A stretch of 60,841 nt of DNA, taken from Eubacteriales bacterium (lineage in GTDB: Bacteria > Bacillota > Clostridia > Oscillospirales > SIG627). Below, in pieces: positions 1 to 60,841 of this stretch. The DNA is taken from NCBI GenBank assembly GCA_045531285.1, contig JAZSDT010000083.1, positions 1-60,841 of the forward strand. The letters run 5' to 3'. Made by a program: the position numbers and the translations under genes. Under the pieces are notes generated by a model. It had not been told where the DNA came from, did not search any database, and was given only the letters and a program-made list of their open reading frames with translations. The number at the start of each line of letters is the position of its first letter. Within the stretch, counting starts at the first letter, position 1.

Positions 1-303
1 AGTAGCGGCTGTGTAAATACATTCATATGTCACCGCTTATGGCATATTTCAGCATCGGCATATATTGCACCTGAGTTTAGCAGGTTGATGCTACCGCCGG
101 GCTTTTTAAGTCCAAATCGAATAATTGCGGTAATATTACTAACCGGGCAATAAGCCTCATACTTTATGGAGACAGAGATTAAAAAAGCACCCGAAAGTGC
201 TGTAAATACGCTGTTTTCCATTAAGTTAAACAAGGAAATACACAGGTAACAGATACAAAAACTCAGTGCCATAGCTATGCCCTTGCGAAAGAAAGGAATT
301 AAA

Positions 304-1170
304 ATGAAAACTACAATATACAAAAATTTAGAAGTGCAGTACACAAAGTTGTTCCGCCATTTGAAGGTTGGTAGCTTCAAGACAAGAGAACGTTATGGCA
401 AAGCATTCAAACGCTTTATGGTATTTTTAGCACGAGAGTACCGTTTGCAAAAGCTTTGCAACATTTCAGAAAAGCATATACTTGCTTACGTTTCGTATAT
501 GCAAAGTAAAGGCTTGTCGGCTTCAACGATTAAGACCGAGCTTGCCGCCATTCGCTTCTTCCACGACAATATGCCGTACACAAGATGCGAACTGCCAACT
601 AATGAGGACTTAGACCTCAAAAAGCGAACCTTTGGCGGTGTGGACAGAACCTGGACTACTCCGGAATTTAACCATATGCTCATTGCCGCAATTGATAACA
701 AAGATTATCAGGCGATTCTGTGTCTTGCACGATATGCAGGTCTTCGCTTGGAGGAATGCTTCCGCATCGACACCAATGACGCAAAAAATGCCATTGATAC
801 AGGCAAGCTGCTTGTCAAGGGCAAGGGTGGACTTTGGAGATATGTACCTATCAATGAGTCTATAAGAATTACATTCCGTGATATGTTGAAAATCACTCCC
901 ATTGGAGAAAAGCTGTTTGTGCGACCTTACGATAAGACGCATCTTGCGATGAAGAGACTACAGTGCTTTATTGCATATCATCGAAAGAGATTTACCGAGA
1001 ACACCATAACCTTTCACGGGCTGCGACATACCTTTGCACACGAGCAGTATAACAAGTTCATTGAACAAGGTTATTCCGATTTTGTTGCTCGCAAAAAGGT
1101 GTCTGAGTTGCTTGGACATCATCGTGATGACGTAACACGAATCTATCTGTCGGGCGGTGATGATGTATGA
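304..1170 (+). CDS. Tyrosine site-specific recombinase (phage-integrase family)
   Basis: ORF 277..1170. Catalytic-domain signature HGLRHTFAHEQY ... LLGHHRDDVTRIYL (HxxR and terminal Tyr). The ATG at 304 follows an AAAGGA RBS and is preferred over 277. Confidence 0.85.
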   Translation: MKTTIYKNLEVQYTKLFRHLKVGSFKTRERYGKAFKRFMVFLAREYRLQKLCNISEKHILAYVSYMQSKGLSASTIKTELAAIRFFHDNMPYTRCELPTNEDLDLKKRTFGGVDRTWTTPEFNHMLIAAIDNKDYQAILCLARYAGLRLEECFRIDTNDAKNAIDTGKLLVKGKGGLWRYVPINESIRITFRDMLKITPIGEKLFVRPYDKTHLAMKRLQCFIAYHRKRFTENTITFHGLRHTFAHEQYNKFIEQGYSDFVARKKVSELLGHHRDDVTRIYLSGGDDV

Positions 1171-1451
1171 CCAAGAAGAAAAATACCATTGTAAACACCA
1201 GAGCCAACTCGAAGAAAGCCAACCACTTATTGAATAATAACAAAACGGAGAAAGCTGAATGCAAAGTCCCAATTCACCTTAAAATGACCTTGACCATTAA
1301 GGAAGCAGCGGAGTATAGCAATATCGGCATTAACAAAATCGATAGTATGCTTCGTGCCCCTAATTGTCCGTTTGTGCTCTTTGTCGGCACTAAAAAGCTT
1401 GTGAAACGCAAAGAATTTGAAGAATATATCAGCGATAAAATAATAATTTAA
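1167..1451 (+). CDS. Excisionase-type helix-turn-helix DNA-binding protein (Xis-like)
   Basis: ATGA overlap with the stop of the upstream recombinase. The C-terminal part, MTLTIKEAAEYSNIGINKIDSMLR...LVKRKEFEEYI, resembles the small excisionase/MerR-type HTH of Tn916-like elements. An internal start at 1284 is possible. Confidence 0.6.
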   Translation: MTKKKNTIVNTRANSKKANHLLNNNKTEKAECKVPIHLKMTLTIKEAAEYSNIGINKIDSMLRAPNCPFVLFVGTKKLVKRKEFEEYISDKIII

Positions 1452-1504
1452 GCAACAAAGTTAAAAATTTACAAAAAAGCCTAAGATTTTTTTGTAAAGT
1501 CACT

Positions 1505-1532
1505 TGAGGAAAAGGGCATCTTATGATATAAT
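1505..1532 (+). promoter_or_regulatory. Putative sigma-A promoter for the integrase gene
   Basis: TTGAGG (1505-1510), 16-nt spacer, TATAAT (1527-1532), preceded by TG-like extended context. Lies about 50 nt upstream of the ATG at 1582. Confidence 0.3.
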
Positions 1533-1581
1533 CTATATGTAGCAGTATGCTCTTTTTCTCTCTGTGAGAAAGGAGTTAACA

Positions 1582-2763
1582 ATGGGAAAGAATCTCAAAG
1601 GTAAAGACTGCGGTAAGGGTATCTACCAAAGGAAGGACGGATTATACAGCGCACGCTTTGTTGATAAGGCAGGCAAAAGGCACGAAAAATACTTCGGGAC
1701 AGTTCCCGAAGCGCGTAATTGGATAGAAGAAGCAAAATTCGCTGACATGCACGATGGTGTTTTCGTAGCTACGGAAACTACGGTTGATGAATGGTTTGAT
1801 TTTTGGATTGAAAATATCGTTGGAGATTTAGCTCCTAATACACTTCGCAACTACCGAGAACGATACACATTCAACATTCAGCCCGTTATGGGGAAAATGT
1901 TAATAGCAAATGTAAAACCGATGCATTGTAAAAAGGTGTTCATTCAGATGGATGCCGACTATGCCGGCTCGACCATACGCCAAACATTCATTACTATGGG
2001 AACAATGTTCAAAGCGGCAAAGATGAATGACCTCATTGCAAAGCACCCTATGGACGGCGTTCGCTTTACAAAACCCGTTCGTGCAACAGATGATATTAAG
2101 TTTCTCACCCGTGAAGAACAGCGTACTTTCCTTGAAACTGCGAGGCGTTCTCACAACTACAATCAATACGCCCTCATCCTCGAAACAGGGCTACGAACAG
2201 GTGAAATGATTGGTCTAACATGGGATGCTATTGATTTTGAGAAAAGGACGCTTACAGTGAATAAAACATTGGAGTACCGACACGCACAGCAGTTTTGGCG
2301 TGCAGGACCACCCAAGACACAGCAAAGCTATCGCACCATTCCTCTGACAGACAAGGCATATGGTATTCTCAAAGACATTTGGGATAATCGAAAAGGGAGA
2401 AAGGAATCACCTCTGCTCGATGAAACATTAGAGTATGTTGATAGAAGAACGGGCGTAACCTCGACACTCGTTTTGCGTGACCTTGTTTTTATCAACTATC
2501 GCACCGGTGAACCGGCCAAAAACAGTTCTTATGATACCCACCTTTACAAGCTCTGCGACGAAGCAGGGATTACACGCTTTTGTATGCACGCTTTACGCCA
2601 CACATACGCCACTCGTGCTATCGAAAGCGGGATGCAGCCAAAGGTACTGCAAAAGCTACTGGGACACGCCAGTATAAAAACAACAATGGATAGGTATGTT
2701 CACGTGACTACCGATTCATTAGACCAAGCTGTAAGGCAATTTGAGTTAAATGGGGTTTTCTGA
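1582..2763 (+). CDS. int: Tyrosine integrase, Tn916-Int-like (N-terminal arm-binding domain plus catalytic domain)
   Basis: ORF 1564..2763. AGGAG RBS at 1571-1575, then ATG at 1582. N-terminus [28 protein letters not shown]; catalytic motifs [38 protein letters not shown]. Confidence 0.9.
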
Positions 2764-2811
2764 TATATAAATCTATATAAATCAATGCGAAAATGGCGTA
2801 AAAATGGCGTA
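2764..2811. repeat. Two perfect tandem direct repeats immediately after the integrase stop (candidate att/arm-site region)
   Basis: TATATAAATC occurs twice (2764-2773, 2774-2783) and AAAATGGCGTA occurs twice (2790-2800, 2801-2811). The stretch is AT-rich and lies between int and ychF. Confidence 0.8.
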
Positions 2812-2865
2812 GTAGCCAAAACGCAAATCGCGAAACCCTTGAAAATAAAGGAGATGTAAATAAAT

Positions 2866-3969
2866 ATGAAACTCGGTATAGTAGGACTTCCAAACGTTGG
2901 AAAGAGTACACTTTTTAATGCAATCACCGGTGCAGGAGCAGAAGCGGCAAACTACCCTTTCTGTACCATCGACCCTAACGTAGGTGTGGTTACGGTTCCT
3001 GACGAGAGACTTGACGTATTGGCAAAAATGTATTCTCCGGAAAAAATAACACACGCTATAATCGAATTCGTGGACATTGCAGGACTTGTAAAAGGTGCTG
3101 CAAACGGTGAAGGACTTGGAAACAAATTTCTGTCGCACATCCGTGAGGTTGATGCCATTGTTCACGTTGTTCGTTGCTTTGAGAACGCAGACGTTATACA
3201 CGTCAACTCAAAAATTGACCCTCTTGACGACATTCAAACCATTAACACCGAGCTGATTCTGTCCGATATTGAAATTCTCGACAGAAGAATAGACAGAGCT
3301 ATGAAGGCTTTGAAAGGTGACAAGAGTGTACAGACTGAAATAGACTTTTTGACAAAGCTTAAAGCGCACCTTGATGCAGGATTGAGTGCCAGAAGCCTTG
3401 AGAGGACGGATGACGAGGCAAAATTCCTCGAGGACATTCCCCTGCTTTCCGAAAAGCCCATTATATATGCAGCTAACATCGGTGAGGATGATATTCCCGA
3501 CATTGATGATCTTGAAAATAAAAATGAGCATTTCAAGGCTGTGGCAGACTTTGCAAGAAGCGAAAACTCAGGTGTGCTTCCCATTTGTGCCAACATCGAA
3601 GCAGAGATAGCAGAGCTTGACGATGACGAAAAAGCAATGTTCCTTGAGGACCTGGGACTTTCCTGCTCGGGACTTGACAGACTCATTAAGGAAAGTTATT
3701 CACTACTCGGTCTCATCAGCTTCCTTACCGCAGGTCAGCCCGAGGTAAGAGCCTGGACTATCAAAAACGGCACCAAAGCACCTCAAGCCGCAGGTAAGAT
3801 TCACAGCGACATAGAGCGTGGCTTTATCAGAGCGGAGATAATTTCCTTTGAGGACCTTGTAGCACAGGGCTCAATGAATGCCGCAAAGGAAAAAGGTCTT
3901 GTAAGAAGCGAAGGCAAAGACTATATTATGAAGGATGGAGACATAACCTTATTCAGGTTTAACGTGTAA
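2866..3969 (+). CDS. ychF: Redox-regulated ribosome-binding ATPase YchF
   Basis: MKLGIVGLPNVGKSTLFNAIT P-loop, an OBG-type G domain and a C-terminal TGS-like DGDITLFRFNV. Length is 367 aa. RBS AAGGAG lies upstream. Confidence 0.95.
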   Translation: MKLGIVGLPNVGKSTLFNAITGAGAEAANYPFCTIDPNVGVVTVPDERLDVLAKMYSPEKITHAIIEFVDIAGLVKGAANGEGLGNKFLSHIREVDAIVHVVRCFENADVIHVNSKIDPLDDIQTINTELILSDIEILDRRIDRAMKALKGDKSVQTEIDFLTKLKAHLDAGLSARSLERTDDEAKFLEDIPLLSEKPIIYAANIGEDDIPDIDDLENKNEHFKAVADFARSENSGVLPICANIEAEIAELDDDEKAMFLEDLGLSCSGLDRLIKESYSLLGLISFLTAGQPEVRAWTIKNGTKAPQAAGKIHSDIERGFIRAEIISFEDLVAQGSMNAAKEKGLVRSEGKDYIMKDGDITLFRFNV

Positions 3970-3971
3970 TT

Positions 3972-4754
3972 ATGGATTTGTTAAGAGAAAAAAAGCTGTT
4001 CGTCATGGATATGGACGGCACTATATACCTTGGTGAAAAAGTAATAAAGGGTGCACCTGAATTTATTCAAAGAGTGCGTGATAACGGCGCCAAGGTAATG
4101 TACTTTACCAACAACGCATCAAAAAACCCTGACATTTATATTGATAAGCTGACCAGACTCGGATTTTCCGCAACAAGAGAAGAAATCGTTACGTCGGGCG
4201 ACGTAACCGTAGGCTTTCTCAACAAGCACAGAGCAGGAAAGAGTGTCTACCTTGTAGGTACTCCTGCACTTCACGACACCTTTGAAAAGGCTGGTATCAA
4301 GCCTGTAAAAGAAGGCGAAAAGGCAGATATCGTAGTAGTGAGTTTTGACACTACCGTAACCTATGCAAAGCTTGAAAACGCCTGTACGCTCATACGAAAC
4401 GGCGCTGAATTTCTTTCCACACATCCGGATATCAACTGTCCTACCGAGGATGGATTTATTCCGGACAGCGGTGCTATTTGCGCTCTTGTAACTCTGTCCA
4501 CAGGTGTTGAGCCCAGATATTTTGGAAAGCCAAATGCCGAAACAGCCGAGTACATAGAGGACCTTTCAGGCATTGCCAGAAAGGACACGGTCATTATCGG
4601 CGACAGACTCTATACAGACATTGCAACAGGCAAGCTTCACGGCATTACAGCTTGCTTCGTGCTCTCGGGTGAGGGTACTATGGAGGACGTTGAAAAGCTG
4701 GATAACTCCATGAAGCCCGACGTTATTTTCAACTCCGTTGACGACATAAGATAA
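3972..4754 (+). CDS. HAD-superfamily subfamily IIA hydrolase (NagD/sugar-phosphatase-like)
   Basis: DMDGTIY motif I, FTNNAS motif, and GDRLYTDI motif IV. Length is 260 aa. Confidence 0.8.
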   Translation: MDLLREKKLFVMDMDGTIYLGEKVIKGAPEFIQRVRDNGAKVMYFTNNASKNPDIYIDKLTRLGFSATREEIVTSGDVTVGFLNKHRAGKSVYLVGTPALHDTFEKAGIKPVKEGEKADIVVVSFDTTVTYAKLENACTLIRNGAEFLSTHPDINCPTEDGFIPDSGAICALVTLSTGVEPRYFGKPNAETAEYIEDLSGIARKDTVIIGDRLYTDIATGKLHGITACFVLSGEGTMEDVEKLDNSMKPDVIFNSVDDIR

Positions 4755-4848
4755 AAGACCAAGTATATAAAAATCCCGATTTTTTTCGGGATTTTTCTTG
4801 ACAAATAATACTATGTGTTGTATAGTATTATGTGAAGGGAGGTATTGT

Positions 4849-5184
4849 ATGGACATTCAAATGAAAAGAGGTCTGCTTGACGTTTGTGTTCTTGCGGCAA
4901 TAAAGAACGGAGAATCCTACGGGTATCAGATAATCAAGGACATAAAGCCATACGCCGAAATATCGGAATCGACGCTATATCCTATTTTGCGGCGTCTGGA
5001 GGGAGCGGAGCTGTTGAACGTACGCACAGCCGAGCACAACGGAAGGCTGAGAAAATACTACAGTATCACCGAAGCAGGATTAAAAAGACTGCACGAATTT
5101 GAAGCAGAGTGGAAAGAGATCATGTCCATTTATAAATTTGTAACAAGGGAGGACAGAACAGATGAACAAGAAGCAATTTCTTGA
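4849..5184 (+). CDS. PadR-family transcriptional regulator
   Basis: LLDVCVLAAIKNGESYGYQIIKDI...STLYPILRRLE winged-helix signature. GAAGGGAGG RBS precedes the ATG at 4849 (the ORF track starts at 4798). Confidence 0.85.
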   Translation: MDIQMKRGLLDVCVLAAIKNGESYGYQIIKDIKPYAEISESTLYPILRRLEGAELLNVRTAEHNGRLRKYYSITEAGLKRLHEFEAEWKEIMSIYKFVTREDRTDEQEAIS

Positions 5185-5758
5185 CAGTCTCAGTGAAAAG
5201 CTTCGCGGATTTCCCGAAGAGGACGCAAAAAAATCACTTGAGTATTACAGCGAAATTATAGATGACAGAATAGAAAACGGAGAAAACGAAGAGGAAGCTG
5301 TTGCCGGTCTGGGTAACATTGACGATATTTTAGCACAGATACTTGCAGACACTCCCCTCCCGCGCATTGTAAAAGAGAAGGTAAAGCCGAAAAGGAATCT
5401 GATAGGATGGGAAATAGCACTTATCCTTTTGGGCGCTCCCTTGTGGATACCCTTGGCAATTGCTATTCTGGCAGTAATTCTATCACTTTACGTAATTCTG
5501 TGGTCTGTAGTAATTTCGGTATGTGCCACAGCTGCTGTACTGATTTTCTCTGCCGTTGCGCTGTTGGGTGCAGGAGCGGTTATGCTGTTTACAGGCCATG
5601 CAGTACAAGGAATTCTTATTTTAGGAACAGTATTTATATGCACAGGCTCGTTCATACTGGTATTTATCATTTGCAAAGCCTTGGTTCGCGGAGCTGTTGC
5701 ACTTTGCAAGGCAATAGTTTTTGGAATTAAGTCCATATTCGTCAGAAAGGGGAAATAA
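5162..5758 (+). CDS. DUF1700-type membrane protein (PadR-associated)
   Basis: N-terminus MNKKQFLDSLSEKLRGFPEEDAKKSLEYYSEIIDDRIENGENEEEAV is typical of DUF1700. C-terminal TM helices. Overlaps the end of padR. Confidence 0.7.
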   Translation: MNKKQFLDSLSEKLRGFPEEDAKKSLEYYSEIIDDRIENGENEEEAVAGLGNIDDILAQILADTPLPRIVKEKVKPKRNLIGWEIALILLGAPLWIPLAIAILAVILSLYVILWSVVISVCATAAVLIFSAVALLGAGAVMLFTGHAVQGILILGTVFICTGSFILVFIICKALVRGAVALCKAIVFGIKSIFVRKGK

Positions 5759-5761
5759 AGA

Positions 5762-6598
5762 ATGAAAAAAGCATTAATAATCGCAATACTGTTTATTGTA
5801 GTCGGTGTTGTAATTTGCATTGGTGCTCTTTACAGCATAGGCTTTGATTTCTCCAAGCTTCAAACAGTGGAAATGACAGAGAGAACACAGTATATCAGCG
5901 GTTCCTTTGAGGATATATCGATACAAACAGTTGAGTCTGACCTTATAATTCGCAAATCAAACGACGGAGAATGCCGACTTGTTAGTACTGCAAGAAAAGG
6001 AACTGTTTTCTCTGCCGAGATAACCAACGAAGCATTGATGATTGAAGAGAAAAACGCACCGGGAAGTAAGTGGTGGGACAACGTAGGGATACAGTACCGA
6101 GAGTCCAAGGTTATACTCTATCTGCCCGAGACGGCGTACGAAAGCATAGCTGTCAACACTGTAAGCGGTGACGTTGTACTACCGAGGGATTTTTACTTCG
6201 GGTTCATCGGGGTACAAAGTACCAGCGGTGACATAAAAGTCAATGCCGACACAGACGGTCAGGTAGGACTCAAATCGTCCAGCGGCGACGTATACTTAAG
6301 CAAAAGACAATGTGCTGACGTAACAGTTATGACCGTAAGCGGTGATATTGAGCTTTCAGGCGTAGAATCAAACGGTTCACTGGTGCTCAAAAGCACCTCG
6401 GGAGATATTGAATTTAAAGCCTGCGACGGAAAGAACGTAAAAATAAACACTGTGAGCGGTGACGTTGAGGGAAGCTTCATAAGCGGAAAAGATTTCTCTG
6501 TTGATACCACAAGCGGTAACGTGGAAATACCGCTAAACAGCTCGGGCGCCCCCTGTGTAATAAACACTGTAAGCGGTGACATTGAAATAGAAATATAA
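5762..6598 (+). CDS. DUF4097-type beta-strand repeat protein (putative adhesin fold), N-terminal TM anchor
   Basis: Iterated SGD(I/V) strand repeats (VSGDVV, TSGDIKV, SSGDVYL, VSGDIEL ...). Third gene of the PadR operon. Confidence 0.7.
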   Translation: MKKALIIAILFIVVGVVICIGALYSIGFDFSKLQTVEMTERTQYISGSFEDISIQTVESDLIIRKSNDGECRLVSTARKGTVFSAEITNEALMIEEKNAPGSKWWDNVGIQYRESKVILYLPETAYESIAVNTVSGDVVLPRDFYFGFIGVQSTSGDIKVNADTDGQVGLKSSSGDVYLSKRQCADVTVMTVSGDIELSGVESNGSLVLKSTSGDIEFKACDGKNVKINTVSGDVEGSFISGKDFSVDTTSGNVEIPLNSSGAPCVINTVSGDIEIEI

Positions 6599-6604
6599 TA
6601 TAAA

Positions 6605-6640
6605 ATCAGCGTAGATAAAAAACATCTACGCTGATTTTAT
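6605..6640. terminator. Bidirectional intrinsic terminator between convergent genes
   Basis: 12-bp stem ATCAGCGTAGAT/ATCTACGCTGAT, A-run on the 5' side, T-run at 6636-6639. Confidence 0.7.
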
Positions 6641-6648
6641 ATATTTCA

Positions 6649-7470
6649 CTATTTTATATCCTCATACCACTGAAGCCAATCCTCTACGTGCCAGCCATTC
6701 TCCACTCTCCAGAGAACCTCCGAACTGCCCTGACGCAAAAGCTCTAAAGCTACGTCTACGTATTCCCTTGCAGGCAAGGTCTTAAAAACTGCGTTACCGC
6801 AAACAGACTCACCTGTAAGTCCTTTTTCCTTCAATTTTTCAAAGACTGTGGGGCTGTATACGTGAGGCCAAGCCTCTAGGTCGAAGTACCGCTCGAAGCA
6901 ATGTAGTCTGCCCTTCATCTCCTCGTAATCTTCTCTTCCCTCAATCCTTTTCAAGCACTCTTCAATAAAAAGATATTCAGCAAAATGACGGAAGGTAACG
7001 TATATAGGACCTACACCGAGAAGAAGGACCTTTGCCCCCTCATCATACATTTTCTGCCAGGGGGAATCGGGGGCAAACGGAGTATCGCCCATATTTCCCC
7101 ATCTTTTTGAGGTGTGTCCGTGGGTTTCGGTAAGCCATTTTGCTTTTCTGCCGCAGGCGGCTACAGAGTGTGTTGCCTGGTCGCTTCTGTATGAACCCTC
7201 CCGACATCTGAAATAATTGGTAAGATAGCCCACATCAGATTTTTTATCCATGTGCCATGTCTTATATGAATTGAGAAAATCCTCCTGACAGAGTGTGGGA
7301 AATACAAGTGTCCCCTCCTCGCCTATTGCATCCAGAAAGCCTGATATTACTGACTCAGCGCCTCCGTCTACCTTACCCATACTCTTAAAAGAAGAATGTA
7401 CCAGAAGAATATCGCCCTTCTTTATTCCCGCATCTATTGCAGCATTTTTTACAGTTTCTTTCGTTACCAT
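6649..7470 (-). CDS. Aminoglycoside N3-acetyltransferase family protein (AAC(3)/YokD-like)
   Basis: GDILLVHSSFKSMGKVDGGAESVISGFLDAIGEEGTLVFPT matches the AAC(3)-family N-terminal signature. Length is 273 aa. Confidence 0.7.
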   Translation of the reverse strand: MVTKETVKNAAIDAGIKKGDILLVHSSFKSMGKVDGGAESVISGFLDAIGEEGTLVFPTLCQEDFLNSYKTWHMDKKSDVGYLTNYFRCREGSYRSDQATHSVAACGRKAKWLTETHGHTSKRWGNMGDTPFAPDSPWQKMYDEGAKVLLLGVGPIYVTFRHFAEYLFIEECLKRIEGREDYEEMKGRLHCFERYFDLEAWPHVYSPTVFEKLKEKGLTGESVCGNAVFKTLPAREYVDVALELLRQGSSEVLWRVENGWHVEDWLQWYEDIK

Positions 7471-7503
7471 AGCGTATTCCCTTCAAAACATCCACCAAAG
7501 ATA

Positions 7504-8742
7504 TTATTTGCAGGACTTTTTCTTTGAAAAATATATTCTTATGCTCAAAAGTATCAAAACAGTACATATTGCAAATATGTCCGAGGACAAAAGACCCGCA
7601 CGCATTGATACCTGCTCGGCTGTGATAGAAAATCTATCGGCAATCCTTTGAGCAACGGGCATAGCGGAAACCTTATCTGCTATAACGCCCACAAGCTGAG
7701 GCGCAAGTGCTGTGCCGAGGTCTCCGCCTGATGCCATAAGAGCATATATGGCAACGCTTGCACCGGGGTATTTATCTCCAACTATAATGAGTGTTCCGGG
7801 CCATAGCATTGAAACGCAAAGACCTGTAAGTCCGCACGCAACAAGCGACAAAACCGGATTGAGCGAAAGCGCGGCAACGGTATAGGTCACGACTGCACCG
7901 ACTGCAATAGTGAGCATAACGCTCATTATATTCTTTCCGTATTTTGCGTACAGGCTTCTGCCAAGTCCCAGAGTAGCGGCAAAAAATGCCGTACCGAATA
8001 TGTCCCCCACGACCTTCGGCAAGCTTACAGCCGATTCAAGATAGCTTGAAGCCCATTGAGTCATAACGCTTTCGGTTGCACCGCCAAAGAAGATACAAAG
8101 AAAGCAAAGGACGATTCCCGCCGAGAGAAGTCCTGTACCGGTTCCCTTTTCACCGCTTATGTTCATTTCGGGAAATTCAGCTTTGCAGAAAAGGAGCATT
8201 GCCAAAAGAGGAATGGCACACAGAATAATAGGAAGAACAAACCACATATTCTCGCCCACGATTCTTAAAAACAAAGTGCTGAATATTACTACTGCAACAG
8301 CACCCCAGGCGTAGCAGGAATGAAGCTTTGACATATCGCGTTCGGGGTTTTCTGAGGGGAGTGCGGCAATGATCGGGCTGAGCAGCACCTCACACAATCC
8401 GCCGGATGCTGAAAATATCACCGTCCCCAACGCCATCCACAAATATGCCGCCGACGGTACTGCAAGGGGCATCAGTGAATAAATGAGAAAGCCCGAAGCC
8501 GTCAAAAACGGAGTGAGCTTAACAGCCTTTTGTACGTTGAATATTGACGGAAAGAACGTAAAAAGGAGGTCCATACCCAACTGAGTAACGAAATTTATAA
8601 CTACCAGCGTACCAAGGAGAGTATAAGATATCCCGTACATTTCACGGAAGGTCTCGAAAAGCAGTGCAGGTACAATAATTATTATAGCCATTGACACGCC
8701 TGAAACGTAACAGGCATATTTGGTAAACGTATAGTTTTTCAC
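7504..8742 (-). CDS. MFS transporter
   Basis: About 12 predicted TM helices. The GTG at 8742 is preceded by a GGAGG RBS and overlaps the MATE stop (GTGA). The ORF-track start at 8805 is probably an artefactual extension. Confidence 0.75.
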   Translation of the reverse strand: MKNYTFTKYACYVSGVSMAIIIIVPALLFETFREMYGISYTLLGTLVVINFVTQLGMDLLFTFFPSIFNVQKAVKLTPFLTASGFLIYSLMPLAVPSAAYLWMALGTVIFSASGGLCEVLLSPIIAALPSENPERDMSKLHSCYAWGAVAVVIFSTLFLRIVGENMWFVLPIILCAIPLLAMLLFCKAEFPEMNISGEKGTGTGLLSAGIVLCFLCIFFGGATESVMTQWASSYLESAVSLPKVVGDIFGTAFFAATLGLGRSLYAKYGKNIMSVMLTIAVGAVVTYTVAALSLNPVLSLVACGLTGLCVSMLWPGTLIIVGDKYPGASVAIYALMASGGDLGTALAPQLVGVIADKVSAMPVAQRIADRFSITAEQVSMRAGLLSSDIFAICTVLILLSIRIYFSKKKSCK

Positions 8743-10109
8743 GATAATTCCTCCAAGGATCTTATTTTCTTTATCCACTTTCCGCTTCTGAGTCTTATTA
8801 CGCACCAGAACGCCTTAAGCACCTGGTCTACCTTTAAAAAGAAATATATCCAGAACGCAGGAAGGTGTAATACAAGTCCTGCGATTATACCCAGCGGTAC
8901 AGAAGCGATCCAAAGAAAAATATTATCTGCAAGCATAAGCATTTTCGTATCTCCGCCGCCTCGGAGAACTCCCTTGGTCATAATACTGTTTGTTGCCTGG
9001 AAAAAGATTATAATGCTTATTGCCAGCATTAACTGACGTGTAAGCTCCTGGGTCTCTTTGGAAAGGTCATAAGCCCTTATCATAGGCTCACTGATGAGCA
9101 AAGCAATAAGTGCGGCAACAGCTCCAAAAACGATTCCCAATCCGAGAAAGGCATAGCCTTGTCTTGATGCCTTTTCCCTGTCGCCTTCTCCCAGTGTTCT
9201 CCCTGTAACTATAGAGCCCGATTGGGAAAATCCCTGAATCATAACCGAGCTGAGCTGTTGTGTTACAGCGGTAACCGCATTGGCGGCAACAAAATTTTCA
9301 CCCAATCTGCCGATAACCATAGCAACCGAATTATTTCCCAGAGCAAGTATTCCGTCGCTGACGAGTACGGGAATGCTCATTCTGATATATTCCTTCCAAA
9401 GATTGCCCACAGGCTCGAAAAGGTGCTTTATTCTGAAGCCTATTTCTTTATCTTTTAAAAACATATATCCGCAAATAACGGCAAATTCAAATACGCGGGC
9501 AATGAGAGTACCCAGTGCGGCACCCGCTACGTCCATTTTAGGTGCGCCGAATTTTCCAAAGATGAATATATAGTTTGCACCTACGTTAATAAAGAATGCG
9601 GCAATTGACGTATATAAAGGCAATCTGACCTGACCTACGTTTCTCAAAACGATGGTACAGGTAAGCGAAAGCCCCAACAAAAAATATGTAACTACCGAAT
9701 ATTCAAGGTATCTGACGCCGTAATTTATAATTGGGACTTCCGTGGTGTATATTTTCATTATCAAAGTGGGAGCAATGGCTGTAGCAACTGCAAAAAGCAC
9801 AGACATCCCAAGACAAAGACGAAGCATAATAGACACTGTCTTTTTCAGTGCAGCTCTGTCCTTCATTCCGTAGTACCGCGCAACAAGTACAGAAGCGCCC
9901 ATACCTATACCCATACAAAAGATGTGAAAAATATTAATAAACTGGTTGGCTAGAGACACAGCAGAAAGCTGTGTTTCGCCCACCTTTCCAATCATTATGG
10001 TATCCATCATATTGACACCTGTGGTTATAAATCCCTGTAAGGCAACGGGAATGGCTATCATTGCCACTGTTTTATAAAAAGACTTATCTTTTATAAATAA
10101 ACTGAACAT
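8739..10109 (-). CDS. MATE-family efflux transporter
   Basis: FYKTVAMIAIPVALQGFITTGVNMMDTIMIGKVGETQLSAVSLANQ is a typical MATE N-terminus. 12 TM helices. ATG at 10109 with an AGAGG RBS (the ORF-track GTG is at 10127). Confidence 0.85.
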   Translation of the reverse strand: MFSLFIKDKSFYKTVAMIAIPVALQGFITTGVNMMDTIMIGKVGETQLSAVSLANQFINIFHIFCMGIGMGASVLVARYYGMKDRAALKKTVSIMLRLCLGMSVLFAVATAIAPTLIMKIYTTEVPIINYGVRYLEYSVVTYFLLGLSLTCTIVLRNVGQVRLPLYTSIAAFFINVGANYIFIFGKFGAPKMDVAGAALGTLIARVFEFAVICGYMFLKDKEIGFRIKHLFEPVGNLWKEYIRMSIPVLVSDGILALGNNSVAMVIGRLGENFVAANAVTAVTQQLSSVMIQGFSQSGSIVTGRTLGEGDREKASRQGYAFLGLGIVFGAVAALIALLISEPMIRAYDLSKETQELTRQLMLAISIIIFFQATNSIMTKGVLRGGGDTKMLMLADNIFLWIASVPLGIIAGLVLHLPAFWIYFFLKVDQVLKAFWCVIRLRSGKWIKKIRSLEELS

Positions 10110-10193
10110 ATTCTTACCTCTTTTCACTAAAGAATCATTGTATCATACGTTCTTCAATTTGTCAAAGGATATTGCACTGACAATATACAAAAA

Positions 10194-10471
10194 GCGGCTA
10201 GCAGCCGCCGGCAAATCTCGCCTATCGTAACCTTTAAGTATGGCTCTACAACGTAAAACGGCGAGGTTGATTTAATGCAATTTCCTAGTAAACAAAAATG
10301 CAGCTAGCAGCCGCTGGCAATTCTCGCCTATCGTAACCTTTAAGTATGGCTCTACAACGTAAAACGGCGAGGTTGATTTAATGCAATTTCCTAGTAAACA
10401 AAAATGCGGCTAGCAGCCGCTGACAATTCTCGCCTATCGTAACCTTTGAGTATGGCTCTACAACGTAAAAC
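10194..10471 (+). repeat. 106-bp structured intergenic repeat, 2.6 tandem units (locus A)
   Basis: Units start at 10194, 10300 and 10406 (exact 106-bp period). Unit sequence is GCGGCTAGCAGCCGC..TCTCGCCTATCGTAACCTTTAAGTATGGCTCTACAACGTAAAACGGCGAGGTTGATTTAATGCAATTTCCTAG... Confidence 0.95.
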
Positions 10472-10524
10472 AGTTATGGCATAATAATTGAGAAATTTAC
10501 CATAAAGCGAAAAAGGCTGATTTT

Positions 10525-11646
10525 TCAATCAGCCTTTTTTGCAATTCTTTCTATTACTGCCGCCGCTTCCGCACGCGTTGCAAAATTTTTGGGGAGAAAA
10601 CTGCTTCCGCTACCTGTCATTATGCCGTTTTCGGTTGTCCAGGCAATGTTGTCCTTTGCCCAATCTGAAATATTATCCTTATCCGAGTAATTGAGCTTTA
10701 CAGAAGATGCCACGTTCTTACCCTTAAATTTCGCCCAACGGCAAAGCATTGTAGCCATCTGCTCACGGGTTATATTGCTGTCGGGAGCAAATTCGGTATC
10801 ACTTACCCCAAAAACAATTCCTTTTTCATTTGCCCAAGCAACCGCCTTTTCGTACCAGCTTCCTTTTTGTACGTCGGTAAATTTGCATTCAACCGTGTCG
10901 GGCTGTTTTTCAAGCCTGTAAAGAAGTGTGACAAACATAGCTCTTGTAACGTTTAATTTAGGAGCAAATTCGGTTGGACTTACACCGTTGATTATTCCGT
11001 TTTCGTTAGCATATTTCACCGAGCCGTAGTACCAGTCTGATTCCTCAACGTCGTTAAAGGGATTCTTCCATTCCACCGGCTTATCGGGAACGGTTGGTGT
11101 AGTAGGAGTTGTAGGTGTAGTTGGTACAGTTGGTACAGTTGGTACGGTAGGTGTAGTTGGTGTAGTGGGTACGGTAGGTTCGGGTGGTTCTTTACCGTTG
11201 ATTTTAACAGTACCGGAAGCAAAGCTGGACTCTACCGGGGTAGAATTATTTTTGGCAACGGTGGATGCACTTATTTCATAAGAGCCTGAGAATGCATCGT
11301 CCTTTACAACAAATTCAACTGTGCAAAGCTCTCCTTCAAACTTCTGTGAATCCGTCAATCCAATTACGATAACGCCCTTGTCGCTATCAAAGGTAGGCGG
11401 AAGAATAGTTAGGTCGGAAATGGCGCTATTTTCCGTAAAGCCTGTAAACTCAAGCACAGAAGTGTCAAAGTTAAGCTTGGAAACAGCAAAAGAATTTGCT
11501 TCCTCTGTACACTTAAGTGAAAGAGTCAGCTTTACACTGTCGCCTGCATCAGCCTCAGCGCTTGACAAACTAAACACTGCCGAGCCTGCAAAAGCCGTAA
11601 GTGACAGCACAAATATCAATAAAAAAGTAATAATTAATTTTTTCAT
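10525..11646 (-). CDS. Cell-surface protein: signal peptide, cohesin-like domain, Pro/Thr linker, three SLH repeats
   Basis: MKKLIITFLLIFVLSLTAFA signal peptide. Cohesin-like GDSVKLTLSLK...LEFTGF...GELCTVEFVV. PTTPTTPTVPTVPTVPTTPTTPTTPTVP linker encoded by short tandem DNA repeats at about 11090-11170. SLH-type repeats (WYYGSVKYANENGIINGVSPTEFAP, WYEKAVAWANEKGIVFGVSDTEFAP, WAKDNIAWTTENGIMTG). Confidence 0.75.
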   Translation of the reverse strand: MKKLIITFLLIFVLSLTAFAGSAVFSLSSAEADAGDSVKLTLSLKCTEEANSFAVSKLNFDTSVLEFTGFTENSAISDLTILPPTFDSDKGVIVIGLTDSQKFEGELCTVEFVVKDDAFSGSYEISASTVAKNNSTPVESSFASGTVKINGKEPPEPTVPTTPTTPTVPTVPTVPTTPTTPTTPTVPDKPVEWKNPFNDVEESDWYYGSVKYANENGIINGVSPTEFAPKLNVTRAMFVTLLYRLEKQPDTVECKFTDVQKGSWYEKAVAWANEKGIVFGVSDTEFAPDSNITREQMATMLCRWAKFKGKNVASSVKLNYSDKDNISDWAKDNIAWTTENGIMTGSGSSFLPKNFATRAEAAAVIERIAKKAD

Positions 11647-11730
11647 AGCAATAGCCCCCATTTCGGCTCTATTATAGCAAACAATACGGAATTTTGCAAC
11701 ATCTTTTTATACTCGACTGTATGTTTTTAA

Positions 11731-11757
11731 ACAAAGTCGGCACTTTTGCATATTATA
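11731..11757 (+). promoter_or_regulatory. Sigma-K-like (late mother-cell) promoter candidate
   Basis: AC (11731-11732), 16-nt spacer, CATATTATA (11749-11757) fits the AC-N16/17-CATAnnnTA sigma-K pattern. Lies 35 nt upstream of the ATG at 11792. Confidence 0.35.
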
Positions 11758-11791
11758 CATTGACCGAATAATTTTAACAGGAGGAACAAAA

Positions 11792-12604
11792 ATGATTCAA
11801 AACAGTTGTACAACTAGCGGTCAGGGGTGCTGCTGCAACGATGACGTTTGTTGCATCGACACCTGCCGCATATACGATACAAGCAGAACGCAAGACTGTA
11901 TTGAGGGCTTGAGAGTCGTTCTCACACCCGAGGGCACACAGGTTCTTCAGAACTGCAGAAGTCCCAGGGCAAAAGAGGTTCGTGTCATATGGACACAGTT
12001 GAATGCAGACGAGCTGCCCTTCAACAGCGGTTATTATCAGGTAAGCATCCGTTATTATTTTTACGTAGTTCTTACTTGCTGCGTTAACGGTGTAAGTCAG
12101 GATATTGAAGGCCTTGCCATAAGCGAGAAAACGGTCGTTCTCTACGGAGGTGAGGGCAACGTAAGTGTGTTCACCTCGGACACGGATTCGGATCCTTGCT
12201 TCACACCCAATCTCAGCAACGTTATTCCCGGAAACAACCGTCCTAAAGTTGTTCTTGAAGTAGCAACTCCCATTCCCCTTTCGGTAAGTATTGTGGAAAA
12301 CTGCAACGGTATTCCTCTGCCTCCCGAATATGACAATATTCCCCAGCAGATAATCAATCTTTTCGACGGAGGACTGGACCTCAATCCCTGTAATACCATT
12401 GCAGTATGTCTCACTCTCGGAATCTTTGCGCTGGTAAGAATCGAAAGACCTTCACAGCTCATAATCCCCGCGTGCGAATACTGTATTCCCGATGCAGATA
12501 AAACTCCCGTTTCGGTAACGGATCCCTGTTCGATGTTCTGCTCCACGCCCTTCCCAATTGAAGAGTTTTATCCCAGCACCTGCGCTCAAAACAGAAACTC
12601 TTAA
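11792..12604 (+). CDS. Cysteine-rich hypothetical protein (possible spore coat/exosporium component)
   Basis: 270-aa ORF with an AGGAGG RBS. N-terminus SGQGCCCNDDVCCIDTCRIYDTSRTQDC. About 20 Cys in total. No TM helix or signal peptide. I recognise no named family. Confidence 0.6.
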   Translation: MIQNSCTTSGQGCCCNDDVCCIDTCRIYDTSRTQDCIEGLRVVLTPEGTQVLQNCRSPRAKEVRVIWTQLNADELPFNSGYYQVSIRYYFYVVLTCCVNGVSQDIEGLAISEKTVVLYGGEGNVSVFTSDTDSDPCFTPNLSNVIPGNNRPKVVLEVATPIPLSVSIVENCNGIPLPPEYDNIPQQIINLFDGGLDLNPCNTIAVCLTLGIFALVRIERPSQLIIPACEYCIPDADKTPVSVTDPCSMFCSTPFPIEEFYPSTCAQNRNS

Positions 12605-12623
12605 AATTTTTTCAAAAAAGGTA

Positions 12624-12652
12624 TTGACATTTACGCCGATTTATGATATCAT
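12624..12652 (+). promoter_or_regulatory. Putative sigma-A promoter of tRNA-Val
   Basis: TTGACA (12624-12629), 17-nt spacer, TATCAT (12647-12652). The tRNA starts about 10 nt downstream. Confidence 0.45.
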
Positions 12653-12662
12653 AAACGGCGTC

Positions 12663-12738
12663 GGGGGTTTAGCTCAGCTGGGAGAGCATCTGCCTTACAA
12701 GCAGAGGGTCACAGGTTCGAGCCCTGTAGTCCCCACCA
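12663..12738 (+). tRNA. tRNA-Val (anticodon UAC), CCA encoded
   Basis: Cloverleaf read by hand: acceptor GGGGGTT/AGTCCCC, D arm GCTCAGCTGGGAGAGC, anticodon loop CTTACAA, T arm ACAGGTTCGAGCCCTGT, 3' ACCA. Confidence 0.95.
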
Positions 12739-12742
12739 AAAC

Positions 12743-12780
12743 AAAAAAGAACACCTTTTGGTGTTCTTTTTTTGTTTTTA
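12743..12780 (+). terminator. Intrinsic terminator after tRNA-Val
   Basis: Stem AGAACACC/GGTGTTCT, loop TTTT, then TTTTTT. Flanking A-run. Confidence 0.85.
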
Positions 12781-12794
12781 CACTATTGGCTGTT

Positions 12795-13592
12795 TTATTC
12801 CAGGCCTTCTCGGTTTTGCTTTCTGAATTCTGTGGGAGGGATGCCGAATCTTTTTCTGAACTGTCCCGAAAAATAAACTCTGTCGCAAAAGCCAAGCTGT
12901 GTACTTATATCGGTTACCGTATTGTTGTCCCTTGAAAGCATTTGTCTTGCCTTCATAAACACCATATCGTCAACGTATCTGCCGATAGTGATACCCATTT
13001 CCTTCTTAAAGCAATTTCTCAGCTTACTTTCCGACACAAAAAGGTGATTTGCTATTTCGGAAACGCTTATTTTAACGTTCAGATTATCGTGAATATAATT
13101 TATCGCTTCTTCAACAAGCTGGCTGTAAAGCTTTACCGGCTTATCCTCTTCGGTATTGATGAATTCCATTACCGTCTGAGACAGCATTGTTCTGAGCTTT
13201 ATCATATCGGCATAACTGTCTGAGCACAAGCACTTCTCCAACGTCTTCATATACTCGGCAGAGCAAGGCAAAGACTTTACTGTATCAAGCTTTGAAAGCA
13301 GATCGTATCTTTCGGCATCGGAAAATGTTATGTGGAAATATATTTTTTCAAGATGCGTACAGCCATAACTAAAGGTATGCTCGGAGGGTACTATATAAAC
13401 GTTACCGCCTGTCATACGGACCATGGTACCGTCGGTATCTATATGTCCCTCTCCTTCCTTTACGTAATACAGGCGGGTAAACGGACTGCACACTCCTTCA
13501 CGCTTCCAACTGCTGTCCAAGGAGCAAACCTCTCCCATATGCAACGTAAGGTCTATTTTATTAAAAGCATTTACAAACTGTTTAATATTCAT
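12795..13592 (-). CDS. AraC-family transcriptional regulator (cupin sensor plus HTH)
   Basis: C-terminal double HTH ISVSEIANHLFVSESKLRNCFKKEMG...VTDISTQLGFCDRVYFSGQFRKRFGIPPTEFR. Confidence 0.85.
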   Translation of the reverse strand: MNIKQFVNAFNKIDLTLHMGEVCSLDSSWKREGVCSPFTRLYYVKEGEGHIDTDGTMVRMTGGNVYIVPSEHTFSYGCTHLEKIYFHITFSDAERYDLLSKLDTVKSLPCSAEYMKTLEKCLCSDSYADMIKLRTMLSQTVMEFINTEEDKPVKLYSQLVEEAINYIHDNLNVKISVSEIANHLFVSESKLRNCFKKEMGITIGRYVDDMVFMKARQMLSRDNNTVTDISTQLGFCDRVYFSGQFRKRFGIPPTEFRKQNREGLE

Positions 13593-13639
13593 TTGAACCC
13601 CTTGCCTCCGGTGACAGTTCTTGCGTATGTCATATAAAC

Positions 13640-13678
13640 GAGCTGTTTAAAAACTCTGTTTGGGTTTTTAAACAGCTC
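13640..13678. terminator. Long palindromic hairpin (terminator-like), GCTGTTTAAAA family
   Basis: Arms GAGCTGTTTAAAAAC (13640-13654) and GTTTTTAAACAGCTC (13664-13678). Lies between two minus-strand genes. Confidence 0.5.
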
Positions 13679-13685
13679 TCGGTTT

Positions 13686-14534
13686 TTATACGTTCTTTTT
13701 GAGGAAGTCGAATCCTGCACGAATAGCGGGCACACAGTCCTCCATACCTTCAAACTCTACGGAAACAAATCCGTCGTATCCTACTCTCTTGAGAGCCGCA
13801 ATACAGTTCTTAACAGGTACAACGCCGTGACCTACAATTGTTCCTCTTATATGGTTGCCGCCAAGAGTAGTGAAAAATCCTGAGGGACAATCAACGTTAC
13901 CTGCTTTGAAAAGGAAATCCTTTGCATGAACGTGGAACGTATAGGGTGCCGCAATTCCAACCGCAAGAACAGGGTCAGCGTCTGCGCAAAGGAAGTTTCC
14001 TATATCGCAAAGCCAACCGTAGTTATCACTTCCTACAGCGAGAATAAGTTCCTCGACTCTGTTGGGGCTCTGGAAAATGTAGCCGTGATTTTCCGTACAT
14101 GTCTTAATACCCTTTGTCTTTGCATACTCTGTTACCCTTCTGATACGGGGTGCCATGTCCTTGATAGCGTCCCTGTATGAATAAAGATGGTCCTTGGGAA
14201 GTGCATAGCAAACGTCATGTCTCATAACCGGTGCACCAAGCGCTGCGGCAATGTCAACACATTTGCAAACCTTTGCAATTTCCGCCTCAGCATCCTCTGC
14301 CAAGAAGTTTGCTCCAACGGTGTAAGCAGCTATCTCCAAGCCAATTTTTGCACAGTATTCCTTTATCTCTCCTGCAAGCTCGATAAGGTCAGTGCGTGTT
14401 GTGTAGCCCTCAAGTCCTACAAATTCGATACCGTCAAAGCCTATTTCCTTTGCGATATCGCACACCTTGAAGTAATCACAGCCTGTTTCTTTTATGTATT
14501 TTGAAAAGCTGTAGCTAGATACTCCTATTTTCAT
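13686..14534 (-). CDS. Sugar phosphate isomerase/epimerase (xylose-isomerase-like TIM barrel)
   Basis: 282 aa. Pattern IGFDGIEF...CTENH...HAKD...VSVEFEG is typical of the AP-endonuclease-2/XylA-like TIM-barrel family. Confidence 0.8.
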   Translation of the reverse strand: MKIGVSSYSFSKYIKETGCDYFKVCDIAKEIGFDGIEFVGLEGYTTRTDLIELAGEIKEYCAKIGLEIAAYTVGANFLAEDAEAEIAKVCKCVDIAAALGAPVMRHDVCYALPKDHLYSYRDAIKDMAPRIRRVTEYAKTKGIKTCTENHGYIFQSPNRVEELILAVGSDNYGWLCDIGNFLCADADPVLAVGIAAPYTFHVHAKDFLFKAGNVDCPSGFFTTLGGNHIRGTIVGHGVVPVKNCIAALKRVGYDGFVSVEFEGMEDCVPAIRAGFDFLKKNV

Positions 14535-14573
14535 AATGTTTTTTCCTCCGTATAATATTGTGATTTGATTCTA

Positions 14574-15407
14574 TCACAATTTTTTCTTTTTTTCAATAGT
14601 TTTTCTGTGTTTTTGTCTGAATTTCAACGGAGACATGCCGTGAGCTTTCTTGAATCTGTCCGAAAAATAATTACTGTCGTTAAAGCCGCAGGCATATGCA
14701 ATTTGGGAAACGGTTTTCAGCTCCCCTTCCTCCAGAAATTGCTCTGCCTTTTGAAGTCTTACAAGTGTGAGATACTCATTGAAGCCAAAGCCTGTTTCCT
14801 TTTTAAAGGTGCGTGACAAATGCTCCGGGCTGACCGAATGGGATTCTGCCATATCGTTCAGCGTTACGTCGGATTGATAATGCTCGGAAATATATTTTAC
14901 GGTATCTGCCACAAAAAGCGAATTGCCTCCGTTTTGTGCAGCCTTGTTTTTATTTCTTGCAAGGAGTATGAACAAATCCTCCACCAGATTTGTAATAACG
15001 GTTTCGGAGTGCTCGTCCATTGAGGAATATTCCTTCCCTATTGCATCGAAAATTTCCTTTATATCCTTTGACACGTTCTGATTTCTGTACAGATAGAGCA
15101 TTGAATCAAGTTTTACACCAACGCTTTGGGGAATGAAGTTCTGAGTGAAATTCAAAAGCTTGCGCTCGTAGGTTGACGTGTACAGTGTACGGTGAATAAC
15201 GTTTTCGGGAATAAGGATAACGTCTCCCGGCATAAGAGAATAGGTGCGGTCATCTATGAAATATTTGCATTCGCCCTTTATGAAGTAGTATATTTCAAAG
15301 TAGCTGTGATAGTGGTGCTTGCCCATTATGGGAGAAGGAGATACGTCGGTGTTTCTGTGCTCATAAAAAAATTCTTTTCCATCTGAGAATTTTATCGTCG
15401 GTATCAT
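14574..15407 (-). CDS. AraC-family transcriptional regulator (cupin N-terminus)
   Basis: HHYHSYFEIYYFIKGE cupin. C-terminal LNDMAESHSVSPEHLSRTFKKETG...VSQIAYACGFNDSNYFSDRFKKAHGMSPLKFR. Confidence 0.85.
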   Translation of the reverse strand: MIPTIKFSDGKEFFYEHRNTDVSPSPIMGKHHYHSYFEIYYFIKGECKYFIDDRTYSLMPGDVILIPENVIHRTLYTSTYERKLLNFTQNFIPQSVGVKLDSMLYLYRNQNVSKDIKEIFDAIGKEYSSMDEHSETVITNLVEDLFILLARNKNKAAQNGGNSLFVADTVKYISEHYQSDVTLNDMAESHSVSPEHLSRTFKKETGFGFNEYLTLVRLQKAEQFLEEGELKTVSQIAYACGFNDSNYFSDRFKKAHGMSPLKFRQKHRKTIEKKKKL

Positions 15408-15430
15408 TTTTATACCCCCTTTCCAAAAAA

Positions 15431-15639
15431 GCGGCTAGCAGCCGCTCGCAATTCTCGCCTATCGTAACCATTGGGTATAACCCTACAATGTAAAACGGCG
15501 AGGTTGATTTAATGCAAATTCCTTGCATATAAAAAAGCGGCTAGCAGCAGCCGGCATGCTCGCCTATCATAAATTTTGAGTAAAACATACAATGTAAACG
15601 GCGAGGTTGATTTAATGAAATTTCCTAGCATATAAAAAA
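15431..15639 (+). repeat. 106-bp repeat family, 2 tandem units (locus B)
   Basis: Units start at 15431 and 15537 (106-bp period). The second unit is more diverged. Lies in the divergent araC/GH4 intergenic region. Confidence 0.9.
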
Positions 15640-15757
15640 TTATATACCAATACATCAAAAAAATCAAGATTTGGACAAAAACTCGTCAAAAATATAAAGG
15701 ATTTTTTTAGAATCTTGATGTATAATATTCTTAAATCAATATAAAAGGAGAAATAAT

Positions 15758-17149
15758 ATGAAATACACAGACAAGGGTGTAGAAGGCGTAAAGATAGCAT
15801 ACGTGGGCGGAGGCTCAAGAGGCTGGGCATGGGGACTTATGAGTGACCTTGTATCAGCCGAGGATATGAACGGCGAAGTAGCACTTTACGACATCGACTT
15901 TGAAGCGGCAAAGCACAACGAAATAATCGGCAACAAATACAATGATGCCAAGGGTGCAAAGTCCCATTGGGATTACACGGCATACGAGAACGTCGGAGAT
16001 GCTCTCACAGGTGCAGACTTCGTTGTTATTTCAATTCTTCCCGGAACCTTTGACGAAATGGAAAGCGACGTACATACTCCCGAGAAATACGGAATCTATC
16101 AGGCGGTAGGCGACACAGTAGGTCCCGGCGGACTTATTCGTGCACTCCGTACTATTCCTATGTTCGAGGAAATTGCGCACAACGTTGAAAAATACTGTCC
16201 TGATGCGTGGGTTATCAACTATACCAACCCTATGACCATCTGTACAAAGGCGCTTTATAAGGCATTCCCCAAGATAAAGGCATTCGGCTGCTGTCACGAG
16301 GTATTCGGAACACAGGGACTTCTTGCTCAGATGATAACCGAAATGCACGGCATCGAGAAGCCCGACAGAAAGGATATCAAGGTTGAGGTTACGGGTCTTA
16401 ACCACTTCACATGGATAACAAAAGCTAAATATCGTGACATTGACATTTTTGAGGACTACAAGGTATTTGCTAAAAAATATGCAGAAACCGGCTACCTCAA
16501 GGGCAAGGATGAAAACTGGATGAACAATGTGTTCGACTGTTCCAACAAGGTTAAGTTCGACCTTTTCAACCGTTTCGGATACATTGCAGCGGCAGGTGAC
16601 AGACACCTTGCAGAAGACTGTGAGGGCAAGTGGTATCTTGAATCACCCGAGAAGGTAAAGGAATGGGGCTTCGGTCTCACACCTGTTTCCTGGAGAAAGG
16701 AAAACCTGAAGGAGCGTCTTGAAAAAAGCGAAAAGCTCCGCAACGGTGAGGAAGAGATAACGATAAATAACACAGGTGAAGAAGGTGTAAGCCAGATGAG
16801 AGCACTTTTGGGTCTTCACGATCTGGTTACAAACGTAAACCTTCCCAACATGGGACAGATACCCAATCTTCCTATCGGTGCGGTAGTTGAAACAAATGCG
16901 GCATTCAGAAACAACAGTGTACAGCCCATTTGCGCAGGTCCTCTTCCTTCAAGCATCTATCCTCTCGTTTCAAGAATATGCGGTCAGCAGGAGCTTATCA
17001 TTGAAGCGGCATTTGAAAGAGATCTTGAAAAGGCATTCACTGCCTTTACAAACGACCAGCTTGTAACCATCAACACAGAGGATGCAAGAAAGCTCTTTGA
17101 CGAGATGATAGAAAACACTAAAGACTACCTTAAGATGTACAATATTTAA
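15758..17149 (+). CDS. Glycoside hydrolase family 4 (LplD-like alpha-galacturonidase/alpha-glycosidase, NAD/Mn-dependent)
   Basis: KIAYVGGGSRGWAWGLMSDL...VALYDIDFEAAKHNEIIGN closely resembles the GH4 N-terminal Rossmann region. Also CHEV and INYTNPM motifs. Confidence 0.85.
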   Translation: MKYTDKGVEGVKIAYVGGGSRGWAWGLMSDLVSAEDMNGEVALYDIDFEAAKHNEIIGNKYNDAKGAKSHWDYTAYENVGDALTGADFVVISILPGTFDEMESDVHTPEKYGIYQAVGDTVGPGGLIRALRTIPMFEEIAHNVEKYCPDAWVINYTNPMTICTKALYKAFPKIKAFGCCHEVFGTQGLLAQMITEMHGIEKPDRKDIKVEVTGLNHFTWITKAKYRDIDIFEDYKVFAKKYAETGYLKGKDENWMNNVFDCSNKVKFDLFNRFGYIAAAGDRHLAEDCEGKWYLESPEKVKEWGFGLTPVSWRKENLKERLEKSEKLRNGEEEITINNTGEEGVSQMRALLGLHDLVTNVNLPNMGQIPNLPIGAVVETNAAFRNNSVQPICAGPLPSSIYPLVSRICGQQELIIEAAFERDLEKAFTAFTNDQLVTINTEDARKLFDEMIENTKDYLKMYNI

Positions 17150-17156
17150 GTATTTT

Positions 17157-17186
17157 TAAAACGGCGGATTTTTCCGCCGTTTTTGT
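17157..17186 (+). terminator. Intrinsic terminator after GH4 gene
   Basis: ACGGCGGA-TTTT-TCCGCCGT followed by TTTTT. Confidence 0.85.
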
Positions 17187-17201
17187 TTATACTAACTCAA
17201 A

Positions 17202-17300
17202 GCGGTCAGCGACCGCCGGCAATTCTCGCCTATTGCAATCTGTATATGTGCCAAACAAATCAGAACGGCGAGATTGGTTTAATGCAATTTCCCGGTATAT
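17202..17300 (+). repeat. 106-bp repeat family, single unit (locus C), abutting the brnQ start
   Basis: GCGGTCAGCGACCGC hairpin variant, CTCGCC...GGCGAG, GATTGGTTTAATGCAATTTCCCGGTATAT tail. Ends 20 nt before the brnQ ATG. Confidence 0.9.
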
Positions 17301-17319
17301 CCGAAGGGAAGGGTGTAAT

Positions 17320-18597
17320 ATGAACAGAAAAATAACAGTAGATTCACTTATAATAGGAGCGGCGCTTTTTGCCTCCTTCTTCGGTGCAGGGAATATGATA
17401 TTTCCTCCGTATCTGGGTCTTGAATCGGGCACGGATTGGTTTTGGGGATTTTTAGGCTTCTATATAGCCGACGTAGGACTTGCTATAACGGCAATTGCGG
17501 CGTTGGCAAGCAGAGGCTCGTTCAACAAAATTCTTGAGCCAATAGGAAAAACACCCCGTACTTTGCTAACTCTTGCCGTAGTTCTGTGTCTCGGTCCGCT
17601 AATCAGTATTCCGCGTACCTGTGCAACTACCTTTGAACTGAGCATACTTCCGTTATTCAAGGATGCACAGCTATACGTATTCAGCCCTGTGTTTTTTACA
17701 GTCACACTCCTTTTGTCCCTTAACGAAGCAAAAATCGTGGACGTTGTTGGAAAGGTGCTTACCCCATTGCTTGTGGCAGGGCTGTTATTTTTGATAATAA
17801 AGGGAATTCTTTTTCCGATATCCACCGACGTTGACGTTGTAAAAACGCCGTCTCCCGTTGCTTCGGGAATAAGCGCAGGATATCAGTCCATGGACGTGCT
17901 GGGTGCCGCAATACTTGACTCTCTCATTATCGGCAGTGCCGTCAAGCGCGGATATACTCAAAAAAAAGAAATACAACAGGTTGTGCTCGGTGCAGGTGCC
18001 GTTTCGGGAATAGGGCTTTTTGTCATATATCTCGGGCTGACGTACCTGGGTGCTACAGCCTCGACGGTCTTTAATATGCACACGTCACGCACACAGCTTC
18101 TCACAGGAATCGTCAATTTCATAATGCCGGGAAAATGGGGGCTTATTATTTTCGGAACAGTGGCAGGACTTGCCTGTCTCACCACTTCGGTGGCGCTCAC
18201 GGGTGCGGCGGCAAAATACTTTGAAAATATGTCACGCGGTAAAATCAGCTACAGGCTGTCAGCTGTTGTCATATCCATTGTGTCCTGCCTTTTGTCAATG
18301 CTTGGAGTGGAAAGAATTGTCGCCGTTGCCTCTCCTGTTCTTACGGTCATATATCCGCCGATACTGGTAATGATACTGCTCAGCTTTCTTCACAGATATC
18401 TCACGCCGCTATCCTACCGTCTGGCAGTCATCGCCTCAACGGCATACGGTATGGCAGAGGTGTTTTCCGATACAGCCGCACATAGCTTGCTTGGGTATCT
18501 TCCTCTTTCAAGCGTTGGGCTCGGATGGATACTTCCCTGTGCCCTGTTAGCGTTTACAGGCAGCAAATATGGACTTTTTAACGAAAAGAAAAAATAA
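17320..18597 (+). CDS. brnQ: Branched-chain amino acid transport system II carrier (LIVCS family)
   Basis: MNRKITVDSLIIGAALFASFFGAGNMIFPPYLG is the canonical BrnQ N-terminus. About 12 TM helices. ATG at 17320 after a GGGAAGGG RBS (the ORF-track extension from 17233 runs through the repeat). Confidence 0.9.
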   Translation: MNRKITVDSLIIGAALFASFFGAGNMIFPPYLGLESGTDWFWGFLGFYIADVGLAITAIAALASRGSFNKILEPIGKTPRTLLTLAVVLCLGPLISIPRTCATTFELSILPLFKDAQLYVFSPVFFTVTLLLSLNEAKIVDVVGKVLTPLLVAGLLFLIIKGILFPISTDVDVVKTPSPVASGISAGYQSMDVLGAAILDSLIIGSAVKRGYTQKKEIQQVVLGAGAVSGIGLFVIYLGLTYLGATASTVFNMHTSRTQLLTGIVNFIMPGKWGLIIFGTVAGLACLTTSVALTGAAAKYFENMSRGKISYRLSAVVISIVSCLLSMLGVERIVAVASPVLTVIYPPILVMILLSFLHRYLTPLSYRLAVIASTAYGMAEVFSDTAAHSLLGYLPLSSVGLGWILPCALLAFTGSKYGLFNEKKK

Positions 18598-18645
18598 GGT
18601 TTACATTTTTTAAAAAGTGCTCTATAATGAACTTGTAATATATAT

Positions 18646-18738
18646 GGTCAATGCTCGCCTATACCAAGCTTTGAGTATAAACCTACAACGTAAAACGGCG
18701 AGGTTGATTTACCACAATTTCGCGGCATATAAAAAAGC
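18646..18738 (+). repeat. 106-bp repeat family, single unit lacking the 5' hairpin (locus D)
   Basis: GCTCGCCTATACCAAGCTTTGAGTATAAACCTACAACGTAAAACGGCGAGGTTGATTTACCACAATTTCGCGGCATATAAAAAAGC. Confidence 0.85.
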
Positions 18739-18781
18739 TGTCTAAATATCTTGACAGTATCGAATAAAACGAGGTGACGTT

Positions 18782-21370
18782 ATGGCTATTAAAGAAACAA
18801 AAAGTGCAATTATTATTGAAAGCAAATTCGCAAGCATTACTATTTCAAAAACCGACTCAACCGTAACGAGCGTGAAATTTGAAAACAGAGAAATAATATC
18901 CGATGAACAGGTGCATTTCTTCTCGTTTTTTGACAATGACAAGACGGAATCCTTCCCGACGTCACTGAGTCTTAACGGTAACGTCATTACGGTGAAAGGT
19001 GAGCTTGGTGCCTTTGACGTAAAGGTTGAATGTGGGGATTGGTTTACCCTTGAAGTTATTTCTCCCCTTCCCGAGACAGTTTACAAGGTTTTTGTGGGAC
19101 ACGCTAAATACACCGAGCCTGTTGCAGTAAACGTTGCAATGACTATCGGCTCTATACCGAAATTCTACCCCGATGCAAAGAGCTGTGAAACACTGTGTCA
19201 CACAACGCGCCGTCTCAGCGACGTGGGGGCAAAGTGCGCTCTTCTCATTGCACCTCCGGAGCTTCACCGTGAGCTTCTCAAGGAGATATGTCTGCAAATA
19301 GACATAAAGAAGGGTATTGTCAATCCAAACGGCGGTGTATGGGCGCAGGAGAAAAAGATAAACTACAGCAACTATATGATAATCACCGACTGCCGCAGAG
19401 AAAATATTGCAAAATTCATCGACAATTATGAGAAAATAGGCATCGACCAAATCGACATACACAGAGGTCAGCTTTCCTTCCGTCAGGGCGATATGAAGTA
19501 TATGCAGTACGAGGATGACGAGGAATTCAAAAAGTACGTTCAACAGCCCCTCAAAGAGAGAGGAATGAGCATATCTCTCCATACATATTCCTTCTACGTG
19601 GACTATTACTGTGACACCATTCTTTCAGACCCCGAATGCCAAAAAGACCTGCGTGTTATGCACACCTTTACTCTTTCCGAGGATATTGACGAAAATACAA
19701 TGCTTATCAAGACCGACGAGCCAAGCGACGTTGTAAAGGTGGAGCACCTGTTCTTTACCAAGCACTCTCCATATCTCCTTATCGACAACGAGCTTATGTA
19801 TTTTAACAATACCAAGGAAGGCTTTAAGATAGCAAAGAGAGGAGACTGCGGTACAAAGGCAGTTTCTCACAAGAAGGGTGCTGTTGTAAAGCACATTGAG
19901 GGTTACTACTACGGACTTGCTCCCCAGCTTGGTTCTGAGCTGTTCTTCAAGATTGCCAGATACACAGCAGAGCGCTACAACAAGGGCGGCTTTGAAATGA
20001 TATACCTGGATGCCCTTGACGGCGTGTGGAAGAACATCGACGAGCGCGAGGAGTACGTTTACTACGGTGCGGCATTTATCCGTGAGGTTCTTGCAAACTG
20101 TAAAGTGCCTCCAATTATAGAGTTTTCGTTCATGGAGCCTGCTTTTTGGGCAGGCAGAGGTAGACTCGGTGCATGGGACAGCTGCGGAGTGGACTACAAA
20201 GCCTTCAATAAGGCACACGAAAAGAGTAACCGTCAGTTCCTTGACCGTTACGCAGCCTGCACACTTGGATGGTACAATTATTATTCGGATGCGGGAAACA
20301 ACACGGTAACACGCTATCAGCACCGTGACGATATGGACCATATGGGCACAGTTGCTCTTGTGAACAATTTCAGCACGGCATTCCAATCAAGAACAGCCAT
20401 GGATATGGACAGAGTAGCGGCAATGAGACGAAATCTCGCCATCTACAAAAAATACGACGATTTGAGAAAGAGCGGATACTTCTCATCGGAATATCTTGCA
20501 AAAATAAATACCGACAGCTGTGAATACGCACTTGTTGAGGAAAAGGGCAAATATTGGTTTCAGGAAAGAAACTATTGCTCGAAACGTATTCGTGACATGG
20601 CAAACGAGGATATGAATACAGCAGTATTCACAAACCCATTTTCAAAGCAAAAGCCTTTTGTGAGAATTGAAATTGCTATGGGCGCAGACAAGAACGAGGG
20701 CTTCTTCCTGTTGCCCGGCAATGAAAAAACAGGTAAGGAATTGACCGAATGCAACGTTGAATTCAAGGACCCCATCGACCTTTCCGAGTACGCGGGAAAA
20801 TACGTTAGGGTGAAGGGCAACGGCAAAAAAGGCGTAGTTTGTATCAGAATATGGGGCAGAGCAAGCGGAGAAGGCGGCGTGGCAAAATACATAATCGACA
20901 CCGACTTTACAGGCTGGCGTGAATTCCTTATGGTAGAGGACAACAGTACCGAGAGAAAAGAGCTTCATCTCAATGACAAGGAGCATTTCCGTCAGATCTA
21001 TGCAAATGCCTACGTTGCAAAAGAAACAAGAAGCGTGGGAATTCAGCTTGAGGGCGATACCGAGGGGGTTGTGATGTCCGACGTATACGCAGTACCTGCA
21101 GTGTACGACGTTATCAAGAACCCAACCGTCGAGATAAACGGACAAACGTTGACGTTTGAGTGCGAGGTACCAAGCTCCGAGTTCATAGAGTTTGACGGTG
21201 AAAAGGCTGTAGTTATCGACCGTCACGGCAACGAAAAGCCCGTATGGTTCAGCGGTGAGCTAACCATACCAAAGGGTAATTTCAAGGCAAAGCTGACAGG
21301 ACGTTCACTGAACAGACTTGTTCCCGGCGCATATCTCACCTTTGGCTTTAAAGGCAAAACAATAAAGTAA
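18782..21370 (+). CDS. Large cytoplasmic hypothetical protein (862 aa), possibly a novel glycan-active enzyme
   Basis: Long uninterrupted ORF with a GAGGTG RBS. No signal peptide or TM helix. I recognise no named family. Context: AraC regulator and GH127-like gene downstream. Confidence 0.6.
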   Translation: MAIKETKSAIIIESKFASITISKTDSTVTSVKFENREIISDEQVHFFSFFDNDKTESFPTSLSLNGNVITVKGELGAFDVKVECGDWFTLEVISPLPETVYKVFVGHAKYTEPVAVNVAMTIGSIPKFYPDAKSCETLCHTTRRLSDVGAKCALLIAPPELHRELLKEICLQIDIKKGIVNPNGGVWAQEKKINYSNYMIITDCRRENIAKFIDNYEKIGIDQIDIHRGQLSFRQGDMKYMQYEDDEEFKKYVQQPLKERGMSISLHTYSFYVDYYCDTILSDPECQKDLRVMHTFTLSEDIDENTMLIKTDEPSDVVKVEHLFFTKHSPYLLIDNELMYFNNTKEGFKIAKRGDCGTKAVSHKKGAVVKHIEGYYYGLAPQLGSELFFKIARYTAERYNKGGFEMIYLDALDGVWKNIDEREEYVYYGAAFIREVLANCKVPPIIEFSFMEPAFWAGRGRLGAWDSCGVDYKAFNKAHEKSNRQFLDRYAACTLGWYNYYSDAGNNTVTRYQHRDDMDHMGTVALVNNFSTAFQSRTAMDMDRVAAMRRNLAIYKKYDDLRKSGYFSSEYLAKINTDSCEYALVEEKGKYWFQERNYCSKRIRDMANEDMNTAVFTNPFSKQKPFVRIEIAMGADKNEGFFLLPGNEKTGKELTECNVEFKDPIDLSEYAGKYVRVKGNGKKGVVCIRIWGRASGEGGVAKYIIDTDFTGWREFLMVEDNSTERKELHLNDKEHFRQIYANAYVAKETRSVGIQLEGDTEGVVMSDVYAVPAVYDVIKNPTVEINGQTLTFECEVPSSEFIEFDGEKAVVIDRHGNEKPVWFSGELTIPKGNFKAKLTGRSLNRLVPGAYLTFGFKGKTIK

Positions 21371-21377
21371 GCAAATA

Positions 21378-21411
21378 GGCTGTTTAAAACTCAAAAGAGT
21401 TTTAAACAGCC
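21378..21411. terminator. Bidirectional terminator, GCTGTTTAAAA palindrome family
   Basis: GGCTGTTTAAAACTC-AAAA-GAGTTTTAAACAGCC, then TTTATCTTT. Lies between convergent genes. Confidence 0.75.
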
Positions 21412-21426
21412 TTTATCTTTATGTGA

Positions 21427-22299
21427 CTACGGCCTCGCCGTTTTGCATTTTTTTCGGTACTCCCCAGGTGACGTCTTGTATATTCGCATAAAGCATCTGT
21501 AGAAGGTGGAATTGTCATCAAAACCACATTGAGTATATATTTCGGGAATTGTCAGGTCTGTTGAAGCAAGCAGAGATACGGCGGCTTGTATCTGCATTCT
21601 GGTAATATAGCTTTTAGGGCTCTCCCCTGTTGCACAGGTAAATATTTTTCTGAAATAGGACTCACTCATATAGCAAGACTCTGCCATAAGTCTTGTCAAG
21701 GGACGCACTCCGTTTTTCAGCGAAGCCGAAACGTAATTAAGCGCAGGAAGAATGCTCTTGTTCTTTTTATAGTCTACGCTCACACTGTCGTTTTCTCTCT
21801 TATCAAAAGCAAGTCTTTCAAGAAGTTCGGCTGTCTTAAGTACGAGTAAGTCAGCAAGTCTTGTACTTTCGGAGGCTTCCCTAAGAAAAAGCTCGGCAAT
21901 CTCACTTATATTTCTGTGTACAGCTTCATCCTTTGAAAAAACACGGCAGGTATCAAGCTTTTGTGAAAGCTCTATAAAGTATGCACGGTCCAGGCTTACT
22001 CGCAGAGATGACATTGCCGAAACGTCAATGCTGATGAACATCCACAGTGCGTTATCCTTAAGAGCTATATCGTAATGGGGGCAAAAAGGCGGAATGAGCT
22101 GTACGTCGCCTGCGCAATACGGTATCTCTCCCCTGTCCGTATAGCAAATGCCCTCACCCTCCAGACACACGCCAAGCTCCAGTACCTCGTGATAATGGAG
22201 AAATTTCAGCTCTTGCCTCGGCATAGAATACATTGATACCGAATAAAATCCGTTATCAAATCCGCCTACGCCCTCATACAAAACGTTTATATTTTTCAT
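21427..22299 (-). CDS. AraC-family transcriptional regulator
   Basis: C-terminal HTH pair LMAESCYMSESYFRKIFTCATGESPKSY...IPEIYTQCGFDDNSTFYRCFMRIYKTSPGEYR. ATG at 22299 after a GAGGTG RBS (the ORF-track GTG is at 22308). Confidence 0.85.
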   Translation of the reverse strand: MKNINVLYEGVGGFDNGFYSVSMYSMPRQELKFLHYHEVLELGVCLEGEGICYTDRGEIPYCAGDVQLIPPFCPHYDIALKDNALWMFISIDVSAMSSLRVSLDRAYFIELSQKLDTCRVFSKDEAVHRNISEIAELFLREASESTRLADLLVLKTAELLERLAFDKRENDSVSVDYKKNKSILPALNYVSASLKNGVRPLTRLMAESCYMSESYFRKIFTCATGESPKSYITRMQIQAAVSLLASTDLTIPEIYTQCGFDDNSTFYRCFMRIYKTSPGEYRKKCKTARP

Positions 22300-22442
22300 T
22301 CCTACCACCTCTGTAACATACTATACTGTCTTGTAACAAAAAAATCAAGATAAAAAATCAAAAATGCAATATTTTCATCCTTTATGCAATAGACATACGG
22401 TGATATTTTTGATATCATTAAACTTAAAGGAGATGATTTTAA

Positions 22443-24314
22443 ATGGTAAAAAACGTTATAAAAGACATAGAAAACTCACGTATATTCACAAAAGACGAAC
22501 AGCTTTCAATGAAGCTAGAGGGTTCGTTTGAAAAGGCTGTCCGTTTCATCGAGCGTAATCAAATATGCGATGTTGGACTGTGGCAGAAATTTGTAGAGCT
22601 GTTTCGCTGGCACGAGGACGGCTGCGGAGATGCATGGGTCAGCTGGAGAAGTGAATACTGGGGCAAGATGATGCGCAGTGCGGCAATGGTGGTAAAGTAT
22701 ACCAACGATGACGGCATGTACAAAATATTGGAAAACAGCGTAAGAGACCTTTTGACCACTGCCGACAAACACGGCAGAATTTCGGGTTACTCTGTAGAGC
22801 AGGAATTCACACACTGGGATATCTGGGGCAGAAAGTACGTAATGCTCGGTATGTTCTACTTTATGGAGATATGCCGTGACGAAAAGCTCAAAGATGAAAT
22901 GACCTATGCAATCAAGCGTCAGGCTGATTATATGATAGAGCGTATCGGACACGGTAAGCTCGACATAAGAGAGTGCAGTTCAAACTGGGAGGGACTCAAC
23001 TCCTGCTCGGTGTTGGAGCCCATTGTCAGACTGTACAAGCTGACGGGTGAGCAAAAATATTTTGAATTTGCCGAGTATATTATCTCTACAGGCTTTATAC
23101 AGTCTGCGAACATAATAGAGCTTGCATTTGAAGACAAGGTTTCACCTCACGAATATCCCGTCGTAAAGGCATACGAAATGATGTCCTGCTTCGAGGGACT
23201 TTTGCAGTTTTACTACGTTACGGGTATTGAAAAATACAAAACGGCTATTCTCAATTTCGGAAAACGCATTATCAACGGTGAGCTTAGTATAATCGGATGC
23301 AGCGGATGTACTCACGAGCTATTTGACCACACTGCCGTAAGACAGACTCAGACGGACTACGAGGGAGTTATTCAAGAGACCTGTGTAACGGTTACCTGGA
23401 TGAAATTTGCCGCAGCCGTTTTGGAGCTGTCAGGAGACGTAAGCTTTGCCGACTGTATAGAACAGTCCTTCTATAACGCATACGCGGGAAGCTTTAATAC
23501 ACAGAGAATTCCTTCCGTAAGATACCGCGTACCCGACAGGGAGCACATAGTACCTCAGGTACTTCCCTTCGACGCCTACTCACCTCTTGTATCAAACGTA
23601 AGAGGACGTGCTACAGGAGGCTTCAACTACTTCCCTGACGGTACCTTCTACGGATGCTGTGCTTGTATCGGTGGTGCGGGCGCCGGAGTTATTCCTCAGA
23701 TTGCCGTTATGAAAAGCCAAAACGGAATTGTGCTGAATTTCTACGAAAAGGGTATAATAGAAACTAGCGGAATAAAGCTTTGTGTGGATACCGATTATCC
23801 CTACGACGGAAAAATCACCATTGAACTTGAAACGGCTGCGAAAGCCTTTGATATAACTCTGAGAGTGCCTCAATGGTGCGACGGTGCAAGTATCACAGTA
23901 AACGGTCAGTCACAGCCCTGTCACAAGGGATACGTAACTCTTAGCCGTCAGTGGACCGACAAGGACGTCATAGTACTCAATCTGCCAATGGCAGTAAAGC
24001 GTGTTCTTCCTCCCAAAGAAGCTGTAAACTGTGATATCTTTGCAGGGTACACCTACGGACCGCTAGTGCTTGCTGCCGACAAGAGAATAACCGATCCCGA
24101 CGCAATACTGGACGTTGTGGAAGGCACGCAAAAGGCAGTATACTGTCCCGAAATAAGAGAGGCTGAGCTTTGCCTTGAGGTGACACTTGCAAACGGTGAA
24201 AAGGCTCGTCTCATCGACTACGCCTCAGCGGGCAAGACCTGGTCTGAAGAATCCCGTTGCGCTGCTTGGTTAAAAAGGCGGAGAGTCTCCGCAGACAATT
24301 CTCGCCTATCGTAA
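22443..24314 (+). CDS. DUF1680 / GH127-GH146-like glycoside hydrolase (beta-L-arabinofuranosidase-like)
   Basis: 623 aa. QETCVTVTW (E-T-C) and FYGCCACIGG (C-C) resemble the Glu/Cys3 zinc-site and Cys-nucleophile motifs of GH127 HypBA1-type enzymes. The last 12 codons and the stop lie inside a repeat unit. Confidence 0.6.
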   Translation: MVKNVIKDIENSRIFTKDEQLSMKLEGSFEKAVRFIERNQICDVGLWQKFVELFRWHEDGCGDAWVSWRSEYWGKMMRSAAMVVKYTNDDGMYKILENSVRDLLTTADKHGRISGYSVEQEFTHWDIWGRKYVMLGMFYFMEICRDEKLKDEMTYAIKRQADYMIERIGHGKLDIRECSSNWEGLNSCSVLEPIVRLYKLTGEQKYFEFAEYIISTGFIQSANIIELAFEDKVSPHEYPVVKAYEMMSCFEGLLQFYYVTGIEKYKTAILNFGKRIINGELSIIGCSGCTHELFDHTAVRQTQTDYEGVIQETCVTVTWMKFAAAVLELSGDVSFADCIEQSFYNAYAGSFNTQRIPSVRYRVPDREHIVPQVLPFDAYSPLVSNVRGRATGGFNYFPDGTFYGCCACIGGAGAGVIPQIAVMKSQNGIVLNFYEKGIIETSGIKLCVDTDYPYDGKITIELETAAKAFDITLRVPQWCDGASITVNGQSQPCHKGYVTLSRQWTDKDVIVLNLPMAVKRVLPPKEAVNCDIFAGYTYGPLVLAADKRITDPDAILDVVEGTQKAVYCPEIREAELCLEVTLANGEKARLIDYASAGKTWSEESRCAAWLKRRRVSADNSRLS

Positions 24315-24378
24315 CCTTTAAGTACGCCCACACAAGATAAGACGGCGAGGTTGGTTTAATGTGATTTTTCGGTATTAA
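24278..24378 (+). repeat. 106-bp repeat family, single unit (locus E) overlapping the 3' end of the GH127-like CDS
   Basis: GCGGAGAGTCTCCGC hairpin variant, CTCGCCTATCGTAACC...GACGGCGAGGTTGGTTTAATGTGATTTTTCGGTATTA. Confidence 0.9.
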
Positions 24379-24394
24379 TTTTTTTAAAAAACTA

Positions 24395-24423
24395 TTGACA
24401 AAATCAAAAAACGATGCTATAGT
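24395..24423 (+). promoter_or_regulatory. Sigma-A promoter of T-box leader 1
   Basis: TTGACA (24395-24400), 17-nt spacer, TATAGT (24418-24423). Confidence 0.7.
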
Positions 24424-24429
24424 GTATTC

Positions 24430-24705
24430 ATCGAAATATTTAAAGGCTGTGACGAAGACGGTTTTGTCAGGCATTTTACAGAGAGTTGACGTTTGGTGCG
24501 AGTCAATATTTGACCTACAAGGTAACCTATCACTTCCGAGCCGGAATGCTGAACGTATTCAAGTAAGTGTTCCCGTGATTGCTGCGTAAATGCATAGGAA
24601 TTGTTTGATTCCAAGAGTGGCAGGTCTCCTGCAATTTGAGTGGTACCGCGGATGAGTTAATTTCACCCGTCTCAAAGAAAAAGCTTTGAGACGGGTTTAT
24701 TTTTT
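24430..24705 (+). promoter_or_regulatory. T-box riboswitch leader 1, specifier read as AUC (Ile)
   Basis: Stem I with AGAGA bulge and GUUUGGUG distal loop. Specifier loop ...CCU AUC A|CUUC (24529-24531). T-box sequence UUGAGUGGUACCGCGG (about 24636-24651). Terminator CCCGTCTCAAAG/CTTTGAGACGGG (24666-24695) plus T-run. Confidence 0.85.
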
Positions 24706-24722
24706 ACAAGGAGGAACAGAAA

Positions 24723-26987
24723 ATGTCAACAACTTCAAAAACAAAACTTCTGGAGGTAGCGCGCCGAATTCGTGAAATGCGTGAAATCGAAGGAATAAGC
24801 ATTGAAGAAATGGCAGAAAAGACAGAAGTATCTGTCCAGGATTATCTCGAATACGAAGCAGGAAATGCGGATTTCCCCTTCTCCTTTATACACAAATGCT
24901 CACTTGTTTTCGATATTGAAATTACAGATATTCTCGAAGGTAAGAGTGCTAACCTCCGTTCCTATACCATCACACGTAAGGGCGAAGGACAGGACACGGC
25001 AAAGGAAAACGGCATACAGATTCAGAGTCTTGCTCCCAAGTTCAAGGATAAAATAGCTGAGCCGTATTGGGTAAAGTACGAATACGACTCCGAGCTCCAG
25101 GACAAGCCAATAAACGTTACGACACACTCGGGACAGGAATTTGACTACGTGGTGAGCGGACGCCTCAAGATCCAGGTAGGCGACAACATCGAATATCTCA
25201 GCGAAGGCGACAGCATTTACTACAACAGCTCGGAGCCTCACGGCATGATTGCGGTTGACGGTAAGGAGTGTCTCTTTGTCGCAGTAGTACTTCCCGGTGA
25301 AGCAACCGAGGAAACGACTGTCAGAAAGACAATTTCGGCATCGAGTGCAAAATCAGGTCTTGTCAGTGAAAAATTCATCAAATGCGTTGAGGACGAAAAC
25401 GGTTCTCTTGTTTCCATTGACTTTGAAAACGAGGATAAATTCAATTTCGGCTTTGACGTTGTTGATGCAATTGCCAAGAAGGATCCCGGCAAGCTGGCAA
25501 TGATACACATAGACAAAAACAAGGTTGAAAGAAAGTTCACCTTCAACGATATAAAGCGTCATTCAGCTCAGGCGGCAAACTACTTCAAGTCACTTGGCAT
25601 CAAGAAGGGTGACAGAGTAATGCTGGTGCTCAAGCGCCACTATCAGTTCTGGTTTGCCATTGTGGCTCTCCACAAGCTTGGTGCTGTAGCTATCCCTGCT
25701 ACGAATCTGCTTGTAGCTCACGACTTTGATTACCGCTTTAACGCGGCGGGAGTTTCCGCAATCGTCTGCAGCGCCGACGGTCAGATAGCAGAACAGGTAG
25801 ATATTGCTCAGGCGGCAAGCCCCACTCTCAAGACAAAGATACTCGTAGGCGGCAAGAGAGACGGCTGGCACGACTTTGACGAGGAATATTCACTCTTCTC
25901 AACTCACTACTACAGGACCGAAGAAACCGCTTGCGGAGACGATATGATGCTGATGTTCTTCACATCCGGTACAACGGGTTATCCCAAAATTGCGGCTCAT
26001 TCCTACAAATACGCGCTTGGTCACTATCCCACGGCAAAATACTGGCATATGGTAGAGCCTGACGGACTCCACTTTACCATTTCGGACACAGGCTGGGGCA
26101 AGGCTCTCTGGGGCAAGCTCTACGGCCAGTGGCTGTGTGAGGGTGCTGTATTTACATATGACTTCGACCGCTTTGATGCATCGGAGATACTTCCCATGTT
26201 TGCAAAGTACAACATCAAGACCTTCTGTGCTCCGCCCACTATGCTCCGTATGATGATAAAGGAGGACATCTCAAAGTACGACCTTTCATCCGTAAAGCAT
26301 ATGACAACTGCAGGCGAAGCGCTTAATCCCGAGGTTTACTATCAGTTTGAAAAGCTCACGGGACTTCAGATAATGGAGGGCTTTGGTCAGACAGAGCTTA
26401 CTCTCGCCATCGCAAACCTTGTAGGACGTGACCACAAGGTAGGCTCTATGGGACGTCCCGTACCCCTTTATGACGTTGAGATACTTGACTCCGACGGAAA
26501 GCCGGTGCCCAACGGTGAAAACGGAGAAATCTGTGTAAAGATAGGCGACAAGGTTCCTTGCGGTCTCTTCCTTGGTTACTACGGAAACGAGGAAAAGACA
26601 AAGGAGGTCATGCACGACGGTTACTATCATACAGGCGACGTTGCATGGCGCGACGAGGACGGCTTCTTCTGGTACGTTGGAAGAACGGATGACGTTATCA
26701 AATCATCCGGCTACCGTATCGGTCCATTCGAGATAGAAAGCGTAATTATGGAGCTTCCCTACGTTCTGGAGTGCGGTGTATCTGCCGCTCCCGACGAGGT
26801 AAGAGGACAGGTTGTTAAGGCCAGCATCGTGCTTGTCAAGGGCACCGAGCCAACCGAAGAGCTTAAAAAGGAAATTCAGGAGTACGTAAAGAAACACACT
26901 GCTCCCTACAAATATCCCCGTATAGTCGTATTTAAAGATGAGCTTCCCAAGACAATAAGCGGAAAAATTCAAAGAAATAAGCTATAA
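24723..26987 (+). CDS. Fusion protein: XRE-type HTH + cupin domain + AMP-forming medium/short-chain acyl-CoA synthetase
   Basis: 754 aa. N-terminal HTH REIEGISIEEMAEKTEVSVQDYLEYEAG. Cupin HSGQEFDYVVSGRLKIQVGD...GDSIYYNSSEPHGM. Ligase motifs FFTSGTTGYPK, YHTGD, GRTDDVIKSSGYRIGPFEIE, SGKIQR. Confidence 0.85.
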   Translation: MSTTSKTKLLEVARRIREMREIEGISIEEMAEKTEVSVQDYLEYEAGNADFPFSFIHKCSLVFDIEITDILEGKSANLRSYTITRKGEGQDTAKENGIQIQSLAPKFKDKIAEPYWVKYEYDSELQDKPINVTTHSGQEFDYVVSGRLKIQVGDNIEYLSEGDSIYYNSSEPHGMIAVDGKECLFVAVVLPGEATEETTVRKTISASSAKSGLVSEKFIKCVEDENGSLVSIDFENEDKFNFGFDVVDAIAKKDPGKLAMIHIDKNKVERKFTFNDIKRHSAQAANYFKSLGIKKGDRVMLVLKRHYQFWFAIVALHKLGAVAIPATNLLVAHDFDYRFNAAGVSAIVCSADGQIAEQVDIAQAASPTLKTKILVGGKRDGWHDFDEEYSLFSTHYYRTEETACGDDMMLMFFTSGTTGYPKIAAHSYKYALGHYPTAKYWHMVEPDGLHFTISDTGWGKALWGKLYGQWLCEGAVFTYDFDRFDASEILPMFAKYNIKTFCAPPTMLRMMIKEDISKYDLSSVKHMTTAGEALNPEVYYQFEKLTGLQIMEGFGQTELTLAIANLVGRDHKVGSMGRPVPLYDVEILDSDGKPVPNGENGEICVKIGDKVPCGLFLGYYGNEEKTKEVMHDGYYHTGDVAWRDEDGFFWYVGRTDDVIKSSGYRIGPFEIESVIMELPYVLECGVSAAPDEVRGQVVKASIVLVKGTEPTEELKKEIQEYVKKHTAPYKYPRIVVFKDELPKTISGKIQRNKL

Positions 26988-27001
26988 TTTGCAAAAAAAT
27001 A

Positions 27002-27030
27002 TTGACAAACCTCATCTGATATGATATACT
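27002..27030 (+). promoter_or_regulatory. Sigma-A promoter of T-box leader 2
   Basis: TTGACA (27002-27007), 17-nt spacer, TATACT (27025-27030). Confidence 0.7.
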
Positions 27031-27034
27031 TCTT

Positions 27035-27307
27035 ATATTCAAGGAAAGGCTTTGACGAAGAGTATACCAGCACATCTATGCTCAGAGAAACGGCGTTTGG
27101 TGTAAGCCGTAGATAGACGTTGGTGTTTGTAGCTTCCGAGCCGAGAGGAAGAAAACGTTTGCCAGTAGACCCTCTCCGTGATTGCTGCGTAAATGCATAG
27201 GAATTGATTGATTCCAAGAGAGGCGGTTAGTCCGCAACTTGAGTGGTACCGCGGGCGTTGTTATTATGCTCGTCTCAAGGATCATATCTTTGGGACGAGC
27301 TTTTATT
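27035..27307 (+). promoter_or_regulatory. T-box riboswitch leader 2, specifier read as GUA (Val)
   Basis: Stem I with CAGAGA bulge and GUUUGGUG distal loop. Specifier loop ...GUUU GUA G|CUUC (27129-27131). T-box CUUGAGUGGUACCGCGG. Terminator GCTCGTCTCAA../..TTGGGACGAGC (27268-27300) plus TTTTATT. Confidence 0.85.
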
Positions 27308-27333
27308 GTCCCGATACAAAACCGGAGGAAATA

Positions 27334-29616
27334 ATGCAACAGATTACAGGTCTTGATTTTAAAATCAAGGAAATGGCAGGGCGTATACGAGAGCTTCGTG
27401 AAATCGTAGGACTTACTACCGAAGAAATGTCAAAGAAAACGGACGTATCCGTACAGGAGTACATAAGCTGTGAAAAGGGAGAAAGCGACCTTACCTTCGC
27501 TTTTATCTACCGTTGCGCTCTTGCACTCAACGTTGACGTTACGGATATTATCGAAGGTCACAGCCCTAAGCTTAAAACCTATACCGTAACAAGAAACGGG
27601 CTTGGTCAGAAAATCGAGCAGGCTCACGGTATGACGTATTACAGTCTTGCTTCCGAGTTCAAAAACAGAATTGCGGAGCCTCTTTACGTACGTGCCGCAT
27701 ACAATGACGATAACAGCGATATTGAGCTTACCACACACGCCGGTCAGGAATGTGACATTATCATTGAAGGTCACCTCAAGGTACAGGTTGGTGAGCACAC
27801 CGAGGTTCTCGGCCCGGGTGACAGTATCTACTATAACAGCTCGGAACCTCACGGTATGATTGCCGTAAACGGTCACGACTGTCTTTTCTACGCAATAGTT
27901 CTTAATCCCACAGGTGAATCCATTCCCGAGCTCATCCCCCATCCCACTGTCACTACCGAAAGACAGCTTCCCCGTGACACAGAGGATAGAGTATACCGCA
28001 ATTTCATTGATACCGAAGAGGATGAAAACGGCACACCTACTTCCATAAAATTCAAGAATACCGAAAAATTCAACTTTGCATTCGACATTGTTGATGCCAT
28101 TGCCGACAAGTCGCCCGACAAACTGGCAATGCTTCACATAGATGTAAACAAGAACGAAAGACGCTTCACTTTCAAGGATATGAAGAAGATGTCTGCTCAG
28201 GCGGCAAACTACTTCAAGTCACTTGGTATCAAGAAGGGCGACAGAGTTATGCTCGTTCTCAAGCGTCACTATCAGTTCTGGATAGCAATGCTTGGTCTTC
28301 ACAAGCTGGGTGCTATTGCGGTGCTTGCGACAAATCAGCTTCAGGAGCATGATTTTGAATATCGCTTTAATGCCGCGGGAATTTCTGCAATCCTCTGCAC
28401 AGCAGACGGAGATACAGCGCATCAGGTTGAGCTGGCAATTGAAAACTCCCCCACAATGAAAACCAAGATAATAGTTGGAAAGGACCGTGAAGGATGGCGC
28501 AACTTTGACGAGGAGCGTTCACTCTTCTCCACACATTTCAACAGAACAGAGGATACTCCCTGCGGAGACGACCTGATGTTGATGTTCTTCACGTCGGGAA
28601 CAACGGGTTATCCCAAGATTGCGGCACACTCCTGCAAGTATGCACTCGGTCATTTCCATACGGCGAAATACTGGCACACAGTTGACCCCGACGGACTTCA
28701 CTTTACCATTTCCGACACGGGATGGGCTAAGTCCATGTGGGGCAAGTTCTACGGACAGTGGGTATGCGAGGCGGCAACCTTCGTTTATGACTTTGACCGC
28801 TTTGACGCTGCCGATATTCTGCCAATGTTTGCAAAATATCAGATAACAACCTTCTGTGCTCCTCCCACAATGCTTCGTATGATGATAAAAGAGGACATTT
28901 CAAAATACGACCTCTCTTCCGTTAAGCATATGACAACAGCAGGTGAAGCACTGAACCCCGAAGTATATAACCAATTTGAAAGGCTGACAGGACTTCAGAT
29001 ACTTGAAGGCTTCGGTCAGACAGAAAGCACTATGATAATAGGCAACCTTGTAGGAACGTCACACAAGGTCGGCTCTATGGGTAAGCCTGCTCCCATTTAC
29101 GACGTGGAGCTTCTTGATGCAGACGGTAATCCCGTCAAGGACGGTGAAAACGGAGAAATCTGCGTAAACGTTAAGAACGGCGCTCCTTGCGGTCTGTTCA
29201 CGGGTTATTATCTCAACGAGGAAAAAACACGCGAGGTATGGCACGACGGATATTACCACACAGGTGACGTTGCATGGCGTGATGAGGACGGCTTCTACTG
29301 GTACGTCAGCCGTGTTGACGACGTTATCAAGTCATCGGGCTACCGTATCGGTCCTTTCGAAATAGAAAGCGTAATAATGGAGCTTCCCTACGTTCTGGAG
29401 TGCGGTGTATCTGCGGCTCCCGACGAGGTAAGAGGACAGGTAGTCAAGGCGGGCATCGTGCTTGTTAGGGGAACCGAGCCTACTGAAGAGCTTAAAAAGG
29501 AGATACAGAACTACGTTAAGAGCAGAACTGCTCCCTACAAGTATCCCAGAATCGTAGTGTTCAAGGATTCTCTTCCCAAGACTGTCAGCGGAAAGATCCA
29601 GAGGAACAAATTATAA
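27334..29616 (+). CDS. Fusion protein paralog: XRE-type HTH + cupin + AMP-forming acyl-CoA synthetase
   Basis: 760 aa from the ATG at 27334 (GGAGG RBS; the ORF-track start at 27208 lies inside the riboswitch). Same architecture and motifs as 24723..26987. The ligase part is highly similar. Confidence 0.85.
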   Translation: MQQITGLDFKIKEMAGRIRELREIVGLTTEEMSKKTDVSVQEYISCEKGESDLTFAFIYRCALALNVDVTDIIEGHSPKLKTYTVTRNGLGQKIEQAHGMTYYSLASEFKNRIAEPLYVRAAYNDDNSDIELTTHAGQECDIIIEGHLKVQVGEHTEVLGPGDSIYYNSSEPHGMIAVNGHDCLFYAIVLNPTGESIPELIPHPTVTTERQLPRDTEDRVYRNFIDTEEDENGTPTSIKFKNTEKFNFAFDIVDAIADKSPDKLAMLHIDVNKNERRFTFKDMKKMSAQAANYFKSLGIKKGDRVMLVLKRHYQFWIAMLGLHKLGAIAVLATNQLQEHDFEYRFNAAGISAILCTADGDTAHQVELAIENSPTMKTKIIVGKDREGWRNFDEERSLFSTHFNRTEDTPCGDDLMLMFFTSGTTGYPKIAAHSCKYALGHFHTAKYWHTVDPDGLHFTISDTGWAKSMWGKFYGQWVCEAATFVYDFDRFDAADILPMFAKYQITTFCAPPTMLRMMIKEDISKYDLSSVKHMTTAGEALNPEVYNQFERLTGLQILEGFGQTESTMIIGNLVGTSHKVGSMGKPAPIYDVELLDADGNPVKDGENGEICVNVKNGAPCGLFTGYYLNEEKTREVWHDGYYHTGDVAWRDEDGFYWYVSRVDDVIKSSGYRIGPFEIESVIMELPYVLECGVSAAPDEVRGQVVKAGIVLVRGTEPTEELKKEIQNYVKSRTAPYKYPRIVVFKDSLPKTVSGKIQRNKL

Positions 29617-30278
29617 TGAAATATAAAAGAATAACGCTTCTTTCAGGTCATTACGGAAGCGGAAAGACAAATATAGCGGTCAACATGGCATTTGAGCTGA
29701 AGCAACAGGTTGAAAGCGTTGTGGTTGCCGATATGGATATAGTCAATCCCTATTTTCGTACAAAGGACAGTCAAAAGGAGTTTGATGAGGCAGGAATAAA
29801 GCTTATTGCATCCGCCTTTGCAGGCTCTAACGTAGACCTGCCCTCTCTTCCCCAAGAGATGTACTCACTGACAGATGACCGCACAAGCCACTGCATACTT
29901 GATATAGGTGGTGATGAACGCGGAGCGTTGGTGCTTGGAAGATATGCGCCTATGATAAAGGAAGAAAACGATTACGAAATGCTTTTCGTTTTCAATGCCT
30001 GCCGTCCCTTGACACCGGATGCCGACTCGGCACTGGAGGTTATGAGAGAAATTGAATGGGCAGGAAAGATACCCTTCACAGGTATCATAAACAACTCAAA
30101 CATCGGAGAGGAAACAACTCCCGAGACAGTTTTGTCATCAATGGAAAAAGCAAACCAGCTGAGTCAAAAAGCCGGTATTCCATTGGTTATGACCTCGGTT
30201 CATTGGAAGATATTTCCCTCCCTTGAAAATAAAATACCAAATCTATTCCCATTAAAACTTCAAACAAAAATCATGTAA
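29616..30278 (+). CDS. P-loop NTPase (SIMIBI class; CooC/MinD/G3E-like ATP/GTP-binding protein)
   Basis: Walker A LLSGHYGSGKTN, Walker-B-like ILDIGGD. 220 aa. Start overlaps the ligase stop (TAATG). Confidence 0.6.
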   Translation: MKYKRITLLSGHYGSGKTNIAVNMAFELKQQVESVVVADMDIVNPYFRTKDSQKEFDEAGIKLIASAFAGSNVDLPSLPQEMYSLTDDRTSHCILDIGGDERGALVLGRYAPMIKEENDYEMLFVFNACRPLTPDADSALEVMREIEWAGKIPFTGIINNSNIGEETTPETVLSSMEKANQLSQKAGIPLVMTSVHWKIFPSLENKIPNLFPLKLQTKIM

Positions 30279-30290
30279 GGAGTGTAAAAA

Positions 30291-30497
30291 ATGCCTAAGC
30301 TTACTTTTAAAACAGACAACTGTAAGGGCTGTGGACTTTGCGTAGATGCTTGTCCCAAGGGCGTTCTTGCAATTGCCAAGGAAAAAATCAACAAAAAAGG
30401 TCATCACCCTGTTGAAGCGGTGAAAGAGGACGCTTGTATCGGTTGTACCTTCTGTGCTACCATGTGTCCCGACTGTATAATCAAGATTGAGAAATAG
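30291..30497 (+). CDS. 2-oxoacid:ferredoxin oxidoreductase delta subunit (2x[4Fe-4S] ferredoxin)
   Basis: CKGCGLCVDACP and CIGCTFCATMCP cluster motifs. 68 aa. Confidence 0.85.
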   Translation: MPKLTFKTDNCKGCGLCVDACPKGVLAIAKEKINKKGHHPVEAVKEDACIGCTFCATMCPDCIIKIEK

Positions 30498-30512
30498 AAA
30501 GGTCGTGAAATA

Positions 30513-31580
30513 ATGGCAGATAAAGTATTGATGAAAGGTAACGAAGCCATTGCCGAAGCCGCAATCGTTGCAGGCTGCCGCCACTACTTCGGTTACCCTA
30601 TTACTCCCCAAACTGAAATTGCCGCTTACATGGCTAAGAGAATGCCTAAAATCGGCGGTTGCTTCCTTCAGGCTGAAAGCGAAATTGCCGCTATCAACAT
30701 GGTATACGGCGTTGCTTCCTGCGGTAAGCGTGTTATGACATCATCCTCAAGCCCCGGAATCTCACTTAAGGGCGAAGGACTTTCCTACCTTGCAGGTGCG
30801 GACCTTCCCTCCCTTGTTGTAAACGTACAGAGAGGCGGCCCCGGTCTGGGCGGTATTCAGCCCTCGCAGTCAGACTACTTCCAGGCTACAAAGGGCGGAG
30901 CACACGGTGATTTCCACATGATAGTTCTTGCTCCCGCTTCCGTTCAGGAAATGGCTGACCTCACAGTTCACGGCTTTGACCTTGCAGACAAGTACCGTAT
31001 GACTTCCATGATACTTGCCGACGGTACAATGGGTCAGATGATGGAGCCTGTTTCTCTTGACCTTGACGTTAAGCCCATGCCCGAAAAGCCTTGGGCTACA
31101 GTGGGAACAAAGCTCGAAAGATTCCACAATATCACAAACTCACTTTCTCTTGTTCCCGAAGAGCTTGAACAGCTCAACTTCAAGAGATACGAGCGTTATG
31201 CTGAAATAGAAAAGAATGAAGTTATGTACGAAGAGTATATGATGGAGGATGCAGAGATCTGTATCGCCGCATTCGGCATTGCTTCACGTGTTGCCAAGAA
31301 CGCTATCGTTGAGGCTCGTGCTCAGGGTATCAAGGTAGGTCTTATACGTCCTATCACCCTTTGGCCCTTCCCCAAGGCTCCCTTCCTCAAGGCGACCGAA
31401 AAGGTACATTCATTTATTTCTGTTGAGCTTTCTATGGGTCAGATGATAGAGGACGTACGTCTTGCTACAGAGTGCCGCCGTCCCGTGACACTTGTAAACC
31501 GTGCAGGCGGTATGATCCCCTCACCCGAACAGATCCTCGAAGCAATTAAAACTGCTCACAAAAACGGAGGTGCAAAATAA
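30513..31580 (+). CDS. 2-oxoacid:ferredoxin oxidoreductase alpha subunit (VorB-like, ketoisovalerate-type)
   Basis: KVLMKGNEAIAEAAIVAGCRHYFGYPITPQTEI is the N-terminal signature of the POR/VOR/KOR alpha family. 355 aa. Confidence 0.85.
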   Translation: MADKVLMKGNEAIAEAAIVAGCRHYFGYPITPQTEIAAYMAKRMPKIGGCFLQAESEIAAINMVYGVASCGKRVMTSSSSPGISLKGEGLSYLAGADLPSLVVNVQRGGPGLGGIQPSQSDYFQATKGGAHGDFHMIVLAPASVQEMADLTVHGFDLADKYRMTSMILADGTMGQMMEPVSLDLDVKPMPEKPWATVGTKLERFHNITNSLSLVPEELEQLNFKRYERYAEIEKNEVMYEEYMMEDAEICIAAFGIASRVAKNAIVEARAQGIKVGLIRPITLWPFPKAPFLKATEKVHSFISVELSMGQMIEDVRLATECRRPVTLVNRAGGMIPSPEQILEAIKTAHKNGGAK

Positions 31581-32347
31581 TGGTAGTATTTGACAAACCC
31601 CATGCACTTGCCGACCTTCCCATGCACTACTGCCCCGGCTGTACACACGGTATTATTCACCGTCTTGTTGCCGAGTGTCTTGATGAACTTGGAATTGAAG
31701 GAAGAACCATCGGTATCGCACCCGTTGGTTGCTCGGTTATGGCATATAATTATTTCAACTGCGATATGATTGAAGCGGCTCACGGACGTGCTCCTGCCAT
31801 TGCTACAGGTGTTAAGCGTGCTGACCCCGAAAATCACATAGTATTTACATATCAGGGCGACGGTGACCTTGCCTCTATTGGTATGGCAGAAACCGTACAC
31901 GCAGCAGCGCGTAACGAGAACATCACCGTTATCTTTGTAAACAATGCAATCTACGGTATGACTGGCGGTCAGATGGCTCCTACCTCACTTCCCGGTCAGG
32001 TTACTCAGACCTCTCCCTACGGACGTGACACCAACCACTGCGGATTCCCAATCAAGGTATGCGAAATGCTCTCTGAGCTTGACGGACCTGAATATCTGGA
32101 AAGAGTTGCCGTGAACAACGTGAAGAATGTTAAGGCTGCTAAGAAGGCTATTAAGAAGGCGTTTGAAAACCAGATAAACAATAAGGGCTTCTCACTCATC
32201 GAGGTTATTTCAAGCTGTCCTACAAACTGGGGTATGACACCTCAAAAGGCACTTGAATGGGTTGCAGATAAAATGATTCCCTACTATCCTCTCGGTGTAT
32301 ATAAGGATAGAACAGCGGGCATTGTAAAGGGGGATAAAAATGACTAA
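31580..32347 (+). CDS. 2-oxoacid:ferredoxin oxidoreductase beta subunit (TPP-binding)
   Basis: YCPGCTHG, GDGD...NNAIYGMTGGQ TPP/Mg motif. Start overlaps the alpha stop. Confidence 0.85.
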   Translation: MVVFDKPHALADLPMHYCPGCTHGIIHRLVAECLDELGIEGRTIGIAPVGCSVMAYNYFNCDMIEAAHGRAPAIATGVKRADPENHIVFTYQGDGDLASIGMAETVHAAARNENITVIFVNNAIYGMTGGQMAPTSLPGQVTQTSPYGRDTNHCGFPIKVCEMLSELDGPEYLERVAVNNVKNVKAAKKAIKKAFENQINNKGFSLIEVISSCPTNWGMTPQKALEWVADKMIPYYPLGVYKDRTAGIVKGDKND

Positions 32348-32870
32348 TCAGTACGTTTTTGCAGGATTTGGCGGTCAGGGTATCCTTTTCGCAGGTAAGC
32401 TCCTTGCATACAAGGGTCTGACAGAGGACAAGCAGGTTTCATGGCTTCCCTCCTACGGTCCCGAAATGAGAGGCGGTACGGCAAGCTGTTCCGTTATCAT
32501 CAGCGACACACCTGTAGGTTCTCCCATTGTTTCCAATCCCGACATACTCATCGCTATGAACCTTCCTTCTCTTGACAAGTACGAGAATCTTGTAAAGGCA
32601 GGCGGTATGATATTCTACGATTCTTCTCTCATTGAAAGAGAAGTTAAAAGAGATGACGTAAAGGCGTTCCCCATTCCCGCAACAAAGCTTGCAGACGAGA
32701 ACGGAACTCCCACACTTGCAAACATGATAATCATGGGTAAGGTGCTCAAGGAGACAGGCGACTTCACAGACGAAGGCGTTCTTGCAGCTCTCAAGAAGGT
32801 AATTTCCGCTAAGCGTGCGGATATGCTTGACGTAAACCTTAACGCTATGAAACTTGGACGCGATTATTAA
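32340..32870 (+). CDS. 2-oxoacid:ferredoxin oxidoreductase gamma subunit
   Basis: [17 protein letters not shown]...[11 protein letters not shown] is typical of gamma subunits. 8-nt overlap with beta. Confidence 0.85.
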
Positions 32871-32886
32871 TTGGAGGCGAATTTAA

Positions 32887-33951
32887 ATGGAAATTTCAAT
32901 CACTCGCGCAAAGGAGCTCAAGGCTAAGCCTGACAGTTCCACACTTGGCTTCGGTAAAATATTCACCGACCATATGTTCATAATGGACTATTCGCAGGAG
33001 AAAGGCTGGCACGATGCAAGAATCGTTCCCTTCGGCCCCTTCCCCATTCATCCCGCATCAACCGTTCTTCACTACGGCTCGGAAATCTTTGAAGGACTCA
33101 AGGCATACAGAATCGCCGACGGCTCGGTACAGCTCTTCAGACCTATGGAGAACATCCGCCGTCTTAACAGCTCGGCTGAGCGTCTGTGTCTCCCCGAGAT
33201 TCCCGAGGACCTTGCTCTTGAGGTACTCACAAAGTTCGTTGAATTTGAAAAGGACTGGACACCTGCTGCAGAGGGTACTTCTCTCTACATCCGTCCCTTC
33301 CTCTTCGGTAACGACGAGACACTTGGTGTACACGCAGTACACAATGCAACCTTTATGATAATCCTCTCTCCTGTAGGAAGCTACTATAAGGAAGGTATTA
33401 ACCCTGTTAAGATCATGATTGAAGCTGATGACGTAAGAGCTGTAAGAGGCGGTACAGGTTACACCAAGTGCGGCGGTAACTATGCGGCAAGTAACAGAGC
33501 AGGTCAGAAGGCTGAAGCTCAGGGATACGCTCAGGTACTCTGGCTTGACGGTGTTGAAAGAAAGTATATTGAAGAAGTTGGCGCCATGAACGTTATGTTC
33601 AAAATCAACGGCGAGATCGTTACTCCCATGCTTTCAGGCTCTATCCTTCCCGGTATCACAAGAAAGTCTTGCATTGAAGTTCTCAAGTCCGAGGGCTACA
33701 AGGTAAGCGAGAGACTTCTCAGCGTTGATGAGCTTGCAGAGGCTCTTGAAAACGGAACTCTTGAAGAGGCTTGGGGAACAGGTACAGCAGCAGTTGTATC
33801 GCCCATTGGCGAGCTTGCTTACAAGGGCAAGAAGTTCATCATCAACGAAGGTAAGATCGGCGAGGTCACTCAGCATCTTTACGATACTCTCACAGGCATC
33901 CAGTGGGGTAAGATCGAAGACAAGTTCAACTGGACCTACAAGCTTAATTAA
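32887..33951 (+). CDS. ilvE: Branched-chain amino acid aminotransferase (fold type IV)
   Basis: 354 aa. FGKIFTDHMF, LHYGSEIFEGLKAYR, GGTGYTKCGGNYAAS, ILPGITR and GTAAVVSPI motifs of IlvE type II. Confidence 0.9.
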   Translation: MEISITRAKELKAKPDSSTLGFGKIFTDHMFIMDYSQEKGWHDARIVPFGPFPIHPASTVLHYGSEIFEGLKAYRIADGSVQLFRPMENIRRLNSSAERLCLPEIPEDLALEVLTKFVEFEKDWTPAAEGTSLYIRPFLFGNDETLGVHAVHNATFMIILSPVGSYYKEGINPVKIMIEADDVRAVRGGTGYTKCGGNYAASNRAGQKAEAQGYAQVLWLDGVERKYIEEVGAMNVMFKINGEIVTPMLSGSILPGITRKSCIEVLKSEGYKVSERLLSVDELAEALENGTLEEAWGTGTAAVVSPIGELAYKGKKFIINEGKIGEVTQHLYDTLTGIQWGKIEDKFNWTYKLN

Positions 33952-33968
33952 TTTATAAGCGTTTTAAA

Positions 33969-34004
33969 GGGGAGCATTCTTTTGAAATCAAAAGAATGCT
34001 CCCC
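33969..34004. terminator. Bidirectional hairpin terminator between ilvE and the convergent amidohydrolase gene
   Basis: 15-bp stem GGGGAGCATTCTTTT/AAAAGAATGCTCCCC. Confidence 0.7.
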
Positions 34005-34038
34005 CTCTACCGTTCAAGAAAGCTTGTCAGGTCATATT

Positions 34039-35148
34039 TTATAAAAATATACCTTTTTCTTTACAATCGTTAAAAATGGAAAAGCGATTTATTTCATTTG
34101 TCAACAGGCTATCATATTTCTTTATATAGGCTGAAAGCGCCTCTGTATCTATTTGACGAGGTCTTTGTCCTACACGTTTCAAAAAATTCCCGTAAAAGAT
34201 TTTATCAAGAGTGTCCTCGTCCAACGCCATTCCTTGCACATCCATTCCTGCCATTTTGAAGGAATCATCTGTCAAAAGGAATCGATAAACACAAGGTATC
34301 GAATAACCTCCTCCTCTTGTCGAATAATCGGAACCAAACATTATTCTGTCAGAATATTTGAGGAAAAACTCTCTCCAATCCGTTATGTTTTCACTCATAT
34401 AGTGAAAATTACTCGGGCCTGGTGTAATATCTATGCACACGTTAGGATAATCGTCAAGAAGCTTTTCAAGGCGTTCGCGCTGCGTTGTCATATAGAACAT
34501 ATGTGCAAACGTTACCTTAAGTCTCGGATATCGTCTTAATATTTCATAAACCTCACCGTAAACCTCTTCTCTGTCGGGATTCTCGGAATTTGCAAATTTC
34601 ACGTCATTCCAATGCTCAATCGGGTCATTTACGTGCCACAGAATATGTATTTGCTCTTCTTCGATCCTTTTAAACAGCGGTGCAAATCCCTTGTCAGTAA
34701 AAATAGCTTTCAACTCCATTTTTGCCTTTGGATGAGTTTCAAGCATTTTTACTCCGTCAAAGCCGATTTTCATCAATTCGTCAAGCTGTGTATCAGGCTC
34801 AAATCCTTTTTTAAACGGAAAGCTCACAGGTCTGTCGGGATATACAAGCCCACCATGTGCAAAAACCTTTTTGTTTTCCTCCTTCAACAGTGCAGCCATA
34901 ATATTTTGTGCAGCATCTCTGCCTATATACGGAATACACGCAATGTTGACATACTCATAGTTGCGGGAATCAATAAAAGCGTTTACCGATTCTTTATAGT
35001 TATGGGATACGGGTGCATCCTTCCAACCGAATCGTTCTATTTCCTTGAATGGAGTTATAAACTGTCGGTAGTCCTCGTGATTCAAATCCGTCGAATCCAT
35101 CCAATTTGAAATATGAATATGTGAATCTATGACCTTAATTGTCTTCAT
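34039..35148 (-). CDS. Amidohydrolase-family (metal-dependent TIM-barrel hydrolase) protein
   Basis: VIDSHIHISNW N-terminal HxH, WHVNDP, and FGSDYS near the C-terminus. 369 aa. Confidence 0.65.
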   Translation of the reverse strand: MKTIKVIDSHIHISNWMDSTDLNHEDYRQFITPFKEIERFGWKDAPVSHNYKESVNAFIDSRNYEYVNIACIPYIGRDAAQNIMAALLKEENKKVFAHGGLVYPDRPVSFPFKKGFEPDTQLDELMKIGFDGVKMLETHPKAKMELKAIFTDKGFAPLFKRIEEEQIHILWHVNDPIEHWNDVKFANSENPDREEVYGEVYEILRRYPRLKVTFAHMFYMTTQRERLEKLLDDYPNVCIDITPGPSNFHYMSENITDWREFFLKYSDRIMFGSDYSTRGGGYSIPCVYRFLLTDDSFKMAGMDVQGMALDEDTLDKIFYGNFLKRVGQRPRQIDTEALSAYIKKYDSLLTNEINRFSIFNDCKEKGIFL

Positions 35149-35373
35149 ACTTCCTCCGTATAAATCTGTTTGCAGTTATTATAACCGTATTTTGCTCATT
35201 TGTCAACTTGACAAATTCTGTAAACCGTGTTAAAATACAACCATTAATGGAGGCTCAAGCGATAAAACTTGCTCTGGCTACTAATATGTGCGACTCATGT
35301 GGGGCTATTGCCGTACGTGTGTTGTTTTGTACGTATGGCACTTGCTGTACGATTTTTATTTTGGAGAACCGAT

Positions 35374-35958
35374 ATGAATTTAAGTATTTCTTTTTTTATA
35401 ACAAGTATAATGCTGGGTGTAGGTCTTGCTATGGATGCTTTTTCGGTCTCACTTGTAGCAGGGCTAAGCGAACCTTGTATGCAACGCCGTAAAATGACGG
35501 GGGTTGCAGGAACCTTCGCCTTCTTCCAGGCACTGATGCCCATGATAGGATGGCTGTTGGTACACACGTTATTGGAATTCTTTCATTCATTTGAAAAATT
35601 CATACCTGCTATAGCATTGGTGCTTCTTGCTTACATAGGAATCAAAATGATAATTGAAGGTAAGCACTGTGAGGGAGAAGAATGTAACTGCCGTAAGCTG
35701 ACCTTATCTGCACTGTTGATACAGGGAATTGCCACGTCAATCGATGCTCTGTCGGTAGGACTTGAAATTGCAGCCTATTCCGTGCTTCAGGCACTTATAG
35801 TTGCACTTATTATCGCCGCAATTACGTTTGTTATCTGCTATGCGGGGATCATGATTGGCAAAAAGACAGGTACCTTACTTTCGGGCAAGGCAAGTATTTT
35901 CGGCGGTGTGATACTCGTTCTAATCGGAATCTATATATTCGCAAAAAGCTTTTTGTGA
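35374..35958 (+). CDS. mntP: Manganese efflux pump MntP
   Basis: Two DUF204 repeats: LGVGLAMDAFSVSLVAGL...MPMIGW and GIATSIDALSVGLEIA...IFGGVILVLIGIYIF. ATG at 35374 after a GGAGA RBS. Confidence 0.85.
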   Translation: MNLSISFFITSIMLGVGLAMDAFSVSLVAGLSEPCMQRRKMTGVAGTFAFFQALMPMIGWLLVHTLLEFFHSFEKFIPAIALVLLAYIGIKMIIEGKHCEGEECNCRKLTLSALLIQGIATSIDALSVGLEIAAYSVLQALIVALIIAAITFVICYAGIMIGKKTGTLLSGKASIFGGVILVLIGIYIFAKSFL

Positions 35959-36008
35959 TTCTGTGGCAAGGCTGATTGAAGAATTTTAGGGACAGTAGAA
36001 AAAAGTAC

Positions 36009-36037
36009 TTGACAAATCAATTTCATCGTGGTATAAT
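36009..36037 (+). promoter_or_regulatory. Sigma-A promoter of T-box leader 3
   Basis: TTGACA (36009-36014), 17-nt spacer, TATAAT (36032-36037). Confidence 0.75.
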
Positions 36038-36043
36038 CTATCA

Positions 36044-36324
36044 TCATCAAAAATAGAACGAAATGCATTGAAGGAATTATCGCTTTTCCCTATTCCGTCA
36101 AAGAGAGCCGAGTTTGGTGTGAGTCGGTACGGTAAGCTAAAGTGAGTCTCGTTCCGGAGCAGGGTCGCCCAACGTGCTATGCACTGCGTAAGCGATCACG
36201 GTTTGTCCCGTTACCTTGACAGAAAGCTTGATTGAGCTTTACAGAGTGACTGCATAAGCAGTAATTCGGGGTGGTACCGCGAAGTATTTTCGTCCCCTTA
36301 GCCGAAAGGCTGAGGGGTTTTTTG
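36044..36324 (+). promoter_or_regulatory. T-box riboswitch leader 3, specifier read as CUC (Leu)
   Basis: Stem I with AAGAGAG bulge and GUUUGGUG distal loop. Specifier loop ...GAGU CUC G|UUCC (36148-36150). T-box AUUCGGGGUGGUACCGCGAAG. Terminator CCCCTTAGCC-GAAA-GGCTGAGGGG (36294-36317) plus TTTTTT. Confidence 0.85.
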
Positions 36325-36354
36325 TTGCATAAATTCAGAAAGGGAAAAAGAAAA

Positions 36355-37743
36355 ATGAAAAAAATCCAAATCACAGACATCACACTTAAAAAACTGGCGC
36401 AAGAGCGTAGCGTTAACCTTCTTTTCCGTGACAAGACCGCTATCGCCGCATGTGCTGACAGGCTTGGAGTTGATGCTATTGAACTTGCACCCATAAAGAA
36501 CGTGCGTGAGGACACTATCATTTATAAGACAATATCCCAAAATATCACCAACTGTACCGTAGCTATCCCCGTAGGATTTACTGCTCAGGACGTTGCGACA
36601 GCATGGGAATGCGTAAAGGACGCCATTCACCCCAGACTTCAAATAGAGCTTCCCATATCCACTGTTCAAATGGAATATACCTATCATCTTAAGGCTGACA
36701 AAATGATTGCCAAGATAGGTGAGCTGGTAGAGGAAGCAGTAAAATACTGCAATGACGTTGAATTCGTTGCTCTTGACGCTACAAGAGCGGACACAGACTT
36801 CCTTGTTGCCGCAGTAAAAGAAGCAGAAACAAAGGGCGCAAATATCATAACGGTTTGCGATGATGCGGGAGTTTCTCTTCCGGAAGAAATTGCAGCACTT
36901 GTAAAGCTTGTAAAAGATGCTGTTGATATCTACGTATACGCTCAGGTATCCGACAAGCTCAGTATGGCTGTTTCCTCTGCAGTATCCGCAATCAACGCAG
37001 GTGCAGAAGGTCTCAAGTGTGCTATGGCAGGCAATGAAGCTCTTTTGGTAGGTGCTTTCTCTGACACTGTAAGAGCAAGAGGAGATGCTATCGACGTTTC
37101 TACGTCTCTTAAGGACACCAAAATTCACGCAAGCATCGATGACCTGCTTACTTCTATAAAGCACGAAGCTTATACCTCGGAAGAACAGGTAAGCGAAAAG
37201 AAAAACATTCTTCTCGATAAGGACAGCACCATATCACAGGTATCTCAGGCGGCTCAGGTATTGGGCTATGACCTTTCGGACAGCGACTGCGGAAACGTGC
37301 ACAAGGCACTTCTTCAGGTATGCGAAAAGAAGGGCTCTGTAGGATCAAAGGAGTTTGAAGCACTTATTGCAAGCTCTGCAATGCAGGCTCCCTCCACATA
37401 TCACCTTGAGGGCTACACTACAAATTCTTCAAATCTTACACCCTCTATGTCTCAAGTAACCCTCAGATGCGGTGACGAGATACTTTCAGGCGTAAGCACA
37501 GGTGACGGTCCCATCGATTCAGCCTTCCGCGCTATCGAGCAGAGTATAGGTTATCACTACGAGCTTGACGACTTCCAGGTACAGGCGGTTACAGAGGGCA
37601 AGGAGGCTCTCGGCTCTGCACTGGTAAGACTCCGTAACAACGGCAAGCTCTATTCAGGTAACGGCATCTCCACAGATATTGTTGCCGCAAGTATAAGAGC
37701 ATACATCAACGCACTTAACAAGATCGTATTCGAGGAGGAATAA
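36355..37743 (+). CDS. 2-isopropylmalate/citramalate-synthase-like protein with degenerate active site but intact LeuA-type C-terminal regulatory domain
   Basis: Collinear with LeuA over the whole length, but DTTLRDGEQ is DITLKKLAQ and the HxH metal motif (H-C-H-D-D) is AQVSD. The C-terminal STGDGPIDSAFRAIEQSI...ALVRLRNNGKLYSGNGISTDIVAASIRAYINALNK is well conserved. ATG at 36355 lies downstream of the riboswitch terminator. Confidence 0.75.
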   Translation: MKKIQITDITLKKLAQERSVNLLFRDKTAIAACADRLGVDAIELAPIKNVREDTIIYKTISQNITNCTVAIPVGFTAQDVATAWECVKDAIHPRLQIELPISTVQMEYTYHLKADKMIAKIGELVEEAVKYCNDVEFVALDATRADTDFLVAAVKEAETKGANIITVCDDAGVSLPEEIAALVKLVKDAVDIYVYAQVSDKLSMAVSSAVSAINAGAEGLKCAMAGNEALLVGAFSDTVRARGDAIDVSTSLKDTKIHASIDDLLTSIKHEAYTSEEQVSEKKNILLDKDSTISQVSQAAQVLGYDLSDSDCGNVHKALLQVCEKKGSVGSKEFEALIASSAMQAPSTYHLEGYTTNSSNLTPSMSQVTLRCGDEILSGVSTGDGPIDSAFRAIEQSIGYHYELDDFQVQAVTEGKEALGSALVRLRNNGKLYSGNGISTDIVAASIRAYINALNKIVFEEE

Positions 37744-37744
37744 A

Positions 37745-40198
37745 ATGAAGCTGGTATTTTCCACCGAAAACGTAAGCAGAGCATCCTTTATTGACCTTTG
37801 CCGCTACGCTTACGATTACGGTTATTCGGGATTTGAGATATACGATGCCATAAAGGAAAGAAAACAGCATTATGACAGCATTCTCAGAAGCGGAAACACT
37901 TCGGATGCCAAACGAAAGCTGTTAAACCGTAATCTCACAGTTCCCGCTCTCACTTTCCCCTCCCCTATAGACAGTAGCGAAGTATCCTCCGAGGATATAA
38001 CAAAATATATCGACATGGCTGCAACGGCAGGTGTGGAAAACGTTATTGTATGCGTAAAAGAAGATATTTCTCACGATACCCTTTCTGCCAAGCTTAGCGA
38101 TGCACTCAAGGCTGCTGCAAAATCCGATATACAGATTTTGTTTGAAACGTGGGGCATTCTTGCTGACACGGAAAAGGTACTTGAGGTAATCAATTTCCTG
38201 TCATCCGCCTCGGTAGGCGTAGCATGGAACGTACGTGAAACCTTTTTCAAAGCAAGCGAAAGTGCCGAAACGACCATAAAAAATCTTGGCGCTTATATAA
38301 AATACACCCGTTTGGGCGATATGAAGGACAATAAGACGGTTCTCATCGGAGAAGGTGAGCTTCCTGTTGGCAATTTCATAAACGCGCTGTCATCACTGAA
38401 CTTTGACGGATGTATCTGCGTTGCATGGAACGAGGAAATAAACGATGCTGACATCGTATTAACTCATTTTTCAAACTATATTGCAAATCTCAACCGTAAG
38501 AAATTAAAAGCCGACAGCTCTTATTACAACAGAGCAAAAACAGGTACTTTCCCTTGGAAGAAATATGATATTCTCGATTATACCTTCTCGGACGTACTTG
38601 ATGCAATGGTAAAGAATTACCCCGACCAGTATGCCTTCAAGTATACGACTCTTGATTATACGAGAACCTACACCGAATTCCGCAGAGACGTTGACGAGTG
38701 TGCGGCGGCACTGATATCACTGGGCGTAAAGGCAGGCGATCACGTTGCTATTTGGGCGACAAACGTTCCTGCATGGTATATCACCTTCTGGGCAACAACA
38801 AAGATCGGCGCAGTACTTGTTACTGTCAACACAGCGTACAAAATACACGAAATAGAGTATCTGCTCAAGCAGTCTGACACTCATACTCTTGTAATGATAG
38901 AGGACTGCAAGGACATAAACTACAAGGAAATAATTGAGGAGCTCTGTCCCGAGCTTCAGCACCTTGAACCGGGTCAGCCTATTTATTCAAAGAGTCTTCC
39001 CTTCCTCCGAAACGTTGTTACCGTAGGCTTTTCAATGAAGGGCTGTCTCACTTGGGAGGAAATGCTCAAGCGTTCTGAGCTTGTTCCAAAAGAAGAGGTA
39101 CGCAGACGTGCATCTCTGGTAAATCCCGACGACGTATGCAATATGCAGTACACCTCGGGTACTACAGGCTTCCCCAAGGGAGTTATGCTTACCCATCGCA
39201 ATATCGTAAACAACGGTAAGACGATCGGAGACAGAATGGACTTGTCCACTGCCGACAGAATGATGATTCAAGTACCTATGTTCCATTGCTTCGGAATGGT
39301 GCTTTCTATGACATCTATGATGACACACGGCGGTACTCTTTGTCCTATGCCTTATTTCTCCCCCAAATCATCTCTTGCTTGTATAAACGATGAGCACATC
39401 ACCTGCTTCAACGGTGTGCCTACAATGTTTATCGCGCTGTTCAATCATTCGGATTTTGCAAAAACCGACTTCTCTTATATGAGAACGGGCATTATGGCAG
39501 GTGCCAACTGTCCTGCAGATCTTATGCGCCGTGCGGCAGACGAAATGAATATGCGTGAAATAATATCCGTTTACGGTCAGACCGAGGCATCTCCGGGATG
39601 TACGATGGGCGAAGTAAACGAGGATATCGACCACAGAGTTGAGACAGTAGGAAGCGCCTTCCCCGGAGTTGAGTGTAAAATTATTGACCCTGAGACAGGC
39701 GACGAGCTTCCCGACGGTGAATCCGGTGAGTTTGTGGCACGCGGCTTTAACATTATGAAGGGTTACTATAAGATGCCCGAGGCTACTGCACAGACTATTG
39801 ACGCAGACGGATGGCTTCATTCAGGTGACATTTGCTGCCGTACGCCCGACGGCTACTACAAGGTAACAGGACGTCTTAAGGATATGATAATCCGAGGCGG
39901 TGAAAACCTTTATCCCCGTGAAATTGAGGAGTTCTATCTTACCAATCCCAAGGTACGTGACGTACAGGTGGTAGGTGTTCCCGACGAAAGATACGGTGAA
40001 GAATGCTGTGCGTGGATAATTCTTCACAAGGGCGAGACTGCCGACGAAAACGAAATGAAGGAATACGGAAACGCTTCTATCGCACGTCACAAGGTTCCCC
40101 GTTACTTCCTGTTCGTAGATGAGTTCCCCATGAATGCGGCAGGAAAAATTCTTAAATATAAAATGAGAGATATTTCAAAAGAAAAATTAGGTCTTTAA
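37745..40198 (+). CDS. Fusion protein: xylose-isomerase-like TIM-barrel domain + AMP-forming acyl-CoA synthetase (FadD/YngI-like)
   Basis: 817 aa. The first ~260 aa have the TIM-barrel pattern (GFEIY...ILFETWG...VAWNVRE...CVAWNEE). The remainder carries YTSGTTGFPKGVMLTHRN, GQTE, HSGD, GRLKDMIIRGGENLYPREIE, AGKILK. Starts 1 nt after the upstream stop. Confidence 0.8.
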   Translation: MKLVFSTENVSRASFIDLCRYAYDYGYSGFEIYDAIKERKQHYDSILRSGNTSDAKRKLLNRNLTVPALTFPSPIDSSEVSSEDITKYIDMAATAGVENVIVCVKEDISHDTLSAKLSDALKAAAKSDIQILFETWGILADTEKVLEVINFLSSASVGVAWNVRETFFKASESAETTIKNLGAYIKYTRLGDMKDNKTVLIGEGELPVGNFINALSSLNFDGCICVAWNEEINDADIVLTHFSNYIANLNRKKLKADSSYYNRAKTGTFPWKKYDILDYTFSDVLDAMVKNYPDQYAFKYTTLDYTRTYTEFRRDVDECAAALISLGVKAGDHVAIWATNVPAWYITFWATTKIGAVLVTVNTAYKIHEIEYLLKQSDTHTLVMIEDCKDINYKEIIEELCPELQHLEPGQPIYSKSLPFLRNVVTVGFSMKGCLTWEEMLKRSELVPKEEVRRRASLVNPDDVCNMQYTSGTTGFPKGVMLTHRNIVNNGKTIGDRMDLSTADRMMIQVPMFHCFGMVLSMTSMMTHGGTLCPMPYFSPKSSLACINDEHITCFNGVPTMFIALFNHSDFAKTDFSYMRTGIMAGANCPADLMRRAADEMNMREIISVYGQTEASPGCTMGEVNEDIDHRVETVGSAFPGVECKIIDPETGDELPDGESGEFVARGFNIMKGYYKMPEATAQTIDADGWLHSGDICCRTPDGYYKVTGRLKDMIIRGGENLYPREIEEFYLTNPKVRDVQVVGVPDERYGEECCAWIILHKGETADENEMKEYGNASIARHKVPRYFLFVDEFPMNAAGKILKYKMRDISKEKLGL

Positions 40199-40210
40199 GA
40201 GGGATCGACA

Positions 40211-40240
40211 AACGGCGAGAGCAATTAAATGCAATTTCCA
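40211..40240 (+). repeat. 106-bp repeat family, 3' fragment (locus F)
   Basis: AACGGCGAGAGCAATTAAATGCAATTTCC matches the repeat tail. Confidence 0.6.
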
Positions 40241-40245
40241 ACAAC

Positions 40246-40275
40246 AAAAAGCACTTCATTAATGAAGTGCTTTTT
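40246..40275. terminator. Bidirectional intrinsic terminator
   Basis: AAAAA-GCACTTCATT/AATGAAGTGC-TTTTT between convergent genes. Confidence 0.85.
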
Positions 40276-40279
40276 GTTA

Positions 40280-41875
40280 TTACTTTGTTATTCTGATATA
40301 ATTGAAGTTTGTTATTGCGTTACCGAAATAGCGTGACTGGTAAACAAGATTGTTTATTATCTCATCGGCTCTTTCGTCGAACACAAGCTGAGGGAGATAA
40401 AGATTTTCCTGTGTGGTATTTACAATGGGTATAATGCGGTATGACAGTGACCTGATGCCGGTTGTATCCTTTACAAAGGTCTGGCGGAAAAGGAACGCAT
40501 AATTTGTATTCTTCATTTCCTCATCAACGCTTCCGCTGTAGCTGAGGTCACCTGTTTCGTACACTATCATTTTGTTATTGTACGATTCGATACCCTGTGC
40601 CACTCTGGAGCCGTATCCCACAACAAGATCTGCACCCGATACTCCGTCGCCTATAGCGGCACGTGCAATTTCCTTGTTGTATGCATCAAAATGAGCTTCG
40701 TATTCACTAATCGTACTTCCAAGATAATCCGAGGAAAGAGTATCAGCCTTTCTTTGTCTGGTGTTCCAGTGAATAAGAACGATCACAAGGTCTGCTCCGT
40801 TTTCTCTTTCGGCTGAAACGGCATTCTTTATAACCTCTTTATTTCTATCCTTCTGCTCGTCTGTAATGGGAGTTTCGGTCAAGTCAAAGGTTATATAAAC
40901 TACCTTTCCAAAGTCGTCGGCAATACTCTGTGAGCTTGTATGTACAGAGTAGGAAATTCCGTTATCCTTCAACGCCTTGGCTGTTTCGTTAAGTCCGTCT
41001 TCTCCGTATTCCATTACGTTATAGGATGCAAGAGAAACTGCGTCGATACCAACAAGTCTCTTTGCGTAATCGGGTGAGCCCTTTGCAGGATTTGTGGACT
41101 GAGAGTCAGCCGCTGTTGTAAGGGGAGCCTCCAGTGCAATTACCGTCATATCATCACTTGCAGTAACCGAAGATATTGCAAAGAAGGGATAGGTGTGCTT
41201 GTATTTTTCAATCTGGCTTGAAAACTTATGGGATTCGGTTGTTCCCAGCTTATCGCCTAACAAAGCTCCTCCTCCTACTGTCACACTAAAGGTTGTGCCG
41301 TCCTGAGACATGGACTTGTTTTCATAAAGCGAGAGCATTGCAAGAGTAACCCCTCCGCCGATTTCGGTATCAACAGTGGGATAATAGTCTATTCTTTCGT
41401 TTCCAAGCTTGGATGAGGCACTGTCTATGCTTGCAAGCATATTGGAAACCTTTGTTGAAAAGTCGCTATCACTTGCAAATCCGTTCTTGGCTGTCTTGAA
41501 GGCTGCAGAAAGTGTTGCCAGATAGTCAGAGCCGGGCTTATCTCCCACCTCTGTTGTTGCAAGGTACTCGGAAATTCTGTCAAGATTGCCTATTACGTAA
41601 TCAAGGTCAGAGAAGTTTTTTACGTCTCCGTACGCAAGGTTATCAATGAACGCCTCTACCTTGTCTGCAAAGGAGGATATTGCGTTTGCGTTAAGCTCCA
41701 CCTCCTGAGGAACGTTGATTTGTGTATCCGGAGAAGGATTTACAGGCGTTTCGTCATCTCCTGTAGACACAACGGGAGGTACGTACTCTTCTGAATTTAT
41801 AAGCTTTACTGTCATCAGCATAGATACACCCAGTGCAGCTATACACAGACACAGACAAATTATTCTGCTTTTCAT
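40280..41875 (-). CDS. Membrane-anchored CapA/PGA_cap-family (metallophosphatase-fold) protein, catalytic His motifs substituted
   Basis: N-terminal TM helix. DDMTVIALEAPLT, ADLVIVLIHWNTRQ and GADLVVGYGSRVAQGIE align with the CapA motifs (D..NLE.P, HWG.E, GHHPHV.Q), but with His replaced. ATG at 41875 chosen by RBS spacing. Confidence 0.55.
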   Translation of the reverse strand: MKSRIICLCLCIAALGVSMLMTVKLINSEEYVPPVVSTGDDETPVNPSPDTQINVPQEVELNANAISSFADKVEAFIDNLAYGDVKNFSDLDYVIGNLDRISEYLATTEVGDKPGSDYLATLSAAFKTAKNGFASDSDFSTKVSNMLASIDSASSKLGNERIDYYPTVDTEIGGGVTLAMLSLYENKSMSQDGTTFSVTVGGGALLGDKLGTTESHKFSSQIEKYKHTYPFFAISSVTASDDMTVIALEAPLTTAADSQSTNPAKGSPDYAKRLVGIDAVSLASYNVMEYGEDGLNETAKALKDNGISYSVHTSSQSIADDFGKVVYITFDLTETPITDEQKDRNKEVIKNAVSAERENGADLVIVLIHWNTRQRKADTLSSDYLGSTISEYEAHFDAYNKEIARAAIGDGVSGADLVVGYGSRVAQGIESYNNKMIVYETGDLSYSGSVDEEMKNTNYAFLFRQTFVKDTTGIRSLSYRIIPIVNTTQENLYLPQLVFDERADEIINNLVYQSRYFGNAITNFNYIRITK

Positions 41876-41996
41876 TATTTTCATCCTTTTCGTGTTTTTA
41901 TATATCATAACATATTTTTCGTAAATTGAAAAGAGTTTTTTTAGTTTTTACAGTATTTTTTTATATATTGACAATTTGGATGATGACAGCATAAAA

Positions 41997-42132
41997 ATAG
42001 GCGAGATTTGCCAGCGGAGGCTCTTCGCTTTTTACGTACCCAAAAAAGTATTTACTACAGCCTCGCCGTTTTGCGTTGTAGGGTTATATTTAAGGTTACG
42101 ATAGGCGAGATTTGCCAGCGGTCGCTGACCGC
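41997..42132 (-). repeat. 106-bp repeat family, about 1.3 units in reverse orientation (locus G)
   Basis: CCTCGCCGTTTTGCGTTGTAGGGTTATATTTAAGGTTACGATAGGCGAGATTTGCCAGCGGTCGCTGACCGC plus an upstream partial copy ATAGGCGAGATTTGCCAGCGGAGGCTCTTCGC. Ends 1 nt from the yunB stop. Confidence 0.9.
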
Positions 42133-42133
42133 A

Positions 42134-42808
42134 TTATCCTGCTTTAAAATCTATTATTTCGCCTACCGTTTCATCGTCCAGATTTTCAATGGAAGTATAG
42201 GCATCCGGTACACGTCCTACTATGACGGTATCTGCAATAACCATACTGTCCGAAACCTTTACGCTATTGTGCTCACCGAGTACGATAACCCCCAATATGA
42301 TCTCCACCTTCAAGGTTATTCTGTGCCACGATTGGTTTATTCCCACCTCGGAAAAACTGCTTTCCACAGAAGTAATAACACTATCGGTTGGTATCAGCTT
42401 TATAGAAAGATTAAAGCCTCTGCCCGACAGCAAATACATTCCCGTAAGATTACCTATGGGTATCTGAAGAACACGCTTACTGTCGTTTGCCAAGATTTCA
42501 AGTATCTTTAGAGAAACATCGTTTTTTAAACGGTTTATGTTTACAATGTCCGAGGAAAGAGATAGCACATTTCCCTCGGAATCGCAATTAAGAGCAACAA
42601 GGTCGCTGTACGAAACGCTGTTTTCTTCAAGCACCGACTTCACTGCACTGTTTATCACCTGAGTGGCGTGGGAACGTGAGTACTGTACGGCTCTTGCGTT
42701 GATTATGGGAAGCAATTGATTAAAGGAGTAAATAAACAAAAGCACTAAAAACAGCAGAGTAATCAGAATTATAATAGCTCTCCGCCTGACTTTTTTCACT
42801 TTTTTCAC
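42134..42808 (-). CDS. yunB: Sporulation protein YunB
   Basis: N-terminal TM helix, then the pattern ...AVQYSRSHATQVINSAVKSVL...IPIGNLTG...LSGRGFNLSIKLIP..., typical of YunB. 224 aa. Confidence 0.75.
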   Translation of the reverse strand: MKKVKKVRRRAIIILITLLFLVLLFIYSFNQLLPIINARAVQYSRSHATQVINSAVKSVLEENSVSYSDLVALNCDSEGNVLSLSSDIVNINRLKNDVSLKILEILANDSKRVLQIPIGNLTGMYLLSGRGFNLSIKLIPTDSVITSVESSFSEVGINQSWHRITLKVEIILGVIVLGEHNSVKVSDSMVIADTVIVGRVPDAYTSIENLDDETVGEIIDFKAG

Positions 42809-43007
42809 CTCATTAAAGTTTATTCAACGACATATAATCAAGACAAAAGCACAAACGCCGTATTTTTGATATTTGGCGGAATTTCGTTTCTTTCATTCGG
42901 ATACAGGGAGATAAAACGCAGCAAAGAGCCAAAACGAAAAAAACTGTAGACAATTCACTTTTTTTGTGATAAAATAAATTATCACAATGAATAACGGAGG
43001 TAATAAT

Positions 43008-44744
43008 ATGACTTGTAAAAATTGTGGAAAAGAGCTTTTGCAGGATGCTAAATTCTGTGAAAACTGTGGAGCGGCTGTTGAAGAAGCTATACCCGTAGAG
43101 CAAGAACAAGCTCCCAAGAAAAAGAATAACAAAGGGCTTATTATCGGAATAGCAATTGCAGTGGTACTTGTTGCCGCTATAGCCATAGCATTTCCGTATA
43201 TAAAAAATGCTTTTTCAAAGACTGTCACTCCCAATGACGTCTATTACAAAAACGTAGAAAGAGCATCCGTTGAAAAAGCTGTGGACACCATTGCGCTGGC
43301 ACTTGACGAATATGACAAAATGGTAATAAAAGACACCCAGAGCCTTGCTGATTTCTATGACTCAAAAGAAATGAAGATGAACGTTTCGCTGGACTTTGGT
43401 GACGGTGTTATAAACTATCTGTCTAAGTCTGCCGAGATGGATCTCTCATTTTTGAAAAATGTTGATTTGGGCTTAGATTTTGCACTCAAGGGCGACAATG
43501 CAGGCTTGGGGCTTGCACTGGGACTTGAAAATAAAACTCTTATTTCCGCAGATGCTTTGATCGGTCTGAAGGACTTCGTCACATACGTTACAGTTCCCGA
43601 GCTTAGCCAGACTGCAATGAAGCTGGACCTTGAAGCTATGACAGGCGAGGACTTAAGCGGATTATTTGAAAGCGAAGACTTTACGTCTTCTTTGGAAAAA
43701 GCACTATCCATGTACAGTGCTTTACCCAAAAGCGAGACCTTGAAGAGCGTTGTTATGCGCTATCTTGATTTGGTTCTTGAACAGGTTAAGACCGTTGAAA
43801 AGAGCGATGCCGAAATATTGATCGGAAGCACCAAAAATAATTGCACGGCACTTACAATAACGTTTACCCCCGATGACCTTGAAGCGTTGAACGTAGCGCT
43901 GCTCACCGAGCTCAAGGACGATGAAGAAATATGGGGAGTATATGAAAAGCTTGTTACGGCAATTGCTTTGGACAGCGAAGAAGCTTCCCAGCATTTAGAA
44001 GCAAGAAAAGAGCTTAACGAAAACTTCGACAGTATCATTGCAGATATTGACGGTACGTTTGATGAAATCGGAAACGTAACGTACACAGCTTACGTTGATT
44101 CTACAGGCAATATTGTGGGACGTAATCTGGCATACGGTGACGGTAGTGTATGCGAATTTAATTGCACAGCCGACGGCAGTGCGATGGAATTTGAAGTCAT
44201 AGATGCAGGCTTTGAAATAGTGAAGCTTGTTATGGAAGGCACTGTGAAAAACGGTGTTGGCAGCGGTAATGCGGTACTGTCTGTAGAAGGCAAGGACGTA
44301 TTGAACGCGGCATACGAAAACGTGAAGGCAGACGGAACAACTGCAAAGATAACGCTTACTCCCTCAGAAGAATTTACAGCAAATCTCAACGCCGGGGAGT
44401 TTGAAGCCGAAACAGGAATAGACCTTGCGGCAATGGGTATTGACCCAGCAAAGCTTTCATTTGTGCTTAGCTTTGAAACCGATTTGGATGCAGAGAAGCT
44501 TATCGGCAACGTTAAGTACACTATGGACATTCTTTCCAACGGCGAAAGCGTACTCTGTATAGGTGTGGATGCCGACTACAATGAAGCAAACGAGCTTGTT
44601 GCTCCCGAAAATTTTGAAATTGTTGCCGACGAAAACGGAATTATGAACTGGCTGTCCACAGCCGATATTTTCGGATTCTTATCCACCCTCCCCGAGAGTA
44701 TCTCGCAAATTCTCACCAACTCATTACTGTCAGGTGTTTCATAA
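43008..44744 (+). CDS. Zinc-ribbon (CxxC..CxxC) N-terminal, single-pass membrane protein with large acidic extracytoplasmic domain
   Basis: MTCKNCGKELLQDAKFCENCGA, TM helix GLIIGIAIAVVLVAAIAIAF. ATG at 43008 after a GGAGG RBS. Confidence 0.6.
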   Translation: MTCKNCGKELLQDAKFCENCGAAVEEAIPVEQEQAPKKKNNKGLIIGIAIAVVLVAAIAIAFPYIKNAFSKTVTPNDVYYKNVERASVEKAVDTIALALDEYDKMVIKDTQSLADFYDSKEMKMNVSLDFGDGVINYLSKSAEMDLSFLKNVDLGLDFALKGDNAGLGLALGLENKTLISADALIGLKDFVTYVTVPELSQTAMKLDLEAMTGEDLSGLFESEDFTSSLEKALSMYSALPKSETLKSVVMRYLDLVLEQVKTVEKSDAEILIGSTKNNCTALTITFTPDDLEALNVALLTELKDDEEIWGVYEKLVTAIALDSEEASQHLEARKELNENFDSIIADIDGTFDEIGNVTYTAYVDSTGNIVGRNLAYGDGSVCEFNCTADGSAMEFEVIDAGFEIVKLVMEGTVKNGVGSGNAVLSVEGKDVLNAAYENVKADGTTAKITLTPSEEFTANLNAGEFEAETGIDLAAMGIDPAKLSFVLSFETDLDAEKLIGNVKYTMDILSNGESVLCIGVDADYNEANELVAPENFEIVADENGIMNWLSTADIFGFLSTLPESISQILTNSLLSGVS

Positions 44745-44771
44745 TAGAGTACCATAATCAAAAATAAAAAA

Positions 44772-45089
44772 GCGGTCAGCGACCGCTGGCAAAGCTCGCC
44801 TATCGTAACCTTTGAATATATCCCGACAATGCAAAACGGCGAGGTTGATTTAATGCAATTTCCTAGCATATAAAAAAGCGGCTAGCAGCCGCTGGCAAAG
44901 CTCGCCTATCGCAACCTTTAAATATACCCCTGCAATGAAAAACGGCGAGGTTGATTTAATGCAATTTCCTAGTATACAAAAAAGCGGCTAGCAGCCGCTG
45001 GCAAAGCTCGCCTATCGCAACCTTTAAATATACCCCTGCAATGAAAAATGGCGAGGTTGATTTAATGCAATTTCCTAGTATACAAAAAA
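44772..45089 (+). repeat. 106-bp repeat family, 3 complete tandem units (locus H)
   Basis: Units start at 44772, 44878 and 44984 (exact 106-bp period). Units 2 and 3 are nearly identical. Confidence 0.95.
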
Positions 45090-45115
45090 AACTGCAACAT
45101 AGTTGCAGTTTTTTT
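45084..45115. terminator. Bidirectional intrinsic terminator
   Basis: AAAAAAA-ACTGCAAC-ATA-GTTGCAGT-TTTTTT. Confidence 0.85.
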
Positions 45116-45118
45116 ATG

Positions 45119-46090
45119 TTAAGCAATAAATATCAAATACATCAAGGGAATCGTAACAACAGACAACGTGTGAGATATCATAGCCATTGACGCGCCTGTT
45201 TTCGGGTCTCCGCCGTATGCCGCCGGATAAACGATGGTATTCAGTCCCAAGGGTGTGGCAAAGGTGATCAACGCCAGTGTCATTATTTCCTTATTTGTGT
45301 TGAGCGCTCCCAATACAAGCATAATTAATGACGGAATAACAACTAGCCTCAGGAGAGTAGCCACGTACACCTTTTTGTTAAGTATAAGCTCCTTAAAGTT
45401 ATAACCTCCTATAACGAAACCTGCAAGAAGCATAGCTATTGGTCCCTGACAGTTACCTGCACTCTGAAACGCACTCACCATAAAATTAGGAACATAATTA
45501 CTTAATCCTACAAGTCCCAAAACAATACCCAAAAGCAAAGCAATGGTAGGCGGTGTTATCAAACCTTTTTTTAGGTTGGCAACCAGACCTGCACTTCTTT
45601 CCTTCGGTATGAGGATATACAGTCCCCAGCTGTTACAGATGATATTTACAAACAGGGTAAAAAGCGAATACTTGTAAAAGAAGTCGTTGCCCCAGACACC
45701 CAGAATTATGAAATTTCCCATAAACCCGAAGTTTCCAAAGGTCATAGCATACTTGTAAATATTTCTTTGATATTCTAGCTCGGGGGAATCCTTATAATTT
45801 CTGATAAAAAGTCTCGACAAAGGATATGAAAGCAACACAGCCGATACGATCATTATGAGACCGTACAGTATCAAGGTCCAGTTTTCCGAAAAAGTGCGCA
45901 CGTTACACTTTGTCATCATATTATAAAGCGACAAAGCGGGTGTCAAGGCAAAGGTCTCCAGCTTTGACATAACGGTATGTGAGTTGTCGGGCAAAGGACT
46001 TTTCTTTCTCAAGATGTAGCCAACAAGAATGAGAAAGAACATCATCAGCATTTGATTGAGCGTTAATTTAAATATTACCATCTGTTTCAC
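45119..46090 (-). CDS. AEC-family (auxin efflux carrier-type) transporter
   Basis: 323 aa, about 10 TM helices. N-terminal FFLILVGYILRK pattern is typical of the AEC/membrane transport family. Confidence 0.7.
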   Translation of the reverse strand: MKQMVIFKLTLNQMLMMFFLILVGYILRKKSPLPDNSHTVMSKLETFALTPALSLYNMMTKCNVRTFSENWTLILYGLIMIVSAVLLSYPLSRLFIRNYKDSPELEYQRNIYKYAMTFGNFGFMGNFIILGVWGNDFFYKYSLFTLFVNIICNSWGLYILIPKERSAGLVANLKKGLITPPTIALLLGIVLGLVGLSNYVPNFMVSAFQSAGNCQGPIAMLLAGFVIGGYNFKELILNKKVYVATLLRLVVIPSLIMLVLGALNTNKEIMTLALITFATPLGLNTIVYPAAYGGDPKTGASMAMISHTLSVVTIPLMYLIFIA

Positions 46091-46125
46091 CTAACATTTA
46101 TATTCGTACCAAAGTTTTTGGTCTG

Positions 46126-46218
46126 TAGCGACTAGCAGCCACCGACAAAGCTCGCCTATCGTAACCTTTGAGCATACAGCGAGATTGATTTAATGCAATT
46201 CCCTAGCATATAAAAAAT
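46126..46218 (+). repeat. 106-bp repeat family, single degenerate unit with internal deletion (locus I)
   Basis: ..GCGACTAGCAGCCACCGACAAAGCTCGCCTATCGTAACCTTTGAGCATACAGCGAGATTGATTTAATGCAATTCCCTAGCATATAAAAAAT. Confidence 0.85.
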
Positions 46219-46240
46219 GCATTTCCATAGCAAAAGGCTT

Positions 46241-47080
46241 TCATTTTTTCATATCCGATACAATTGCCGCACCAAGTATCATAACAGCTCCAACCGTTTC
46301 GGGCAGGCTGAGTACAGTGTGGGTAAGTACCGATGAGAGAATAATTGCAAAAACAGGGTCAATGTAGCTGTATACTGCCACAGTCTGAGGAGCGAGCTTA
46401 TTGGCTGCTCCAAAATAAAGAAGATAGGCAATACCTGTGTGAACAATACCCAATATAAGTAATATTATAATGCTTTTCGTGTCAAAGTCAAGTGTTGTAA
46501 GGTCATATTTATAAAGAACGTACGGAAGCAGTACAAGTGCCGAAACGCCAAGCTCAAAAACCGTTGTTTCAACGGAGGTTACGTTCTTTAAGCGTGAACT
46601 CATAAGGACGATAAGGGCATAGAGCAACGCCGCTGTCAATCCAAATAAAAGTCCCTTCCAATGACCGAAGGACTGCACTCCCGACAGCAGCACCATACCT
46701 GCTACGGCAACTGCTGCACAGGCATTCTTAAAGGCGCTTGACTTTCTTTTGAGGAACAAAGGAGACAAGAAAATCACAAACACAGGTGCCATATAATAGC
46801 AAAGTGTAGCAAAGGAAACGCCGGTATATCTGTATGCTTCAAAAAGCAATACCCAATTTAAGCCCAGGAAAATTCCCGACGGCAAAAGTAACAGGAAATT
46901 TGAAGCAATACTCTTGAAGCTCAGCCTTTTACGGCATACGGCGGCATACAATAACAGTATAAAGAATCCGCAAGCGGCACGGAACAGGGCGATAAACGCA
47001 GAAGGATAAGTCAGCCTGTCCACGAAAATTCCCAGCGTACCGAATATAAGCATGGAGATTATAATACGCAGCTTATTCAT
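46241..47080 (-). CDS. DMT-superfamily (EamA-type) transporter
   Basis: 10 TM helices and two EamA-like halves. ATG at 47080 overlaps the upstream stop (ATGA). The ORF-track start is 47149. Confidence 0.75.
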   Translation of the reverse strand: MNKLRIIISMLIFGTLGIFVDRLTYPSAFIALFRAACGFFILLLYAAVCRKRLSFKSIASNFLLLLPSGIFLGLNWVLLFEAYRYTGVSFATLCYYMAPVFVIFLSPLFLKRKSSAFKNACAAVAVAGMVLLSGVQSFGHWKGLLFGLTAALLYALIVLMSSRLKNVTSVETTVFELGVSALVLLPYVLYKYDLTTLDFDTKSIIILLILGIVHTGIAYLLYFGAANKLAPQTVAVYSYIDPVFAIILSSVLTHTVLSLPETVGAVMILGAAIVSDMKK

Positions 47081-47970
47081 TTTTCCTCCACAGGTAAATA
47101 GTGCTTCATAGTCTTTTCTATCCAATACTCGAATCTTGTGTCGGGGCAAAGATGCTCCAGTGCTTTGAATCGCAAATACATATCAACGCCGTCGGAAGGG
47201 TCGTGCCAGGTGTCAGCGTAAATATAATCGAATTTTTCCAGCGGAGCCACCTTTTCGGCATACTCAAAGGCATCGGCATGGACTATTTTCACTTTTTCTT
47301 TGTTGGGAAACTGAGGAAGGATAAAACGCTTGAATATATCGATAACGCTTTGGTCACGTTCAACTACGGTAACACTGTCAACACAGTCCATAATCGATGT
47401 CATATACGGGAAATATCCCAAGCCCAGACCGTAGGTTGCAACCTTTCCCTTCGCAATCTCGATAGCCTCCCGCATGGTCTCAACCTCATTGGGAGTTACA
47501 AGCATCCACTCCACTCCGTTTTCCAGTATTACGGGATAGGGAAACTCACAGTCGAAGAAGGCGACCTGCGGAATTATTCTGCCGTCCTCCATCTCCTTTA
47601 GGTCATCAAGGGGAATGAGCTCATAGGGCTTGATAACAGCCGTGTGGAAGTCCCAGTTCTTTTCCTTGATGGGAGTGACCTTGATATTTTTATAGTAGGG
47701 GTCACAATCGTAATCCTCTTTTTTTACGTAGTGTATCATTTCGGGGAAATAGTATTCAAACATTTCCCTGTCCTCTTCGTCACTGTCAATGTGCATATAG
47801 CAAGCTGAGGCAAGGACTACGGAGAATGCATATTTTGTATCGACACCGCACTCGTTGACAAGCTCGTCTATTATATCCGAGGTGATGAAATCGGAATTGT
47901 AGTTCATAAAAGCACTGATGCGTGCCAGTACCTCGGCATTGTATTTTTTTATCTTTTCTTTTGTAAGCAT
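47077..47970 (-). CDS. Hypothetical protein with class-I SAM-methyltransferase/spermidine-synthase-like C-terminal fold
   Basis: VATYGLGLGYF (motif-I-like), VTVVERD (motif II), IVHADAF, IYADTWH. The N-terminal ~150 aa are unassigned. Confidence 0.4.
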   Translation of the reverse strand: MLTKEKIKKYNAEVLARISAFMNYNSDFITSDIIDELVNECGVDTKYAFSVVLASACYMHIDSDEEDREMFEYYFPEMIHYVKKEDYDCDPYYKNIKVTPIKEKNWDFHTAVIKPYELIPLDDLKEMEDGRIIPQVAFFDCEFPYPVILENGVEWMLVTPNEVETMREAIEIAKGKVATYGLGLGYFPYMTSIMDCVDSVTVVERDQSVIDIFKRFILPQFPNKEKVKIVHADAFEYAEKVAPLEKFDYIYADTWHDPSDGVDMYLRFKALEHLCPDTRFEYWIEKTMKHYLPVEEK

Positions 47971-48011
47971 AAAATATGATAGACTGCCCGAAGGCAGTCT
48001 ATTCTCCTTAT

Positions 48012-49730
48012 TTATTTCACTTCTGCCTTTATTTTTCCAAGCTCCTCTTCCTCAAGCTGACGATACGCCACCTTTCCGACAAGGGTCTTGGGCAGTGACT
48101 CACGGAACTCAATATCGTAGGGTACGGCATACCTTGCAATATTCTTTCGGCAGTGGTCGAGAAGTATCTTTTTGTTTTCTTCGCTGGGTTTAACACCGGG
48201 CTTGAGCATTACAAATGCCTTTACCTTCTGTATCTTCAGGGAATCGGGAACGCCTATTATACAGCTCATTTGTACAAGCTCGTGGGCATCGAGAATGTTC
48301 TCAAGCTGTGAAGGATAAACGTTGTATCCGCTTGTTACTATCATTCTCTTTATTCTCTGCTTGAAATAAACGAAGCCGTCCTCGTCCATATATCCAAGGT
48401 CACCTGTATGTACCCATATTTTTCCATCCTCGTGCCGGCGGAGAGTAGAGGCGGTCTCGTCGGGATGATTTACGTATTCCATCATAACGGTAGGACCTGA
48501 AATACATATTTCACCCTCTGTTCCGTAATCAACCTCATTGACCGTTCCGTGTTCAACGATAGTGTAGTAGGTATCGGGGAAGGGCTGACCTATGCTGCCC
48601 TCCTTAGCAAGATGCAAGGGAGTCAAACAGCTGGCTGTAACACATTCTGTAGTGCCGTAGCCCTCTCGTATCTGAACCTTGGAATTATGCTCTGCAAGGA
48701 ATTTATCAAACTTCTTTTTAAGCTCTATCGACAGCGAATCGCCGCCGCTGAACACACCCTTAAGATATGACAGGTCGGCGCCGTCCATACAATTCTGACG
48801 GAGAAGCGCCTCGTAGAGTGTGGGTACTCCCGCGATAAAATTACACTGACACTTGATAACAAGCTTTGCATAGCTTTCGGGAGTAAATCTGGGAACAAGA
48901 ATGCATCTTCCTCCGTTGCCCAGCATCGAGTGTATGCTTACACCTAGGCCGAAGCCGTGGAAAATGGGCATTGCGGCAAGCATCTTATCACCGGGTGAAA
49001 AGATTGGATTTGTAGCGATGATCTGAGATGCAAGGGCATTGAAATTAAGGTTTGAAAGAAGGATTCCCTTGTTTGTGCCCGTTGTTCCTCCGCTGTAGAG
49101 TATAACGGCAGGGTCGGATGCCTTCTTGACACTCTTATAGTTACCCTTCCACTCACTGCCCTTTTTCATAAAGTCATTCCATTTGATGATGGGAGCGTCC
49201 TTGGGAATCTTGGGTATCTTTCTGCCCTGTGTAAGAGCATAGCCAAGCTTTAGTCTCGAGGGGAGCGCATCGTAAATACGTGCAATAATAAGATTGGGGA
49301 GGTCTACCCTCTCTCGTATATTCTCGAATTTTTTATAAAACTGGTCTAAAGTTATAGCAAACAGACTGTTTGAGTCCTTGAGATAAAATTCAATTTCATT
49401 CTCACTTGACAGCGGATGTATCATATTCGCTATACCACCTGCCAGGTTTACTGCATAAAACATTATAATACCCTGAGGGCAATTGGGCATACAGATAGTT
49501 ACCTTGTCGCCCTCTCTGAGCCCCTGTGCCTTGAGAGCCTTTGCACACGTATCAACACTGTTAATAAATCTCTTGTAGGTTGTAGGCTCACTCATAAAGT
49601 CATAGGCTACGTAGTCGGGATACTTTGTGGCAACGTCACTGACGAGATCGTACATTGAACCGCTGTGATATTCAAGATGTGCGGGTACGTCTCCGTAATT
49701 GTCAAGCCAAGGGGTTCTGGTTTCTTTCAT
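48012..49730 (-). CDS. AMP-forming long/medium-chain fatty-acid--CoA ligase
   Basis: LYSGGTTGTNKGILLSN, GYGTTE, HTGDLGYMDEDGFVYFKQRIKRMIVTSGYNVYPSQLE, VGKVAYR. 572 aa. Confidence 0.85.
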   Translation of the reverse strand: MKETRTPWLDNYGDVPAHLEYHSGSMYDLVSDVATKYPDYVAYDFMSEPTTYKRFINSVDTCAKALKAQGLREGDKVTICMPNCPQGIIMFYAVNLAGGIANMIHPLSSENEIEFYLKDSNSLFAITLDQFYKKFENIRERVDLPNLIIARIYDALPSRLKLGYALTQGRKIPKIPKDAPIIKWNDFMKKGSEWKGNYKSVKKASDPAVILYSGGTTGTNKGILLSNLNFNALASQIIATNPIFSPGDKMLAAMPIFHGFGLGVSIHSMLGNGGRCILVPRFTPESYAKLVIKCQCNFIAGVPTLYEALLRQNCMDGADLSYLKGVFSGGDSLSIELKKKFDKFLAEHNSKVQIREGYGTTECVTASCLTPLHLAKEGSIGQPFPDTYYTIVEHGTVNEVDYGTEGEICISGPTVMMEYVNHPDETASTLRRHEDGKIWVHTGDLGYMDEDGFVYFKQRIKRMIVTSGYNVYPSQLENILDAHELVQMSCIIGVPDSLKIQKVKAFVMLKPGVKPSEENKKILLDHCRKNIARYAVPYDIEFRESLPKTLVGKVAYRQLEEEELGKIKAEVK

Positions 49731-49745
49731 AAATCGTCCTTTCGT

Positions 49746-50633
49746 TCACACTTCCACCGGAGTATCAATTGGAAGGTCTAAAAGCTCTGGGTTTTCAAGA
49801 AGCTTATGCAAAATCTTTATACTCTTTGCAAAGTATACGCCGTCTGCAATACGCTCATCTATTGTAAGTCCAAGGTCAATGGAGTCGCGAAGCTCATATG
49901 AGCCGTCTTCTTTAAAGAACGGACGCAGTTTTTTTTCGCCGACAATGGCAAAAAACGAGTTTGTTCCCCAATTTGCAAGATGATGGTAGGAAGCGTGCAT
50001 CTTGATGCTTCCCAGATTTGAAACGAACACAGATGAAAAATAGGGGTCGTCGTTCATAAGGGCTGTAGGATACAGACCGTGATAGTCAAGCCATCCCAAT
50101 GTCCTCATAACGACTCTCAAAATCGGTATGGGCAAGCTTGTGACAAGCTTATCGATTATTTCTGTAGTACCGTCCTTTTTATTTTCACGTCTGACAGAGT
50201 ACACTATCTTTTTAGTCTTGGAATATATCTGCTCAACGGGAGATACTTTTGAATCCTCGTCTATCTTTATGATAGCAAGTGCTTCGTAGGCATCGTCCTG
50301 GAACTGTTTTTTTACAACGAAAGAAAACGTAATATCCTTTCTGTCAAACAGCTTAGAGCCTTGATAAAATCTGTTAAGTCTTGGTCTAAGAACTATAGTT
50401 TTGGCAATTGCCGCCAGTATAACGTGAAAAAAAGTATATTTAAACTCAGGTGAGTCTGCATTCTTCTTTTCGAGATAGTCCTTGAGTGCCGTAATGTCGA
50501 ACACTTCGTTCATCACCGCTTCGTTGTCGGTTCTTTGCGGCATAATAAGCGGTGCTATAGCGTGCATAGAGTCAAGGTTTCTGACACGGTAACCGTCTTT
50601 TCTGTCACCGAATCTTCGCTTTTGCTCCTTCAT
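49746..50633 (-). CDS. 2-oxoacid-dehydrogenase E2-type acyltransferase catalytic domain protein (no lipoyl domain)
   Basis: About 295 aa. N-terminus RRFGDRKDGYRVRNLDSMH and C-terminal LGLTIDERIADGVYF, which aligns with the E2/CAT DHRxxDG motif with Glu in place of His. ATG at 50633 after a GGAGGA RBS. Confidence 0.6.
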   Translation of the reverse strand: MKEQKRRFGDRKDGYRVRNLDSMHAIAPLIMPQRTDNEAVMNEVFDITALKDYLEKKNADSPEFKYTFFHVILAAIAKTIVLRPRLNRFYQGSKLFDRKDITFSFVVKKQFQDDAYEALAIIKIDEDSKVSPVEQIYSKTKKIVYSVRRENKKDGTTEIIDKLVTSLPIPILRVVMRTLGWLDYHGLYPTALMNDDPYFSSVFVSNLGSIKMHASYHHLANWGTNSFFAIVGEKKLRPFFKEDGSYELRDSIDLGLTIDERIADGVYFAKSIKILHKLLENPELLDLPIDTPVEV

Positions 50634-50723
50634 AAAATCCTCCCAATAAAAAACATTCACGTGTATTTTACTCCATAGTGCAAAAAAAGTCAAGTACCCT
50701 TAAAGAATTTAGTTAGCAAAACT

Positions 50724-50792
50724 ACGTAACGTGGTATACAAAACCGCAAAGCAGTGAGATTGATCTAATGCAATTTTCCGGTATAAATAAAG
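50724..50792 (+). repeat. 106-bp repeat family, degenerate 3' fragment (locus J)
   Basis: ..AAAGCAGTGAGATTGATCTAATGCAATTTTCCGGTATAAATAAAGC, followed by a GCTGTTTAAAA-type hairpin (about 50791-50828). Confidence 0.55.
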
Positions 50793-50832
50793 CTGTTTAA
50801 AAACTCAAGCAGAGCTTTCAAACAGCTATGAT

Positions 50833-51405
50833 TCATTTTATGATAGGCTGAAGCTGTACACCCTCCATTGCTTTTTCCACGGTATCCTCTATCAGTGTAA
50901 AATCGGCAACCATTGACCGATGCTTACTGTCCGGCATATCCTGTGAAAAGGGTACGAAATAAACGTTTTTCGTATTGAGCAGGAGTCCGATATTCTTTGC
51001 CGTTGCCCCCAGTGCATCATTGGTGGAGGCGGCTATAACAATGGGTATCTCGTTTCTGAGAGCCGCCTTGACAGCCATTGTGACCGAGGTATCAGTTATA
51101 CCCAAGGCAAGCTTTGACATGGTGTTACCGGTGCACGGAGCAACCACTATAACGTCAAAAAGCTTTTTGGGACCTATAGGCTCTGCTTCCGGAATCGTAG
51201 TTATGGGTTTTTTTGGAGTTATCATAGACAGCCTTGAAAAAAGGTCATCCTTTTCCATAAACCTTGTTGAAGAAGAAGCTACTATAGGTGAAAGTATGGG
51301 TGTTATTTCATATTTATCGGGACAGAGCTGCGACATTTCCTCCAGCACTGTCTCGAGTGTACAGAAAGAGCCTGTAAGTGCAAAACCGAGTCTGACTTTG
51401 TCCAT
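50833..51405 (-). CDS. dpaB: Dipicolinate synthase subunit B (flavoprotein)
   Basis: RLGFALTGSFCT...VVAPCTGNTMSKLALGITD...STNDALG...LQPI collinear with SpoVFB. ATG at 51405. Confidence 0.9.
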   Translation of the reverse strand: MDKVRLGFALTGSFCTLETVLEEMSQLCPDKYEITPILSPIVASSSTRFMEKDDLFSRLSMITPKKPITTIPEAEPIGPKKLFDVIVVAPCTGNTMSKLALGITDTSVTMAVKAALRNEIPIVIAASTNDALGATAKNIGLLLNTKNVYFVPFSQDMPDSKHRSMVADFTLIEDTVEKAMEGVQLQPIIK

Positions 51406-51415
51406 AGGTCTCTCC

Positions 51416-52201
51416 TTAGTTAAGATGTCTGAAAATTGCATTTTTAACGGCAAGTGCCGCAGATTTCGGGGATATTCGCTGAGGAAGAGAGTTACCTCTC
51501 TCGCCTTTGAGCGAAAGAGCGTGCATTGTGCTCCAATTTACGTTGTTCTCGCCGCTGGCAAGGTCCAGAATGTACACGTCGGGCGAAAGCTTTTCCAAGG
51601 TTTCTGCATCCACCACGTGACGCAACGGAACAGTATTTACAAGAGTGTTGAATACCTCCATTCTGTCCCTCTGCCAAAGATGACAGGCGGATATACCTCT
51701 TGTGTGGGCAAGGCTGAGCTCTTCCTCTGCCGAGGTAAACACCTTGACTGTAGCCCCCATTGCCAACAGCATTCTGGTAAGTCTCTGCCCTATTCTTCCG
51801 TATCCCAGCACTGCAACACGCATTGAATACAGTGTTGTCGGGGTAGCATTTATAATAAGTGACATTGCTCCCTCGGCTGTAATCAGTGCATTTTCCCGAC
51901 AGAATTGCTCCTCGTTGAGAATGTTTGTGTATACCAGACCTTTTTTGTTTATTACCTGTCTGGTCGCCTGTCCGTCGTGTCCCCCAAAGACGTGGCTTCC
52001 TTCGGGTATCGCCTCAAGCAGAGAGGCTGCTTTGTCATCATCTATAAAAAAAGGAAGTATGACAACAGGTGCTTCTATTCCGCATACGTCGTCGGCTGAA
52101 TTTACGGTGTATACGTTATCTCGCAAGGACAGCATATCCATAAGCTCTCTTGCCCTTCTGTCACACTTCAGGTCATAATTGGGTGTGATAAAATTATACA
52201 T
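51416..52201 (-). CDS. dpaA: Dipicolinate synthase subunit A
   Basis: Rossmann motif VAVLGYGRIGQRLTRMLLAMGATVKVF. Position immediately upstream of dpaB. 261 aa. Confidence 0.85.
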   Translation of the reverse strand: MYNFITPNYDLKCDRRARELMDMLSLRDNVYTVNSADDVCGIEAPVVILPFFIDDDKAASLLEAIPEGSHVFGGHDGQATRQVINKKGLVYTNILNEEQFCRENALITAEGAMSLIINATPTTLYSMRVAVLGYGRIGQRLTRMLLAMGATVKVFTSAEEELSLAHTRGISACHLWQRDRMEVFNTLVNTVPLRHVVDAETLEKLSPDVYILDLASGENNVNWSTMHALSLKGERGNSLPQRISPKSAALAVKNAIFRHLN

Positions 52202-52218
52202 GGCTTTTCCTCCCTTTT

Positions 52219-52227
52219 TATACTATG
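52219..52227 (-). promoter_or_regulatory. Sigma-K-type -10 element candidate upstream of dpaA
   Basis: The minus strand reads CATAGTATA (CATAnnnTA) 17 nt upstream of the dpaA ATG. No convincing AC at -35, so this is weak. Confidence 0.25.
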
Positions 52228-52421
52228 CACACGGCATTGCTTTTGAGAATAAAGAAAGAATTGTATATTGGTAACAATTTACTAGATACCTTAATTATTT
52301 TTGTGAAATATTCTGCCTTTTTGAAGCTATATAACAAAAGACCGGCAAATTGTACTTTACAAAAACTTTGATTTATGATAATATATATGTGTTAAATATA
52401 AGTAAAAGGAGAATCATTTTC

Positions 52422-53894
52422 ATGAAAAGAGTGTTGACACTTTTAATTTTGACTGCTTTTGTTTTCTGTATGCTTTTTGCCGTGACCTCTTGCAGCAAAG
52501 ACACAGAAACCGAAAATCCCCAAAAAGAAAACACCAACTTCAGTGAAGGCGAAAACGTTGAAGGAGATATTTTCGCAGAGCGTGCAGCCATCGACGACGA
52601 GCTTGGTGAATACGATTTTGGCGGAAGACCTCTCAGAATCGTACTTCACAACGAAACGGAAGTATATATTTCCGAAGAGGACCGTAACAAAGGCGACCTT
52701 ATCAAAGATGCTAAATATGCCAGAAACACTAAGGTTGAAAACCGCTTCAACTTTGTAATCGAGCCTGTGTACGTTGCGGGAATAAACGAGGTTTCCAGCT
52801 GGGTACAGAAGAACGTACTCTCGGGTGCAGATGAATTTGACCTTCTTGTAAACCACGTGCTTACAACAGGCGGTATGGTAACAAAGAACCTCTTCATCAA
52901 CTGGTATGACGTTCCCAACGTTGACTTTTCGAAGCCTTGGTGGGCTGCCTCCACGTCAAACGAGCTCACCTATGACGGAAAATGTATACTTGCAATCTCA
53001 GACTTCAACTATTCGTCTATAGCTTGTACGTACTGCATGGTATTCAATAAAAACCTTGCTACCTCGTATGACCTTGGCGACCTTTACAAAATAGCGCTTA
53101 GCGGCAATTGGACCTTTGACACCTTTACAAATCTTGTAAAGGATATATGGGTAGACTCCGACGGTGACGGTGAGAAGTCCGAAAACGACTTCTACGGTAT
53201 GGTTCAGCCCACACACAGCCGTATGAATCAGTGGCTCTGGGCGTTCGACAACCCCATTATGATAAAGGACCAGGAAGGCGTTCCCACAATTTCAATTAAG
53301 ACAGATAAGATAAACAACATCGTTGCAGCACTCTATGACTATTGCTACAACATGAACGGTGTAGGCTTCCAGTTCCCCACAGAAACCGATATGTTCCTGG
53401 AAAAGAAGACTATATTTATGATAGTTCCTCTGGGTGACCTTACATCAGAAGGATTCCGTAACTTCGAGGACGAGTACGGTGTTCTTCCCCTTCCCAAGTG
53501 GAATGAAAACCAGCCCGAGTACAAAACACAGTCATACGGTGAGCATACAGTTTCCGCAATCCCCAAGACTGTTAAGGATATCGAATTTGTAGGCACTTGC
53601 GTTGAAGCGCTCTCGGCTGAATCCTACAAGACAGTTATTCCCACACTTTACGAGATAGCTCTCAAGACCAGATATCTCCGTGACTCAGAATCCAAGGAAG
53701 TCCTTGATATTGTTATCAACTCACGTCTCTTTGACTTTGGATACGTTTATGATAACTGGCAGGGCTTCGGCTATACACTTCAGAATATGATGACCTCGGG
53801 TCAGTCCAACTTTGAATCCTACTACGCAAAGGTATATCCCTCTGCAAGAATCCACTACAAGAAGATTATTAAGGCTTTCGATAAGCTTTCATAA
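52422..53894 (+). CDS. Extracellular solute-binding lipoprotein (ABC-type, carbohydrate class), orphan
   Basis: Lipobox MKRVLTLLILTAFVFCMLFAVTSC, about 490 aa mature. No permease or ATPase genes adjacent. Confidence 0.6.
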   Translation: MKRVLTLLILTAFVFCMLFAVTSCSKDTETENPQKENTNFSEGENVEGDIFAERAAIDDELGEYDFGGRPLRIVLHNETEVYISEEDRNKGDLIKDAKYARNTKVENRFNFVIEPVYVAGINEVSSWVQKNVLSGADEFDLLVNHVLTTGGMVTKNLFINWYDVPNVDFSKPWWAASTSNELTYDGKCILAISDFNYSSIACTYCMVFNKNLATSYDLGDLYKIALSGNWTFDTFTNLVKDIWVDSDGDGEKSENDFYGMVQPTHSRMNQWLWAFDNPIMIKDQEGVPTISIKTDKINNIVAALYDYCYNMNGVGFQFPTETDMFLEKKTIFMIVPLGDLTSEGFRNFEDEYGVLPLPKWNENQPEYKTQSYGEHTVSAIPKTVKDIEFVGTCVEALSAESYKTVIPTLYEIALKTRYLRDSESKEVLDIVINSRLFDFGYVYDNWQGFGYTLQNMMTSGQSNFESYYAKVYPSARIHYKKIIKAFDKLS

Positions 53895-53915
53895 TAAAAA
53901 AATGATAAAGGAGAA

Positions 53916-54719
53916 ATGACTATGACTTGTCCAAAATGCGGCATGGAAATGCCAGAAGGCGCAACAACCTGTCCAAACTGTCCCACTACTCCGGAAAAAC
54001 CTTTGAAGAAGGGTGAATTCATTAAAAAAGAGGCAACAAAGGGTATAAAAGCCGTTTCTAAGCTTACTTGGTTAGCATTTATTGTATGTGCGGCTCTTGT
54101 TATCGGCGGTGCATATCTTGCACTTACCACCCACGTGTTTGATATCCCTGCACTTGACTTTGCAAAGGATATCGTAGGTTCTAACGACGATATAATCGAA
54201 GAGTTTGAAACCTTCCTTAAGGATGACGAGCTTTATCAATATGCAAAGACTTCTTATGAAGAAAACATCGACGATTTGACAGCTGAAGAGCAAAAGATGG
54301 CTGAGAAGGCTCTTGACGAATGCGTTATCTTTATGGACGCTCCAAACCTTCTCAACACAAGATCCTTCTATATATCGGTTCTTGACTGTATTGAGCACGA
54401 TAATCCCGTTTCAAGAGACTATGCGGAAAAATACGATTACGCAGATTCGCTTGGAGAAATCGTTGTACTTGTACTCAACGTAATAATCTGTTCCGTTGCG
54501 GGTATAGCAATTCTTTCGGTCATCTTCCTTCTTATCTCTGCAGCAAATAAATCCGTAGGACTTGTAGTTGTTACAATTTTACTTACGGCAATCGTTAACG
54601 TATTGCTTGTAGGAATCGTTTATGCAATAGTAACAGCTGTACTCCTCATCGTTATGGCGTTCCTTGCAGGTGCCGTTAACAAGGCTTATAAAGCATACCG
54701 TCAAACATTCGTAAAGTAA
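53916..54719 (+). CDS. Zinc-ribbon N-terminal multi-pass membrane protein
   Basis: MTMTCPKCGMEMPEGATTCPNCP, then one TM helix, an acidic domain and 2-3 C-terminal TM helices. The alternative ATG at 53922 has better RBS spacing. Confidence 0.6.
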   Translation: MTMTCPKCGMEMPEGATTCPNCPTTPEKPLKKGEFIKKEATKGIKAVSKLTWLAFIVCAALVIGGAYLALTTHVFDIPALDFAKDIVGSNDDIIEEFETFLKDDELYQYAKTSYEENIDDLTAEEQKMAEKALDECVIFMDAPNLLNTRSFYISVLDCIEHDNPVSRDYAEKYDYADSLGEIVVLVLNVIICSVAGIAILSVIFLLISAANKSVGLVVVTILLTAIVNVLLVGIVYAIVTAVLLIVMAFLAGAVNKAYKAYRQTFVK

Positions 54720-54735
54720 TTATTTATCGGTATAC

Positions 54736-54770
54736 AAAAATACGTCTCACTTTTGTGAGACGTATTTTTG
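54736..54770 (+). terminator. Intrinsic terminator
   Basis: ATACGTCTCAC-TTTT-GTGAGACGTAT followed by TTTT. Confidence 0.85.
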
Positions 54771-54778
54771 TACTTTAT

Positions 54779-54986
54779 GGGAAATTTCTCGATTATTACG
54801 CCCTCGCCGTTTTGCTTTGTTTGGGTAGTATTGTCATAAGGGTAGGCGAGATTTGCCAGCGGCTGCTAGCCGCTTTTTCACTTTATATGAAATTTCTCGA
54901 TTATTACGCTCTCGCCGTTTTGCTTTGTTTGGGTAGTATTGTCATAAGGGTAGGCGAGATTTGCCAGCGGAGGCTCTCCGCTTTTT
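54779..54986 (-). repeat. 106-bp repeat family, variant subfamily, 2 units in reverse orientation (locus K, 110-bp period)
   Basis: GAAATTTCTCGATTATTACGC(C/T)CTCGCCGTTTTGCTTTGTTTGGGTAGTATTGTCATAAGGGTAGGCGAGATTTGCCAGCGG(CTGCTAG/AGGCTCT)CCGC occurs twice. The core between the CTCGCC/GGCGAG arms and the tail differ from the main family. Confidence 0.9.
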
Positions 54987-55001
54987 CACAAGATAGCAAC
55001 T

Positions 55002-55193
55002 TTATTTCACTATAAAGCCAAGCTCTTCAATTGCATTCTTTACCTCTGCATCGTCAATAGATGCCTTTGATACCTTTACTTCACCGCTTTCAAGGTTGAT
55101 GCTCACCGAGTATCCCAACTCTGTCAACGCTTTTTCAACCCTTGACGAACAATGATTACAATGCATACCTTCTACCTTAACAATCTTTTCCAT
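55002..55193 (-). CDS. copZ: Copper chaperone CopZ (heavy-metal-associated domain)
   Basis: VEGMHCNHCSSRVEKAL MxCxxC motif. 63 aa. Confidence 0.9.
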   Translation of the reverse strand: MEKIVKVEGMHCNHCSSRVEKALTELGYSVSINLESGEVKVSKASIDDAEVKNAIEELGFIVK

Positions 55194-55205
55194 AACAGTT
55201 CTCCT

Positions 55206-57431
55206 TTATTTTTTTAATAATCTTAATGAATTACTTACAACAAACACCGAGCTGAAGCTCATAGCGGCAGCACCTATCATAGGATTAAGCACTAGCCCAA
55301 ATGTGCTGAACACACCTGCGGCGAGGGGAATTCCCAAAACGTTGTAGAAAAACGCCCAAAACAAATTTTGCTTAATAATACGCAACGTGGTTTTGGCATA
55401 CTTTACAACACGCACGACCTGTCGGATATCCTCTCCCATAAGCACAACGTCGGATGCGTCAATTGCAATATCCGTACCGCTTCCAAGGGATACTCCAATA
55501 TCTGCCGATGCAAGCGAAGGACTGTCGTTTACTCCGTCTCCAATCATTGCCACCTTGCCGCTTTGCTGATACTTCTTTATGTGAGCTTCCTTGTCGGCAG
55601 GCATAACCTGAGCAATAACCTCGTCAACACCTATCTCTTTTGCCACGGCATCTGCTGTAGCTTTGTTGTCACCCGTGAGCAATACCGTTTTTATGCCCAT
55701 TTCTTTAAGAGCGGCGAAGGTCTCTTTTGCTCCGTCCTTGACTCTGTCGCTGATTGCAATAATACCTATCACACGGTCATCAACGGCAAAATACATAGAG
55801 GTCTTGCCTTCCAAGGATAGAGCGTTTGCTCTTTCTTCATAAGCCGTTATATCAACTCCGTTTTCCTGCATATAGGAGCTGTTTCCGCCAAGCAGACGGT
55901 GACCTTCGTAATTTGCTTCTACACCACGTCCCAAAACAGAACGGAAATCCGTAACCGAAAAGGCTTCTACGTCGCGTGTATACTCCACGATTGCCTTTGC
56001 CAACGGGTGCTCACTTGACAGCTCAAGAGAGCGTGCAAGCCGTAAAAGAGCCTCTTGGCTGTCTGATACCACGTCGCTGACCTGCATCTTTCCTGTGGTT
56101 ACTGTACCTGTTTTATCAAAAACCGCAACAGAAATACTCGACGTAAGCTCAGCCCATGATGCATTTTTTACAAGTATTCCTTCACTTGCCAGTCTTCCCA
56201 CAGATACGGTTATCGCAACAGGTGTGGCTAGTCCCAGTGCACAGGGACATGAAATTACCAGCACAGACAGAGCTCTGGACAAAGCGTATTCAAAGCCGCT
56301 TCCAATAAGCATCCATATTATAAACGTCACCAAGGATATTGCCATAACTGTAGGCACAAATATACGGCTTATTTTGTCGGCTAGCTTAGCAACAGGTGCC
56401 TTTGTTGCGGCGGCATTTTCCACCAGTGATATTATTTGTGACAGTGTAGTATCCTTTCCCACACTGACAGCACGGAATTTAACGTAAGAATCTACAACGA
56501 GGCTTGCCGAAGTTATCTCATCACCCACTCCCTTTTCCACCGGGACACTTTCTCCCGTAAGGCTTGACATATCAAAGGTTGCGTGGCCCTCGGTTATGAT
56601 GCCGTCATGTGCCACTCTGGAGCCCGGACGAAGTACTACTATATCACCTACGACAACATCGTCGGTAGGTATTTGTACTTCTCTGCCCTCTCTTTCCACA
56701 GTAACGGTTTCGGGACGCAGCTTTTCCAGTCCTCTGAGAGCGTCACCTGTTTTGTCCTTTGAGCGCTCTTCAAAGAATTTTCCCAGCGTTACAAGAGTGA
56801 GTATCATTGCCGATGACTCGAAGTACAGGTTATGACGGTAGAGGTCAACCGTGTGGGTGTTCCCCGTACCAAGTCCCCATCCTATCATATATATGGCAAA
56901 AATGCCGTACACAACGCCTGCCAAAGAGCCTGTGGCAACAAGCGTATCCATATTGGGAGCTTTATTTTTCAACGCCTTCCATCCCGAAACAAAAAACTTT
57001 CGGTTTACGTAGAGAACAGGAAGTGTCAGAATAAACTGGCTAAAGGAAAATACAAGTGCCATTTCTCTGCCCTTGAAGAAAAAGGGCTGAGGAAGAGACA
57101 GCATATGTCCCATTGAAATATACATCAAAACCGCCAAAAAAACAAAAGATACAACAAGTCGTGTCTTGACAGGGGTAAATGGCTCAACCTTCGTGTCGGG
57201 CTGTTTTTCCTTTTTTTCGTCTGTTATTTCACTTGCCTCAAATCCTGCCTTGGATACGGCACGGATTATATCCTCTGTGCTTACCTTGGTTTCGTCAAAG
57301 TCGCACACCATTGTTTTGGCAAGCAGGTTTACAGGGGCAGACACAACACCGTCCAGCCTTGACACTGCACGTTCAACGGCAGCCGAACAGGCAGAGCAGC
57401 TCATACCCTCTACAGTAAAGCGTTTTTTCAT
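55206..57431 (-). CDS. copA: Copper-translocating P1B-type ATPase
   Basis: N-terminal GMSCSACSAAVE HMA domain, TM CPC motif (SCPCALGLATP), DKTGTVT, GDGVNDSP. 741 aa. Confidence 0.95.
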   Translation of the reverse strand: MKKRFTVEGMSCSACSAAVERAVSRLDGVVSAPVNLLAKTMVCDFDETKVSTEDIIRAVSKAGFEASEITDEKKEKQPDTKVEPFTPVKTRLVVSFVFLAVLMYISMGHMLSLPQPFFFKGREMALVFSFSQFILTLPVLYVNRKFFVSGWKALKNKAPNMDTLVATGSLAGVVYGIFAIYMIGWGLGTGNTHTVDLYRHNLYFESSAMILTLVTLGKFFEERSKDKTGDALRGLEKLRPETVTVEREGREVQIPTDDVVVGDIVVLRPGSRVAHDGIITEGHATFDMSSLTGESVPVEKGVGDEITSASLVVDSYVKFRAVSVGKDTTLSQIISLVENAAATKAPVAKLADKISRIFVPTVMAISLVTFIIWMLIGSGFEYALSRALSVLVISCPCALGLATPVAITVSVGRLASEGILVKNASWAELTSSISVAVFDKTGTVTTGKMQVSDVVSDSQEALLRLARSLELSSEHPLAKAIVEYTRDVEAFSVTDFRSVLGRGVEANYEGHRLLGGNSSYMQENGVDITAYEERANALSLEGKTSMYFAVDDRVIGIIAISDRVKDGAKETFAALKEMGIKTVLLTGDNKATADAVAKEIGVDEVIAQVMPADKEAHIKKYQQSGKVAMIGDGVNDSPSLASADIGVSLGSGTDIAIDASDVVLMGEDIRQVVRVVKYAKTTLRIIKQNLFWAFFYNVLGIPLAAGVFSTFGLVLNPMIGAAAMSFSSVFVVSNSLRLLKK

Positions 57432-57561
57432 TGTTTCACCTCAGTTTGTCATTGCTAACTTTGTATTATCATAACACATTTTCATAAATTTTACAAGTAT
57501 TAATTTAGGGGTTGTCAAAAAAGAATTTATATGGTAAAATATAAAGGTGACAGTTTGCTTT

Positions 57562-57640
57562 GAGAATCTCGCCTATCGCAACGTTGTGCATACTCTCAAA
57601 AAAGCAAAACAGCGAGGTTGTATTAGATTTAATTTTCTTT
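57562..57640 (+). repeat. 106-bp repeat family, degenerate unit (locus L)
   Basis: GAGAATCTCGCCTATCGCAACGTTGTGCATACTCTCAAAAAAGCAAAACAGCGAGGTTGTATTAGATTTAATTTTC. Confidence 0.7.
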
Positions 57641-57707
57641 TATAAAAATTTTTCAAAAAAATGTGACCTTACCGCACGCTTATGCGTGTTAAGGATAGGA
57701 GGTACAA

Positions 57708-58172
57708 ATGAGCCGTTCCGTTACGGAGCAGTTTGACGAGGTTTACGGCAAGTATTCAAATATGCTGTACCGACTGGCACTCTCACATCTTTTATCAAAG
57801 GAAGACGCAGAGGATGCGGTACACGACGTATTTATGAAATATATAAACTCCACACCCCACTTTTTCGGTGAAGAGCACGAAAAGGCTTGGTTCATACGGG
57901 TGACCGTAAACCAGTGCCACGATGCCGCCAGACGCAGAAGTGTACGCACCCACTCCCCTCTTGAAGATGCCGCTGAAATATGCGCAGAAATGGGAGCAGG
58001 CGAGGTTACGGAAGCTGTGCTGGGGCTGGAGGATACCTACAAAACTCCCATACTACTCCACTATTATGAAGGATACAGCGTCGAAGAGTGTGCAAGAATA
58101 CTCAGAATATCGGTTTCCGCTGTCAAAATGCGTTTGGCAAGGGCAAGAGAAAAGCTGAAAATTGATTTATAA
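57708..58172 (+). CDS. ECF-subfamily RNA polymerase sigma-70 factor
   Basis: Region 2 DAEDAVHDVFMKYI...AWFIRVTVNQCHD. Region 4 YYEGYSVEECARILRISVSAVKMRLARAREKL. Confidence 0.85.
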   Translation: MSRSVTEQFDEVYGKYSNMLYRLALSHLLSKEDAEDAVHDVFMKYINSTPHFFGEEHEKAWFIRVTVNQCHDAARRRSVRTHSPLEDAAEICAEMGAGEVTEAVLGLEDTYKTPILLHYYEGYSVEECARILRISVSAVKMRLARAREKLKIDL

Positions 58173-58188
58173 TTGGAGGTGTTGCCCG

Positions 58189-58728
58189 ATGATAGACAAA
58201 AAAGATATAGATGCTTACATGAGTATCACAGCTCCCGATTCCATCAAAGAAAAAGTGATGGCGGAGCAGGCAAAGAACAACAGCCGAATTTCCTCGAAGG
58301 TCCGTATGTGCTATGCACTTGCGGCGGCATTATTGGTAATAGTCGCAGTTTTTGCTTTCCTCCCCGATACAAAAACTCAACTCTATTACTCCGATATGCC
58401 GCTTGACAAAAATGCCGTAGTTTTAAACACGGCAGATAATTCAAACGCAAGGATAGCTCTTCTTTCCGCAAGAGACGTTGAAGAGATACCACTGACCATA
58501 AAGACCGATAAAAAAACAGACGTAACAGTTTCTCACGGAAGTATTATAATTCTGGGAGAAGACAAGGCGACAAACGCCGGTAACAGTGTCAAAATAGACA
58601 GTGACACCTACATTCTGTGGTCTGTAGAGCTTGTTTCCTACAATGACGGTTACACAATTACCGTAGGCGATGACTCATACTGTATTTCAAAAAATAACAA
58701 AGCCCAATGGGTTTTGTCAAAAAAATAA
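58189..58728 (+). CDS. Putative anti-sigma factor (single-pass membrane protein)
   Basis: Immediately downstream of, and overlapping, the ECF sigma gene. One TM helix (CYALAAALLVIVAVFAFL). ATG at 58189 after a GGAGGTG RBS. Confidence 0.45.
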   Translation: MIDKKDIDAYMSITAPDSIKEKVMAEQAKNNSRISSKVRMCYALAAALLVIVAVFAFLPDTKTQLYYSDMPLDKNAVVLNTADNSNARIALLSARDVEEIPLTIKTDKKTDVTVSHGSIIILGEDKATNAGNSVKIDSDTYILWSVELVSYNDGYTITVGDDSYCISKNNKAQWVLSKK

Positions 58729-58753
58729 TTTTCTAAACGAAAGGAAAAACAAA

Positions 58754-59383
58754 ATGAAAAAGCTTAGCATCATCCTCGCGGCTCTTCTTGCCGCAAGCGT
58801 ACTCCTCGTATCCTGCGCAAAGGACGAGACAGTATCCCCCAACAACCAGGAAGTTGAAAACCAGGAAACAGTTACTCCCGACGAGCTCCCCGAAACTCCC
58901 GTTGAAGACGAGACTCCTGTTGAAGATGAGACTCCTGTTGAGCCCGAAGTTCCCGCAGCATCCGGCCTTCAGGCTACAGTAGACGCTATCTACGAAAAGT
59001 ACCCCGTTCCCTTCATGGCAGGTACAATCCCCGCAGAAATGATTACAGCAGATTCATATGCATACTACACAGGTATGGCTGATGACTCCAAGGTTGCTGA
59101 CCTTCTTGTTTCAGAGTCTATGATAGGCGCTCAGGCATACTCTCTTGTTCTTGTTACCGTTAAGGACGGCGAGGACGTAAATGCAGTTGCTGACGCTATG
59201 ATGAACGGCATCGACCAGAGAAAGTGGATGTGCGTTGAAGCAGACCTTATCAGAACAGTTACCCATGGCAACACAGTAATGCTTGTTATGATCGATTCTT
59301 CAATGGAGATCCCCGTTGACGGCTTTGTAACCGCATTTGAAGAGGTTGTAGGAGCAGTTGAATACGAGTCTGTAAAGGGCTAA
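58754..59383 (+). CDS. Lipoprotein, DUF4358-like
   Basis: Lipobox MKKLSIILAALLAASVLLVSC, acidic Pro/Glu linker (TPVEDETPVEDETPVEPEVP), then GAQAYSLVLVTVKDGEDVNAV..., typical of DUF4358. Confidence 0.5.
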   Translation: MKKLSIILAALLAASVLLVSCAKDETVSPNNQEVENQETVTPDELPETPVEDETPVEDETPVEPEVPAASGLQATVDAIYEKYPVPFMAGTIPAEMITADSYAYYTGMADDSKVADLLVSESMIGAQAYSLVLVTVKDGEDVNAVADAMMNGIDQRKWMCVEADLIRTVTHGNTVMLVMIDSSMEIPVDGFVTAFEEVVGAVEYESVKG

Positions 59384-59398
59384 TTTATACATTATCAA

Positions 59399-59430
59399 GG
59401 GGAGCTGTTAATACAGCTCCCTCTTTTTTT
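59399..59430 (+). terminator. Intrinsic terminator (possibly leaky)
   Basis: GGGAGCTG-TTAATA-CAGCTCCC followed by TCTTTTTTT. Confidence 0.75.
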
Positions 59431-59444
59431 AAGGCGGTGACATA

Positions 59445-60841
59445 ATGCTTTTTTCGGGTATTCCCTTTCTGTTTTATTTTTTGCCCATTGTATTAATTGT
59501 TTATTTTTGCGTACCCAAATTTTTAAAAAATGCAGTTCTTCTCGTAGCCAGTCTTATTTTCTACGGCTGGGGTGAGCCTGTATATTTGTTTTTAATGGCG
59601 GCTTCCATCCTTTTGGGCTTCTTTATCGGTATGTTTATCGATAAATCCAAAACCAAGGCTATGAAGAAGCTGTGGCTTACCGTTTCGGTTATATCAAGCG
59701 TTTTGCTTCTTGGCTTCTTTAAGTATGCCGATTTCTTCATTGACAATTTCAATGCGGTTACAGGACTCTCTGTGCCTCTCTTGAGAATTGCTCTTCCCAT
59801 CGGTATAAGCTTCTATACCTTCCAGATACTCAGCTACACGATTGACGTATACCGCGGTAACGTTCCCTATCAGAAAAACATAATCAATTTCGGCACCTAC
59901 GTAGCTCTTTTTCCTCAGCTCATTGCAGGTCCTATCGTACGTTACGTAGACATTGCCCGTGAGCTTGAATCAAGGGAGCATTCCTTTGAAAAGTTCTACC
60001 TTGGTATGAGACGCTTTATAGTAGGCCTCTCCAAAAAAGTACTCATTGCAAATCAGATGGGTGCTGTGTGTGACCTTTTCCGCGAGACCTCAGAAAAGTC
60101 AACTCTCTTCTTCTGGGTATACGCCATAGCCTTCGCTATACACGTTTATTTCGACTTTTCGGGATATTCGGATATGGCAATAGGTCTTGGTAAAATATTC
60201 GGATTCAATTTCATCGAAAACTTCAATTATCCATATATATCCAAGAGCATCAGCGAATTCTGGCGCAGATGGCATATGTCCCTTGGCTCTTGGTTCAGAG
60301 ACTACGTTTACATTCCCCTTGGCGGCAACCGTGTAAATATCGGCAGATGGCTCTTCAACACCCTCGTGGTATGGATGCTGACAGGCTTATGGCACGGCGC
60401 GGCATGGAACTTTGTAATGTGGGGACTGTTATATGCAGTGCTTCTCATCACAGAAAAGTTCTTTGTAAGAAAGCTCATTGAGAAGAATGCCGTTATTGCT
60501 CACGTATACACCATGCTCTTTGTAACAATAGGCTTTGTAATCTTCAATGCGCCTGATATGGCTGTTGCCGGTCAGGACCTTTTAGGCATGATAGGTATTG
60601 GAGGATACGCTTTCTCAAACAGCTTCACCCTTTATCACCTATCCAGCAATGCCCTTATATTTATTCTTGGAATTTTAGGCTCTACGCCTCTTCCCAAGAT
60701 GCTTCACTCAAAGCTTGCCGACGGCAAGGCAAAAAACGTTGTGGCTGTAATCGAGCCTGCAGTATGCATTATACTTCTTCTGGTGTGCACAGCATACCTT
60801 GTAGACGGCTCTTACAATCCGTTCCTGTATTTCAGATTTTA
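59445..60841 (+). CDS. MBOAT-family membrane O-acyltransferase (AlgI/DltB-like), 3' end outside the window
   Basis: Not in the ORF track (no stop in the window). My own translation from the ATG at 59445 gives MLFSGIPFLFYFLPI...LPIGISFYTFQ...FWRRWHMSLGSWFRDYVYIPLGGNR...LWHGAAWNF, which contains the MBOAT His motif. Open to the window end. Confidence 0.85.
   Translation, partial: MLFSGIPFLFYFLPIVLIVYFCVPKFLKNAVLLVASLIFYGWGEPVYLFLMAASILLGFFIGMFIDKSKTKAMKKLWLTVSVISSVLLLGFFKYADFFIDNFNAVTGLSVPLLRIALPIGISFYTFQILSYTIDVYRGNVPYQKNIINFGTYVALFPQLIAGPIVRYVDIARELESREHSFEKFYLGMRRFIVGLSKKVLIANQMGAVCDLFRETSEKSTLFFWVYAIAFAIHVYFDFSGYSDMAIGLGKIFGFNFIENFNYPYISKSISEFWRRWHMSLGSWFRDYVYIPLGGNRVNIGRWLFNTLVVWMLTGLWHGAAWNFVMWGLLYAVLLITEKFFVRKLIEKNAVIAHVYTMLFVTIGFVIFNAPDMAVAGQDLLGMIGIGGYAFSNSFTLYHLSSNALIFILGILGSTPLPKMLHSKLADGKAKNVVAVIEPAVCIILLLVCTAYLVDGSYNPFLYFRF

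Follow-up and report, generated by a model that had tools for sequence, protein, structure and literature searches.

The window, that is, the whole stretch of 60,841 nucleotides that was analysed, carries on its plus strand at 10189-10506 an array of direct repeats. Read along the minus strand, the order is a gene encoding cohesin and three SLH domains (10525-11661), the terminator of this gene (10507-10542), the three repeat units, each ending in a hairpin and a T-run, a strong promoter downstream of the array (TTGACA-17-TACAAT, 10165-10137), and an ORF at 8739-10127. Analysis of the window with TRF returned 10187-10471 with a period of 106, 2.7 copies and 96% matches, and an earlier note on this DNA had likewise ended the array at 10471. 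The third unit runs on to 10506 with a right block of another subfamily (subfamily 2), and the array therefore consists of three full units at 10189-10506; the array described before is real, but its end coordinate was too short and its 2.7 copies are three. The features of the locus are as follows.

10189-10294, plus strand: repeat unit 1, with A5, hairpin, left block, variable middle and right block, detected by TRF and by repeat search (nhmmer match to model positions 2-106, E 1.3e-33)
10194-10208, unstranded: 6-bp hairpin with a 3-nt loop, GCGGCT-AGC-AGCCGC, with more copies at 10300-10314 and 10406-10420
10217-10265, unstranded: inverted repeat CTCGCC (10217-10222) and GGCGAG (10260-10265) enclosing 37 nt, present again at 10323-10371
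10267-10294, plus strand: conserved tail TTGATTTAATGCAATTTCCTAG..., a weak promoter match not called by the promoter scan
10295-10400, plus strand: repeat unit 2, with hairpin GCAGCTAGCAGCCGC containing one A.C mismatch
10401-10506, plus strand: repeat unit 3, a hybrid with a left part of subfamily 1, a right block of the subfamily-2 type (GGCATAATAATTGAGAAATTTACCATAAAGCG) and GGCGAG lost
10507-10542, unstranded: host bidirectional terminator with A5, a 16-bp stem and T6, adjoining the 3' end of the array

In each unit (ca. 106 nt), an A-tract and a 6-bp GC hairpin precede a conserved left block (GGCAAT.CTCGCCTATCG), which some 25 nt of variable sequence separate from a conserved right block (AAAACGGCGAGGTTGATTTAATGCAATTTCC...). 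Conservation is lowest in the interior, which varies between species, and the best-conserved blocks are unpaired sequence. The two ends of the unit (5', AAAAAAGCGGCTAGC; 3', ...TTTCCTAGTATAT) have no inverted similarity to each other, so that the units have no terminal inverted repeats; the sole inverted repeat is the internal CTCGCC/GGCGAG. The hybrid nature of unit 3 was assigned by alignment to the subfamily-2 units of the window at 54772-54987. The other copies found in the window are listed below.

15425-15633, plus strand: two-unit array; the orthologous site is empty in genomes G008 and G009
17199-17299, plus strand: one unit, hairpin type TC/GA; empty at the orthologous site in G008 and G009
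18649-18730, plus strand: 5'-truncated unit without hairpin; the site is empty in G008
24272-24372, plus strand: one unit, hairpin type AG/CT, loop AGT
41996-42135, minus strand: two partial units
44766-45083, plus strand: three-unit array with hairpin types TC, CT and CT, adjoining A8, a host terminator (CTGCAACATAGTTGCAG) and a T-run
46127-46211, plus strand: unit with an internal deletion
54779-54986, minus strand: two subfamily-2 units with right block GGCGTAATAATCGAGAAATTTCC and without TTGATT, adjoining a host terminator
57564-57638, plus strand: degenerate 5'-truncated unit

A profile built from seven window copies was used for a census of the assembly (G000; 2.37 Mb, 179 contigs, 43% GC), and 354 matches were obtained at 255 loci, of which 167 were single, 77 double and 11 triple. 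All 88 arrays were head to tail. The repeats account for about 1.5% of the genome; many copies were located at contig ends, and the assembly is broken at many of these. Only 26 of the 354 matches fell inside ORFs, which cover about 90% of the genome when gene models are taken as crude longest-ORF calls. The family was detected by BLAST in 11 of 15 congeneric genomes (all but G001, G007, G009 and G013), in agreement with a covariance model, and was absent from 25 genomes of other genera (BLAST) and from 35 genomes of seven sister genera (covariance model). On these searches, the repeat family is restricted to one genus of uncultured ruminant-gut Oscillospiraceae. The bodies of the units are species-specific (75-88% identity to the G000 consensus), and copy numbers vary widely among the congeners, all genomes being MAGs in which repeats are under-assembled (G000 itself is 86% complete). 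For the protein of one flanking gene, no identical match was obtained by exact look-up, and the relatives recovered by a metagenome scan had at most 74% identity.

The hairpin is the part of the unit for which the earlier note had proposed compensatory changes. Every variant that it listed was recovered where it had placed it; the variant at 54967 is present as well, but its 'GCT loop' is not a separate form: from the opposite strand, this is the AG/CT type. In 119 full-length copies of G000, the hairpin GCGG-NN-AGC-N'N'-CCGC occurred with the inner pairs CT/AG (44), TC/GA (32), AG/CT (16) and AT/AT (3), all perfectly paired, and 230 of 309 hairpins were perfect. Covariation was evaluated on a multi-species alignment of 47 sequences from about 11 genomes, from which RNAalifold recovered the hairpin. 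Four of the six pairs were changed on both sides (50 cells), the covariation score was 0.218 compared with 0.052 in shuffles, and none of 500 shuffles reached it; all slid controls scored much lower, and 97% of the cells in the hairpin were paired compared with 88% in shuffles. The covariation claimed for the hairpin thus holds on aligned copies, and comparison of the copies supports selection for pairing. This covariation fits a role of the structure in DNA or in RNA alike and does not say which of the two is concerned.

The CTCGCC/GGCGAG inverted repeat behaves otherwise. All six pairs were intact in 171 of 212 units, and the changes in the 41 variant units were all one-sided, with no compensating change. 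The repeat is present with the 37-nt spacing given before, but it had also been described as often extendable to about 9 bp, and this was incorrect; an extension by 3 bp was found in 12 of the 171 units (7%), and 109 had no extension at all. Both halves fall in the most conserved sequence blocks, and the two best-conserved blocks have in common the imperfect inverted motif CAAY(N)CTCGCC. CTCGCC/GGCGAG is therefore conserved as sequence only and is not supported as an RNA helix, and the two blocks are most likely protein-recognition sequence.

On the minus strand, all units of the arrays at 10189-10506 and 44766-45083 were called terminator-like by the scan (6-7 pairs, 3-nt loop, T5-6). The terminator-like hairpin and T-run reported earlier for this strand are thus confirmed as a pattern, although the stem is short and weak, with an RNA folding energy of -8.2 to -8.7 kcal/mol (about -8.5 kcal/mol). 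The minus-strand unit has the form of an intrinsic (Rho-independent) terminator and is regarded here as a putative terminator.

The 3' ends of the units were compared with their surroundings in the same assembly. An A-run, a GC hairpin and a T-run were found within 14 nt of 72 of the 104 complete 3' ends (69%), whereas the same terminator test was positive for 2 of 131 mirrored 5' flanks and for 8 of 1000 random positions; the mean folding energy over 45 nt in the flank test was -15.3 vs -4.7 kcal/mol. The flanking hairpins are all unlike in sequence and are therefore host terminators. Adjacency of the 3' ends to terminators was also observed in other species of the genus. Loci between convergent genes made up 100 of 206, compared with 14% of all intergenic spacers. 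At least six convergent pairs of elements flank one common terminator in mirror orientation, and no comparable divergent pairs were seen. A contribution of purifying selection to this terminator-proximal distribution is possible. The position of elements exactly at the A-tract of host terminators had gone unseen in the earlier note.

Filled and empty forms of the same site were found in several contexts. In one paralogous pair, C56 is filled and C179 is empty with the same terminator hairpin kept, and a duplicated terminator (C58) exists both with and without the element. Between genomes, G000 is empty at C18, with one A-tract and a hairpin, where a G008-like locus (L029) is filled, with an A-tract, the element, a second A-tract and the hairpin; nine syntenic loci are filled in the G008-like MAG, and at five of these the element is missing from G000. 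Because the empty sites keep the hairpin, the terminators are host sequence, and the filled and empty sites therefore indicate gain or loss since speciation, with the insertion point at the A-tract 5' of the terminator hairpin. A-runs are present on both sides of the elements and their lengths correlate weakly (Spearman 0.25, p 0.025); the filled/empty pairs are compatible with an A-rich TSD as well as with an element-borne A-run.

Recombination among copies was assessed from the linkage of the modules. The hairpin type is almost unlinked to polymorphisms of the body (mutual information at most 0.17 bit). Of 15 pairs of adjacent units whose bodies are identical to 95% or more, 5 have unlike hairpin types, with four coordinated substitutions in the 15-nt hairpin, and the two units at 54779-54986 likewise combine 96% identical bodies with unlike hairpins (AG/CT vs CT/AG). 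Hairpin types CT, TC and AG are common to G000 and the G008-like MAG, where they are carried by unlike, species-specific bodies. This reassortment of hairpin and body, together with the hybrid units, indicates that recombination or gene conversion among copies is frequent. Adjacent units are also more alike in their bodies than random pairs (86% vs 75% identity), and local duplication or gene conversion therefore takes part in building the arrays as well.

A mobilising enzyme and a parent element were sought in G000 and its relatives, and no candidate was found among the transposase and RT genes of G000 (86% complete). No element-like DNA was present within 2.5 kb of its 11 transposase/RT loci, self-BLAST of the genome revealed no high-identity multi-copy IS, TnpB, IS256 and ISL3 were absent from G000, and the search for IS110 gave one sub-threshold match, inside a 1410-aa ORF. 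A MITE was rejected, as the units lack terminal inverted repeats and no parent IS with the same ends lies near the 11 genes. The five rve and three DDE_Tnp_1 genes of G000 were rejected as parents, their loci having no ends in common. G000 further carries two IS200-type TnpA genes, with end hairpins CCCCGGC...GCCGGGG and CCCCCTG...CAGGGGG. IS200/IS605 parentage (PATE) was rejected because these resident end hairpins are unrelated, the unit has a hairpin at one end only, and there is no TnpB. Single-strand transposition of the IS200/IS605 type leads to a near-absolute strand bias; the orientation of the elements against GC skew was 61:39, far from such a bias and similar to the gene-strand bias of 73%. 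Mobilisation by a group II intron or RT is not supported, since the one intron of G000, with an En-domain (RT/HNH) IEP, is not common to the other repeat-bearing genomes. RT, Y1 transposase and RAYT-like genes did not co-occur with the repeat across 16 genomes of the genus. A RAYT-like gene (NF047646, 64 bits, below the cut-off) was found only in G008 and in the repeat-free G013, and RAYT was rejected as the mobiliser because it is absent from G000 and from most repeat-bearing genomes.

Taken together, the array probably represents a non-autonomous interspersed repeat in three copies of about 106 nt each, which is specific to the genus, has terminators as its target and imitates this target itself. 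The element lands directly 5' of intrinsic terminators, most of them bidirectional, next to their A-tract and hairpin, and its own A-tract and hairpin copy the structure of the target. In the mechanism proposed here, a putative enzyme would recognise 'A-tract plus hairpin', probably as a DNA structure, and selection for this recognition would preserve the pairing of the hairpin and leave its two inner base pairs free to drift or to be exchanged. As every inserted copy brings a copy of the target with it, it would offer a further site for insertion, which would explain the arrays. The 5' end of the unit (A6 and hairpin) has the same shape as the target, and between neighbouring units of an array there is just one A-run, as self-targeting predicts. 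Copies would survive next to terminators because they do little harm there. On the plus strand no T-run follows the hairpin, so the element could ride in the 3' UTR, and on the minus strand it would merely add a weak terminator behind an existing one.

As to the process itself, a structure-guided mover that reads 'A-tract plus DNA hairpin' as its integration site is suggested tentatively and with some reserve; in that case the repeat would be self-seeding, a transposase orphan lacking terminal repeats, and the reassortment of hairpins and bodies would result from template switching or copy-choice during the process. An RNA-mediated variant, in which a unit ending exactly at the U-tract of the terminator integrates at A-tracts, is considered much less likely.

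Among the explanations other than a terminator-targeting repeat, the one that survives best is that the units are exapted cis-acting 3' UTR RNA elements, similar to REP/BIME, which guard mRNA from 3' exonucleases or tune termination. The covarying hairpin would be explained by selection on RNA, the single hairpin mismatches are mostly of the transition type, and at 138 of 206 loci the element follows the end of a co-oriented gene at a median distance of 4-10 nt, so that the unit falls between stop codon and terminator. We nevertheless consider this explanation unlikely. The wobble-compatible single mismatches do not favour the plus strand (27 vs 40 on the minus strand), although they are not decisive for the strand; whole units fold no better than shuffles (z from -1.0 to 0.0 on either strand), which argues against a globally structured RNA, and the best-conserved blocks lie outside pairing. 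At 68 of 206 loci there is no co-oriented gene in front of the element, and the copy number, the arrays and the restriction to one genus would be left unexplained.

Still less probable are arrays of binding sites for a host DNA-binding protein (nucleoid-associated or a regulator) that were spread by recombination and not by transposition. The inverted motif shared by the best-conserved blocks and the free reassortment of hairpin and body, a sign of frequent recombination among copies, both suit such arrays, but recombination alone cannot place units precisely at unrelated terminators or generate filled/empty pairs, and the explanation comes without a candidate protein.

In the earlier note, each unit had been interpreted as either a mobile promoter/terminator cassette, in which a sigma-A promoter would point outward from the 3' end and a terminator would lie on the other strand, or a small RNA gene of about 75 nt. 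The cassette retains two of its parts, namely a dispersed element that behaves as mobile DNA and a terminator-like hairpin with a T-run on the minus strand, the latter short and weak as described above. Its promoter is not supported. TTGATT is present in the tail, and in many subfamily-1 units it is followed 17-18 nt on by TATAAA; the '-10' of the 10189-10506 locus, however, is TAAACA, and at other loci it is TATAAA or ATATAA, without the -7 T. Under criteria of -35 and -10 hexamers 16-18 nt apart and a -10 whose second base is A and whose sixth is T, 3 of 172 units passed, and no tail was called in the two arrays scanned (10189-10506 and 44766-45083). Subfamily 2 lacks TTGATT, conservation across species is among the lowest in the '-10' columns, and the geometry of the tail is not conserved between subfamilies or species. 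Moreover, 69% of the complete 3' ends face a host terminator within 14 nt, and a co-oriented gene lies downstream at 61 of 206 loci only. The cassette as a whole is accordingly very improbable, and the note is confirmed in part as to its observations and supported in part as to its interpretation.

The small RNA gene, either a minus-strand transcript ending at the hairpin and U-run or a plus-strand one starting from the tail of the previous unit, can be given hardly any weight either, for the terminator-like minus-strand end and the covarying hairpin are outweighed by the lack of any Rfam match at the gathering score (up to E 10 only noise was returned), of a conserved minus-strand promoter, of folding better than in shuffles and of covariation in the second helix (41 variant copies), as well as by an interior that is the least conserved part and varies between species, and, to our knowledge, there is no precedent for 350 near-identical sRNA genes in 2.4 Mb.

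Small interspersed repeats such as REP, BOX, RUP, SPRITE and Correia shape mRNA ends, operon boundaries and genome assembly, and for most of them we know of no targeting rule or mobilising enzyme. The present family offers a targeting rule of unusual clarity, namely insertion at the A-tract of terminator hairpins whichever the strand, and a clear case of target mimicry, which would account for the direct arrays, and would provide a defined substrate for finding a recombinase or transposase that recognises terminators. It also calls for caution in annotating terminators, promoters and 'sRNAs' in such MAGs.

The repeat was finally compared with described systems. Class C group II introns of bacteria reportedly insert after intrinsic terminators, as Robart, Seo and Zimmerly are said to have described in 2007. 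Common to both are a target consisting of a terminator stem-loop and not of a specific sequence, and insertion beside the terminator in a fixed orientation; the introns are ribozyme retroelements of about 0.7-2 kb, whereas the 106-nt unit has no Intron_gpII match. With the BOX element of S. pneumoniae (boxA-B-C), the repeat has its modularity in common, as the hairpin, the body and two alternative right blocks reassort and hybrids exist, but BOX has terminal inverted repeats and one long stem, and the unit has neither. The REP/BIME elements of enterobacteria and pseudomonads are likewise high-copy extragenic GC hairpins located in 3' UTRs or between convergent genes and clustered in arrays, with several hairpin types per genome whose structure is kept while the stem sequence varies. 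REP sequences, which are palindromic and 20-40 nt long, carry a conserved 5' tetranucleotide, form alternating or inverted arrays (REPIN, BIME) and are mobilised by RAYT (TnpA-REP), whereas in the present family a hairpin module is built into a 106-nt unit, the arrays are strictly direct and no link to RAYT was found. As the tests for MITE, REP/RAYT and PATE failed, the family was filed under small non-autonomous interspersed repeats, as a variant.

The nearest described element is the pneumococcal SPRITE, a terminator-like repeat with an 18-bp duplex, a long U-rich tract and A-run and T-run ends, present in about 30 copies, for which no parent IS or TSD has been established (2011, PMC3049150). 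By the published description of SPRITE, the two have no sequence similarity and differ in architecture; the hairpin of the 106-nt repeat has 6 bp and lies at one end, its copies number about 350, its arrays run head to tail, and it adjoins a separate host terminator, whereas neither juxtaposition to terminators nor direct arrays are reported for SPRITE. Both are small, AT-rich, non-coding repeats of Firmicutes with a terminator-like stem and a T-rich tract, both are without an established parent IS or TSD, and both are enriched between convergent genes, close to the 3' ends of genes.

At six sites in G000, the source genome of the window, a lone hairpin of the family type is located past the 3′ end of a 106-nt element and is followed by a T-run, giving the arrangement A6-hairpin-T6 (C83:22857, C90:2384, C106:1982, C163:8132, C78:10319 and C137:~225; C-numbers denote contigs). 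This arrangement is a full bidirectional-terminator shape made of the 106-nt element's own hairpin. Within the window, the clearest case of reassortment between hairpin and body is provided by two neighbouring units of subfamily 2 (alternative right block, no TTGATT) at 54779-54986, whose bodies differ at 3 positions and whose hairpins are of unlike stem types (AG/CT vs CT/AG, four substitutions).

Two further repeats were observed in G000:
Second tandem repeat family, ~93-nt period, ~20 copies: C7:9231-9597; also C8, C113, C49 and C65, and partly the locus L047 (G000:C35:8496-11601)
~80-nt repeat with ..GATATAACACCGAAGAGATGTGTTTGCACGACATAAGACTCGTGAGATATGG.., ~22 copies: C33:8686-9022, C37:150-229, C38:4014-4093, C85, C93, C154 and C168

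The ~93-nt repeat contains a long hairpin, GAGGGAGTGCTTTTTGCTAAAAAGCACTCCCTC, and has the motif AAAACGGCGAG in common with the 106-nt element, the right block of which is at times joined to it. The ~80-nt repeat is frequently positioned immediately 3′ of the 106-nt element.

Transposase, RT and RAYT-like genes were located at the following loci of G000 and of a congeneric genome, G008:
L031 (G000:C121), 1330-2030: IS200-type element
L030 (G000:C57), 1290-2030: IS200-type element
L041 (G000:C70), 675-2580: group II intron (Intron_gpII domain V/VI match, 57 bits)
L043 (G008:C20), 1324-1839, minus strand: RAYT-like gene, 171 aa

The two IS200-type elements are divergent; each encodes one Y1 transposase (152-158 aa) and has end hairpins of its own on the left and on the right (CCCCGGC..GCCGGGG and CCCCCTG..CAGGGGG / CCTCCGGC..GCCGGAGG). 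The 598-aa RT/maturase/HNH protein of the group II intron is encoded by the sole RT gene detected in the G000 assembly. The RAYT-like gene of G008, which adjoins an XRE-type HTH gene, scored 64 bits against NF047646, short of the 80-bit cut-off; such a gene was found in G008 and another congener, G013, only, a distribution that does not track the 106-nt repeat family.

The array of 106-nt repeats in the window lies in a segment of ~1.6 kb (10146-11747), together with a terminator and a cohesin/3xSLH gene. In G008:C1 and G009:C43, the corresponding syntenic regions of two congeners, this segment is missing and the flanking genes are separated by 44-126 bp. The encoded cohesin and 3xSLH protein looks like a cellulosome-type anchoring scaffoldin.

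Follow-up and report, generated by a model that had tools for sequence, protein, structure and literature searches.

The DNA analysed here, a window of 60,841 nt from an uncultured Eubacteriales bacterium (contig JAZSDT010000083.1 of assembly GCA_045531285.1, numbered along the forward strand), probably carries a module with three arms for the salvage-type biosynthesis of branched-chain amino acids (BCAAs), through which branched acids would be converted to Ile, Val and Leu. Uncharged tRNA-Ile, tRNA-Val or tRNA-Leu would favour the antiterminator in the leader with the matching specifier (AUC, GUA or CUC, respectively), and transcription from that leader's own strong promoter would then read into the gene of an acyl-CoA ligase. 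These AMP-forming ligases would activate 2-methylbutyrate in the Ile arm, isobutyrate in the Val arm and isovalerate in the Leu arm, after which a shared VorB-type oxidoreductase (OFOR) would use CO2 and reduced ferredoxin to turn the acyl-CoAs into 2-oxoacids, which IlvE would transaminate to the three amino acids. We infer this scheme, including induction in vivo, from comparative evidence, namely the RNA elements, gene order, protein families and cross-genome conservation described below.

Leaders and gene order in the window and its relatives

The core of the module (24395-33951) begins with an Ile unit, made of a promoter, a T-box leader with the Ile codon AUC and the gene of an HTH-cupin-acyl-CoA ligase. 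A Val unit of the same build lies 3' of it, with a GUA leader and a paralogous ligase 70% identical to the first, and is followed by genes for a P-loop NTPase, the delta, alpha, beta and gamma subunits of the OFOR, and IlvE (Table 1). This order had been predicted, and every element was found in its expected place. The ORF coordinates also agree with the claims that all genes from lig1 through ilvE lie on the plus strand and that spacing is tight from position 27334 (overlaps of 1-8 nt, gaps of at most 16 nt), the junctions from lig2 onward being a 1-nt overlap, gaps of 12 and 15 nt, overlaps of 1 and 8 nt and a 16-nt gap. A scan of the interval from the end of lig1 (stop codon at 26987) to promoter P2 found no terminator. 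A sigma-70 promoter, close to consensus and with an extended -10 element, precedes each of the three leaders, and each leader has an intrinsic terminator followed by a T-run.

Table 1. Positions of the RNA elements and genes of the module in the window
Feature	Position	Strand	Basis or detail
tRNA-Val(UAC), outside the operon	12663..12738	+	exact complement of the GUA specifier
Promoter P1, TTGACA-17-TATAGT, extended -10 TG	24395..24423	+	promoter scan
Ile T-box leader	24440..24677	+	RF00230 94.6 bits; specifier AUC 24529-24531; terminator 24665-24696
Ligase 1 (lig1), XRE-HTH + cupin + AMP-forming acyl-CoA synthetase, 754 aa	24723..26987	+	Pfam, NCBIfam, PDB
Promoter P2, TTGACA-17-TATACT, TG	27002..27030	+	promoter scan and cross-locus comparison
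Val T-box leader	27043..27280	+	RF00230 81.2 bits; specifier GUA 27129-27131; terminator 27268-27300
Ligase 2 (lig2), HTH + cupin + acyl-CoA synthetase, 760 aa	27334..29616	+	Pfam, NCBIfam
Orphan SIMIBI-class P-loop NTPase, Walker A GHYGSGKT	29616..30278	+	Pfam CbiA/ParA
OFOR delta, 2x[4Fe-4S] ferredoxin, 68 aa	30291..30497	+	Pfam/NCBIfam
OFOR alpha, VorB-type, POR_N + PFOR_II	30513..31580	+	NF005507
OFOR beta, TPP-binding, TPP_enzyme_C	31580..32347	+	Pfam
OFOR gamma, POR	32340..32870	+	Pfam
IlvE, branched-chain amino acid aminotransferase, type II, class IV	32887..33951	+	NF009897
Promoter P3, TTGACA-17-TATAAT, TG	36009..36037	+	promoter scan
Leu T-box leader	36059..36300	+	RF00230 102.8 bits; specifier CUC 36148-36150; terminator 36294-36317
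LeuA-like protein, HMGL-like TIM barrel + LeuA_dimer	36355..37743	+	Pfam
Ligase 3, AMP-forming acyl-CoA ligase with a fused xylose-isomerase-like TIM barrel (aa 1-275)	37745..40198	+	
Terminator after ligase 3	40243-40278		

Uncharged cognate tRNA is the signal that turns T-box genes on. The covariance model confirmed the Ile and Leu leaders as T-boxes, both scoring above the RF00230 gathering score of 93 bits, which we used as the membership threshold. The Val leader falls below it, yet it reaches an E value of 4.9e-18 over model positions 1-219 in a local search, and its orthologues in other genomes score 89.1, 97.2 and 128.4 bits. The conserved T-box sequence GTGGTACCGCG (UGGU bulge, antiterminator) is present in all three leaders, and in each the specifier codon is followed by the 3' strand of the base helix and the GA motif (AUC-A-CUUC-C-GAGC for Ile, GUA-G-CUUC-C-GAGC for Val, CUC-G-UUCC-G-GAGC for Leu). 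The Ile and Val leaders also have a near-identical stretch of about 50 nt in common. The tRNA-Val(UAC) encoded in the window is, from its anticodon, the likely effector of the Val leader.

Over 80 related loci from metagenome-assembled genomes of gut and rumen Clostridia, each ligase keeps its specifier almost without exception, and the link extends over several dozen species-level genomes. The lig1 leaders that could be aligned, about 70, all read ATC. In about 50 lig2 leaders the codon is, with few exceptions, GTA or its synonym GTC. The Leu arm has CTC, replaced once by CTG, and at least 23 loci show this codon ahead of the LeuA-like gene. The bases that adjoin the specifiers vary. An equivalent of P1 is present 5' of nearly all lig1 leaders. 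The exact gene order of the window recurs in 26 of the 48 loci that reach the oxidoreductase, and in about a dozen more of these 48 the sole difference is that ilvE is missing or lies elsewhere. From the ligases to ilvE the cluster moves as one unit, with flanks that are unrelated between loci. Thus, being conserved across 80 loci, the cluster is not a product of chance. Some variants speak against the scheme: three loci (L028, L032, L034) have no T-boxes between the ligases, and another (L036) has a Leu arm without a preceding T-box. In its favour, three loci carry an omega-amidase-like CN_hydrolase gene between lig2 and ilvE.

In the window genome, the oxidoreductase and ilvE genes sit behind the Val leader only. 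Because single-ligase versions exist in which an Ile T-box and its ligase directly precede the oxidoreductase genes, the window order most likely reflects a tandem duplication of the leader-ligase unit in an ancestral operon of that kind, a plausible historical answer to this placement. There is also a precedent in the Bacillus subtilis ilv-leu operon, where the enzymes common to the three BCAAs lie behind a leader for one amino acid (a tRNA-Leu T-box). Both systems gate BCAA biosynthesis genes by a terminator/antiterminator leader. In contrast to ilv-leu, which uses the acetolactate/isopropylmalate route, the window module would perform reductive-carboxylation salvage from branched acids, and it has three separate leaders (Ile, Val, Leu), one per entry enzyme.

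The window also encodes a cohesin/SLH protein, which suggests that the host belongs to the fibre-degrading rumen or gut Clostridia. Such bacteria are classical requirers of branched acids.

Probable substrates of the Ile- and Val-gated ligases

Both ligases have the Pfam architecture HTH_19/HTH_3, Cupin_2, AMP-binding and AMP-binding_C (E values of 5e-63 and 1e-20 for the last two). Their closest solved relative is Macs from Methanosarcina acetivorans (PDB 3ETC, E 2.5e-182), with which the catalytic domains are about 55% identical over an alignment of about 515 residues. Macs prefers 2-methylbutyrate; it adenylates C3-C8 acids broadly, with a CoA-thioester step that favours 2-methylbutyrate (PMC10455477). 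The window ligases differ from Macs in having about 200 extra N-terminal residues that form an XRE-HTH and cupin module, plus a short linker, and in being a pair of paralogues, one Ile-gated and one Val-gated, linked to the oxidoreductase and IlvE.

Within the catalytic domain, just three conserved residues discriminate the Ile from the Val clade, all in one short segment (GWGK versus GWAK). The pocket-region motif TAKYW...GWGK is found both in Macs and in the Ile clade, and the discriminating position is Gly in 63 of 63 Ile-clade ligases and in Macs, and Ala in all 50 Val-clade ligases. A tighter pocket in the Val clade, to suit the smaller C4 acid, would be in keeping with this difference. 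Hence branched-acid specificity has indirect support from the identity of the T-boxes, the clade signature and the kinship with Macs, with ligase 1 as a putative 2-methylbutyrate-CoA ligase and ligase 2 as a putative isobutyrate-CoA ligase. A quite improbable alternative is that at least one arm takes another substrate, for example that the Ile-gated ligase activates propionate; carboxylation of the resulting propionyl-CoA would give 2-oxobutyrate as a feed into the conventional Ile pathway, and other acid pairs would account for the pocket differences. Formation of 2-oxobutyrate from propionate has been reported in some anaerobes, and this idea could also draw on the broad adenylation by Macs and on the solved relatives nearest to the oxidoreductase, which are not BCKA-specific. 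However, the Macs thioester step prefers 2-methylbutyrate and the Ile clade has the Gly of Macs. Moreover, the propionate route would depend on ilvBNCD, but these genes are absent from the window and no conserved copies stand in the flanks, and the IlvE partner in the operon fits a one-step conversion of the carboxylation product.

MbcS, the methylbutyryl-CoA synthetase of Staphylococcus aureus, uses ATP and CoA to activate short branched acids, as proposed here for the window ligases, and it is the top NCBIfam family for both ligases. Their scores against its equivalog model NF047394 (437 and 431 bits) lie far below the cut-off of 850, and we therefore rejected the ligases as MbcS orthologues; the proteins are related only. 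Unlike what is proposed for the window ligases, MbcS feeds lipid synthesis, and T-box gating or linkage to an oxidoreductase and IlvE is not described for it in the reports considered. This kinship raises the unlikely scenario that the window ligases scavenge branched acids as fatty-acid starters, with the oxidoreductase and IlvE as co-located genes of BCAA metabolism and the T-boxes responding to BCAA scarcity because it depletes the primers made from BCAAs. MbcS is reported to supply branched-chain fatty-acid synthesis from exogenous acids (PMC10026030, PMC11167679), and since the acyl-CoA is a branch point, two fates could coexist. Nevertheless, three amino-acid-specific T-boxes that correspond one-to-one to ligase paralogues fit amino-acid supply better, and translational coupling to the oxidoreductase and IlvE is kept in dozens of genomes. 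A cell short of BCAAs would also waste effort by inducing a BCAA aminotransferase and a BCKA oxidoreductase that worked in the direction of acyl-CoA, and the flanks of the compared loci hold no conserved fatty-acid synthesis genes.

The oxidoreductase and the probable direction of the pathway

The four-subunit OFOR set (alpha, beta, gamma, delta) is complete and encoded together. Its alpha subunit matches the VorB model NF005507 with 536 bits (cut-off 399), while beta, gamma and delta matched no substrate-specific model and reached no curated NCBIfam cut-off. The solved chains nearest to alpha are 1YD7, a generic 2-ketoacid enzyme, and OGOR alpha, which acts on 2-oxoglutarate. BCKA specificity therefore rests on the VorB match together with the context. 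IlvE is well above its cut-offs (NF009897, 482 bits against 307; TIGR01123, 404 against 250).

Classical VOR (2-ketoisovalerate:ferredoxin oxidoreductase) is likewise a four-subunit TPP/[4Fe-4S] OFOR, and the reaction proposed here is the classical one, known physiologically as reductive carboxylation of branched acids by rumen bacteria and methanogens (PMC10658910 for the physiology). What sets the window enzyme, a candidate VOR, apart is a dedicated P-loop NTPase gene, which lies directly upstream of delta in every mapped locus reaching the oxidoreductase. This family occurs in 47 of the sources compared and is annotated publicly as hypothetical or ParA; its AF2 model (pLDDT 87) has SRP GTPases as top Foldseek matches, with a TM score of about 0.57. 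We infer that it may be an accessory or maturation factor of the OFOR. The same logic of acid-CoA ligase, OFOR and aminotransferase is seen in an aromatic counterpart, whose ligase also has a small-molecule-binding partner, an ACT protein. Its enzyme families differ (IOR, a PaaK-like ligase and a class I aminotransferase), and in one locus (L039) such an IOR cluster directly adjoins the module.

The original prediction argued that the pathway runs toward amino acids, and this direction gains support from the link between specifier and ligase, the movement as a unit between unrelated flanks, the kinship with Macs and the AMP-forming type of the ligases, all of which would suit biosynthesis. It is very improbable that the module works catabolically, from BCAA to 2-oxoacid by IlvE, to acyl-CoA by the oxidoreductase and on to the branched acid, even though IlvE and OFORs are reversible and gut Clostridia are reported to produce branched acids from BCAAs (for example bioRxiv 10.1101/401489). 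AMP-forming ligases conserve no energy from acyl-CoA to acid, the module has neither a phosphotransacylase/kinase pair nor an ADP-forming synthetase, and uncharged tRNA is the wrong cue for degrading that amino acid.

That rumen anaerobes make Ile and Leu from 2-methylbutyrate and isovalerate is established physiology (PMC10658910), and reductive carboxylation of branched acids is in this sense old knowledge. As for the T-box-gated module, the original remark that no such module was known to be described agrees with the searchable literature, where no earlier description was found; the two key T-box surveys PMC2271356 and PMC2650889 lie outside that scope. Most likely, this cluster, common to many relatives, would serve to turn three branched acids into Ile, Val and Leu through entry enzymes gated by tRNA.

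The Leu arm and possible protein-level sensors

A third T-box had merely been hinted at (35.9-36.4 kb); the leader is there, and it heads a full Leu-gated arm (36009-40198), which adjoins the lig1/lig2/oxidoreductase cluster in 38 of the 80 loci. Its first gene, always a few nt 5' of the TIM-ligase gene, encodes a LeuA-like protein in which RDGEQ has become KKLAQ and HCHDD has become QVSDK, with loss of the HxH metal ligands. In the window protein and its 34 orthologues alike, 35 proteins in total, the two motifs are either lost or variable, and every score against the LeuA equivalog models is below cut-off. A working 2-isopropylmalate synthase was rejected on the loss of these motifs; by sequence, the protein is a catalytically dead homologue of that enzyme. 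The allosteric LeuA_dimer domain is retained (PF08502, 106 bits, E 1.5e-30), and the protein may be the Leu-sensing partner of ligase 3, a putative isovalerate-CoA ligase for which the homologue comparison found no characterised close relative.

The N-terminal modules of ligases 1 and 2 resemble local XRE-cupin repressors and enzyme-repressor fusions such as BirA. They differ from XRE-cupin regulators in that the regulator-like module is fused to an enzyme, and DNA binding is putative. The HTH/cupin module holds 15 clade-specific conserved residues, against three in the whole catalytic domain. Stand-alone homologues of about 185 aa are numerous (33-40% identity), and some, of 184 aa, are encoded 20 nt upstream of unfused Macs-like ligases. 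Comparison of P1 and P2 between loci revealed no conserved operator palindrome; the only feature there is an A/T-rich tract, UP-like or weakly CodY-like.

We could speculate, tentatively, that each entry ligase carries a second, protein-level sensor beyond the RNA switches, giving two-layer amino-acid-specific control. If so, tRNA charging would set transcription, and binding of end product or substrate would set the ATP-consuming first step. The fused XRE-HTH/cupin would be the protein sensor of the Ile and Val ligases, while the dead LeuA homologue, of which the TIM scaffold and the leucine-binding LeuA_dimer are left, would sense for the Leu ligase as its obligate partner, pairing with that ligase's N-terminal TIM barrel. 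A pseudoenzyme of the classical Leu pathway would thereby have been recruited as a feedback sensor of the salvage pathway.

T-box leaders and their specifiers

The ORF map reproduced exactly the gene order and spacing of the original prediction, in which two ligase genes, each behind its own leader, run into the genes for a P-loop protein, a VOR-type oxidoreductase (delta, alpha, beta and gamma subunits) and IlvE. From lig2, the ligase of the Val arm, to ilvE, every junction lies between an 8-nt overlap and a 16-nt gap. A third arm, consisting of a Leu T-box and two genes, sits beyond the region that the original prediction described.

Features of the three arms, in contig coordinates
Feature	Position	Strand	Description
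Ile leader	24440-24677		T-box, 94.6 bits, above gathering; specifier AUC 24529-24531
lig1 (Ile arm)	24723-26987	+	HTH_19/HTH_3, Cupin_2, AMP-binding, AMP-binding_C
Val leader	27043-27280		T-box, 81.2 bits, below gathering; specifier GUA 27129-27131
lig2 (Val arm)	27334-29616	+	HTH_19/HTH_3, Cupin_2, AMP-binding, AMP-binding_C
P-loop protein	29616-30278	+	CbiA/ParA match
delta	30291-30497	+	2x[4Fe-4S] ferredoxin
alpha	30513-31580	+	POR_N, PFOR_II; NCBIfam VorB NF005507, 536 bits (cut-off 399)
beta	31580-32347	+	TPP subunit
gamma	32340-32870	+	POR domain
ilvE	32887-33951	+	equivalog NF009897, 482 bits (cut-off 307)
Leu leader	36059-36300		T-box, 102.8 bits, above gathering; specifier CUC 36148-36150
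LeuA-like ORF	36355-37743	+	462 aa; HMGL-like TIM barrel, LeuA_dimer; behind the Leu T-box
Ligase 3 (TIM-ligase, Leu arm)	37745-40198	+	817 aa; xylose-isomerase-like TIM barrel fused to AMP-forming ligase
Orphan TIM barrel of ligase 3	37745-38569		PF01261, aa 1-275

The predicted T-boxes were compared with the Rfam model, whose gathering score is 93 bits. The Ile and Leu leaders pass it, and the Val leader falls below it with a match that spans the full model (E 4.9e-18). Each of the three leaders has a strong terminator hairpin, and its promoter is close to consensus and carries an extended -10. No terminator was found between the lig1 stop codon and P2, the promoter of the Val leader; P2 is predicted to be a strong independent promoter, and transcripts from P1, the promoter of the Ile leader, are predicted to enter the Val leader as well.

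Across related loci from other genomes, the specifier ATC is invariant in about 70 aligned lig1 leaders, while the base that follows it can be A, C or G. Nearly all of about 50 aligned lig2 leaders carry GTA, with the synonymous GTC in five (L031, L035, L036, L040 and L042), and in at least 23 loci the specifier ahead of the LeuA-like gene is CTC (once CTG). A synonymous change of specifier with the amino-acid identity held constant is what selection on the specifier predicts. These specifiers were read by alignment and Rfam anchoring, which gave a clear reading for leaders other than the L029 lig2 leader and the L041 leader. The odd codons returned by pattern-based reading (GGA, AAC, GCA, GAG, AGC and GGC) mostly became ATC, GTA/GTC or CTC once aligned or anchored, and some Leu leaders carry ACCGTG, which Rfam recognises and the T-box sequence pattern misses. 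A tRNA-Val(UAC) gene at 12663-12738, some 14 kb 5' of the Val leader, is exactly complementary to the GUA specifier by Watson-Crick pairing. The three specifiers appear to label each ligase paralogue with the amino acid that it serves.

No conserved operator for the HTH domains was found at P1 or P2 across loci. P1, P2 and P3, the Leu promoter, carry an A/T-rich tract, TTTTnAAAAAA, just 5' of the -35 (at 24375-24394, for example), as do the promoters of related loci. Compared with the CodY consensus, the tract has a mean best distance of 4.35 (5.6 in shuffles); L052 has a perfect consensus and L043 one mismatch. We take this tract to be an UP-like element with a weak CodY resemblance, and do not read it as evidence of regulation.

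Ligase specificity and the history of the operon

Among solved structures, lig1 is best matched by the Methanosarcina acetivorans acyl-CoA synthetase Macs (PDB 3ETC, E 2.5e-182), which prefers 2-methylbutyrate (PMC10455477). When 63 Ile-gated ligases were compared with 50 Val-gated ones, only three positions of the catalytic domain were conserved within and different between the clades, all of them in one short segment that reads ...GWGKALWG...EG in the Ile clade and ...GWAKSMWG...EA in the Val clade (G459/L462/G474 versus A465/M468/A480). The first of these is Gly in 63/63 members of the Ile clade, as in Macs, and Ala in 50/50 of the Val clade. The signature persists even where no T-boxes separate the genes, and modules with a single ligase are of the GWGK type. 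In acetyl-CoA synthetase the residue following this Trp lines the acyl pocket, and Ala in place of Gly there would favour isobutyrate, the smaller acid. Other substrates for the ligases, such as propionate, are conceivable but decidedly unlikely, and the three-residue clade signature constitutes a hypothesis for substrate specificity that can be tested directly. The minus-strand stretch 48012-50693 encodes a further AMP-forming ligase (572 aa) beside a protein whose C-terminus resembles a 2-oxoacid dehydrogenase acyltransferase; as far as we checked, this ligase has no connection with the T-box module.

Within the HTH-cupin module 15 residues discriminate between the clades, compared with 3 in the catalytic domain. 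The nearest non-fused relatives of the module are XRE-cupin proteins of about 185 aa. At L081:5001-7227, and also in L082-L084, a 184-aa HTH-cupin gene (39% identical) precedes an unfused Macs-like ligase by 20 nt; in L081 this ligase is 52% identical to lig1, of the GWAK type and without a T-box. This split pair is a Rosetta-stone link to the fused ligases.

The original prediction found it puzzling that the shared VOR and ilvE sit only behind the Val leader. The Ile and Val leaders of the window share a near-identical stretch of about 50 nt in the Stem II/III region, and in the single-ligase loci L044, L063 and L069 an Ile T-box and its ligase directly precede the P-loop and VOR genes, in some cases with ilvE in between. 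The simplest history would be a tandem duplication of the leader-ligase unit, after which the VOR-proximal copy acquired a Val specifier and a GWAK pocket. The arrangement has a parallel in Bacillus subtilis, where the shared ilv-leu enzymes are controlled by a Leu-only T-box; there too, shared enzymes stand behind a leader for one amino acid.

The Leu arm and its neighbours

Ligase 3 is only 25% identical to lig1, and no informative relative of its TIM domain was found in NCBIfam or the PDB. Its partner, the LeuA-like protein, has KKLAQ in place of RDGEQ and has lost the HxH metal ligands, so it is not an isopropylmalate synthase; the catalytic motifs are likewise lost or variable in its 34 orthologues from related loci. 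The allosteric LeuA_dimer domain is kept in the window protein (106 bits), and NCBI labels members of the family 'hypothetical' or 'regulatory domain-containing protein'. From these features, the protein is a candidate pseudoenzyme serving as a Leu sensor. The pair lies within 10 kb of the module in 38/80 loci, its genes always adjacent and a few nucleotides apart, with the LeuA-like gene on the upstream side.

An Amidohydro_2 gene accompanies the module in 17 loci, mostly adjoining the TIM-ligase (for example L039:8832-9629 and L043:8801-9601); the window homologue (34039-35148, minus strand) is distant, with 23% identity, and convergent with ilvE. A CN_hydrolase resembling omega-amidase separates ligase 2 from a divergent ilvE at L026:14861-15649, L028:7857-8639 and L031:7716-8510, and it is tempting to speculate that it could pull glutamine-dependent transamination toward amino-acid synthesis. 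Directly 5' of the Leu arm in L039 (5-4629) are genes for an IOR-type oxidoreductase (a TPP+Fer4 subunit and a POR subunit), a PaaK-like ligase, an ACT-domain protein and a class I aminotransferase. This aromatic counterpart suggests a general design in which an acid-CoA ligase is combined with a ligand-binding partner.

Elsewhere on the contig, a BrnQ-type branched-chain amino acid carrier (17233-18597; TIGR00796, 288 bits, cut-off 243) is encoded 6 kb upstream of the module, with no T-box detected ahead of its gene. Two tyrosine recombinase genes of the phage integrase family (277-2763) lie at the contig start. The product of a minus-strand gene at 10525-11661 has SLH domains and matches the cohesin domain weakly (30 bits), which suggests a host of the cellulosome-type, fibre-degrading kind. 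This guild classically depends on branched volatile fatty acids.

A conserved module with a probable role in branched-chain amino acid synthesis

The scan of a one-genome-per-species collection returned at least 583 ligase-encoding stretches, with up to two per genome, and the best 80 of these matches were examined. All 80 come from metagenome-assembled genomes of uncultured gut, rumen or faecal Clostridia, labelled Oscillospiraceae/Ruminococcaceae, Acutalibacteraceae or Christensenellaceae. When the window proteins were mapped onto these loci, the order from lig1 through lig2, the P-loop gene and the four VOR genes to ilvE was kept wherever the contig extends that far, with ilvE located before the P-loop gene in a minority. 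Clustering of all flanking ORFs revealed no other widely conserved family, and the module is therefore self-contained. In L028, L032, L034 and L036, the LeuA-like, TIM-ligase, ligase 1 and ligase 2 genes stand in tandem with very short gaps. The first three of these loci have no T-box between the genes, and L036 has none ahead of the Leu arm and retains the one ahead of ligase 2; regulation there must therefore differ.

The P-loop protein (Walker A GHYGSGKT) precedes delta in every mapped locus that extends to the oxidoreductase, and its family was found in 47 of the compared sources. Public annotations call it hypothetical or ParA. Sequence searches, an AF2 model (pLDDT 87) and Foldseek, whose best matches are SRP GTPases (TM about 0.57), gave a generic SIMIBI fold and no specific assignment of function. 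Our guess is that it takes part in maturation of the Fe-S/TPP enzyme.

We consider that the module probably performs T-box-gated salvage synthesis of branched-chain amino acids, in which a branched acid would be converted to its acyl-CoA, then to the 2-oxoacid and finally to the amino acid. The biosynthetic direction is suggested by AMP-forming activation, by RNA switches of the starvation type that pair one-to-one with the ligase paralogues, and by the coupling to VOR and IlvE. Neither the chemistry of the ligases nor the regulatory signal fits a catabolic role, which we regard as highly improbable. Supply of lipid primers, as with the Staphylococcus aureus methylbutyryl-CoA synthetase MbcS, may coexist with amino-acid synthesis; as the explanation of the module it is unlikely, since it leaves the VOR/IlvE coupling unaccounted for. 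No ilvBNCD or leuBCD genes were found within the window.

That rumen and gut anaerobes make Val, Ile and Leu by reductively carboxylating isobutyrate, 2-methylbutyrate and isovalerate, respectively, has been known from their physiology for decades. This physiology is established (PMC10658910), and every component family is already known. The original prediction was aware of no description of such a module, and our full-text literature search likewise found none; prior mention is possible in two classic T-box surveys outside that search (Vitreschak 2008; Gutierrez-Preciado 2009). In the literature searched, no T-box paper mentions isobutyrate, and no paper brings T-boxes and tRNA together with a ferredoxin oxidoreductase and branched-chain compounds. 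As far as we found, the bacterial genes, above all those for acid activation, have not previously been set out as a module.

In abundant uncultured bacteria of the gut and rumen, the module assigns genes, including paralogues specific for each substrate, to a pathway that was long known but had no genetic definition. Its T-box specifiers yield gene-substrate assignments that are open to direct test. It also brings to light uncharacterised partners: the pair of catalytically dead LeuA and TIM-ligase, the HTH-cupin fusions and the oxidoreductase-linked P-loop NTPase. The module is relevant to branched-acid cross-feeding, to the branched volatile fatty acid supplements given to ruminants, and to the prediction of auxotrophies for culturing.

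Follow-up and report, generated by a model that had tools for sequence, protein, structure and literature searches.

Evidence for gene conversion in an old tandem pair of T-box-led acyl-CoA ligase genes at the head of a putative branched-chain amino acid salvage operon

Organization of the locus

The window considered here is a stretch of 60,841 nucleotides from an Eubacteriales bacterium (GCA_045531285.1, JAZSDT010000083.1:1-60841), and all features described below lie on its plus strand. Two adjacent units, A (24395-26987) and B (27002-29616), each consist of a promoter-like site, a T-box leader, and a gene encoding an HTH-cupin-acyl-CoA-ligase fusion protein. The promoter-like sites are of the sigma-70 type with an extended TG and 11/12 matches, reading TTGACA-17-TATAGT in unit A (24395..24423) and TTGACA-17-TATACT in unit B (27002..27030). 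The latter is located 14 nt past the stop of gene A, and no terminator was found between this stop and the unit B site. Promoter, T-box, terminator, and Pfam evidence was obtained for both units, in agreement with a preliminary description of this DNA, which had proposed that they share one architecture and are tandem duplicates of a whole promoter-leader-gene unit.

The ligase A gene (24723..26987) encodes a protein of 754 aa, a predicted 2-methylbutyrate-CoA ligase, in which Pfam models delimit an XRE-HTH domain (aa 12-74), a cupin (134-188), an AMP-binding domain (250-620), and AMP-binding_C (670-748). The ligase B gene (27334..29616) encodes a predicted isobutyrate-CoA ligase of 760 aa with the same four-domain architecture; HTH_19/HTH_3, Cupin_2, AMP-binding, and AMP-binding_C are matched in both proteins, the last two with E-values of 5e-63 and 1e-20. 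The ligase B start is the ATG at 27334, preceded by GGAGG, and a start at the TTG at 27208 was rejected. The HTH-cupin module weakly matches the sequence of 1Y9Q and those of the SinR and DdrO HTH domains.

An apparently co-transcribed gene set (29616..33951) follows unit B. According to Pfam it encodes a P-loop CbiA/ParA-like protein (29616-30278), a 2x[4Fe-4S] ferredoxin (30291-30497), the alpha (30513-31580), beta (31580-32347), and gamma (32340-32870) subunits of a 2-oxoacid:ferredoxin oxidoreductase (VOR), and a branched-chain aminotransferase (BCAT; 32887-33951). The models NF005507 (VorB) and NF009897 (BCAT) were matched with 536 and 482 bits, above their cutoffs of 399 and 307, respectively, and the NCBIfam matches of VOR beta and gamma lie only below the equivalog cutoffs. 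The downstream set is conserved in those related loci that extend over it, although in about nine the BCAT gene comes ahead of the P-loop gene and in a few no BCAT gene was found.

T-box leaders and their specifiers

Leader A (24440..24677) and leader B (27043..27280) both match RF00230 over its full length (1-219), with 94.6 and 81.2 bits, respectively; against the curated gathering score of 93 bits, leader A passes and leader B fails, the latter having an E-value of 4.9e-18 in a local search. In the Rfam alignments, the Stem I of both leaders has a K-turn at its base, a specifier loop, and, distally, the motifs AGAGA and GGUGNRA; in both, the 5' strand of the terminator overlaps the 3' strand of the antiterminator, making these competing structures. 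The intrinsic terminator of leader A, the alternative to its antiterminator, has a 13 bp stem and a T-run (24665..24696), and that of leader B a 15 bp stem and a T-run (27268..27300). The T-box bulge is UGGU in both leaders (24641-24644 and 27244-27247) and is complementary to the A73-CCA end of the window's own tRNA-Val(UAC). The T-box sequence AGUGGUACCGCG is invariant in 33 of 34 aligned leaders, the exception being L033_B with AGTGGTACCACG. Compensatory changes occur at 31 of 58 predicted pairs in this alignment; covariation is seen in Stems I, II, and III and in the terminator, and Stem I carries many of the compensatory changes. By these sequence features, both leaders can be assigned with confidence as T-boxes, leader B included despite its sub-threshold Rfam score.

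The specifier of leader A reads AUC, an Ile codon (24529-24531, with AUC(A) spanning 24529-24532), and that of leader B reads GUA, a Val codon (27129-27131, with GUA(G) spanning 27129-27132). In both leaders the codon is followed by one base and then by the CUUC strand of the Stem I base helix. The ATC specifier is kept in all 76 A-type leaders of other species and GTA in 62 of the 65 B-type leaders, one further B-type leader appearing to read GTC, which also encodes Val. The difference in specifier (Ile versus Val) noted earlier is sustained by these orthologous leaders and by the fit of UGGU to A73.

Identity mosaic and evidence for gene conversion

Units A and B are 69.5% identical in nucleotides and 69.3% in amino acids, and this identity is far from uniform: in 60-nt windows it ranges from 0.42 in the linker to 0.97 at 26754-26813. 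Only 48% of the N-terminal residues (aa 1-235) are identical, and synonymous-codon identity stands at a baseline of about 50% and reaches 25/29 at aa 663-692. The mosaic suspected in the preliminary description, with the Stem I/specifier region and the HTH-cupin domains more diverged than the ligase, is thereby confirmed. Its 45-nt leader block, extending from Stem IIA/B to Stem III, was recovered exactly (24573-24617 in A and 27176-27220 in B, one mismatch). A 63-nt block with one mismatch near the 3' ends of the genes is also real, but it had been misregistered: 26761-26823 and 29379-29441 differ at 53 of 63 positions, and the true partner of the latter is 26750-26812. The longest stretch with at most one mismatch covers 65 nt (26748-26812 and 29377-29441) and forms the core of a candidate conversion tract in the C-terminal subdomain, located at 26691..26872 in ligase A and 29320..29501 in ligase B, with 15 mismatches in 182 nt. 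When the polymorphic sites of the ligase domain alone were scored for maximal segments with mismatches tolerated, 92 of the 106 such sites in 26703-26871 matched, against a background of 0.67 (p ~0.001). A strict perfect-run test of the window pair was only marginal (p ~0.02-0.05).

The locus was compared with 80 related gut Clostridia genomes or loci, mostly metagenome-assembled. Of the 80 loci, 67 have the tandem in the order A then B, both copies being complete in 57, and paralog identity is 64-70% everywhere, against an ortholog identity of 72-98%. In at least 58 species-level genomes, the A and B sequences fall into distinct orthologous lineages. Clustering by genome is absent from the N-terminal module, where nucleotide identity is 0.72-0.89 within types among the closest relatives and 0.54-0.60 between types. 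The duplication evidently predates the split of the sampled species-level genomes, whose records carry several family names; the units are tandem duplicates, as had been proposed, but not recent ones. Anciently separate lineages had been named beforehand as evidence against gene conversion; such lineages are indeed found for the diverged parts, but they strengthen the conversion reading, because unconverted old paralogs could not be mutual nearest relatives in individual segments.

A nearest-neighbour test was run segment by segment in 58 genomes. The own paralog was the nearest of 115 sequences at ligase aa 631-720 in 27 genomes and at aa 481-545 in 16, and in none of the 58 for the HTH, the cupin, the linker, aa 441-480, or aa 546-630. 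Nucleotide identity between A and B of the same genome exceeds that between A and B of different genomes by +0.05 to +0.12 in the ligase domain, and by 0.00-0.05, mostly 0.01-0.03, in the HTH, cupin, and linker. At synonymous sites the excess is +0.10 to +0.13 in the N-terminal module, which served as the codon-bias baseline, versus +0.26 in the C-domain, part of this excess being codon bias. At the amino acid level, own-genome identity was higher with p = 0.0005 in five of seven ligase regions and did not reach that level in the N-terminal module. Codon usage does not appear to explain the own-genome excess in the ligase, which is larger than the baseline and is seen in amino acids as well. 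Genome-specific variants are common to both paralogs, along the gene the identity matrices group the sequences by type in some segments and by genome in others, and permutation tests on shuffled polymorphic sites gave p <= 0.001 in 14 of the 58 genomes.

In the leader, own-genome identity exceeds cross-genome identity, by +0.07 to +0.15, only at 24581-24630. Cross-genome A-B identity of the 45-nt block is already 0.7-0.8, and the likeness of this block is partly plain conservation, to which conversion adds only about +0.07 to +0.15. In the tract core, window_A has an identity of 0.95 with L001_B and of 0.89 with L001_A, suggesting transfer from B to A; about 170 nt of the C-terminal subdomain thus appear to have been copied in this direction since the window's lineage separated from the closest species sampled. 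Taken over all genomes, the sequences clearly indicate that gene conversion has been recurrent, independent in many lineages, and intrachromosomal. The proposed homogenization of catalytic parts is borne out far more strongly by these comparative data than by the window alone. As most comparison genomes are metagenome-assembled, a contribution of assembly error is possible. The conversion pattern is seen again and again in assemblies that many different projects produced.

Regions kept apart between the two lineages

Separate A and B lineages are retained in Stem I, the specifier, and Stem II, in the terminator, in the HTH-cupin module and linker, at the extreme C-terminus, and in three ligase islands (aa 435-478, 559-582, and 606-617). 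In the leader, homogenization covers Stem IIA/B, Stem III, and the antiterminator's 5' half; in the ligase, it covers aa about 260-430, 481-545, and 631-720. The parts that bear specificity seem to have been kept apart, and the shared parts repeatedly copied onto each other.

Of the 15 type-diagnostic residues, the HTH-cupin module holds 13 and the 514-aa ligase part only two, G459A and G474A, which flank W463. Residue 459, Gly in 77/77 A and Ala in 59/59 B sequences, is the only fully diagnostic residue of the ligase. The first island, resistant to conversion (26025..26156 in ligase A, 28654-28785 in ligase B), surrounds the acyl-pocket Trp463 and holds the codons of Gly459 (26097-26099) in A and of the corresponding Ala465 (28726-28728) in B, as well as Leu462 and Gly474 in A. 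W463 of A and W469 of B align with chain index 282 of MacsMa, which is Trp259, the offset of 23 having been verified on seven named residues. Trp259 of MacsMa was reported as critical for acyl binding (PMC10455477). MacsMa has Gly at the position of residue 459, as in type A, and the position of Acs Trp414 is occupied in both ligases by Gly within the motif GFGQTE.

Predicted pathway

MacsMa, an enzyme that prefers 2-methylbutyrate as its substrate (PMC10455477), is the closest solved structure to the ligase (PDB 3ETC; E 2.5e-182 over aa 237-752). The best NCBIfam model is MbcS, which ligases A and B match with 437 and 431 bits, below the cutoff of 850, and they are thus regarded as relatives rather than MbcS equivalogs. 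In S. aureus, MbcS activates 2-methylbutyrate and isobutyrate and serves fatty-acid priming (PMC10026030). Rumen bacteria convert 2-methylbutyrate to Ile and isobutyrate to Val (Robinson and Allison, 1969; Allison and Peel, 1971; as cited in PMC7356843).

These data suggest a pathway in which uncharged tRNA-Ile, read by the AUC of leader A, would release transcription of ligase A, and uncharged tRNA-Val, read by the GUA of leader B, that of ligase B together with the P-loop, ferredoxin, VOR, and BCAT genes. Ligase A would form 2-methylbutyryl-CoA and ligase B isobutyryl-CoA; the VOR-type oxidoreductase would carry out reductive carboxylation of the acyl-CoAs to 2-oxo acids, from which BCAT would produce Ile and Val. 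Both the substrate assignments and the biosynthetic direction are predictions. The regulatory logic is incomplete in that VOR and BCAT are behind the Val T-box only, so Ile limitation alone would, on paper, induce ligase A but not its partner enzymes. The locus is probably an old tandem T-box-gated pair, partly homogenized, at the head of a conserved operon for the salvage of branched-chain volatile acids into branched-chain amino acids.

Alternative explanations

The mosaic might have arisen without any conversion, through uneven purifying selection together with shared codon usage or GC content. The segments of highest similarity do encode strongly conserved ANL motifs, codon bias by itself yields the synonymous excess seen in the unconverted N-terminal module, and the 45-nt leader block is well conserved across genomes. 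Selection on motifs, however, would raise cross-genome identity equally, and the excess in the C-domain is about twice the baseline and extends to amino acids in the ligase only; moreover, the shared variants are genome-specific and contiguous, and at aa 631-720 the own paralog surpasses every ortholog, those of close relatives included, in nearly half of the genomes. This explanation is accordingly judged improbable. If the tandem duplication were recent, the specifier and N-terminal region having diverged fast and the ligase being undiverged rather than converted, the mosaic of the window taken alone and its weak strict run test could be accommodated. A recent origin is already contradicted by the separate orthologous lineages of A and B, and in the N-terminal module the nearest neighbour of an A sequence is never a B; the high-similarity tracts also vary in position and sequence between genomes, and this reading is very unlikely.

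With respect to function, the pair would not be an Ile/Val pair if the specifier of leader B were not a Val codon but, for instance, the UGU (Cys) that overlaps GUA one base to the 5' side in UUUGUAGCUUC. This is scarcely credible, since the codon of leader B stands in the same register to the CUUC strand as that of leader A, the B-type leaders retain Val codons almost throughout, and UGGU pairs with discriminator A73, as in the window's tRNA-Val. Bacterial tRNA-Cys carries U73. A less remote alternative is that the ligases supply branched acyl-CoA primers for membrane fatty acids, or that the operon runs oxidatively, from amino acid to acid. The best-matching named family has a priming role, VOR-type enzymes are reversible, and the salvage function is itself derived from sequence. 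Against this, T-boxes activate on uncharged cognate tRNA, which fits the supply of Ile and Val rather than their breakdown; AMP-forming ligases drive the synthesis of acyl-CoA, a step not required in the oxidative direction; the ligases share a conserved operon with VOR subunits and BCAT; and the choice of Gly or Ala beside the pocket Trp agrees perfectly with the type of specifier, Ile or Val. A role other than biosynthesis is on balance unlikely, and salvage remains the preferred reading.

Relation to known systems

Concerted evolution in which selected differences are kept is familiar from the bacterial tufA/tufB genes and from the primate L/M opsins with their spectral-tuning sites. The present pair resembles these cases in the homogenization of tracts and in the escape of sites of functional difference. 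It differs in that a riboswitch and a protein are joined in one unit, with islands of RNA and protein specificity side by side, and in that the pattern recurs independently across dozens of species. PuuR exemplifies the one-component regulators composed of an XRE-HTH and a cupin, and the order of HTH_3/HTH_19 followed by Cupin_2 is the same in regulators of the 1Y9Q type; here the module is fused to an enzyme, and both its DNA binding and the ligand sensing proposed for it earlier are putative. The likeness of the ligases to MacsMa and S. aureus MbcS comprises alignment over the full length of the ligase, the pocket Trp, and the Gly that replaces the Acs Trp. They are distinguished by the fused N-terminal XRE-HTH and cupin module of about 240 aa and by the occurrence of two paralogs, of predicted substrates, differing at Gly459/Ala beside the pocket Trp.

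The evolutionary modes of T-box leaders, including duplication with a change of specifier, have been described (Wels et al., 2008; PMC2494555). As in those duplications, the leaders are of the transcription-attenuating kind, comprising Stems I (with the specifier), II, and III, the UGGN bulge, and a terminator, and a leader was duplicated along with its regulated gene and acquired a new amino acid specificity. In the present case, however, the regulated genes are acyl-CoA ligases heading a VOR/BCAT operon and not tRNA synthetases, classical biosynthesis genes, or transporters, and the mid-leader, but not the specifier arm, has apparently been kept alike by conversion. No paper combining the terms 'T-box riboswitch' and 'gene conversion' was found in the literature searched.

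The work on rumen isoacid carboxylation, as far as it is cited in PMC7356843, concerns the same habitat, the present genomes being herbivore gut MAGs, and the predicted enzymes match its chemistry of acid activation, 2-oxoacid synthesis, and transamination. As cited there, it is physiology without genes, whereas the present gene cluster, with its amino acid-specific RNA control, is known from sequence alone. A more far-reaching and still tentative proposal, which we consider possible but not the likelier case, is that this operon supplies the genes, so far unassigned, for the classical rumen 'isoacid' pathway of gut Clostridia, with one tRNA-gated ligase for each branched acid. Long-term conversion would then have erased all differences between the ligases except those of substrate choice, and the HTH-cupin module would be a second sensor at the protein level, making the enzyme a specific regulator as well. 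If this is true, Gly459/Ala and a few neighbours around the pocket Trp would constitute a natural map of C5-versus-C4 branched-acyl specificity.

Organization of the tandem units

The region 24395-29616 consists of two head-to-tail units, A (24395-26987) and B (27002-29616), which, as the preliminary description held, share one promoter, leader and fusion-gene architecture. The two near-consensus promoters, each with 11/12 matches and an extended TG, lie at 24395-24423 (TTGACA-17-TATAGT) and 27002-27030 (TTGACA-17-TATACT). Leader A (24440-24677) scores 94.6 bits, above the Rfam gathering score of 93, and leader B (27043-27280) scores 81.2 bits, below the gathering score, with a full-length match (E 4.9e-18). 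Strong intrinsic terminators end leader A (24665-24696) and leader B (27268-27300). Gene A (24723-26987) encodes 754 aa and gene B (27334-29616) 760 aa; for the latter, the TTG start of the mechanical ORF was rejected in favor of an ATG preceded by GGAGG. Both ligases have the domain order XRE-type HTH, cupin, AMP-binding, AMP-binding_C.

Overall identity between the units is 69% for nucleotides and protein alike, and an identity plot bore out the mosaic pattern that had been proposed. Windows of 60 nt reach only 0.42-0.57 identity in Stem I and in the linker and rise to a maximum of 0.97 at 26754-26813. Residues 1-235, covering the HTH-cupin module, are 48% identical, in line with the greater divergence claimed for Stem I and this module. 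Synonymous-codon identity stays near 50% for most of the gene and reaches 25/29 at aa 663-692. The 45-nt leader block was recovered precisely as described, with its single mismatch. The 63-nt block near the 3′ end also exists with one mismatch, between 29379-29441 and 26750-26812; its A-side coordinates had been placed 11 nt away, where the comparison yields 53 mismatches.

Specificity of the T-box leaders

The specifier reads AUC-A in leader A (24529-24532) and GUA-G in leader B (27129-27132), and in both a single base separates the codon from the CUUC strand that follows it and closes the base helix of Stem I. In related loci, where specifiers were located by a search anchored on the T-box sequence, ATC was found in 76/76 A-type leaders with a recognizable T-box and GTA in 62/65 B-type leaders; one of the three missed by the pattern appears to read GTC, also a valine codon. 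The T-box bulge of both leaders is UGGU, the complement of an A73-CCA acceptor end. A tRNA-Val(UAC) gene with discriminator A73 and an encoded CCA lies within the window at 12663-12738; its product is cognate to the leader B specifier GUA and suits the UGGU bulge. Applied to 34 leaders of both types, RNAalifold gave a consensus that contains the terminator and Stems I, II and III, with compensatory changes in 31/58 pairs. Cysteine (UGU) was considered as the specifier of leader B and rejected. Because specifier position, codon retention across species, the UGGU/A73 fit and the consensus structure agree, the predicted difference between isoleucine (leader A) and valine (leader B) specificity is well supported, as had been proposed. 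Duplication of T-boxes with a change of specifier is a known evolutionary mode (PMC2494555).

Only 14 nt, without a terminator, separate the stop of gene A (26987) from the -35 element of promoter B (27002), and therefore transcripts from promoter A run into T-box B before the genes for the 2-oxoacid:ferredoxin oxidoreductase (VOR) and the branched-chain aminotransferase (BCAT). The oxidoreductase and aminotransferase genes sit behind the valine switch only.

Distribution and age of the duplication

Relatives of ligase A, confirmed by tblastn, occur in at least 590 places in a collection of species-representative genomes, scanned with one genome per species. The best 80 of these loci formed the comparison set; they come from herbivore and human gut MAGs whose record names include Clostridia, Eubacteriales, Acutalibacteraceae, Oscillospiraceae and Ruminococcus, with a few Lachnospiraceae, Christensenellaceae and Erysipelotrichaceae. 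An exact-sequence look-up of ligase A returned no record in public assemblies. An A-type gene is followed by a B-type gene in 67 of the best 80 loci (both copies being complete in 57), and in the remaining 13 the contig mostly ends too early to judge. The related loci also keep the downstream set of P-loop NTPase, ferredoxin, oxidoreductase alpha, beta and gamma, and aminotransferase genes, the last of these preceding the P-loop gene in about nine loci. Orthologs share 72-98% protein identity, and A and B share 64-70% in every genome; judged from these comparisons, the duplication is old, not recent.

Five to seven of the best 80 loci are genuinely single-copy. Five of them (L034, L036, L047, L052 and L076) have an A-type gene with an ATC leader followed by the same downstream genes; an origin as A/B deletion chimeras was rejected for these, since they are A-type throughout. 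The sole mosaic among the single-copy loci checked for chimerism is L062, whose ligase (L062:2828-5092) combines an N-terminal module of A type and an ATC leader with mixed A and B states at the type-diagnostic ligase columns (435, 436, 474-478, 745). This ligase could be an A × B recombination product. In another variant (L074:3254-7826), 4 nt and no B leader separate gene A from gene B, so that the second switch is lacking; no T-box was found in the 750 nt upstream of its A gene, a stretch occupied by another AMP-binding gene.

Gene conversion between the copies

Gene conversion between paralogs is a known process. Plain divergence after an old duplication predicts that the A copy of a genome should be equally far from its own B copy and from the B copy of any other genome. 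The HTH, cupin and linker behave in this way, with own-genome A-B identity exceeding cross-genome identity by 0.00-0.05, mostly 0.01-0.03. This excess grows to 0.05-0.12 in the ligase domain. There, several segments are as similar between types across genomes as they are within a type (A-A and B-B), and in these the distinction between A and B has been lost. Among 115 sequences, the own paralog is the nearest one in 0/58 genomes for the HTH, cupin, linker, aa 441-480 and aa 546-630, and in 6/58, 16/58 and 27/58 genomes for aa 241-340, 481-545 and 631-720, respectively. At the amino-acid level own exceeds cross identity with p = 0.0005 in 5/7 ligase regions, a level that the N-terminal module does not reach. 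Shared codon usage adds a baseline at synonymous sites: the own-minus-cross excess there is +0.10 to +0.13 in the N-terminal module and +0.26 in the C-domain. Genome-specific variants common to both paralogs are visible in the alignment (e.g., L002, L003, L008, L017), and when matching polymorphic sites in the ligase domain were examined for long runs by permutation, 14/58 genomes gave p ≤ 0.001, with tracts mostly at aa 280-330, 480-550 and 625-735. The proposed homogenization of parts of the catalytic region is supported.

For the pair in the window, a perfect-run (Sawyer-type) test is marginal (p 0.02-0.05), and a mismatch-tolerant segment score singles out 26703-26871 (92/106 polymorphic sites vs a background of 0.67, p ~0.001) and 26735-26811 (41/43, p ~0.005). 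In the tract core, window_A (the A copy of the window) is 0.97 identical to window_B, 0.95 to the B copy of the closest relative (L001_B) and 0.89 to its own ortholog L001_A. The greater closeness to L001_B than to L001_A points to a B-to-A transfer, which would have taken place in the window lineage after its split from the closest sampled species. The core identities in L002 (0.98) and L003 (1.00) represent separate events.

The leaders show a similar patchwork. Across 59 genomes, own and cross A-B identity are equal over Stem I, the specifier and Stem II, and again over the T-box sequence and terminator. Own exceeds cross identity by 0.07-0.15 at 24581-24630 (Stem IIA/B, Stem III and the 5′ side of the antiterminator), where A-A, B-B and cross A-B identities are all similar. 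Cross identity in the 45-nt block is 0.7-0.8; with the own-genome excess, the block is therefore partly conserved sequence and partly homogenized. Entire Stem III hairpins, which vary from genome to genome, are shared by the two paralogs in some cases (L021, L045). No description of gene conversion in T-box leaders was found in the literature searched.

One coordinate slip apart, the preliminary description was essentially right in what it observed. Its reading as duplication followed by re-targeting is supported, with the correction, from the comparison of orthologous loci, that the duplication is ancient and the homogenization recurrent and clade-wide.

Positions that resist conversion

Diagnostic positions, at least 90% conserved within each type and different between types, number 13 in the HTH-cupin module and only two (G459A and G474A) in the 514-residue ligase part; residue 459 is Gly in 77/77 A and Ala in 59/59 B sequences. 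By a looser measure, the ligase columns that tell A from B are concentrated at aa 435-478, 559-582 and 606-617, plus 745, and none falls in aa 281-340, 481-540 or 641-740. These segments coincide with the unconverted and converted segments of the nearest-neighbor counts.

The closest solved structure is that of MacsMa from Methanosarcina acetivorans (3ETC, E 2.5e-182), which prefers 2-methylbutyrate (PMC10455477). With a numbering offset of 23, set from seven residues named in that paper, its acyl-pocket residue Trp259 aligns with W463 of ligase A, which is flanked by residues 459 and 462, the latter Leu in A and mostly Met in B. At the site of residue 459, MacsMa and the type A ligases both carry Gly. 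We infer that the change from Gly to Ala beside a pocket residue would fit a substrate one carbon shorter.

Predicted function

It was recognized in the 1960s, and has been since, that fiber-degrading bacteria of the gut require isobutyrate and 2-methylbutyrate, which they convert to valine and isoleucine. T-box leaders turn their genes on in response to the uncharged cognate tRNA. In the operon described here, the oxidoreductase alpha subunit matches VorB and the aminotransferase matches BCAT, both above cutoff, and the best family model for the ligases is MbcS, at a score below its cutoff. MbcS activates 2-methylbutyrate and isobutyrate (PMC10026030), and rumen bacteria make isoleucine from the former and valine from the latter, according to references cited in PMC7356843. 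Because the family models, the MbcS substrates, the rumen syntheses and T-box logic point the same way when taken together, the operon most likely serves a tRNA-gated salvage of branched acids into isoleucine and valine. In such a route the acid would be activated to its acyl-CoA, reductively carboxylated to the 2-oxo acid and transaminated to the amino acid.

The N-terminal module is a putative sensor. An AlphaFold2 model of aa 1-235, built on a 17-sequence alignment, has a mean pLDDT of 48.6, the HTH part alone being confident and the cupin below 50. A sequence search against the PDB gave weak HTH matches only, plus 1Y9Q at E 0.009, and no convincing operator-like inverted repeats were found near the two promoters.

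Neighboring genes

The start codon of the P-loop NTPase gene (29616-30278) and the stop of ligase B have 1 nt in common. The product is CbiA/ParA/NUBPL-like, matches the Mrp Fe-S carrier weakly and occurs in all related loci with sequence reaching that far; it may help to mature the Fe-S oxidoreductase. Upstream of unit A, 21427-24314 holds a minus-strand cupin plus AraC-type HTH ORF, read from the translation, and a 623-aa protein with a weak aceric acid hydrolase match that is conserved upstream only in L001.

A third T-box (36059-36300, 102.8 bits), with specifier CUC-G (Leu) and a leader unrelated to the mid-leader block of A and B, precedes two genes in the region 36271-40198. One is a divergent LeuA-like gene, whose best NCBIfam model, 2-isopropylmalate synthase, matches below cutoff; the other (37745-40198) joins a xylose-isomerase-like TIM barrel to an AMP-binding ligase. 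The minus strand carries a further AMP-forming acyl-CoA ligase at 48012-49730, which is FadD-like and scores below cutoffs; the 61 kb thus contain four ligase genes of this superfamily.

Significance

The literature searched yielded no direct description of the operon, or of T-box control of acyl-CoA ligases or VOR. The novelty is the combination of an Ile/Val T-box-gated pair of predicted branched-acid ligases, fused to putative sensors and heading a VOR/BCAT operon, with a conversion mosaic in which the specificity determinants of RNA and protein alone have stayed different. The operon would provide a concrete, testable gene set for gut isoacid physiology, conserved and with each predicted entry enzyme probably gated by the matching uncharged tRNA. 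It is also an unusually clean natural experiment, in which tandem copies swap sequence repeatedly and keep apart only the codon arm of the RNA, the putative sensor domain and a few pocket residues. Since only these specificity-bearing pieces stay apart, the conversion pattern points straight to the residues worth mutating.

Follow-up and report, generated by a model that had tools for sequence, protein, structure and literature searches.

T-box leaders for Ile, Val and Leu typically use the specifiers AUC, GUA and CUC, and the known targets of these riboswitches are aminoacyl-tRNA synthetases, the classical ilv/leu pathway and transporters. The window analysed here, a stretch of 60,841 nucleotides from a Eubacteriales bacterium, contains three leaders that share with Rfam family RF00230, and with the B. 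subtilis tyrS, ileS, valS, leuS and ilv-leu (CUC) leaders, a Stem I with GA/K-turn base, Specifier Loop, AG bulge and distal loop, the Stem II/IIA-B and Stem III elements, a T-box sequence with UGGN bulge, and a terminator and antiterminator that are mutually exclusive. Unlike known T-boxes, however, they control genes for short-chain acyl-CoA ligases, a 2-oxoacid:ferredoxin oxidoreductase (VOR), a branched-chain aminotransferase and a LeuA-like pseudoenzyme, and two of them (leaders 1 and 2) lie in series and may be carried on a single transcript.

The encoded proteins also have described counterparts. Rumen microbes carboxylate and aminate isobutyrate, 2-methylbutyrate and isovalerate to obtain Val, Ile and Leu (PMC7356843), and the window provides candidate genes for this long-known pathway; what differs here is a genetic link to specific ligases and amino-acid-specific riboswitches, with the direction of the VOR reaction presumed. 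Ligases 1 and 2 share with MbcS and MacS (3ETC) a homologous AMP-binding catalytic domain and a Gly in place of the acetate-gating Trp414 of Acs, but they fall well under the MbcS equivalog cut-off, carry an extra N-terminal HTH_XRE and cupin module of ~235 residues, form two paralogous clades each with its own T-box specifier, and sit in an operon context that indicates amino-acid synthesis rather than fatty-acid synthesis. The LeuA-like protein resembles LeuA (2-isopropylmalate synthase) in its HMGL-like barrel and LeuA_dimer domain, but has KKLAQ for RDGEQ and QVSDK for HxHxD, and is paired with a TIM-barrel-ligase fusion. We found no description in the searchable literature of a regulon linking Ile, Val and Leu T-boxes to ligases, and it appears to be undescribed.

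Three T-box leaders and their specifiers

The leaders, their promoters and the one cognate tRNA gene in the window are:

12663..12738, + strand: tRNA-Val(UAC), discriminator A73, encoded CCA; cognate ligand type for leader 2
24395..24423, + strand: promoter of leader 1, TTGACA-17-TATAGT, TG-extended
24440..24706, + strand: T-box leader 1, specifier AUC (Ile) at 24529-24531, terminator 24665-24696 and U run
~24640-24651, + strand: T-box sequence GUGGUACCGCG of leader 1, from reading the sequence
27002..27030, + strand: promoter of leader 2, TTGACA-17-TATACT, TG-extended
27043..27310, + strand: T-box leader 2, specifier GUA (Val) at 27129-27131, terminator 27268-27300 and U run
36009..36037, + strand: promoter of leader 3, TTGACA-17-TATAAT, TG-extended
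36059..36325, + strand: T-box leader 3, specifier CUC (Leu) at 36148-36150, terminator 36294-36317 and U run

All three leaders are full-length matches to the Rfam T-box model (RF00230), whose gathering score is 93. Leader 1 (24440-24677, 94.6 bits) and leader 3 (36059-36300, 102.8 bits) exceed this score, while leader 2 (27043-27280, 81.2 bits, E 1e-16) remains below it with model positions 1-219 all covered, and reaches 107 bits with a custom model. In nine related loci, 11 leaders, Val-type included, are above the gathering score of the curated model. A consensus scan picks up the terminators as well as the promoters, each promoter being near-consensus with an extended -10 TG. The AGAGA bulge, the GUUUGGUG distal loop and the GUGGUACCGCG T-box sequence named in the original prediction are present, and each leader body is followed by a terminator and an RBS, as had been proposed, with a U run between the two. 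The terminators of leaders 1, 2 and 3 (-23.7, -29.3 and -29.6 kcal/mol) share strands with antiterminators of -11.0, -15.7 and -9.2 kcal/mol. Judged by sequence, the three leaders are typical T-boxes, and the earlier observation of Ile, Val and Leu leaders is borne out by the Rfam matches and the conserved register.

The specifiers had been read by hand, with alignment to a T-box covariance model suggested as a check. This alignment places the same triplets, at the same coordinates, in the specifier columns of all three leaders, as AUC+A, GUA+G and CUC+G, directly 5' of CUUC, CUUC and UUCC, which pair with GAAG, GAAG and GGAA, respectively. The expectation of a purine 3' of the specifier holds for these three leaders but not for many of the Ile-type homologues, which differ from classical T-boxes in having C there. 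The tRNA-Val(UAC) said to match GUA is indeed encoded in the window, where we found no tRNA-Ile(GAU) or tRNA-Leu(GAG) gene.

Rumen, hindgut and human-gut metagenomes are the main source of related loci. Across the window and 80 genomes we obtained 153 homologous Stem I matches, and a T-box motif with UGGU lies 84-177 nt 3' of the aligned Stem I in 150/150. In the homologous leaders 99.1% of cells are paired and compensatory change is seen in 11 of 12 pairs; none of 500 shuffles reaches the observed value. The specifier column of the 150 homologous leaders from 80 genomes reads ATC (68), GTA (57), GTC (6), CTC (18) or GCA (1), and an independent metagenome set of leaders before LeuA-like genes has CTC (51), CTG (3) or CTA (1), that is, a Leu codon in 55 of 56. 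This supports the register, since the triplet column varies only synonymously (GTA/GTC for Val; CTC/CTG/CTA for Leu); the flanking bases are variable, and the 4-bp helix beneath the specifier covaries. Approximately 12 LeuA-like loci with sufficient upstream sequence have no T-box within 450 nt.

Genes paired with the leaders

Downstream of the leaders are the following genes:

24723..26987, + strand: ligase 1, HTH_XRE + Cupin_2 + AMP-binding acyl-CoA synthetase, 754 aa (Pfam, 3ETC, MbcS)
27334..29616, + strand: ligase 2, same HTH-cupin-AMP architecture, 760 aa (Pfam; NCBIfam)
29616..30278, + strand: conserved ParA/MinD-like P-loop NTPase (weak Pfam CbiA/ParA matches; synteny)
30291..30497, + strand: 2x[4Fe-4S] ferredoxin, delta-type oxidoreductase subunit
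30513..32870, + strand: 2-oxoacid:ferredoxin oxidoreductase alpha/beta/gamma (Pfam; NCBIfam)
30513-31580, + strand: its alpha subunit, VorB family (NF005507 VorB, 536 bits, cut-off 399)
31580-32347, + strand: its beta subunit (Pfam)
32340-32870, + strand: its gamma subunit (Pfam)
32887..33951, + strand: branched-chain amino acid aminotransferase, IlvE type (NF009897, 482 bits, cut-off 307)
36355..37743, + strand: LeuA-like protein, HMGL-like barrel + LeuA_dimer regulatory domain
37745..40198, + strand: ligase 3, xylose-isomerase-like TIM barrel fused to AMP-binding acyl-CoA synthetase, 817 aa
40243-40278: terminator after ligase 3

The pairing of specifier and paralogue is conserved. ATC leaders precede a ligase-1-type gene, from one HTH-cupin-AMP ligase clade, in 68/68; wherever a GTA or GTC leader is followed by a full-length ligase, this is of ligase 2 type, from the sister clade (49/49); and the 18 CTC leaders all stand before the LeuA-like and TIM-ligase pair, as do all CTC/CTG/CTA leaders with a recognisable downstream gene. 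In a neighbour-joining tree, 117 ligases separate without exception into the 68 preceded by ATC and the 49 preceded by GTN, and the two clades are kept separate across many families of Clostridia. The specifier-ligase pairing proposed for the window thus extends to ~80 other species. Each leader had also been placed in front of a different ligase, which is correct for leaders 1 and 2; leader 3 is not immediately upstream of its ligase, because the LeuA-like gene (36355-37743) comes first in that operon.

Ligase 2 is a paralogue of ligase 1 with 70% identity. The nearest relatives of both are MacS (the M. acetivorans AMP-binding protein, 3ETC; E 2.5e-182 with ligase 1) and MbcS, the top NCBIfam family, although their MbcS equivalog scores (437 and 431) are far below the cut-off of 850. 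Ligase 1 is a predicted 2-methylbutyrate-CoA ligase and ligase 2 a predicted isobutyrate-CoA ligase, a proposal that gains support from this kinship, from a Gly/Ala difference in the first shell of the pocket, and from the VOR and aminotransferase genes of the Val operon.

The Val operon's continuation into VOR and branched-chain aminotransferase genes was absent from the original prediction. Most GTA/GTC loci likewise run on into P-loop, ferredoxin, VOR and aminotransferase genes, and in related loci that extend far enough the P-loop NTPase, for which NCBIfam and PDB searches gave no relative, lies between ligase 2 (or the aminotransferase) and the ferredoxin/VOR genes. The oxidoreductase is predicted to carry out reductive carboxylation of branched acyl-CoAs to 2-oxoacids.

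In the LeuA-like protein the metal and substrate ligands are lost, as the RDGEQ and HxH catalytic/metal motifs are replaced; these ligands are missing in 18/18 homologues examined, whereas the LeuA_dimer regulatory-domain motifs are invariant among them. The protein scores under all isopropylmalate synthase cut-offs and is always partnered with the TIM-barrel-ligase fusion, and its sequence makes a non-catalytic, leucine-sensing partner its probable role. Ligase 3 comes from another AMP-binding subfamily than ligases 1 and 2, and its PDB and NCBIfam matches include no characterised close relative. What leads us to predict an isovalerate-CoA ligase is its Leu specifier and analogy with the other two.

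A proposed salvage route and its alternatives

We consider it likely that these genes form a T-box-controlled salvage route from three branched acids to Ile, Val and Leu, apparently allowing this gut bacterium to rebuild each amino acid from the matching acid. Uncharged tRNA would bind by specifier-anticodon pairing (AUC with tRNA-Ile(GAU), GUA with tRNA-Val(UAC), CUC with tRNA-Leu(GAG)), its free ACCA end held by the UGGU bulge, and would stabilise the antiterminator over the stronger terminator, so that control is by transcription attenuation. An AMP-forming ligase would convert an exogenous branched short-chain fatty acid to its CoA thioester, the ferredoxin-dependent VOR would carboxylate this reductively to the 2-oxoacid, and the aminotransferase would yield the amino acid. 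The Ile switch would govern ligase 1, preferring 2-methylbutyrate; the Val switch ligase 2, preferring isobutyrate and co-transcribed with VOR and aminotransferase; and the Leu switch ligase 3, preferring isovalerate and co-transcribed with the LeuA-like protein. We infer the substrates, the direction of the pathway and what the extra domains do; a biosynthetic direction fits T-boxes, which switch on in response to uncharged cognate tRNA. Within the window VOR and aminotransferase lie behind the Val leader only, which counts against the proposed route, as it does not account for a rise in either under Ile- or Leu-limitation alone.

With the register off by one, Ile- and Leu-type leaders would read UCN (Ser) instead of AUC and CUC, and as the base after ATC is A, C or G in Ile-type leaders, the +1 triplet there is always a Ser codon. 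Such a shift is nevertheless highly improbable: the covariance-model register is identical across the three leader types, Val-type homologues would read TAG or TAA, the Leu-type CTC/CTG/CTA would become TCN/TGN/TAN, zero spacer bases would be left before the helix, and the downstream genes are branched-chain specific. The main use of the acyl-CoAs might instead be to prime branched-chain fatty acid (membrane lipid) synthesis at times when primer-supplying amino acids run short, as has been put forward for S. aureus MbcS, with amino-acid synthesis secondary. The closest named family, MbcS, does feed fatty-acid synthesis, and neither ligase 1 nor the ligase 3 operon has its own oxidoreductase or aminotransferase. 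We think this unlikely, given that nearly all loci extending far enough join the Val-operon ligase to VOR and branched-chain aminotransferase, that T-boxes sense tRNA charging and not lipid status, and that one product of the Leu operon carries a LeuA regulatory domain.

Within the salvage reading, the substrate ranges of ligases 1 and 2 may overlap, as MbcS itself uses both 2-methylbutyrate and isobutyrate, and isovalerate poorly (PMC10026030). The two ligases could even be broad alpha-branched short-chain acyl-CoA synthetases, in which case the tandem duplication would only put one activity under two amino-acid signals and any true specialisation would lie in the N-terminal HTH-cupin sensor domains. 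Clade-discriminating positions are indeed few in the ligase N-domain (4/420) and C-domain (0/99) compared with 8-9% in HTH/cupin. Of the four mapped Acs pocket positions (V310, T311, V386 and W414, all no more than 4 A from the acetyl group; PMC8511477), one alone differs between the clades, that of Val310, which is Gly459 in ligase 1 and Ala465 in ligase 2. This difference, however, is invariant (Gly in 68/68 Ile-type, Ala in 49/49 Val-type ligases) and runs the way that the substrates would suggest, with Gly, the smaller side chain, going with the larger C5 acid; positions 462 and 561, close by, are likewise systematically different, and the clades are maintained separately in Clostridia. 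We therefore lean against broad ligases while regarding them as a serious possibility. Also less likely than not is that the Leu operon serves some other leucine-related reaction, for example activation of another acid, or handling of a 2-oxoacid or hydroxy-acid intermediate by the LeuA-like protein and TIM-barrel ligase. The separate subfamily of ligase 3, its top PDB matches (fatty-acyl/feruloyl-CoA synthetase and malonyl-CoA synthetase), its top NCBIfam match PRK12583, which is under the cut-off, and the unexplained role of its xylose-isomerase-like barrel would fit such a reaction. On the other hand, a separate enzyme for isovalerate is expected since MbcS-type enzymes use this acid poorly, the Acs Trp414 position is Gly in ligase 3 as in ligases 1 and 2, as would suit an acid larger than acetate, the metagenome leaders carry a Leu codon with one exception, and in related loci the Leu operon frequently adjoins Ile/Val units.

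T-box leaders and the register of their specifiers

The three leaders carrying Ile (AUC), Val (GUA) and Leu (CUC) specifiers, leaders 1, 2 and 3, respectively, all match the Rfam T-box model RF00230 (curated gathering score 93 bits) across model positions 1-219. Promoters and terminators were located by a consensus scan:

24395-24423, promoter of leader 1, near-consensus, TG-extended
24440-24677, leader 1, RF00230 94.6 bits, above the gathering score
24665-24696, terminator of leader 1, strong hairpin followed by a U run
27002-27030, promoter of leader 2, near-consensus, TG-extended
27043-27280, leader 2, RF00230 81.2 bits, E 1e-16, full-length, short of the 93-bit gathering score and passing the E-value threshold only
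27268-27300, terminator of leader 2, strong hairpin followed by a U run
36009-36037, promoter of leader 3, near-consensus, TG-extended
36059-36300, leader 3, RF00230 102.8 bits, above the gathering score
36294-36317, terminator of leader 3, strong hairpin followed by a U run

The gathering score was also reached by 11 leaders across nine related loci, Val-type leaders among them (L037, L005). Folding of the 3' parts of leaders 1, 2 and 3 gave antiterminators of -11.0, -15.7 and -9.2 kcal/mol and terminator regions of -23.7, -29.3 and -29.6 kcal/mol. A bulge of 7 nt that includes UGGUACC interrupts the antiterminator helices, whose 3' strand is common to terminator and antiterminator. The features originally listed for these leaders, namely an AGAGA bulge, a GUUUGGUG distal loop, the T-box sequence and the terminators, are all present in the sequence, and as RNAs the three leaders are ordinary T-boxes. 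Two weak Rfam matches overlap with terminator hairpins and were dismissed as chance: caiA at 24662-24725, and antisense_SR1 at 33967-34102, the latter with 29.6 bits where the gathering score is 45.

A search of the window for cognate tRNAs of the leaders found tRNA-Val(UAC) alone. Its gene at 12663-12738, already pointed out in the original prediction, is genuine; the 3' end reads ...CCCCA-CCA, meaning that the discriminator is A (A73) and that the CCA is encoded, and this discriminator A is able to form a pair with the U in the bulged UGGU.

The specifiers themselves had been proposed from the sequence alone, and the covariance model places exactly these triplets in its specifier columns: AUC-A, GUA-G and CUC-G in leaders 1, 2 and 3, aligned to the model consensus "uuc a" immediately 5' of "CCcu" (RF00230). 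The coordinates proposed for them proved exact when read from the sequence (ATC at 24529-24531, GTA at 27129-27131 and CTC at 36148-36150), and the CUUC, CUUC and UUCC segments 3' of the specifiers pair with GAAG, GAAG and GGAA, respectively, on the 5' side.

Comparative evidence came from scanning genomes with an alignment that comprised ligases 1 and 2 (the acyl-CoA ligases in the operons of leaders 1 and 2) and close homologues; the best 80 of at least 583 loci were taken. Nearly all of the 80 belong to uncultured Clostridia from rumen, hindgut and human gut, with Acutalibacteraceae, Ruminococcaceae/Oscillospiraceae and Christensenellaceae among the families. We derived a covariance model of Stem I from leaders 1 to 3, and it gave 153 matches in these loci and the window, of which 150 were aligned. 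The specifier column of this alignment, which covers the window and the best 80 of at least 583 loci, holds ATC 68 times, GTA 57, GTC 6, CTC 18 and GCA once, and the bases flanking it vary. Beneath the specifier lies a helix of 4 bp that occurs as GAAG/CTTC, GAAA/TTTC, GGAG/CTCC, GGAA/TTCC, GATA/TATC, GTGG/CCAC, GAGG/CCTC and GGGG/CCCC; it is 100% paired in the 150 homologues (again the window and the best 80 of at least 583 loci), with compensatory changes in three of its four pairs. Counting all modelled pairs, pairing holds in 99.1% of cells, a figure biased toward pairing by the fitting of the alignment to the model, and double changes occur in 11 of 12 pairs; shuffled and slid controls came nowhere near. 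A T-box motif with UGGU follows 84-177 nt 3' of the Stem I match in 150 of 150 cases (window plus best 80 of at least 583 loci). A further scan, independent of the first, covered metagenome contigs with LeuA-like (2-isopropylmalate-synthase-like) proteins as query; there, the T-boxes preceding LeuA-like genes have CTC in 51 cases (leader 3 of the window included), CTG in 3, CTA in 1 and GTC in 1. The triplet thus varies only synonymously, GUA/GUC for Val and CUC/CUG/CUA for Leu, which is the behaviour expected of a specifier.

A register shifted by +1 would turn the Ile-type leaders into Ser leaders, and at this position they do always read UCN. The same shift, however, yields stop codons in the Val-type leaders and inconsistent codons in the Leu-type leaders. 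Within the Ile-type leaders it is solely homology with the Val- and Leu-type leaders, the register of the model and the gene content that exclude the Ser reading, which we regard as very improbable. Descriptions of T-boxes usually give a conserved purine 3' of the specifier; in alignment A3 of the related loci (L001-L080), a sizeable fraction of the Ile-type leaders (ATC-C) and some Leu-type ones have C there.

Genes behind the leaders and their pairing with the specifiers

Each leader had been described as lying in front of a different ligase. Behind leaders 1 and 2, the ligase is the first gene; behind leader 3, a LeuA-like gene comes first and the ligase second:

24723-26987, ligase 1, 754 aa, behind leader 1; HTH_XRE, Cupin_2, AMP-binding and AMP-binding_C domains
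27334-29616, ligase 2, 760 aa, behind leader 2; ligase 1 paralogue, 70% identity
29616-30278, ParA/MinD-like P-loop NTPase, 220 aa, leader 2 operon; Walker A GHYGSGKT
30291-30497, 2x[4Fe-4S] ferredoxin, leader 2 operon
30513-32870, 2-oxoacid:ferredoxin oxidoreductase alpha, beta and gamma, leader 2 operon
32887-33951, branched-chain aminotransferase, leader 2 operon; 482 bits against a cut-off of 307
36355-37743, LeuA-like gene, first behind leader 3; HMGL-like barrel and LeuA_dimer
37745-40198, ligase 3, second behind leader 3; xylose-isomerase-like TIM barrel fused to an AMP-binding ligase from another subfamily

No terminator was found between ligase 1 and leader 2 (26987-27043), so that transcripts from promoter 1 continue into the second T-box. 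The promoter of leader 2 starts fifteen bases past ligase 1, and leader 2 lies in series after it. The alpha subunit of the oxidoreductase scores above the curated cut-off of VorB (NF005507, 536 bits against 399), the alpha-subunit family of 2-ketoisovalerate:ferredoxin oxidoreductase (VOR); beta, gamma and delta adjoin alpha and match generic 2-oxoacid:ferredoxin oxidoreductase families, below equivalog cut-offs. In the window, VOR and aminotransferase occur behind the Val leader only. The specifiers agree with the class of the genes, the Val leader preceding VorB and a branched-chain aminotransferase and the Leu leader a LeuA regulatory domain.

The same pairing recurs in the window and the best 80 of at least 583 loci. 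There, all 68 ATC leaders are followed next by a ligase-1-type gene, and every CTC leader by a LeuA-like gene and then a TIM-ligase (a fusion of the ligase 3 type). GTA and GTC leaders precede a ligase-2-type gene, in most cases with the P-loop gene, ferredoxin, VOR and aminotransferase after it. The proposal of one ligase type per specifier is borne out by a midpoint-rooted neighbour-joining tree of 117 full-length ligases preceded by a T-box, which falls into exactly two clades, 68 ligases preceded by ATC and 49 preceded by GTN.

Several smaller observations concern the arrangement of these genes. The P-loop NTPase (29616-30278) had no NCBIfam match, and its similarity to PDB entries was limited to the Walker A of CFD1 and MinD; in those related loci that reach far enough, it precedes the ferredoxin/VOR genes, and it might help in maturing the Fe-S enzyme. 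Two loci (L041:9324-9438 and L066:9315-9428) have a second T-box directly before the P-loop/VOR genes, without a Val-type ligase. In L041, its specifier column reads GCA, which is not a Val codon, and this leader may be decaying or repurposed. In L044 and L063, a single Ile-type ligase precedes VOR. Between the Val and Leu units of the window lie a 369-aa ORF (34039-35148, - strand) and a membrane protein gene (35269-35958, + strand), which, judging its translation by eye, we take to be MntP-like. In many related genomes, unlike in the window, the Leu unit adjoins or diverges from the Ile unit. A fourth AMP-binding ligase (48012-49730, - strand, 572 aa) has approximately 26-30% identity to the others and no T-box, and as far as examined is unrelated to the T-box finding.

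Ligase pockets and associated modules

The closest solved structure to the ligase domain is 3ETC, the AMP-binding protein MacS of M. acetivorans (E 2.5e-182), which reportedly prefers 2-methylbutyrate. The best NCBIfam model for ligases 1 and 2 is that of S. aureus MbcS; with 437 and 431 bits, they miss its equivalog cut-off of 850 bits and, judged by these scores, are relatives of MbcS and not equivalogs. MbcS is selective for 2-methylbutyrate and isobutyrate and poor on isovalerate, acetate and propionate (PMC10026030). Its weak activity on isovalerate agrees with the Leu switch controlling an unrelated ligase. We can only infer that ligase 3 might be an isovalerate-CoA ligase.

In Salmonella acetyl-CoA synthetase (Acs), four residues, V310, T311, V386 and W414, lie within 4 Å of the acetyl group (PMC8511477). 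We mapped these positions by alignment with E. coli Acs:

Acs W414: Gly in all three ligases (the Gly of FGQTE)
Acs V386: Ala in the ligases of the window
Acs T311: Lys in the ligases of the window
Acs V310: Gly in ligase 1, Ala in ligase 2

By this alignment, the AMP-binding fold has an enlarged acyl pocket, with Gly in place of Acs W414. The V310 position is Gly in 68 of 68 Ile-type ligases and Ala in 49 of 49 Val-type ligases (window and best 80 of at least 583 loci), and two more positions differ systematically between the clades (Leu versus Met at 462, Leu versus Met/Val at 561). The roomier pocket predicted for the Ile-type ligases fits the additional carbon of 2-methylbutyrate.

Ligases 1 and 2 begin with an HTH_XRE and Cupin_2 module of approximately 235 residues (24723-25430 and 27334-28040), an architecture known from small-molecule-sensing regulators. 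Positions discriminating the Ile from the Val clade make up 9% of the HTH and 8% of the cupin domain, against 1% and 0% of the two ligase subdomains, and 10 of 13 strict clade-discriminating positions fall inside this N-terminal module. Searches against the PDB gave only generic SinR/DdrO HTH domains for the HTH-cupin region and only MJ1311 (E 0.004) for the TIM barrel of ligase 3, with no functional lead in either case.

Compared with LeuA of Listeria and Neisseria, the LeuA-like protein has KKLAQ in place of RDGEQ and QVSDK in place of the HxH motif, that is, at the two motifs which hold metal and substrate ligands in the HMGL-like family; both are lost in 18 of 18 LeuA-like homologues. The protein also falls below the isopropylmalate synthase cut-offs (best model 246 bits against 532). 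The LeuA_dimer domain is present (PF08502, 106 bits), the invariant columns of the homologues cluster at residues 383-457, and the C-terminal regulatory domain is nearly invariant. The LeuA-like protein is probably a pseudoenzyme, acting as a leucine sensor or as a partner of the adjacent TIM-barrel ligase, and it is a reasonable idea that the HTH-cupin and LeuA-like modules would both sense the end product.

Proposed salvage pathway and origin of the cassette

It is established that rumen microbes derive Val, Ile and Leu from isobutyrate, 2-methylbutyrate and isovalerate (PMC7356843). With RNA class, specifier register, gene content and conserved pairing as observed, we propose that uncharged tRNA-Ile, tRNA-Val or tRNA-Leu would permit read-through of its own leader, that the ligase would make the CoA thioester of the corresponding branched acid with conversion of ATP to AMP, that VOR would turn the thioester into the 2-oxoacid with reduced ferredoxin and CO2, and that the aminotransferase would yield the amino acid. 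The biosynthetic direction is suggested by T-box logic and by the practical irreversibility of AMP-forming ligases. The substrates of the individual ligases (2-methylbutyrate, isobutyrate and isovalerate for ligases 1, 2 and 3) are predicted ones, and a single VOR and a single aminotransferase would presumably serve all three branches.

In the openly searchable full-text literature, we found no description of T-box control of branched-acid ligases, VOR and an aminotransferase, nor of ligase paralogues labelled by specifiers, of which an earlier account may exist elsewhere; a 2008 in silico survey of T-boxes has no mention of CoA enzymes or oxidoreductases (PMC2494555). The specifiers act as built-in labels, through which each amino acid and, by extension, probably each acid receives a ligase paralogue of its own, and this labelling extends over at least several hundred species-level genomes, in which public protein names are merely "AMP-binding protein" or "cupin domain-containing protein". 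That fibre-degrading Clostridia of rumen and gut require or use these isoacids for Val, Ile and Leu is long-standing knowledge, and in the searchable literature we found no assignment of genes to the activating enzymes. The gene-substrate predictions are directly testable, the single Gly/Ala pocket switch among them. They are of good practical value for annotation and experiments, with relevance to isoacid feed supplementation, cross-feeding in gut communities and prediction of amino-acid auxotrophy from genomes.

A more tentative proposal, which we consider rather unlikely as a whole, is that each ligase came to have its own end-product sensor, and hence double control by one amino acid, through duplication and co-evolution of the cassette. 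The sensor would be the HTH-cupin module for the Ile and Val ligases and the dead LeuA with its leucine-binding regulatory domain for the Leu ligase; tRNA charging would act at transcription, and at the protein level the feedback would be allosteric or through DNA binding. The whole T-box and ligase cassette would have been duplicated, with specifier, acyl pocket and sensor co-evolving.

On the RNA side, Ile- and Val-type leaders have in common a Stem II/IIA-B/linker segment that is conserved across species. Together with the split of the ligases, this shared segment points to a duplicated unit consisting of leader and ligase, in which the specifier changed later, and it makes these loci a clean natural example of a T-box and gene cassette that was duplicated and then altered in its specifier. 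In the window, approximately 50 nt of the segment are almost identical in leaders 1 and 2 (24575-24625 and 27178-27228). Recent gene conversion could be discarded as the source of this identity, since both classes of leader preserve the segment from species to species; the similarity is due to shared ancestry and constraint. The same 50 nt hold a small extra hairpin (GGAAUUG.UUGAUUCC) that is absent from the Rfam consensus.
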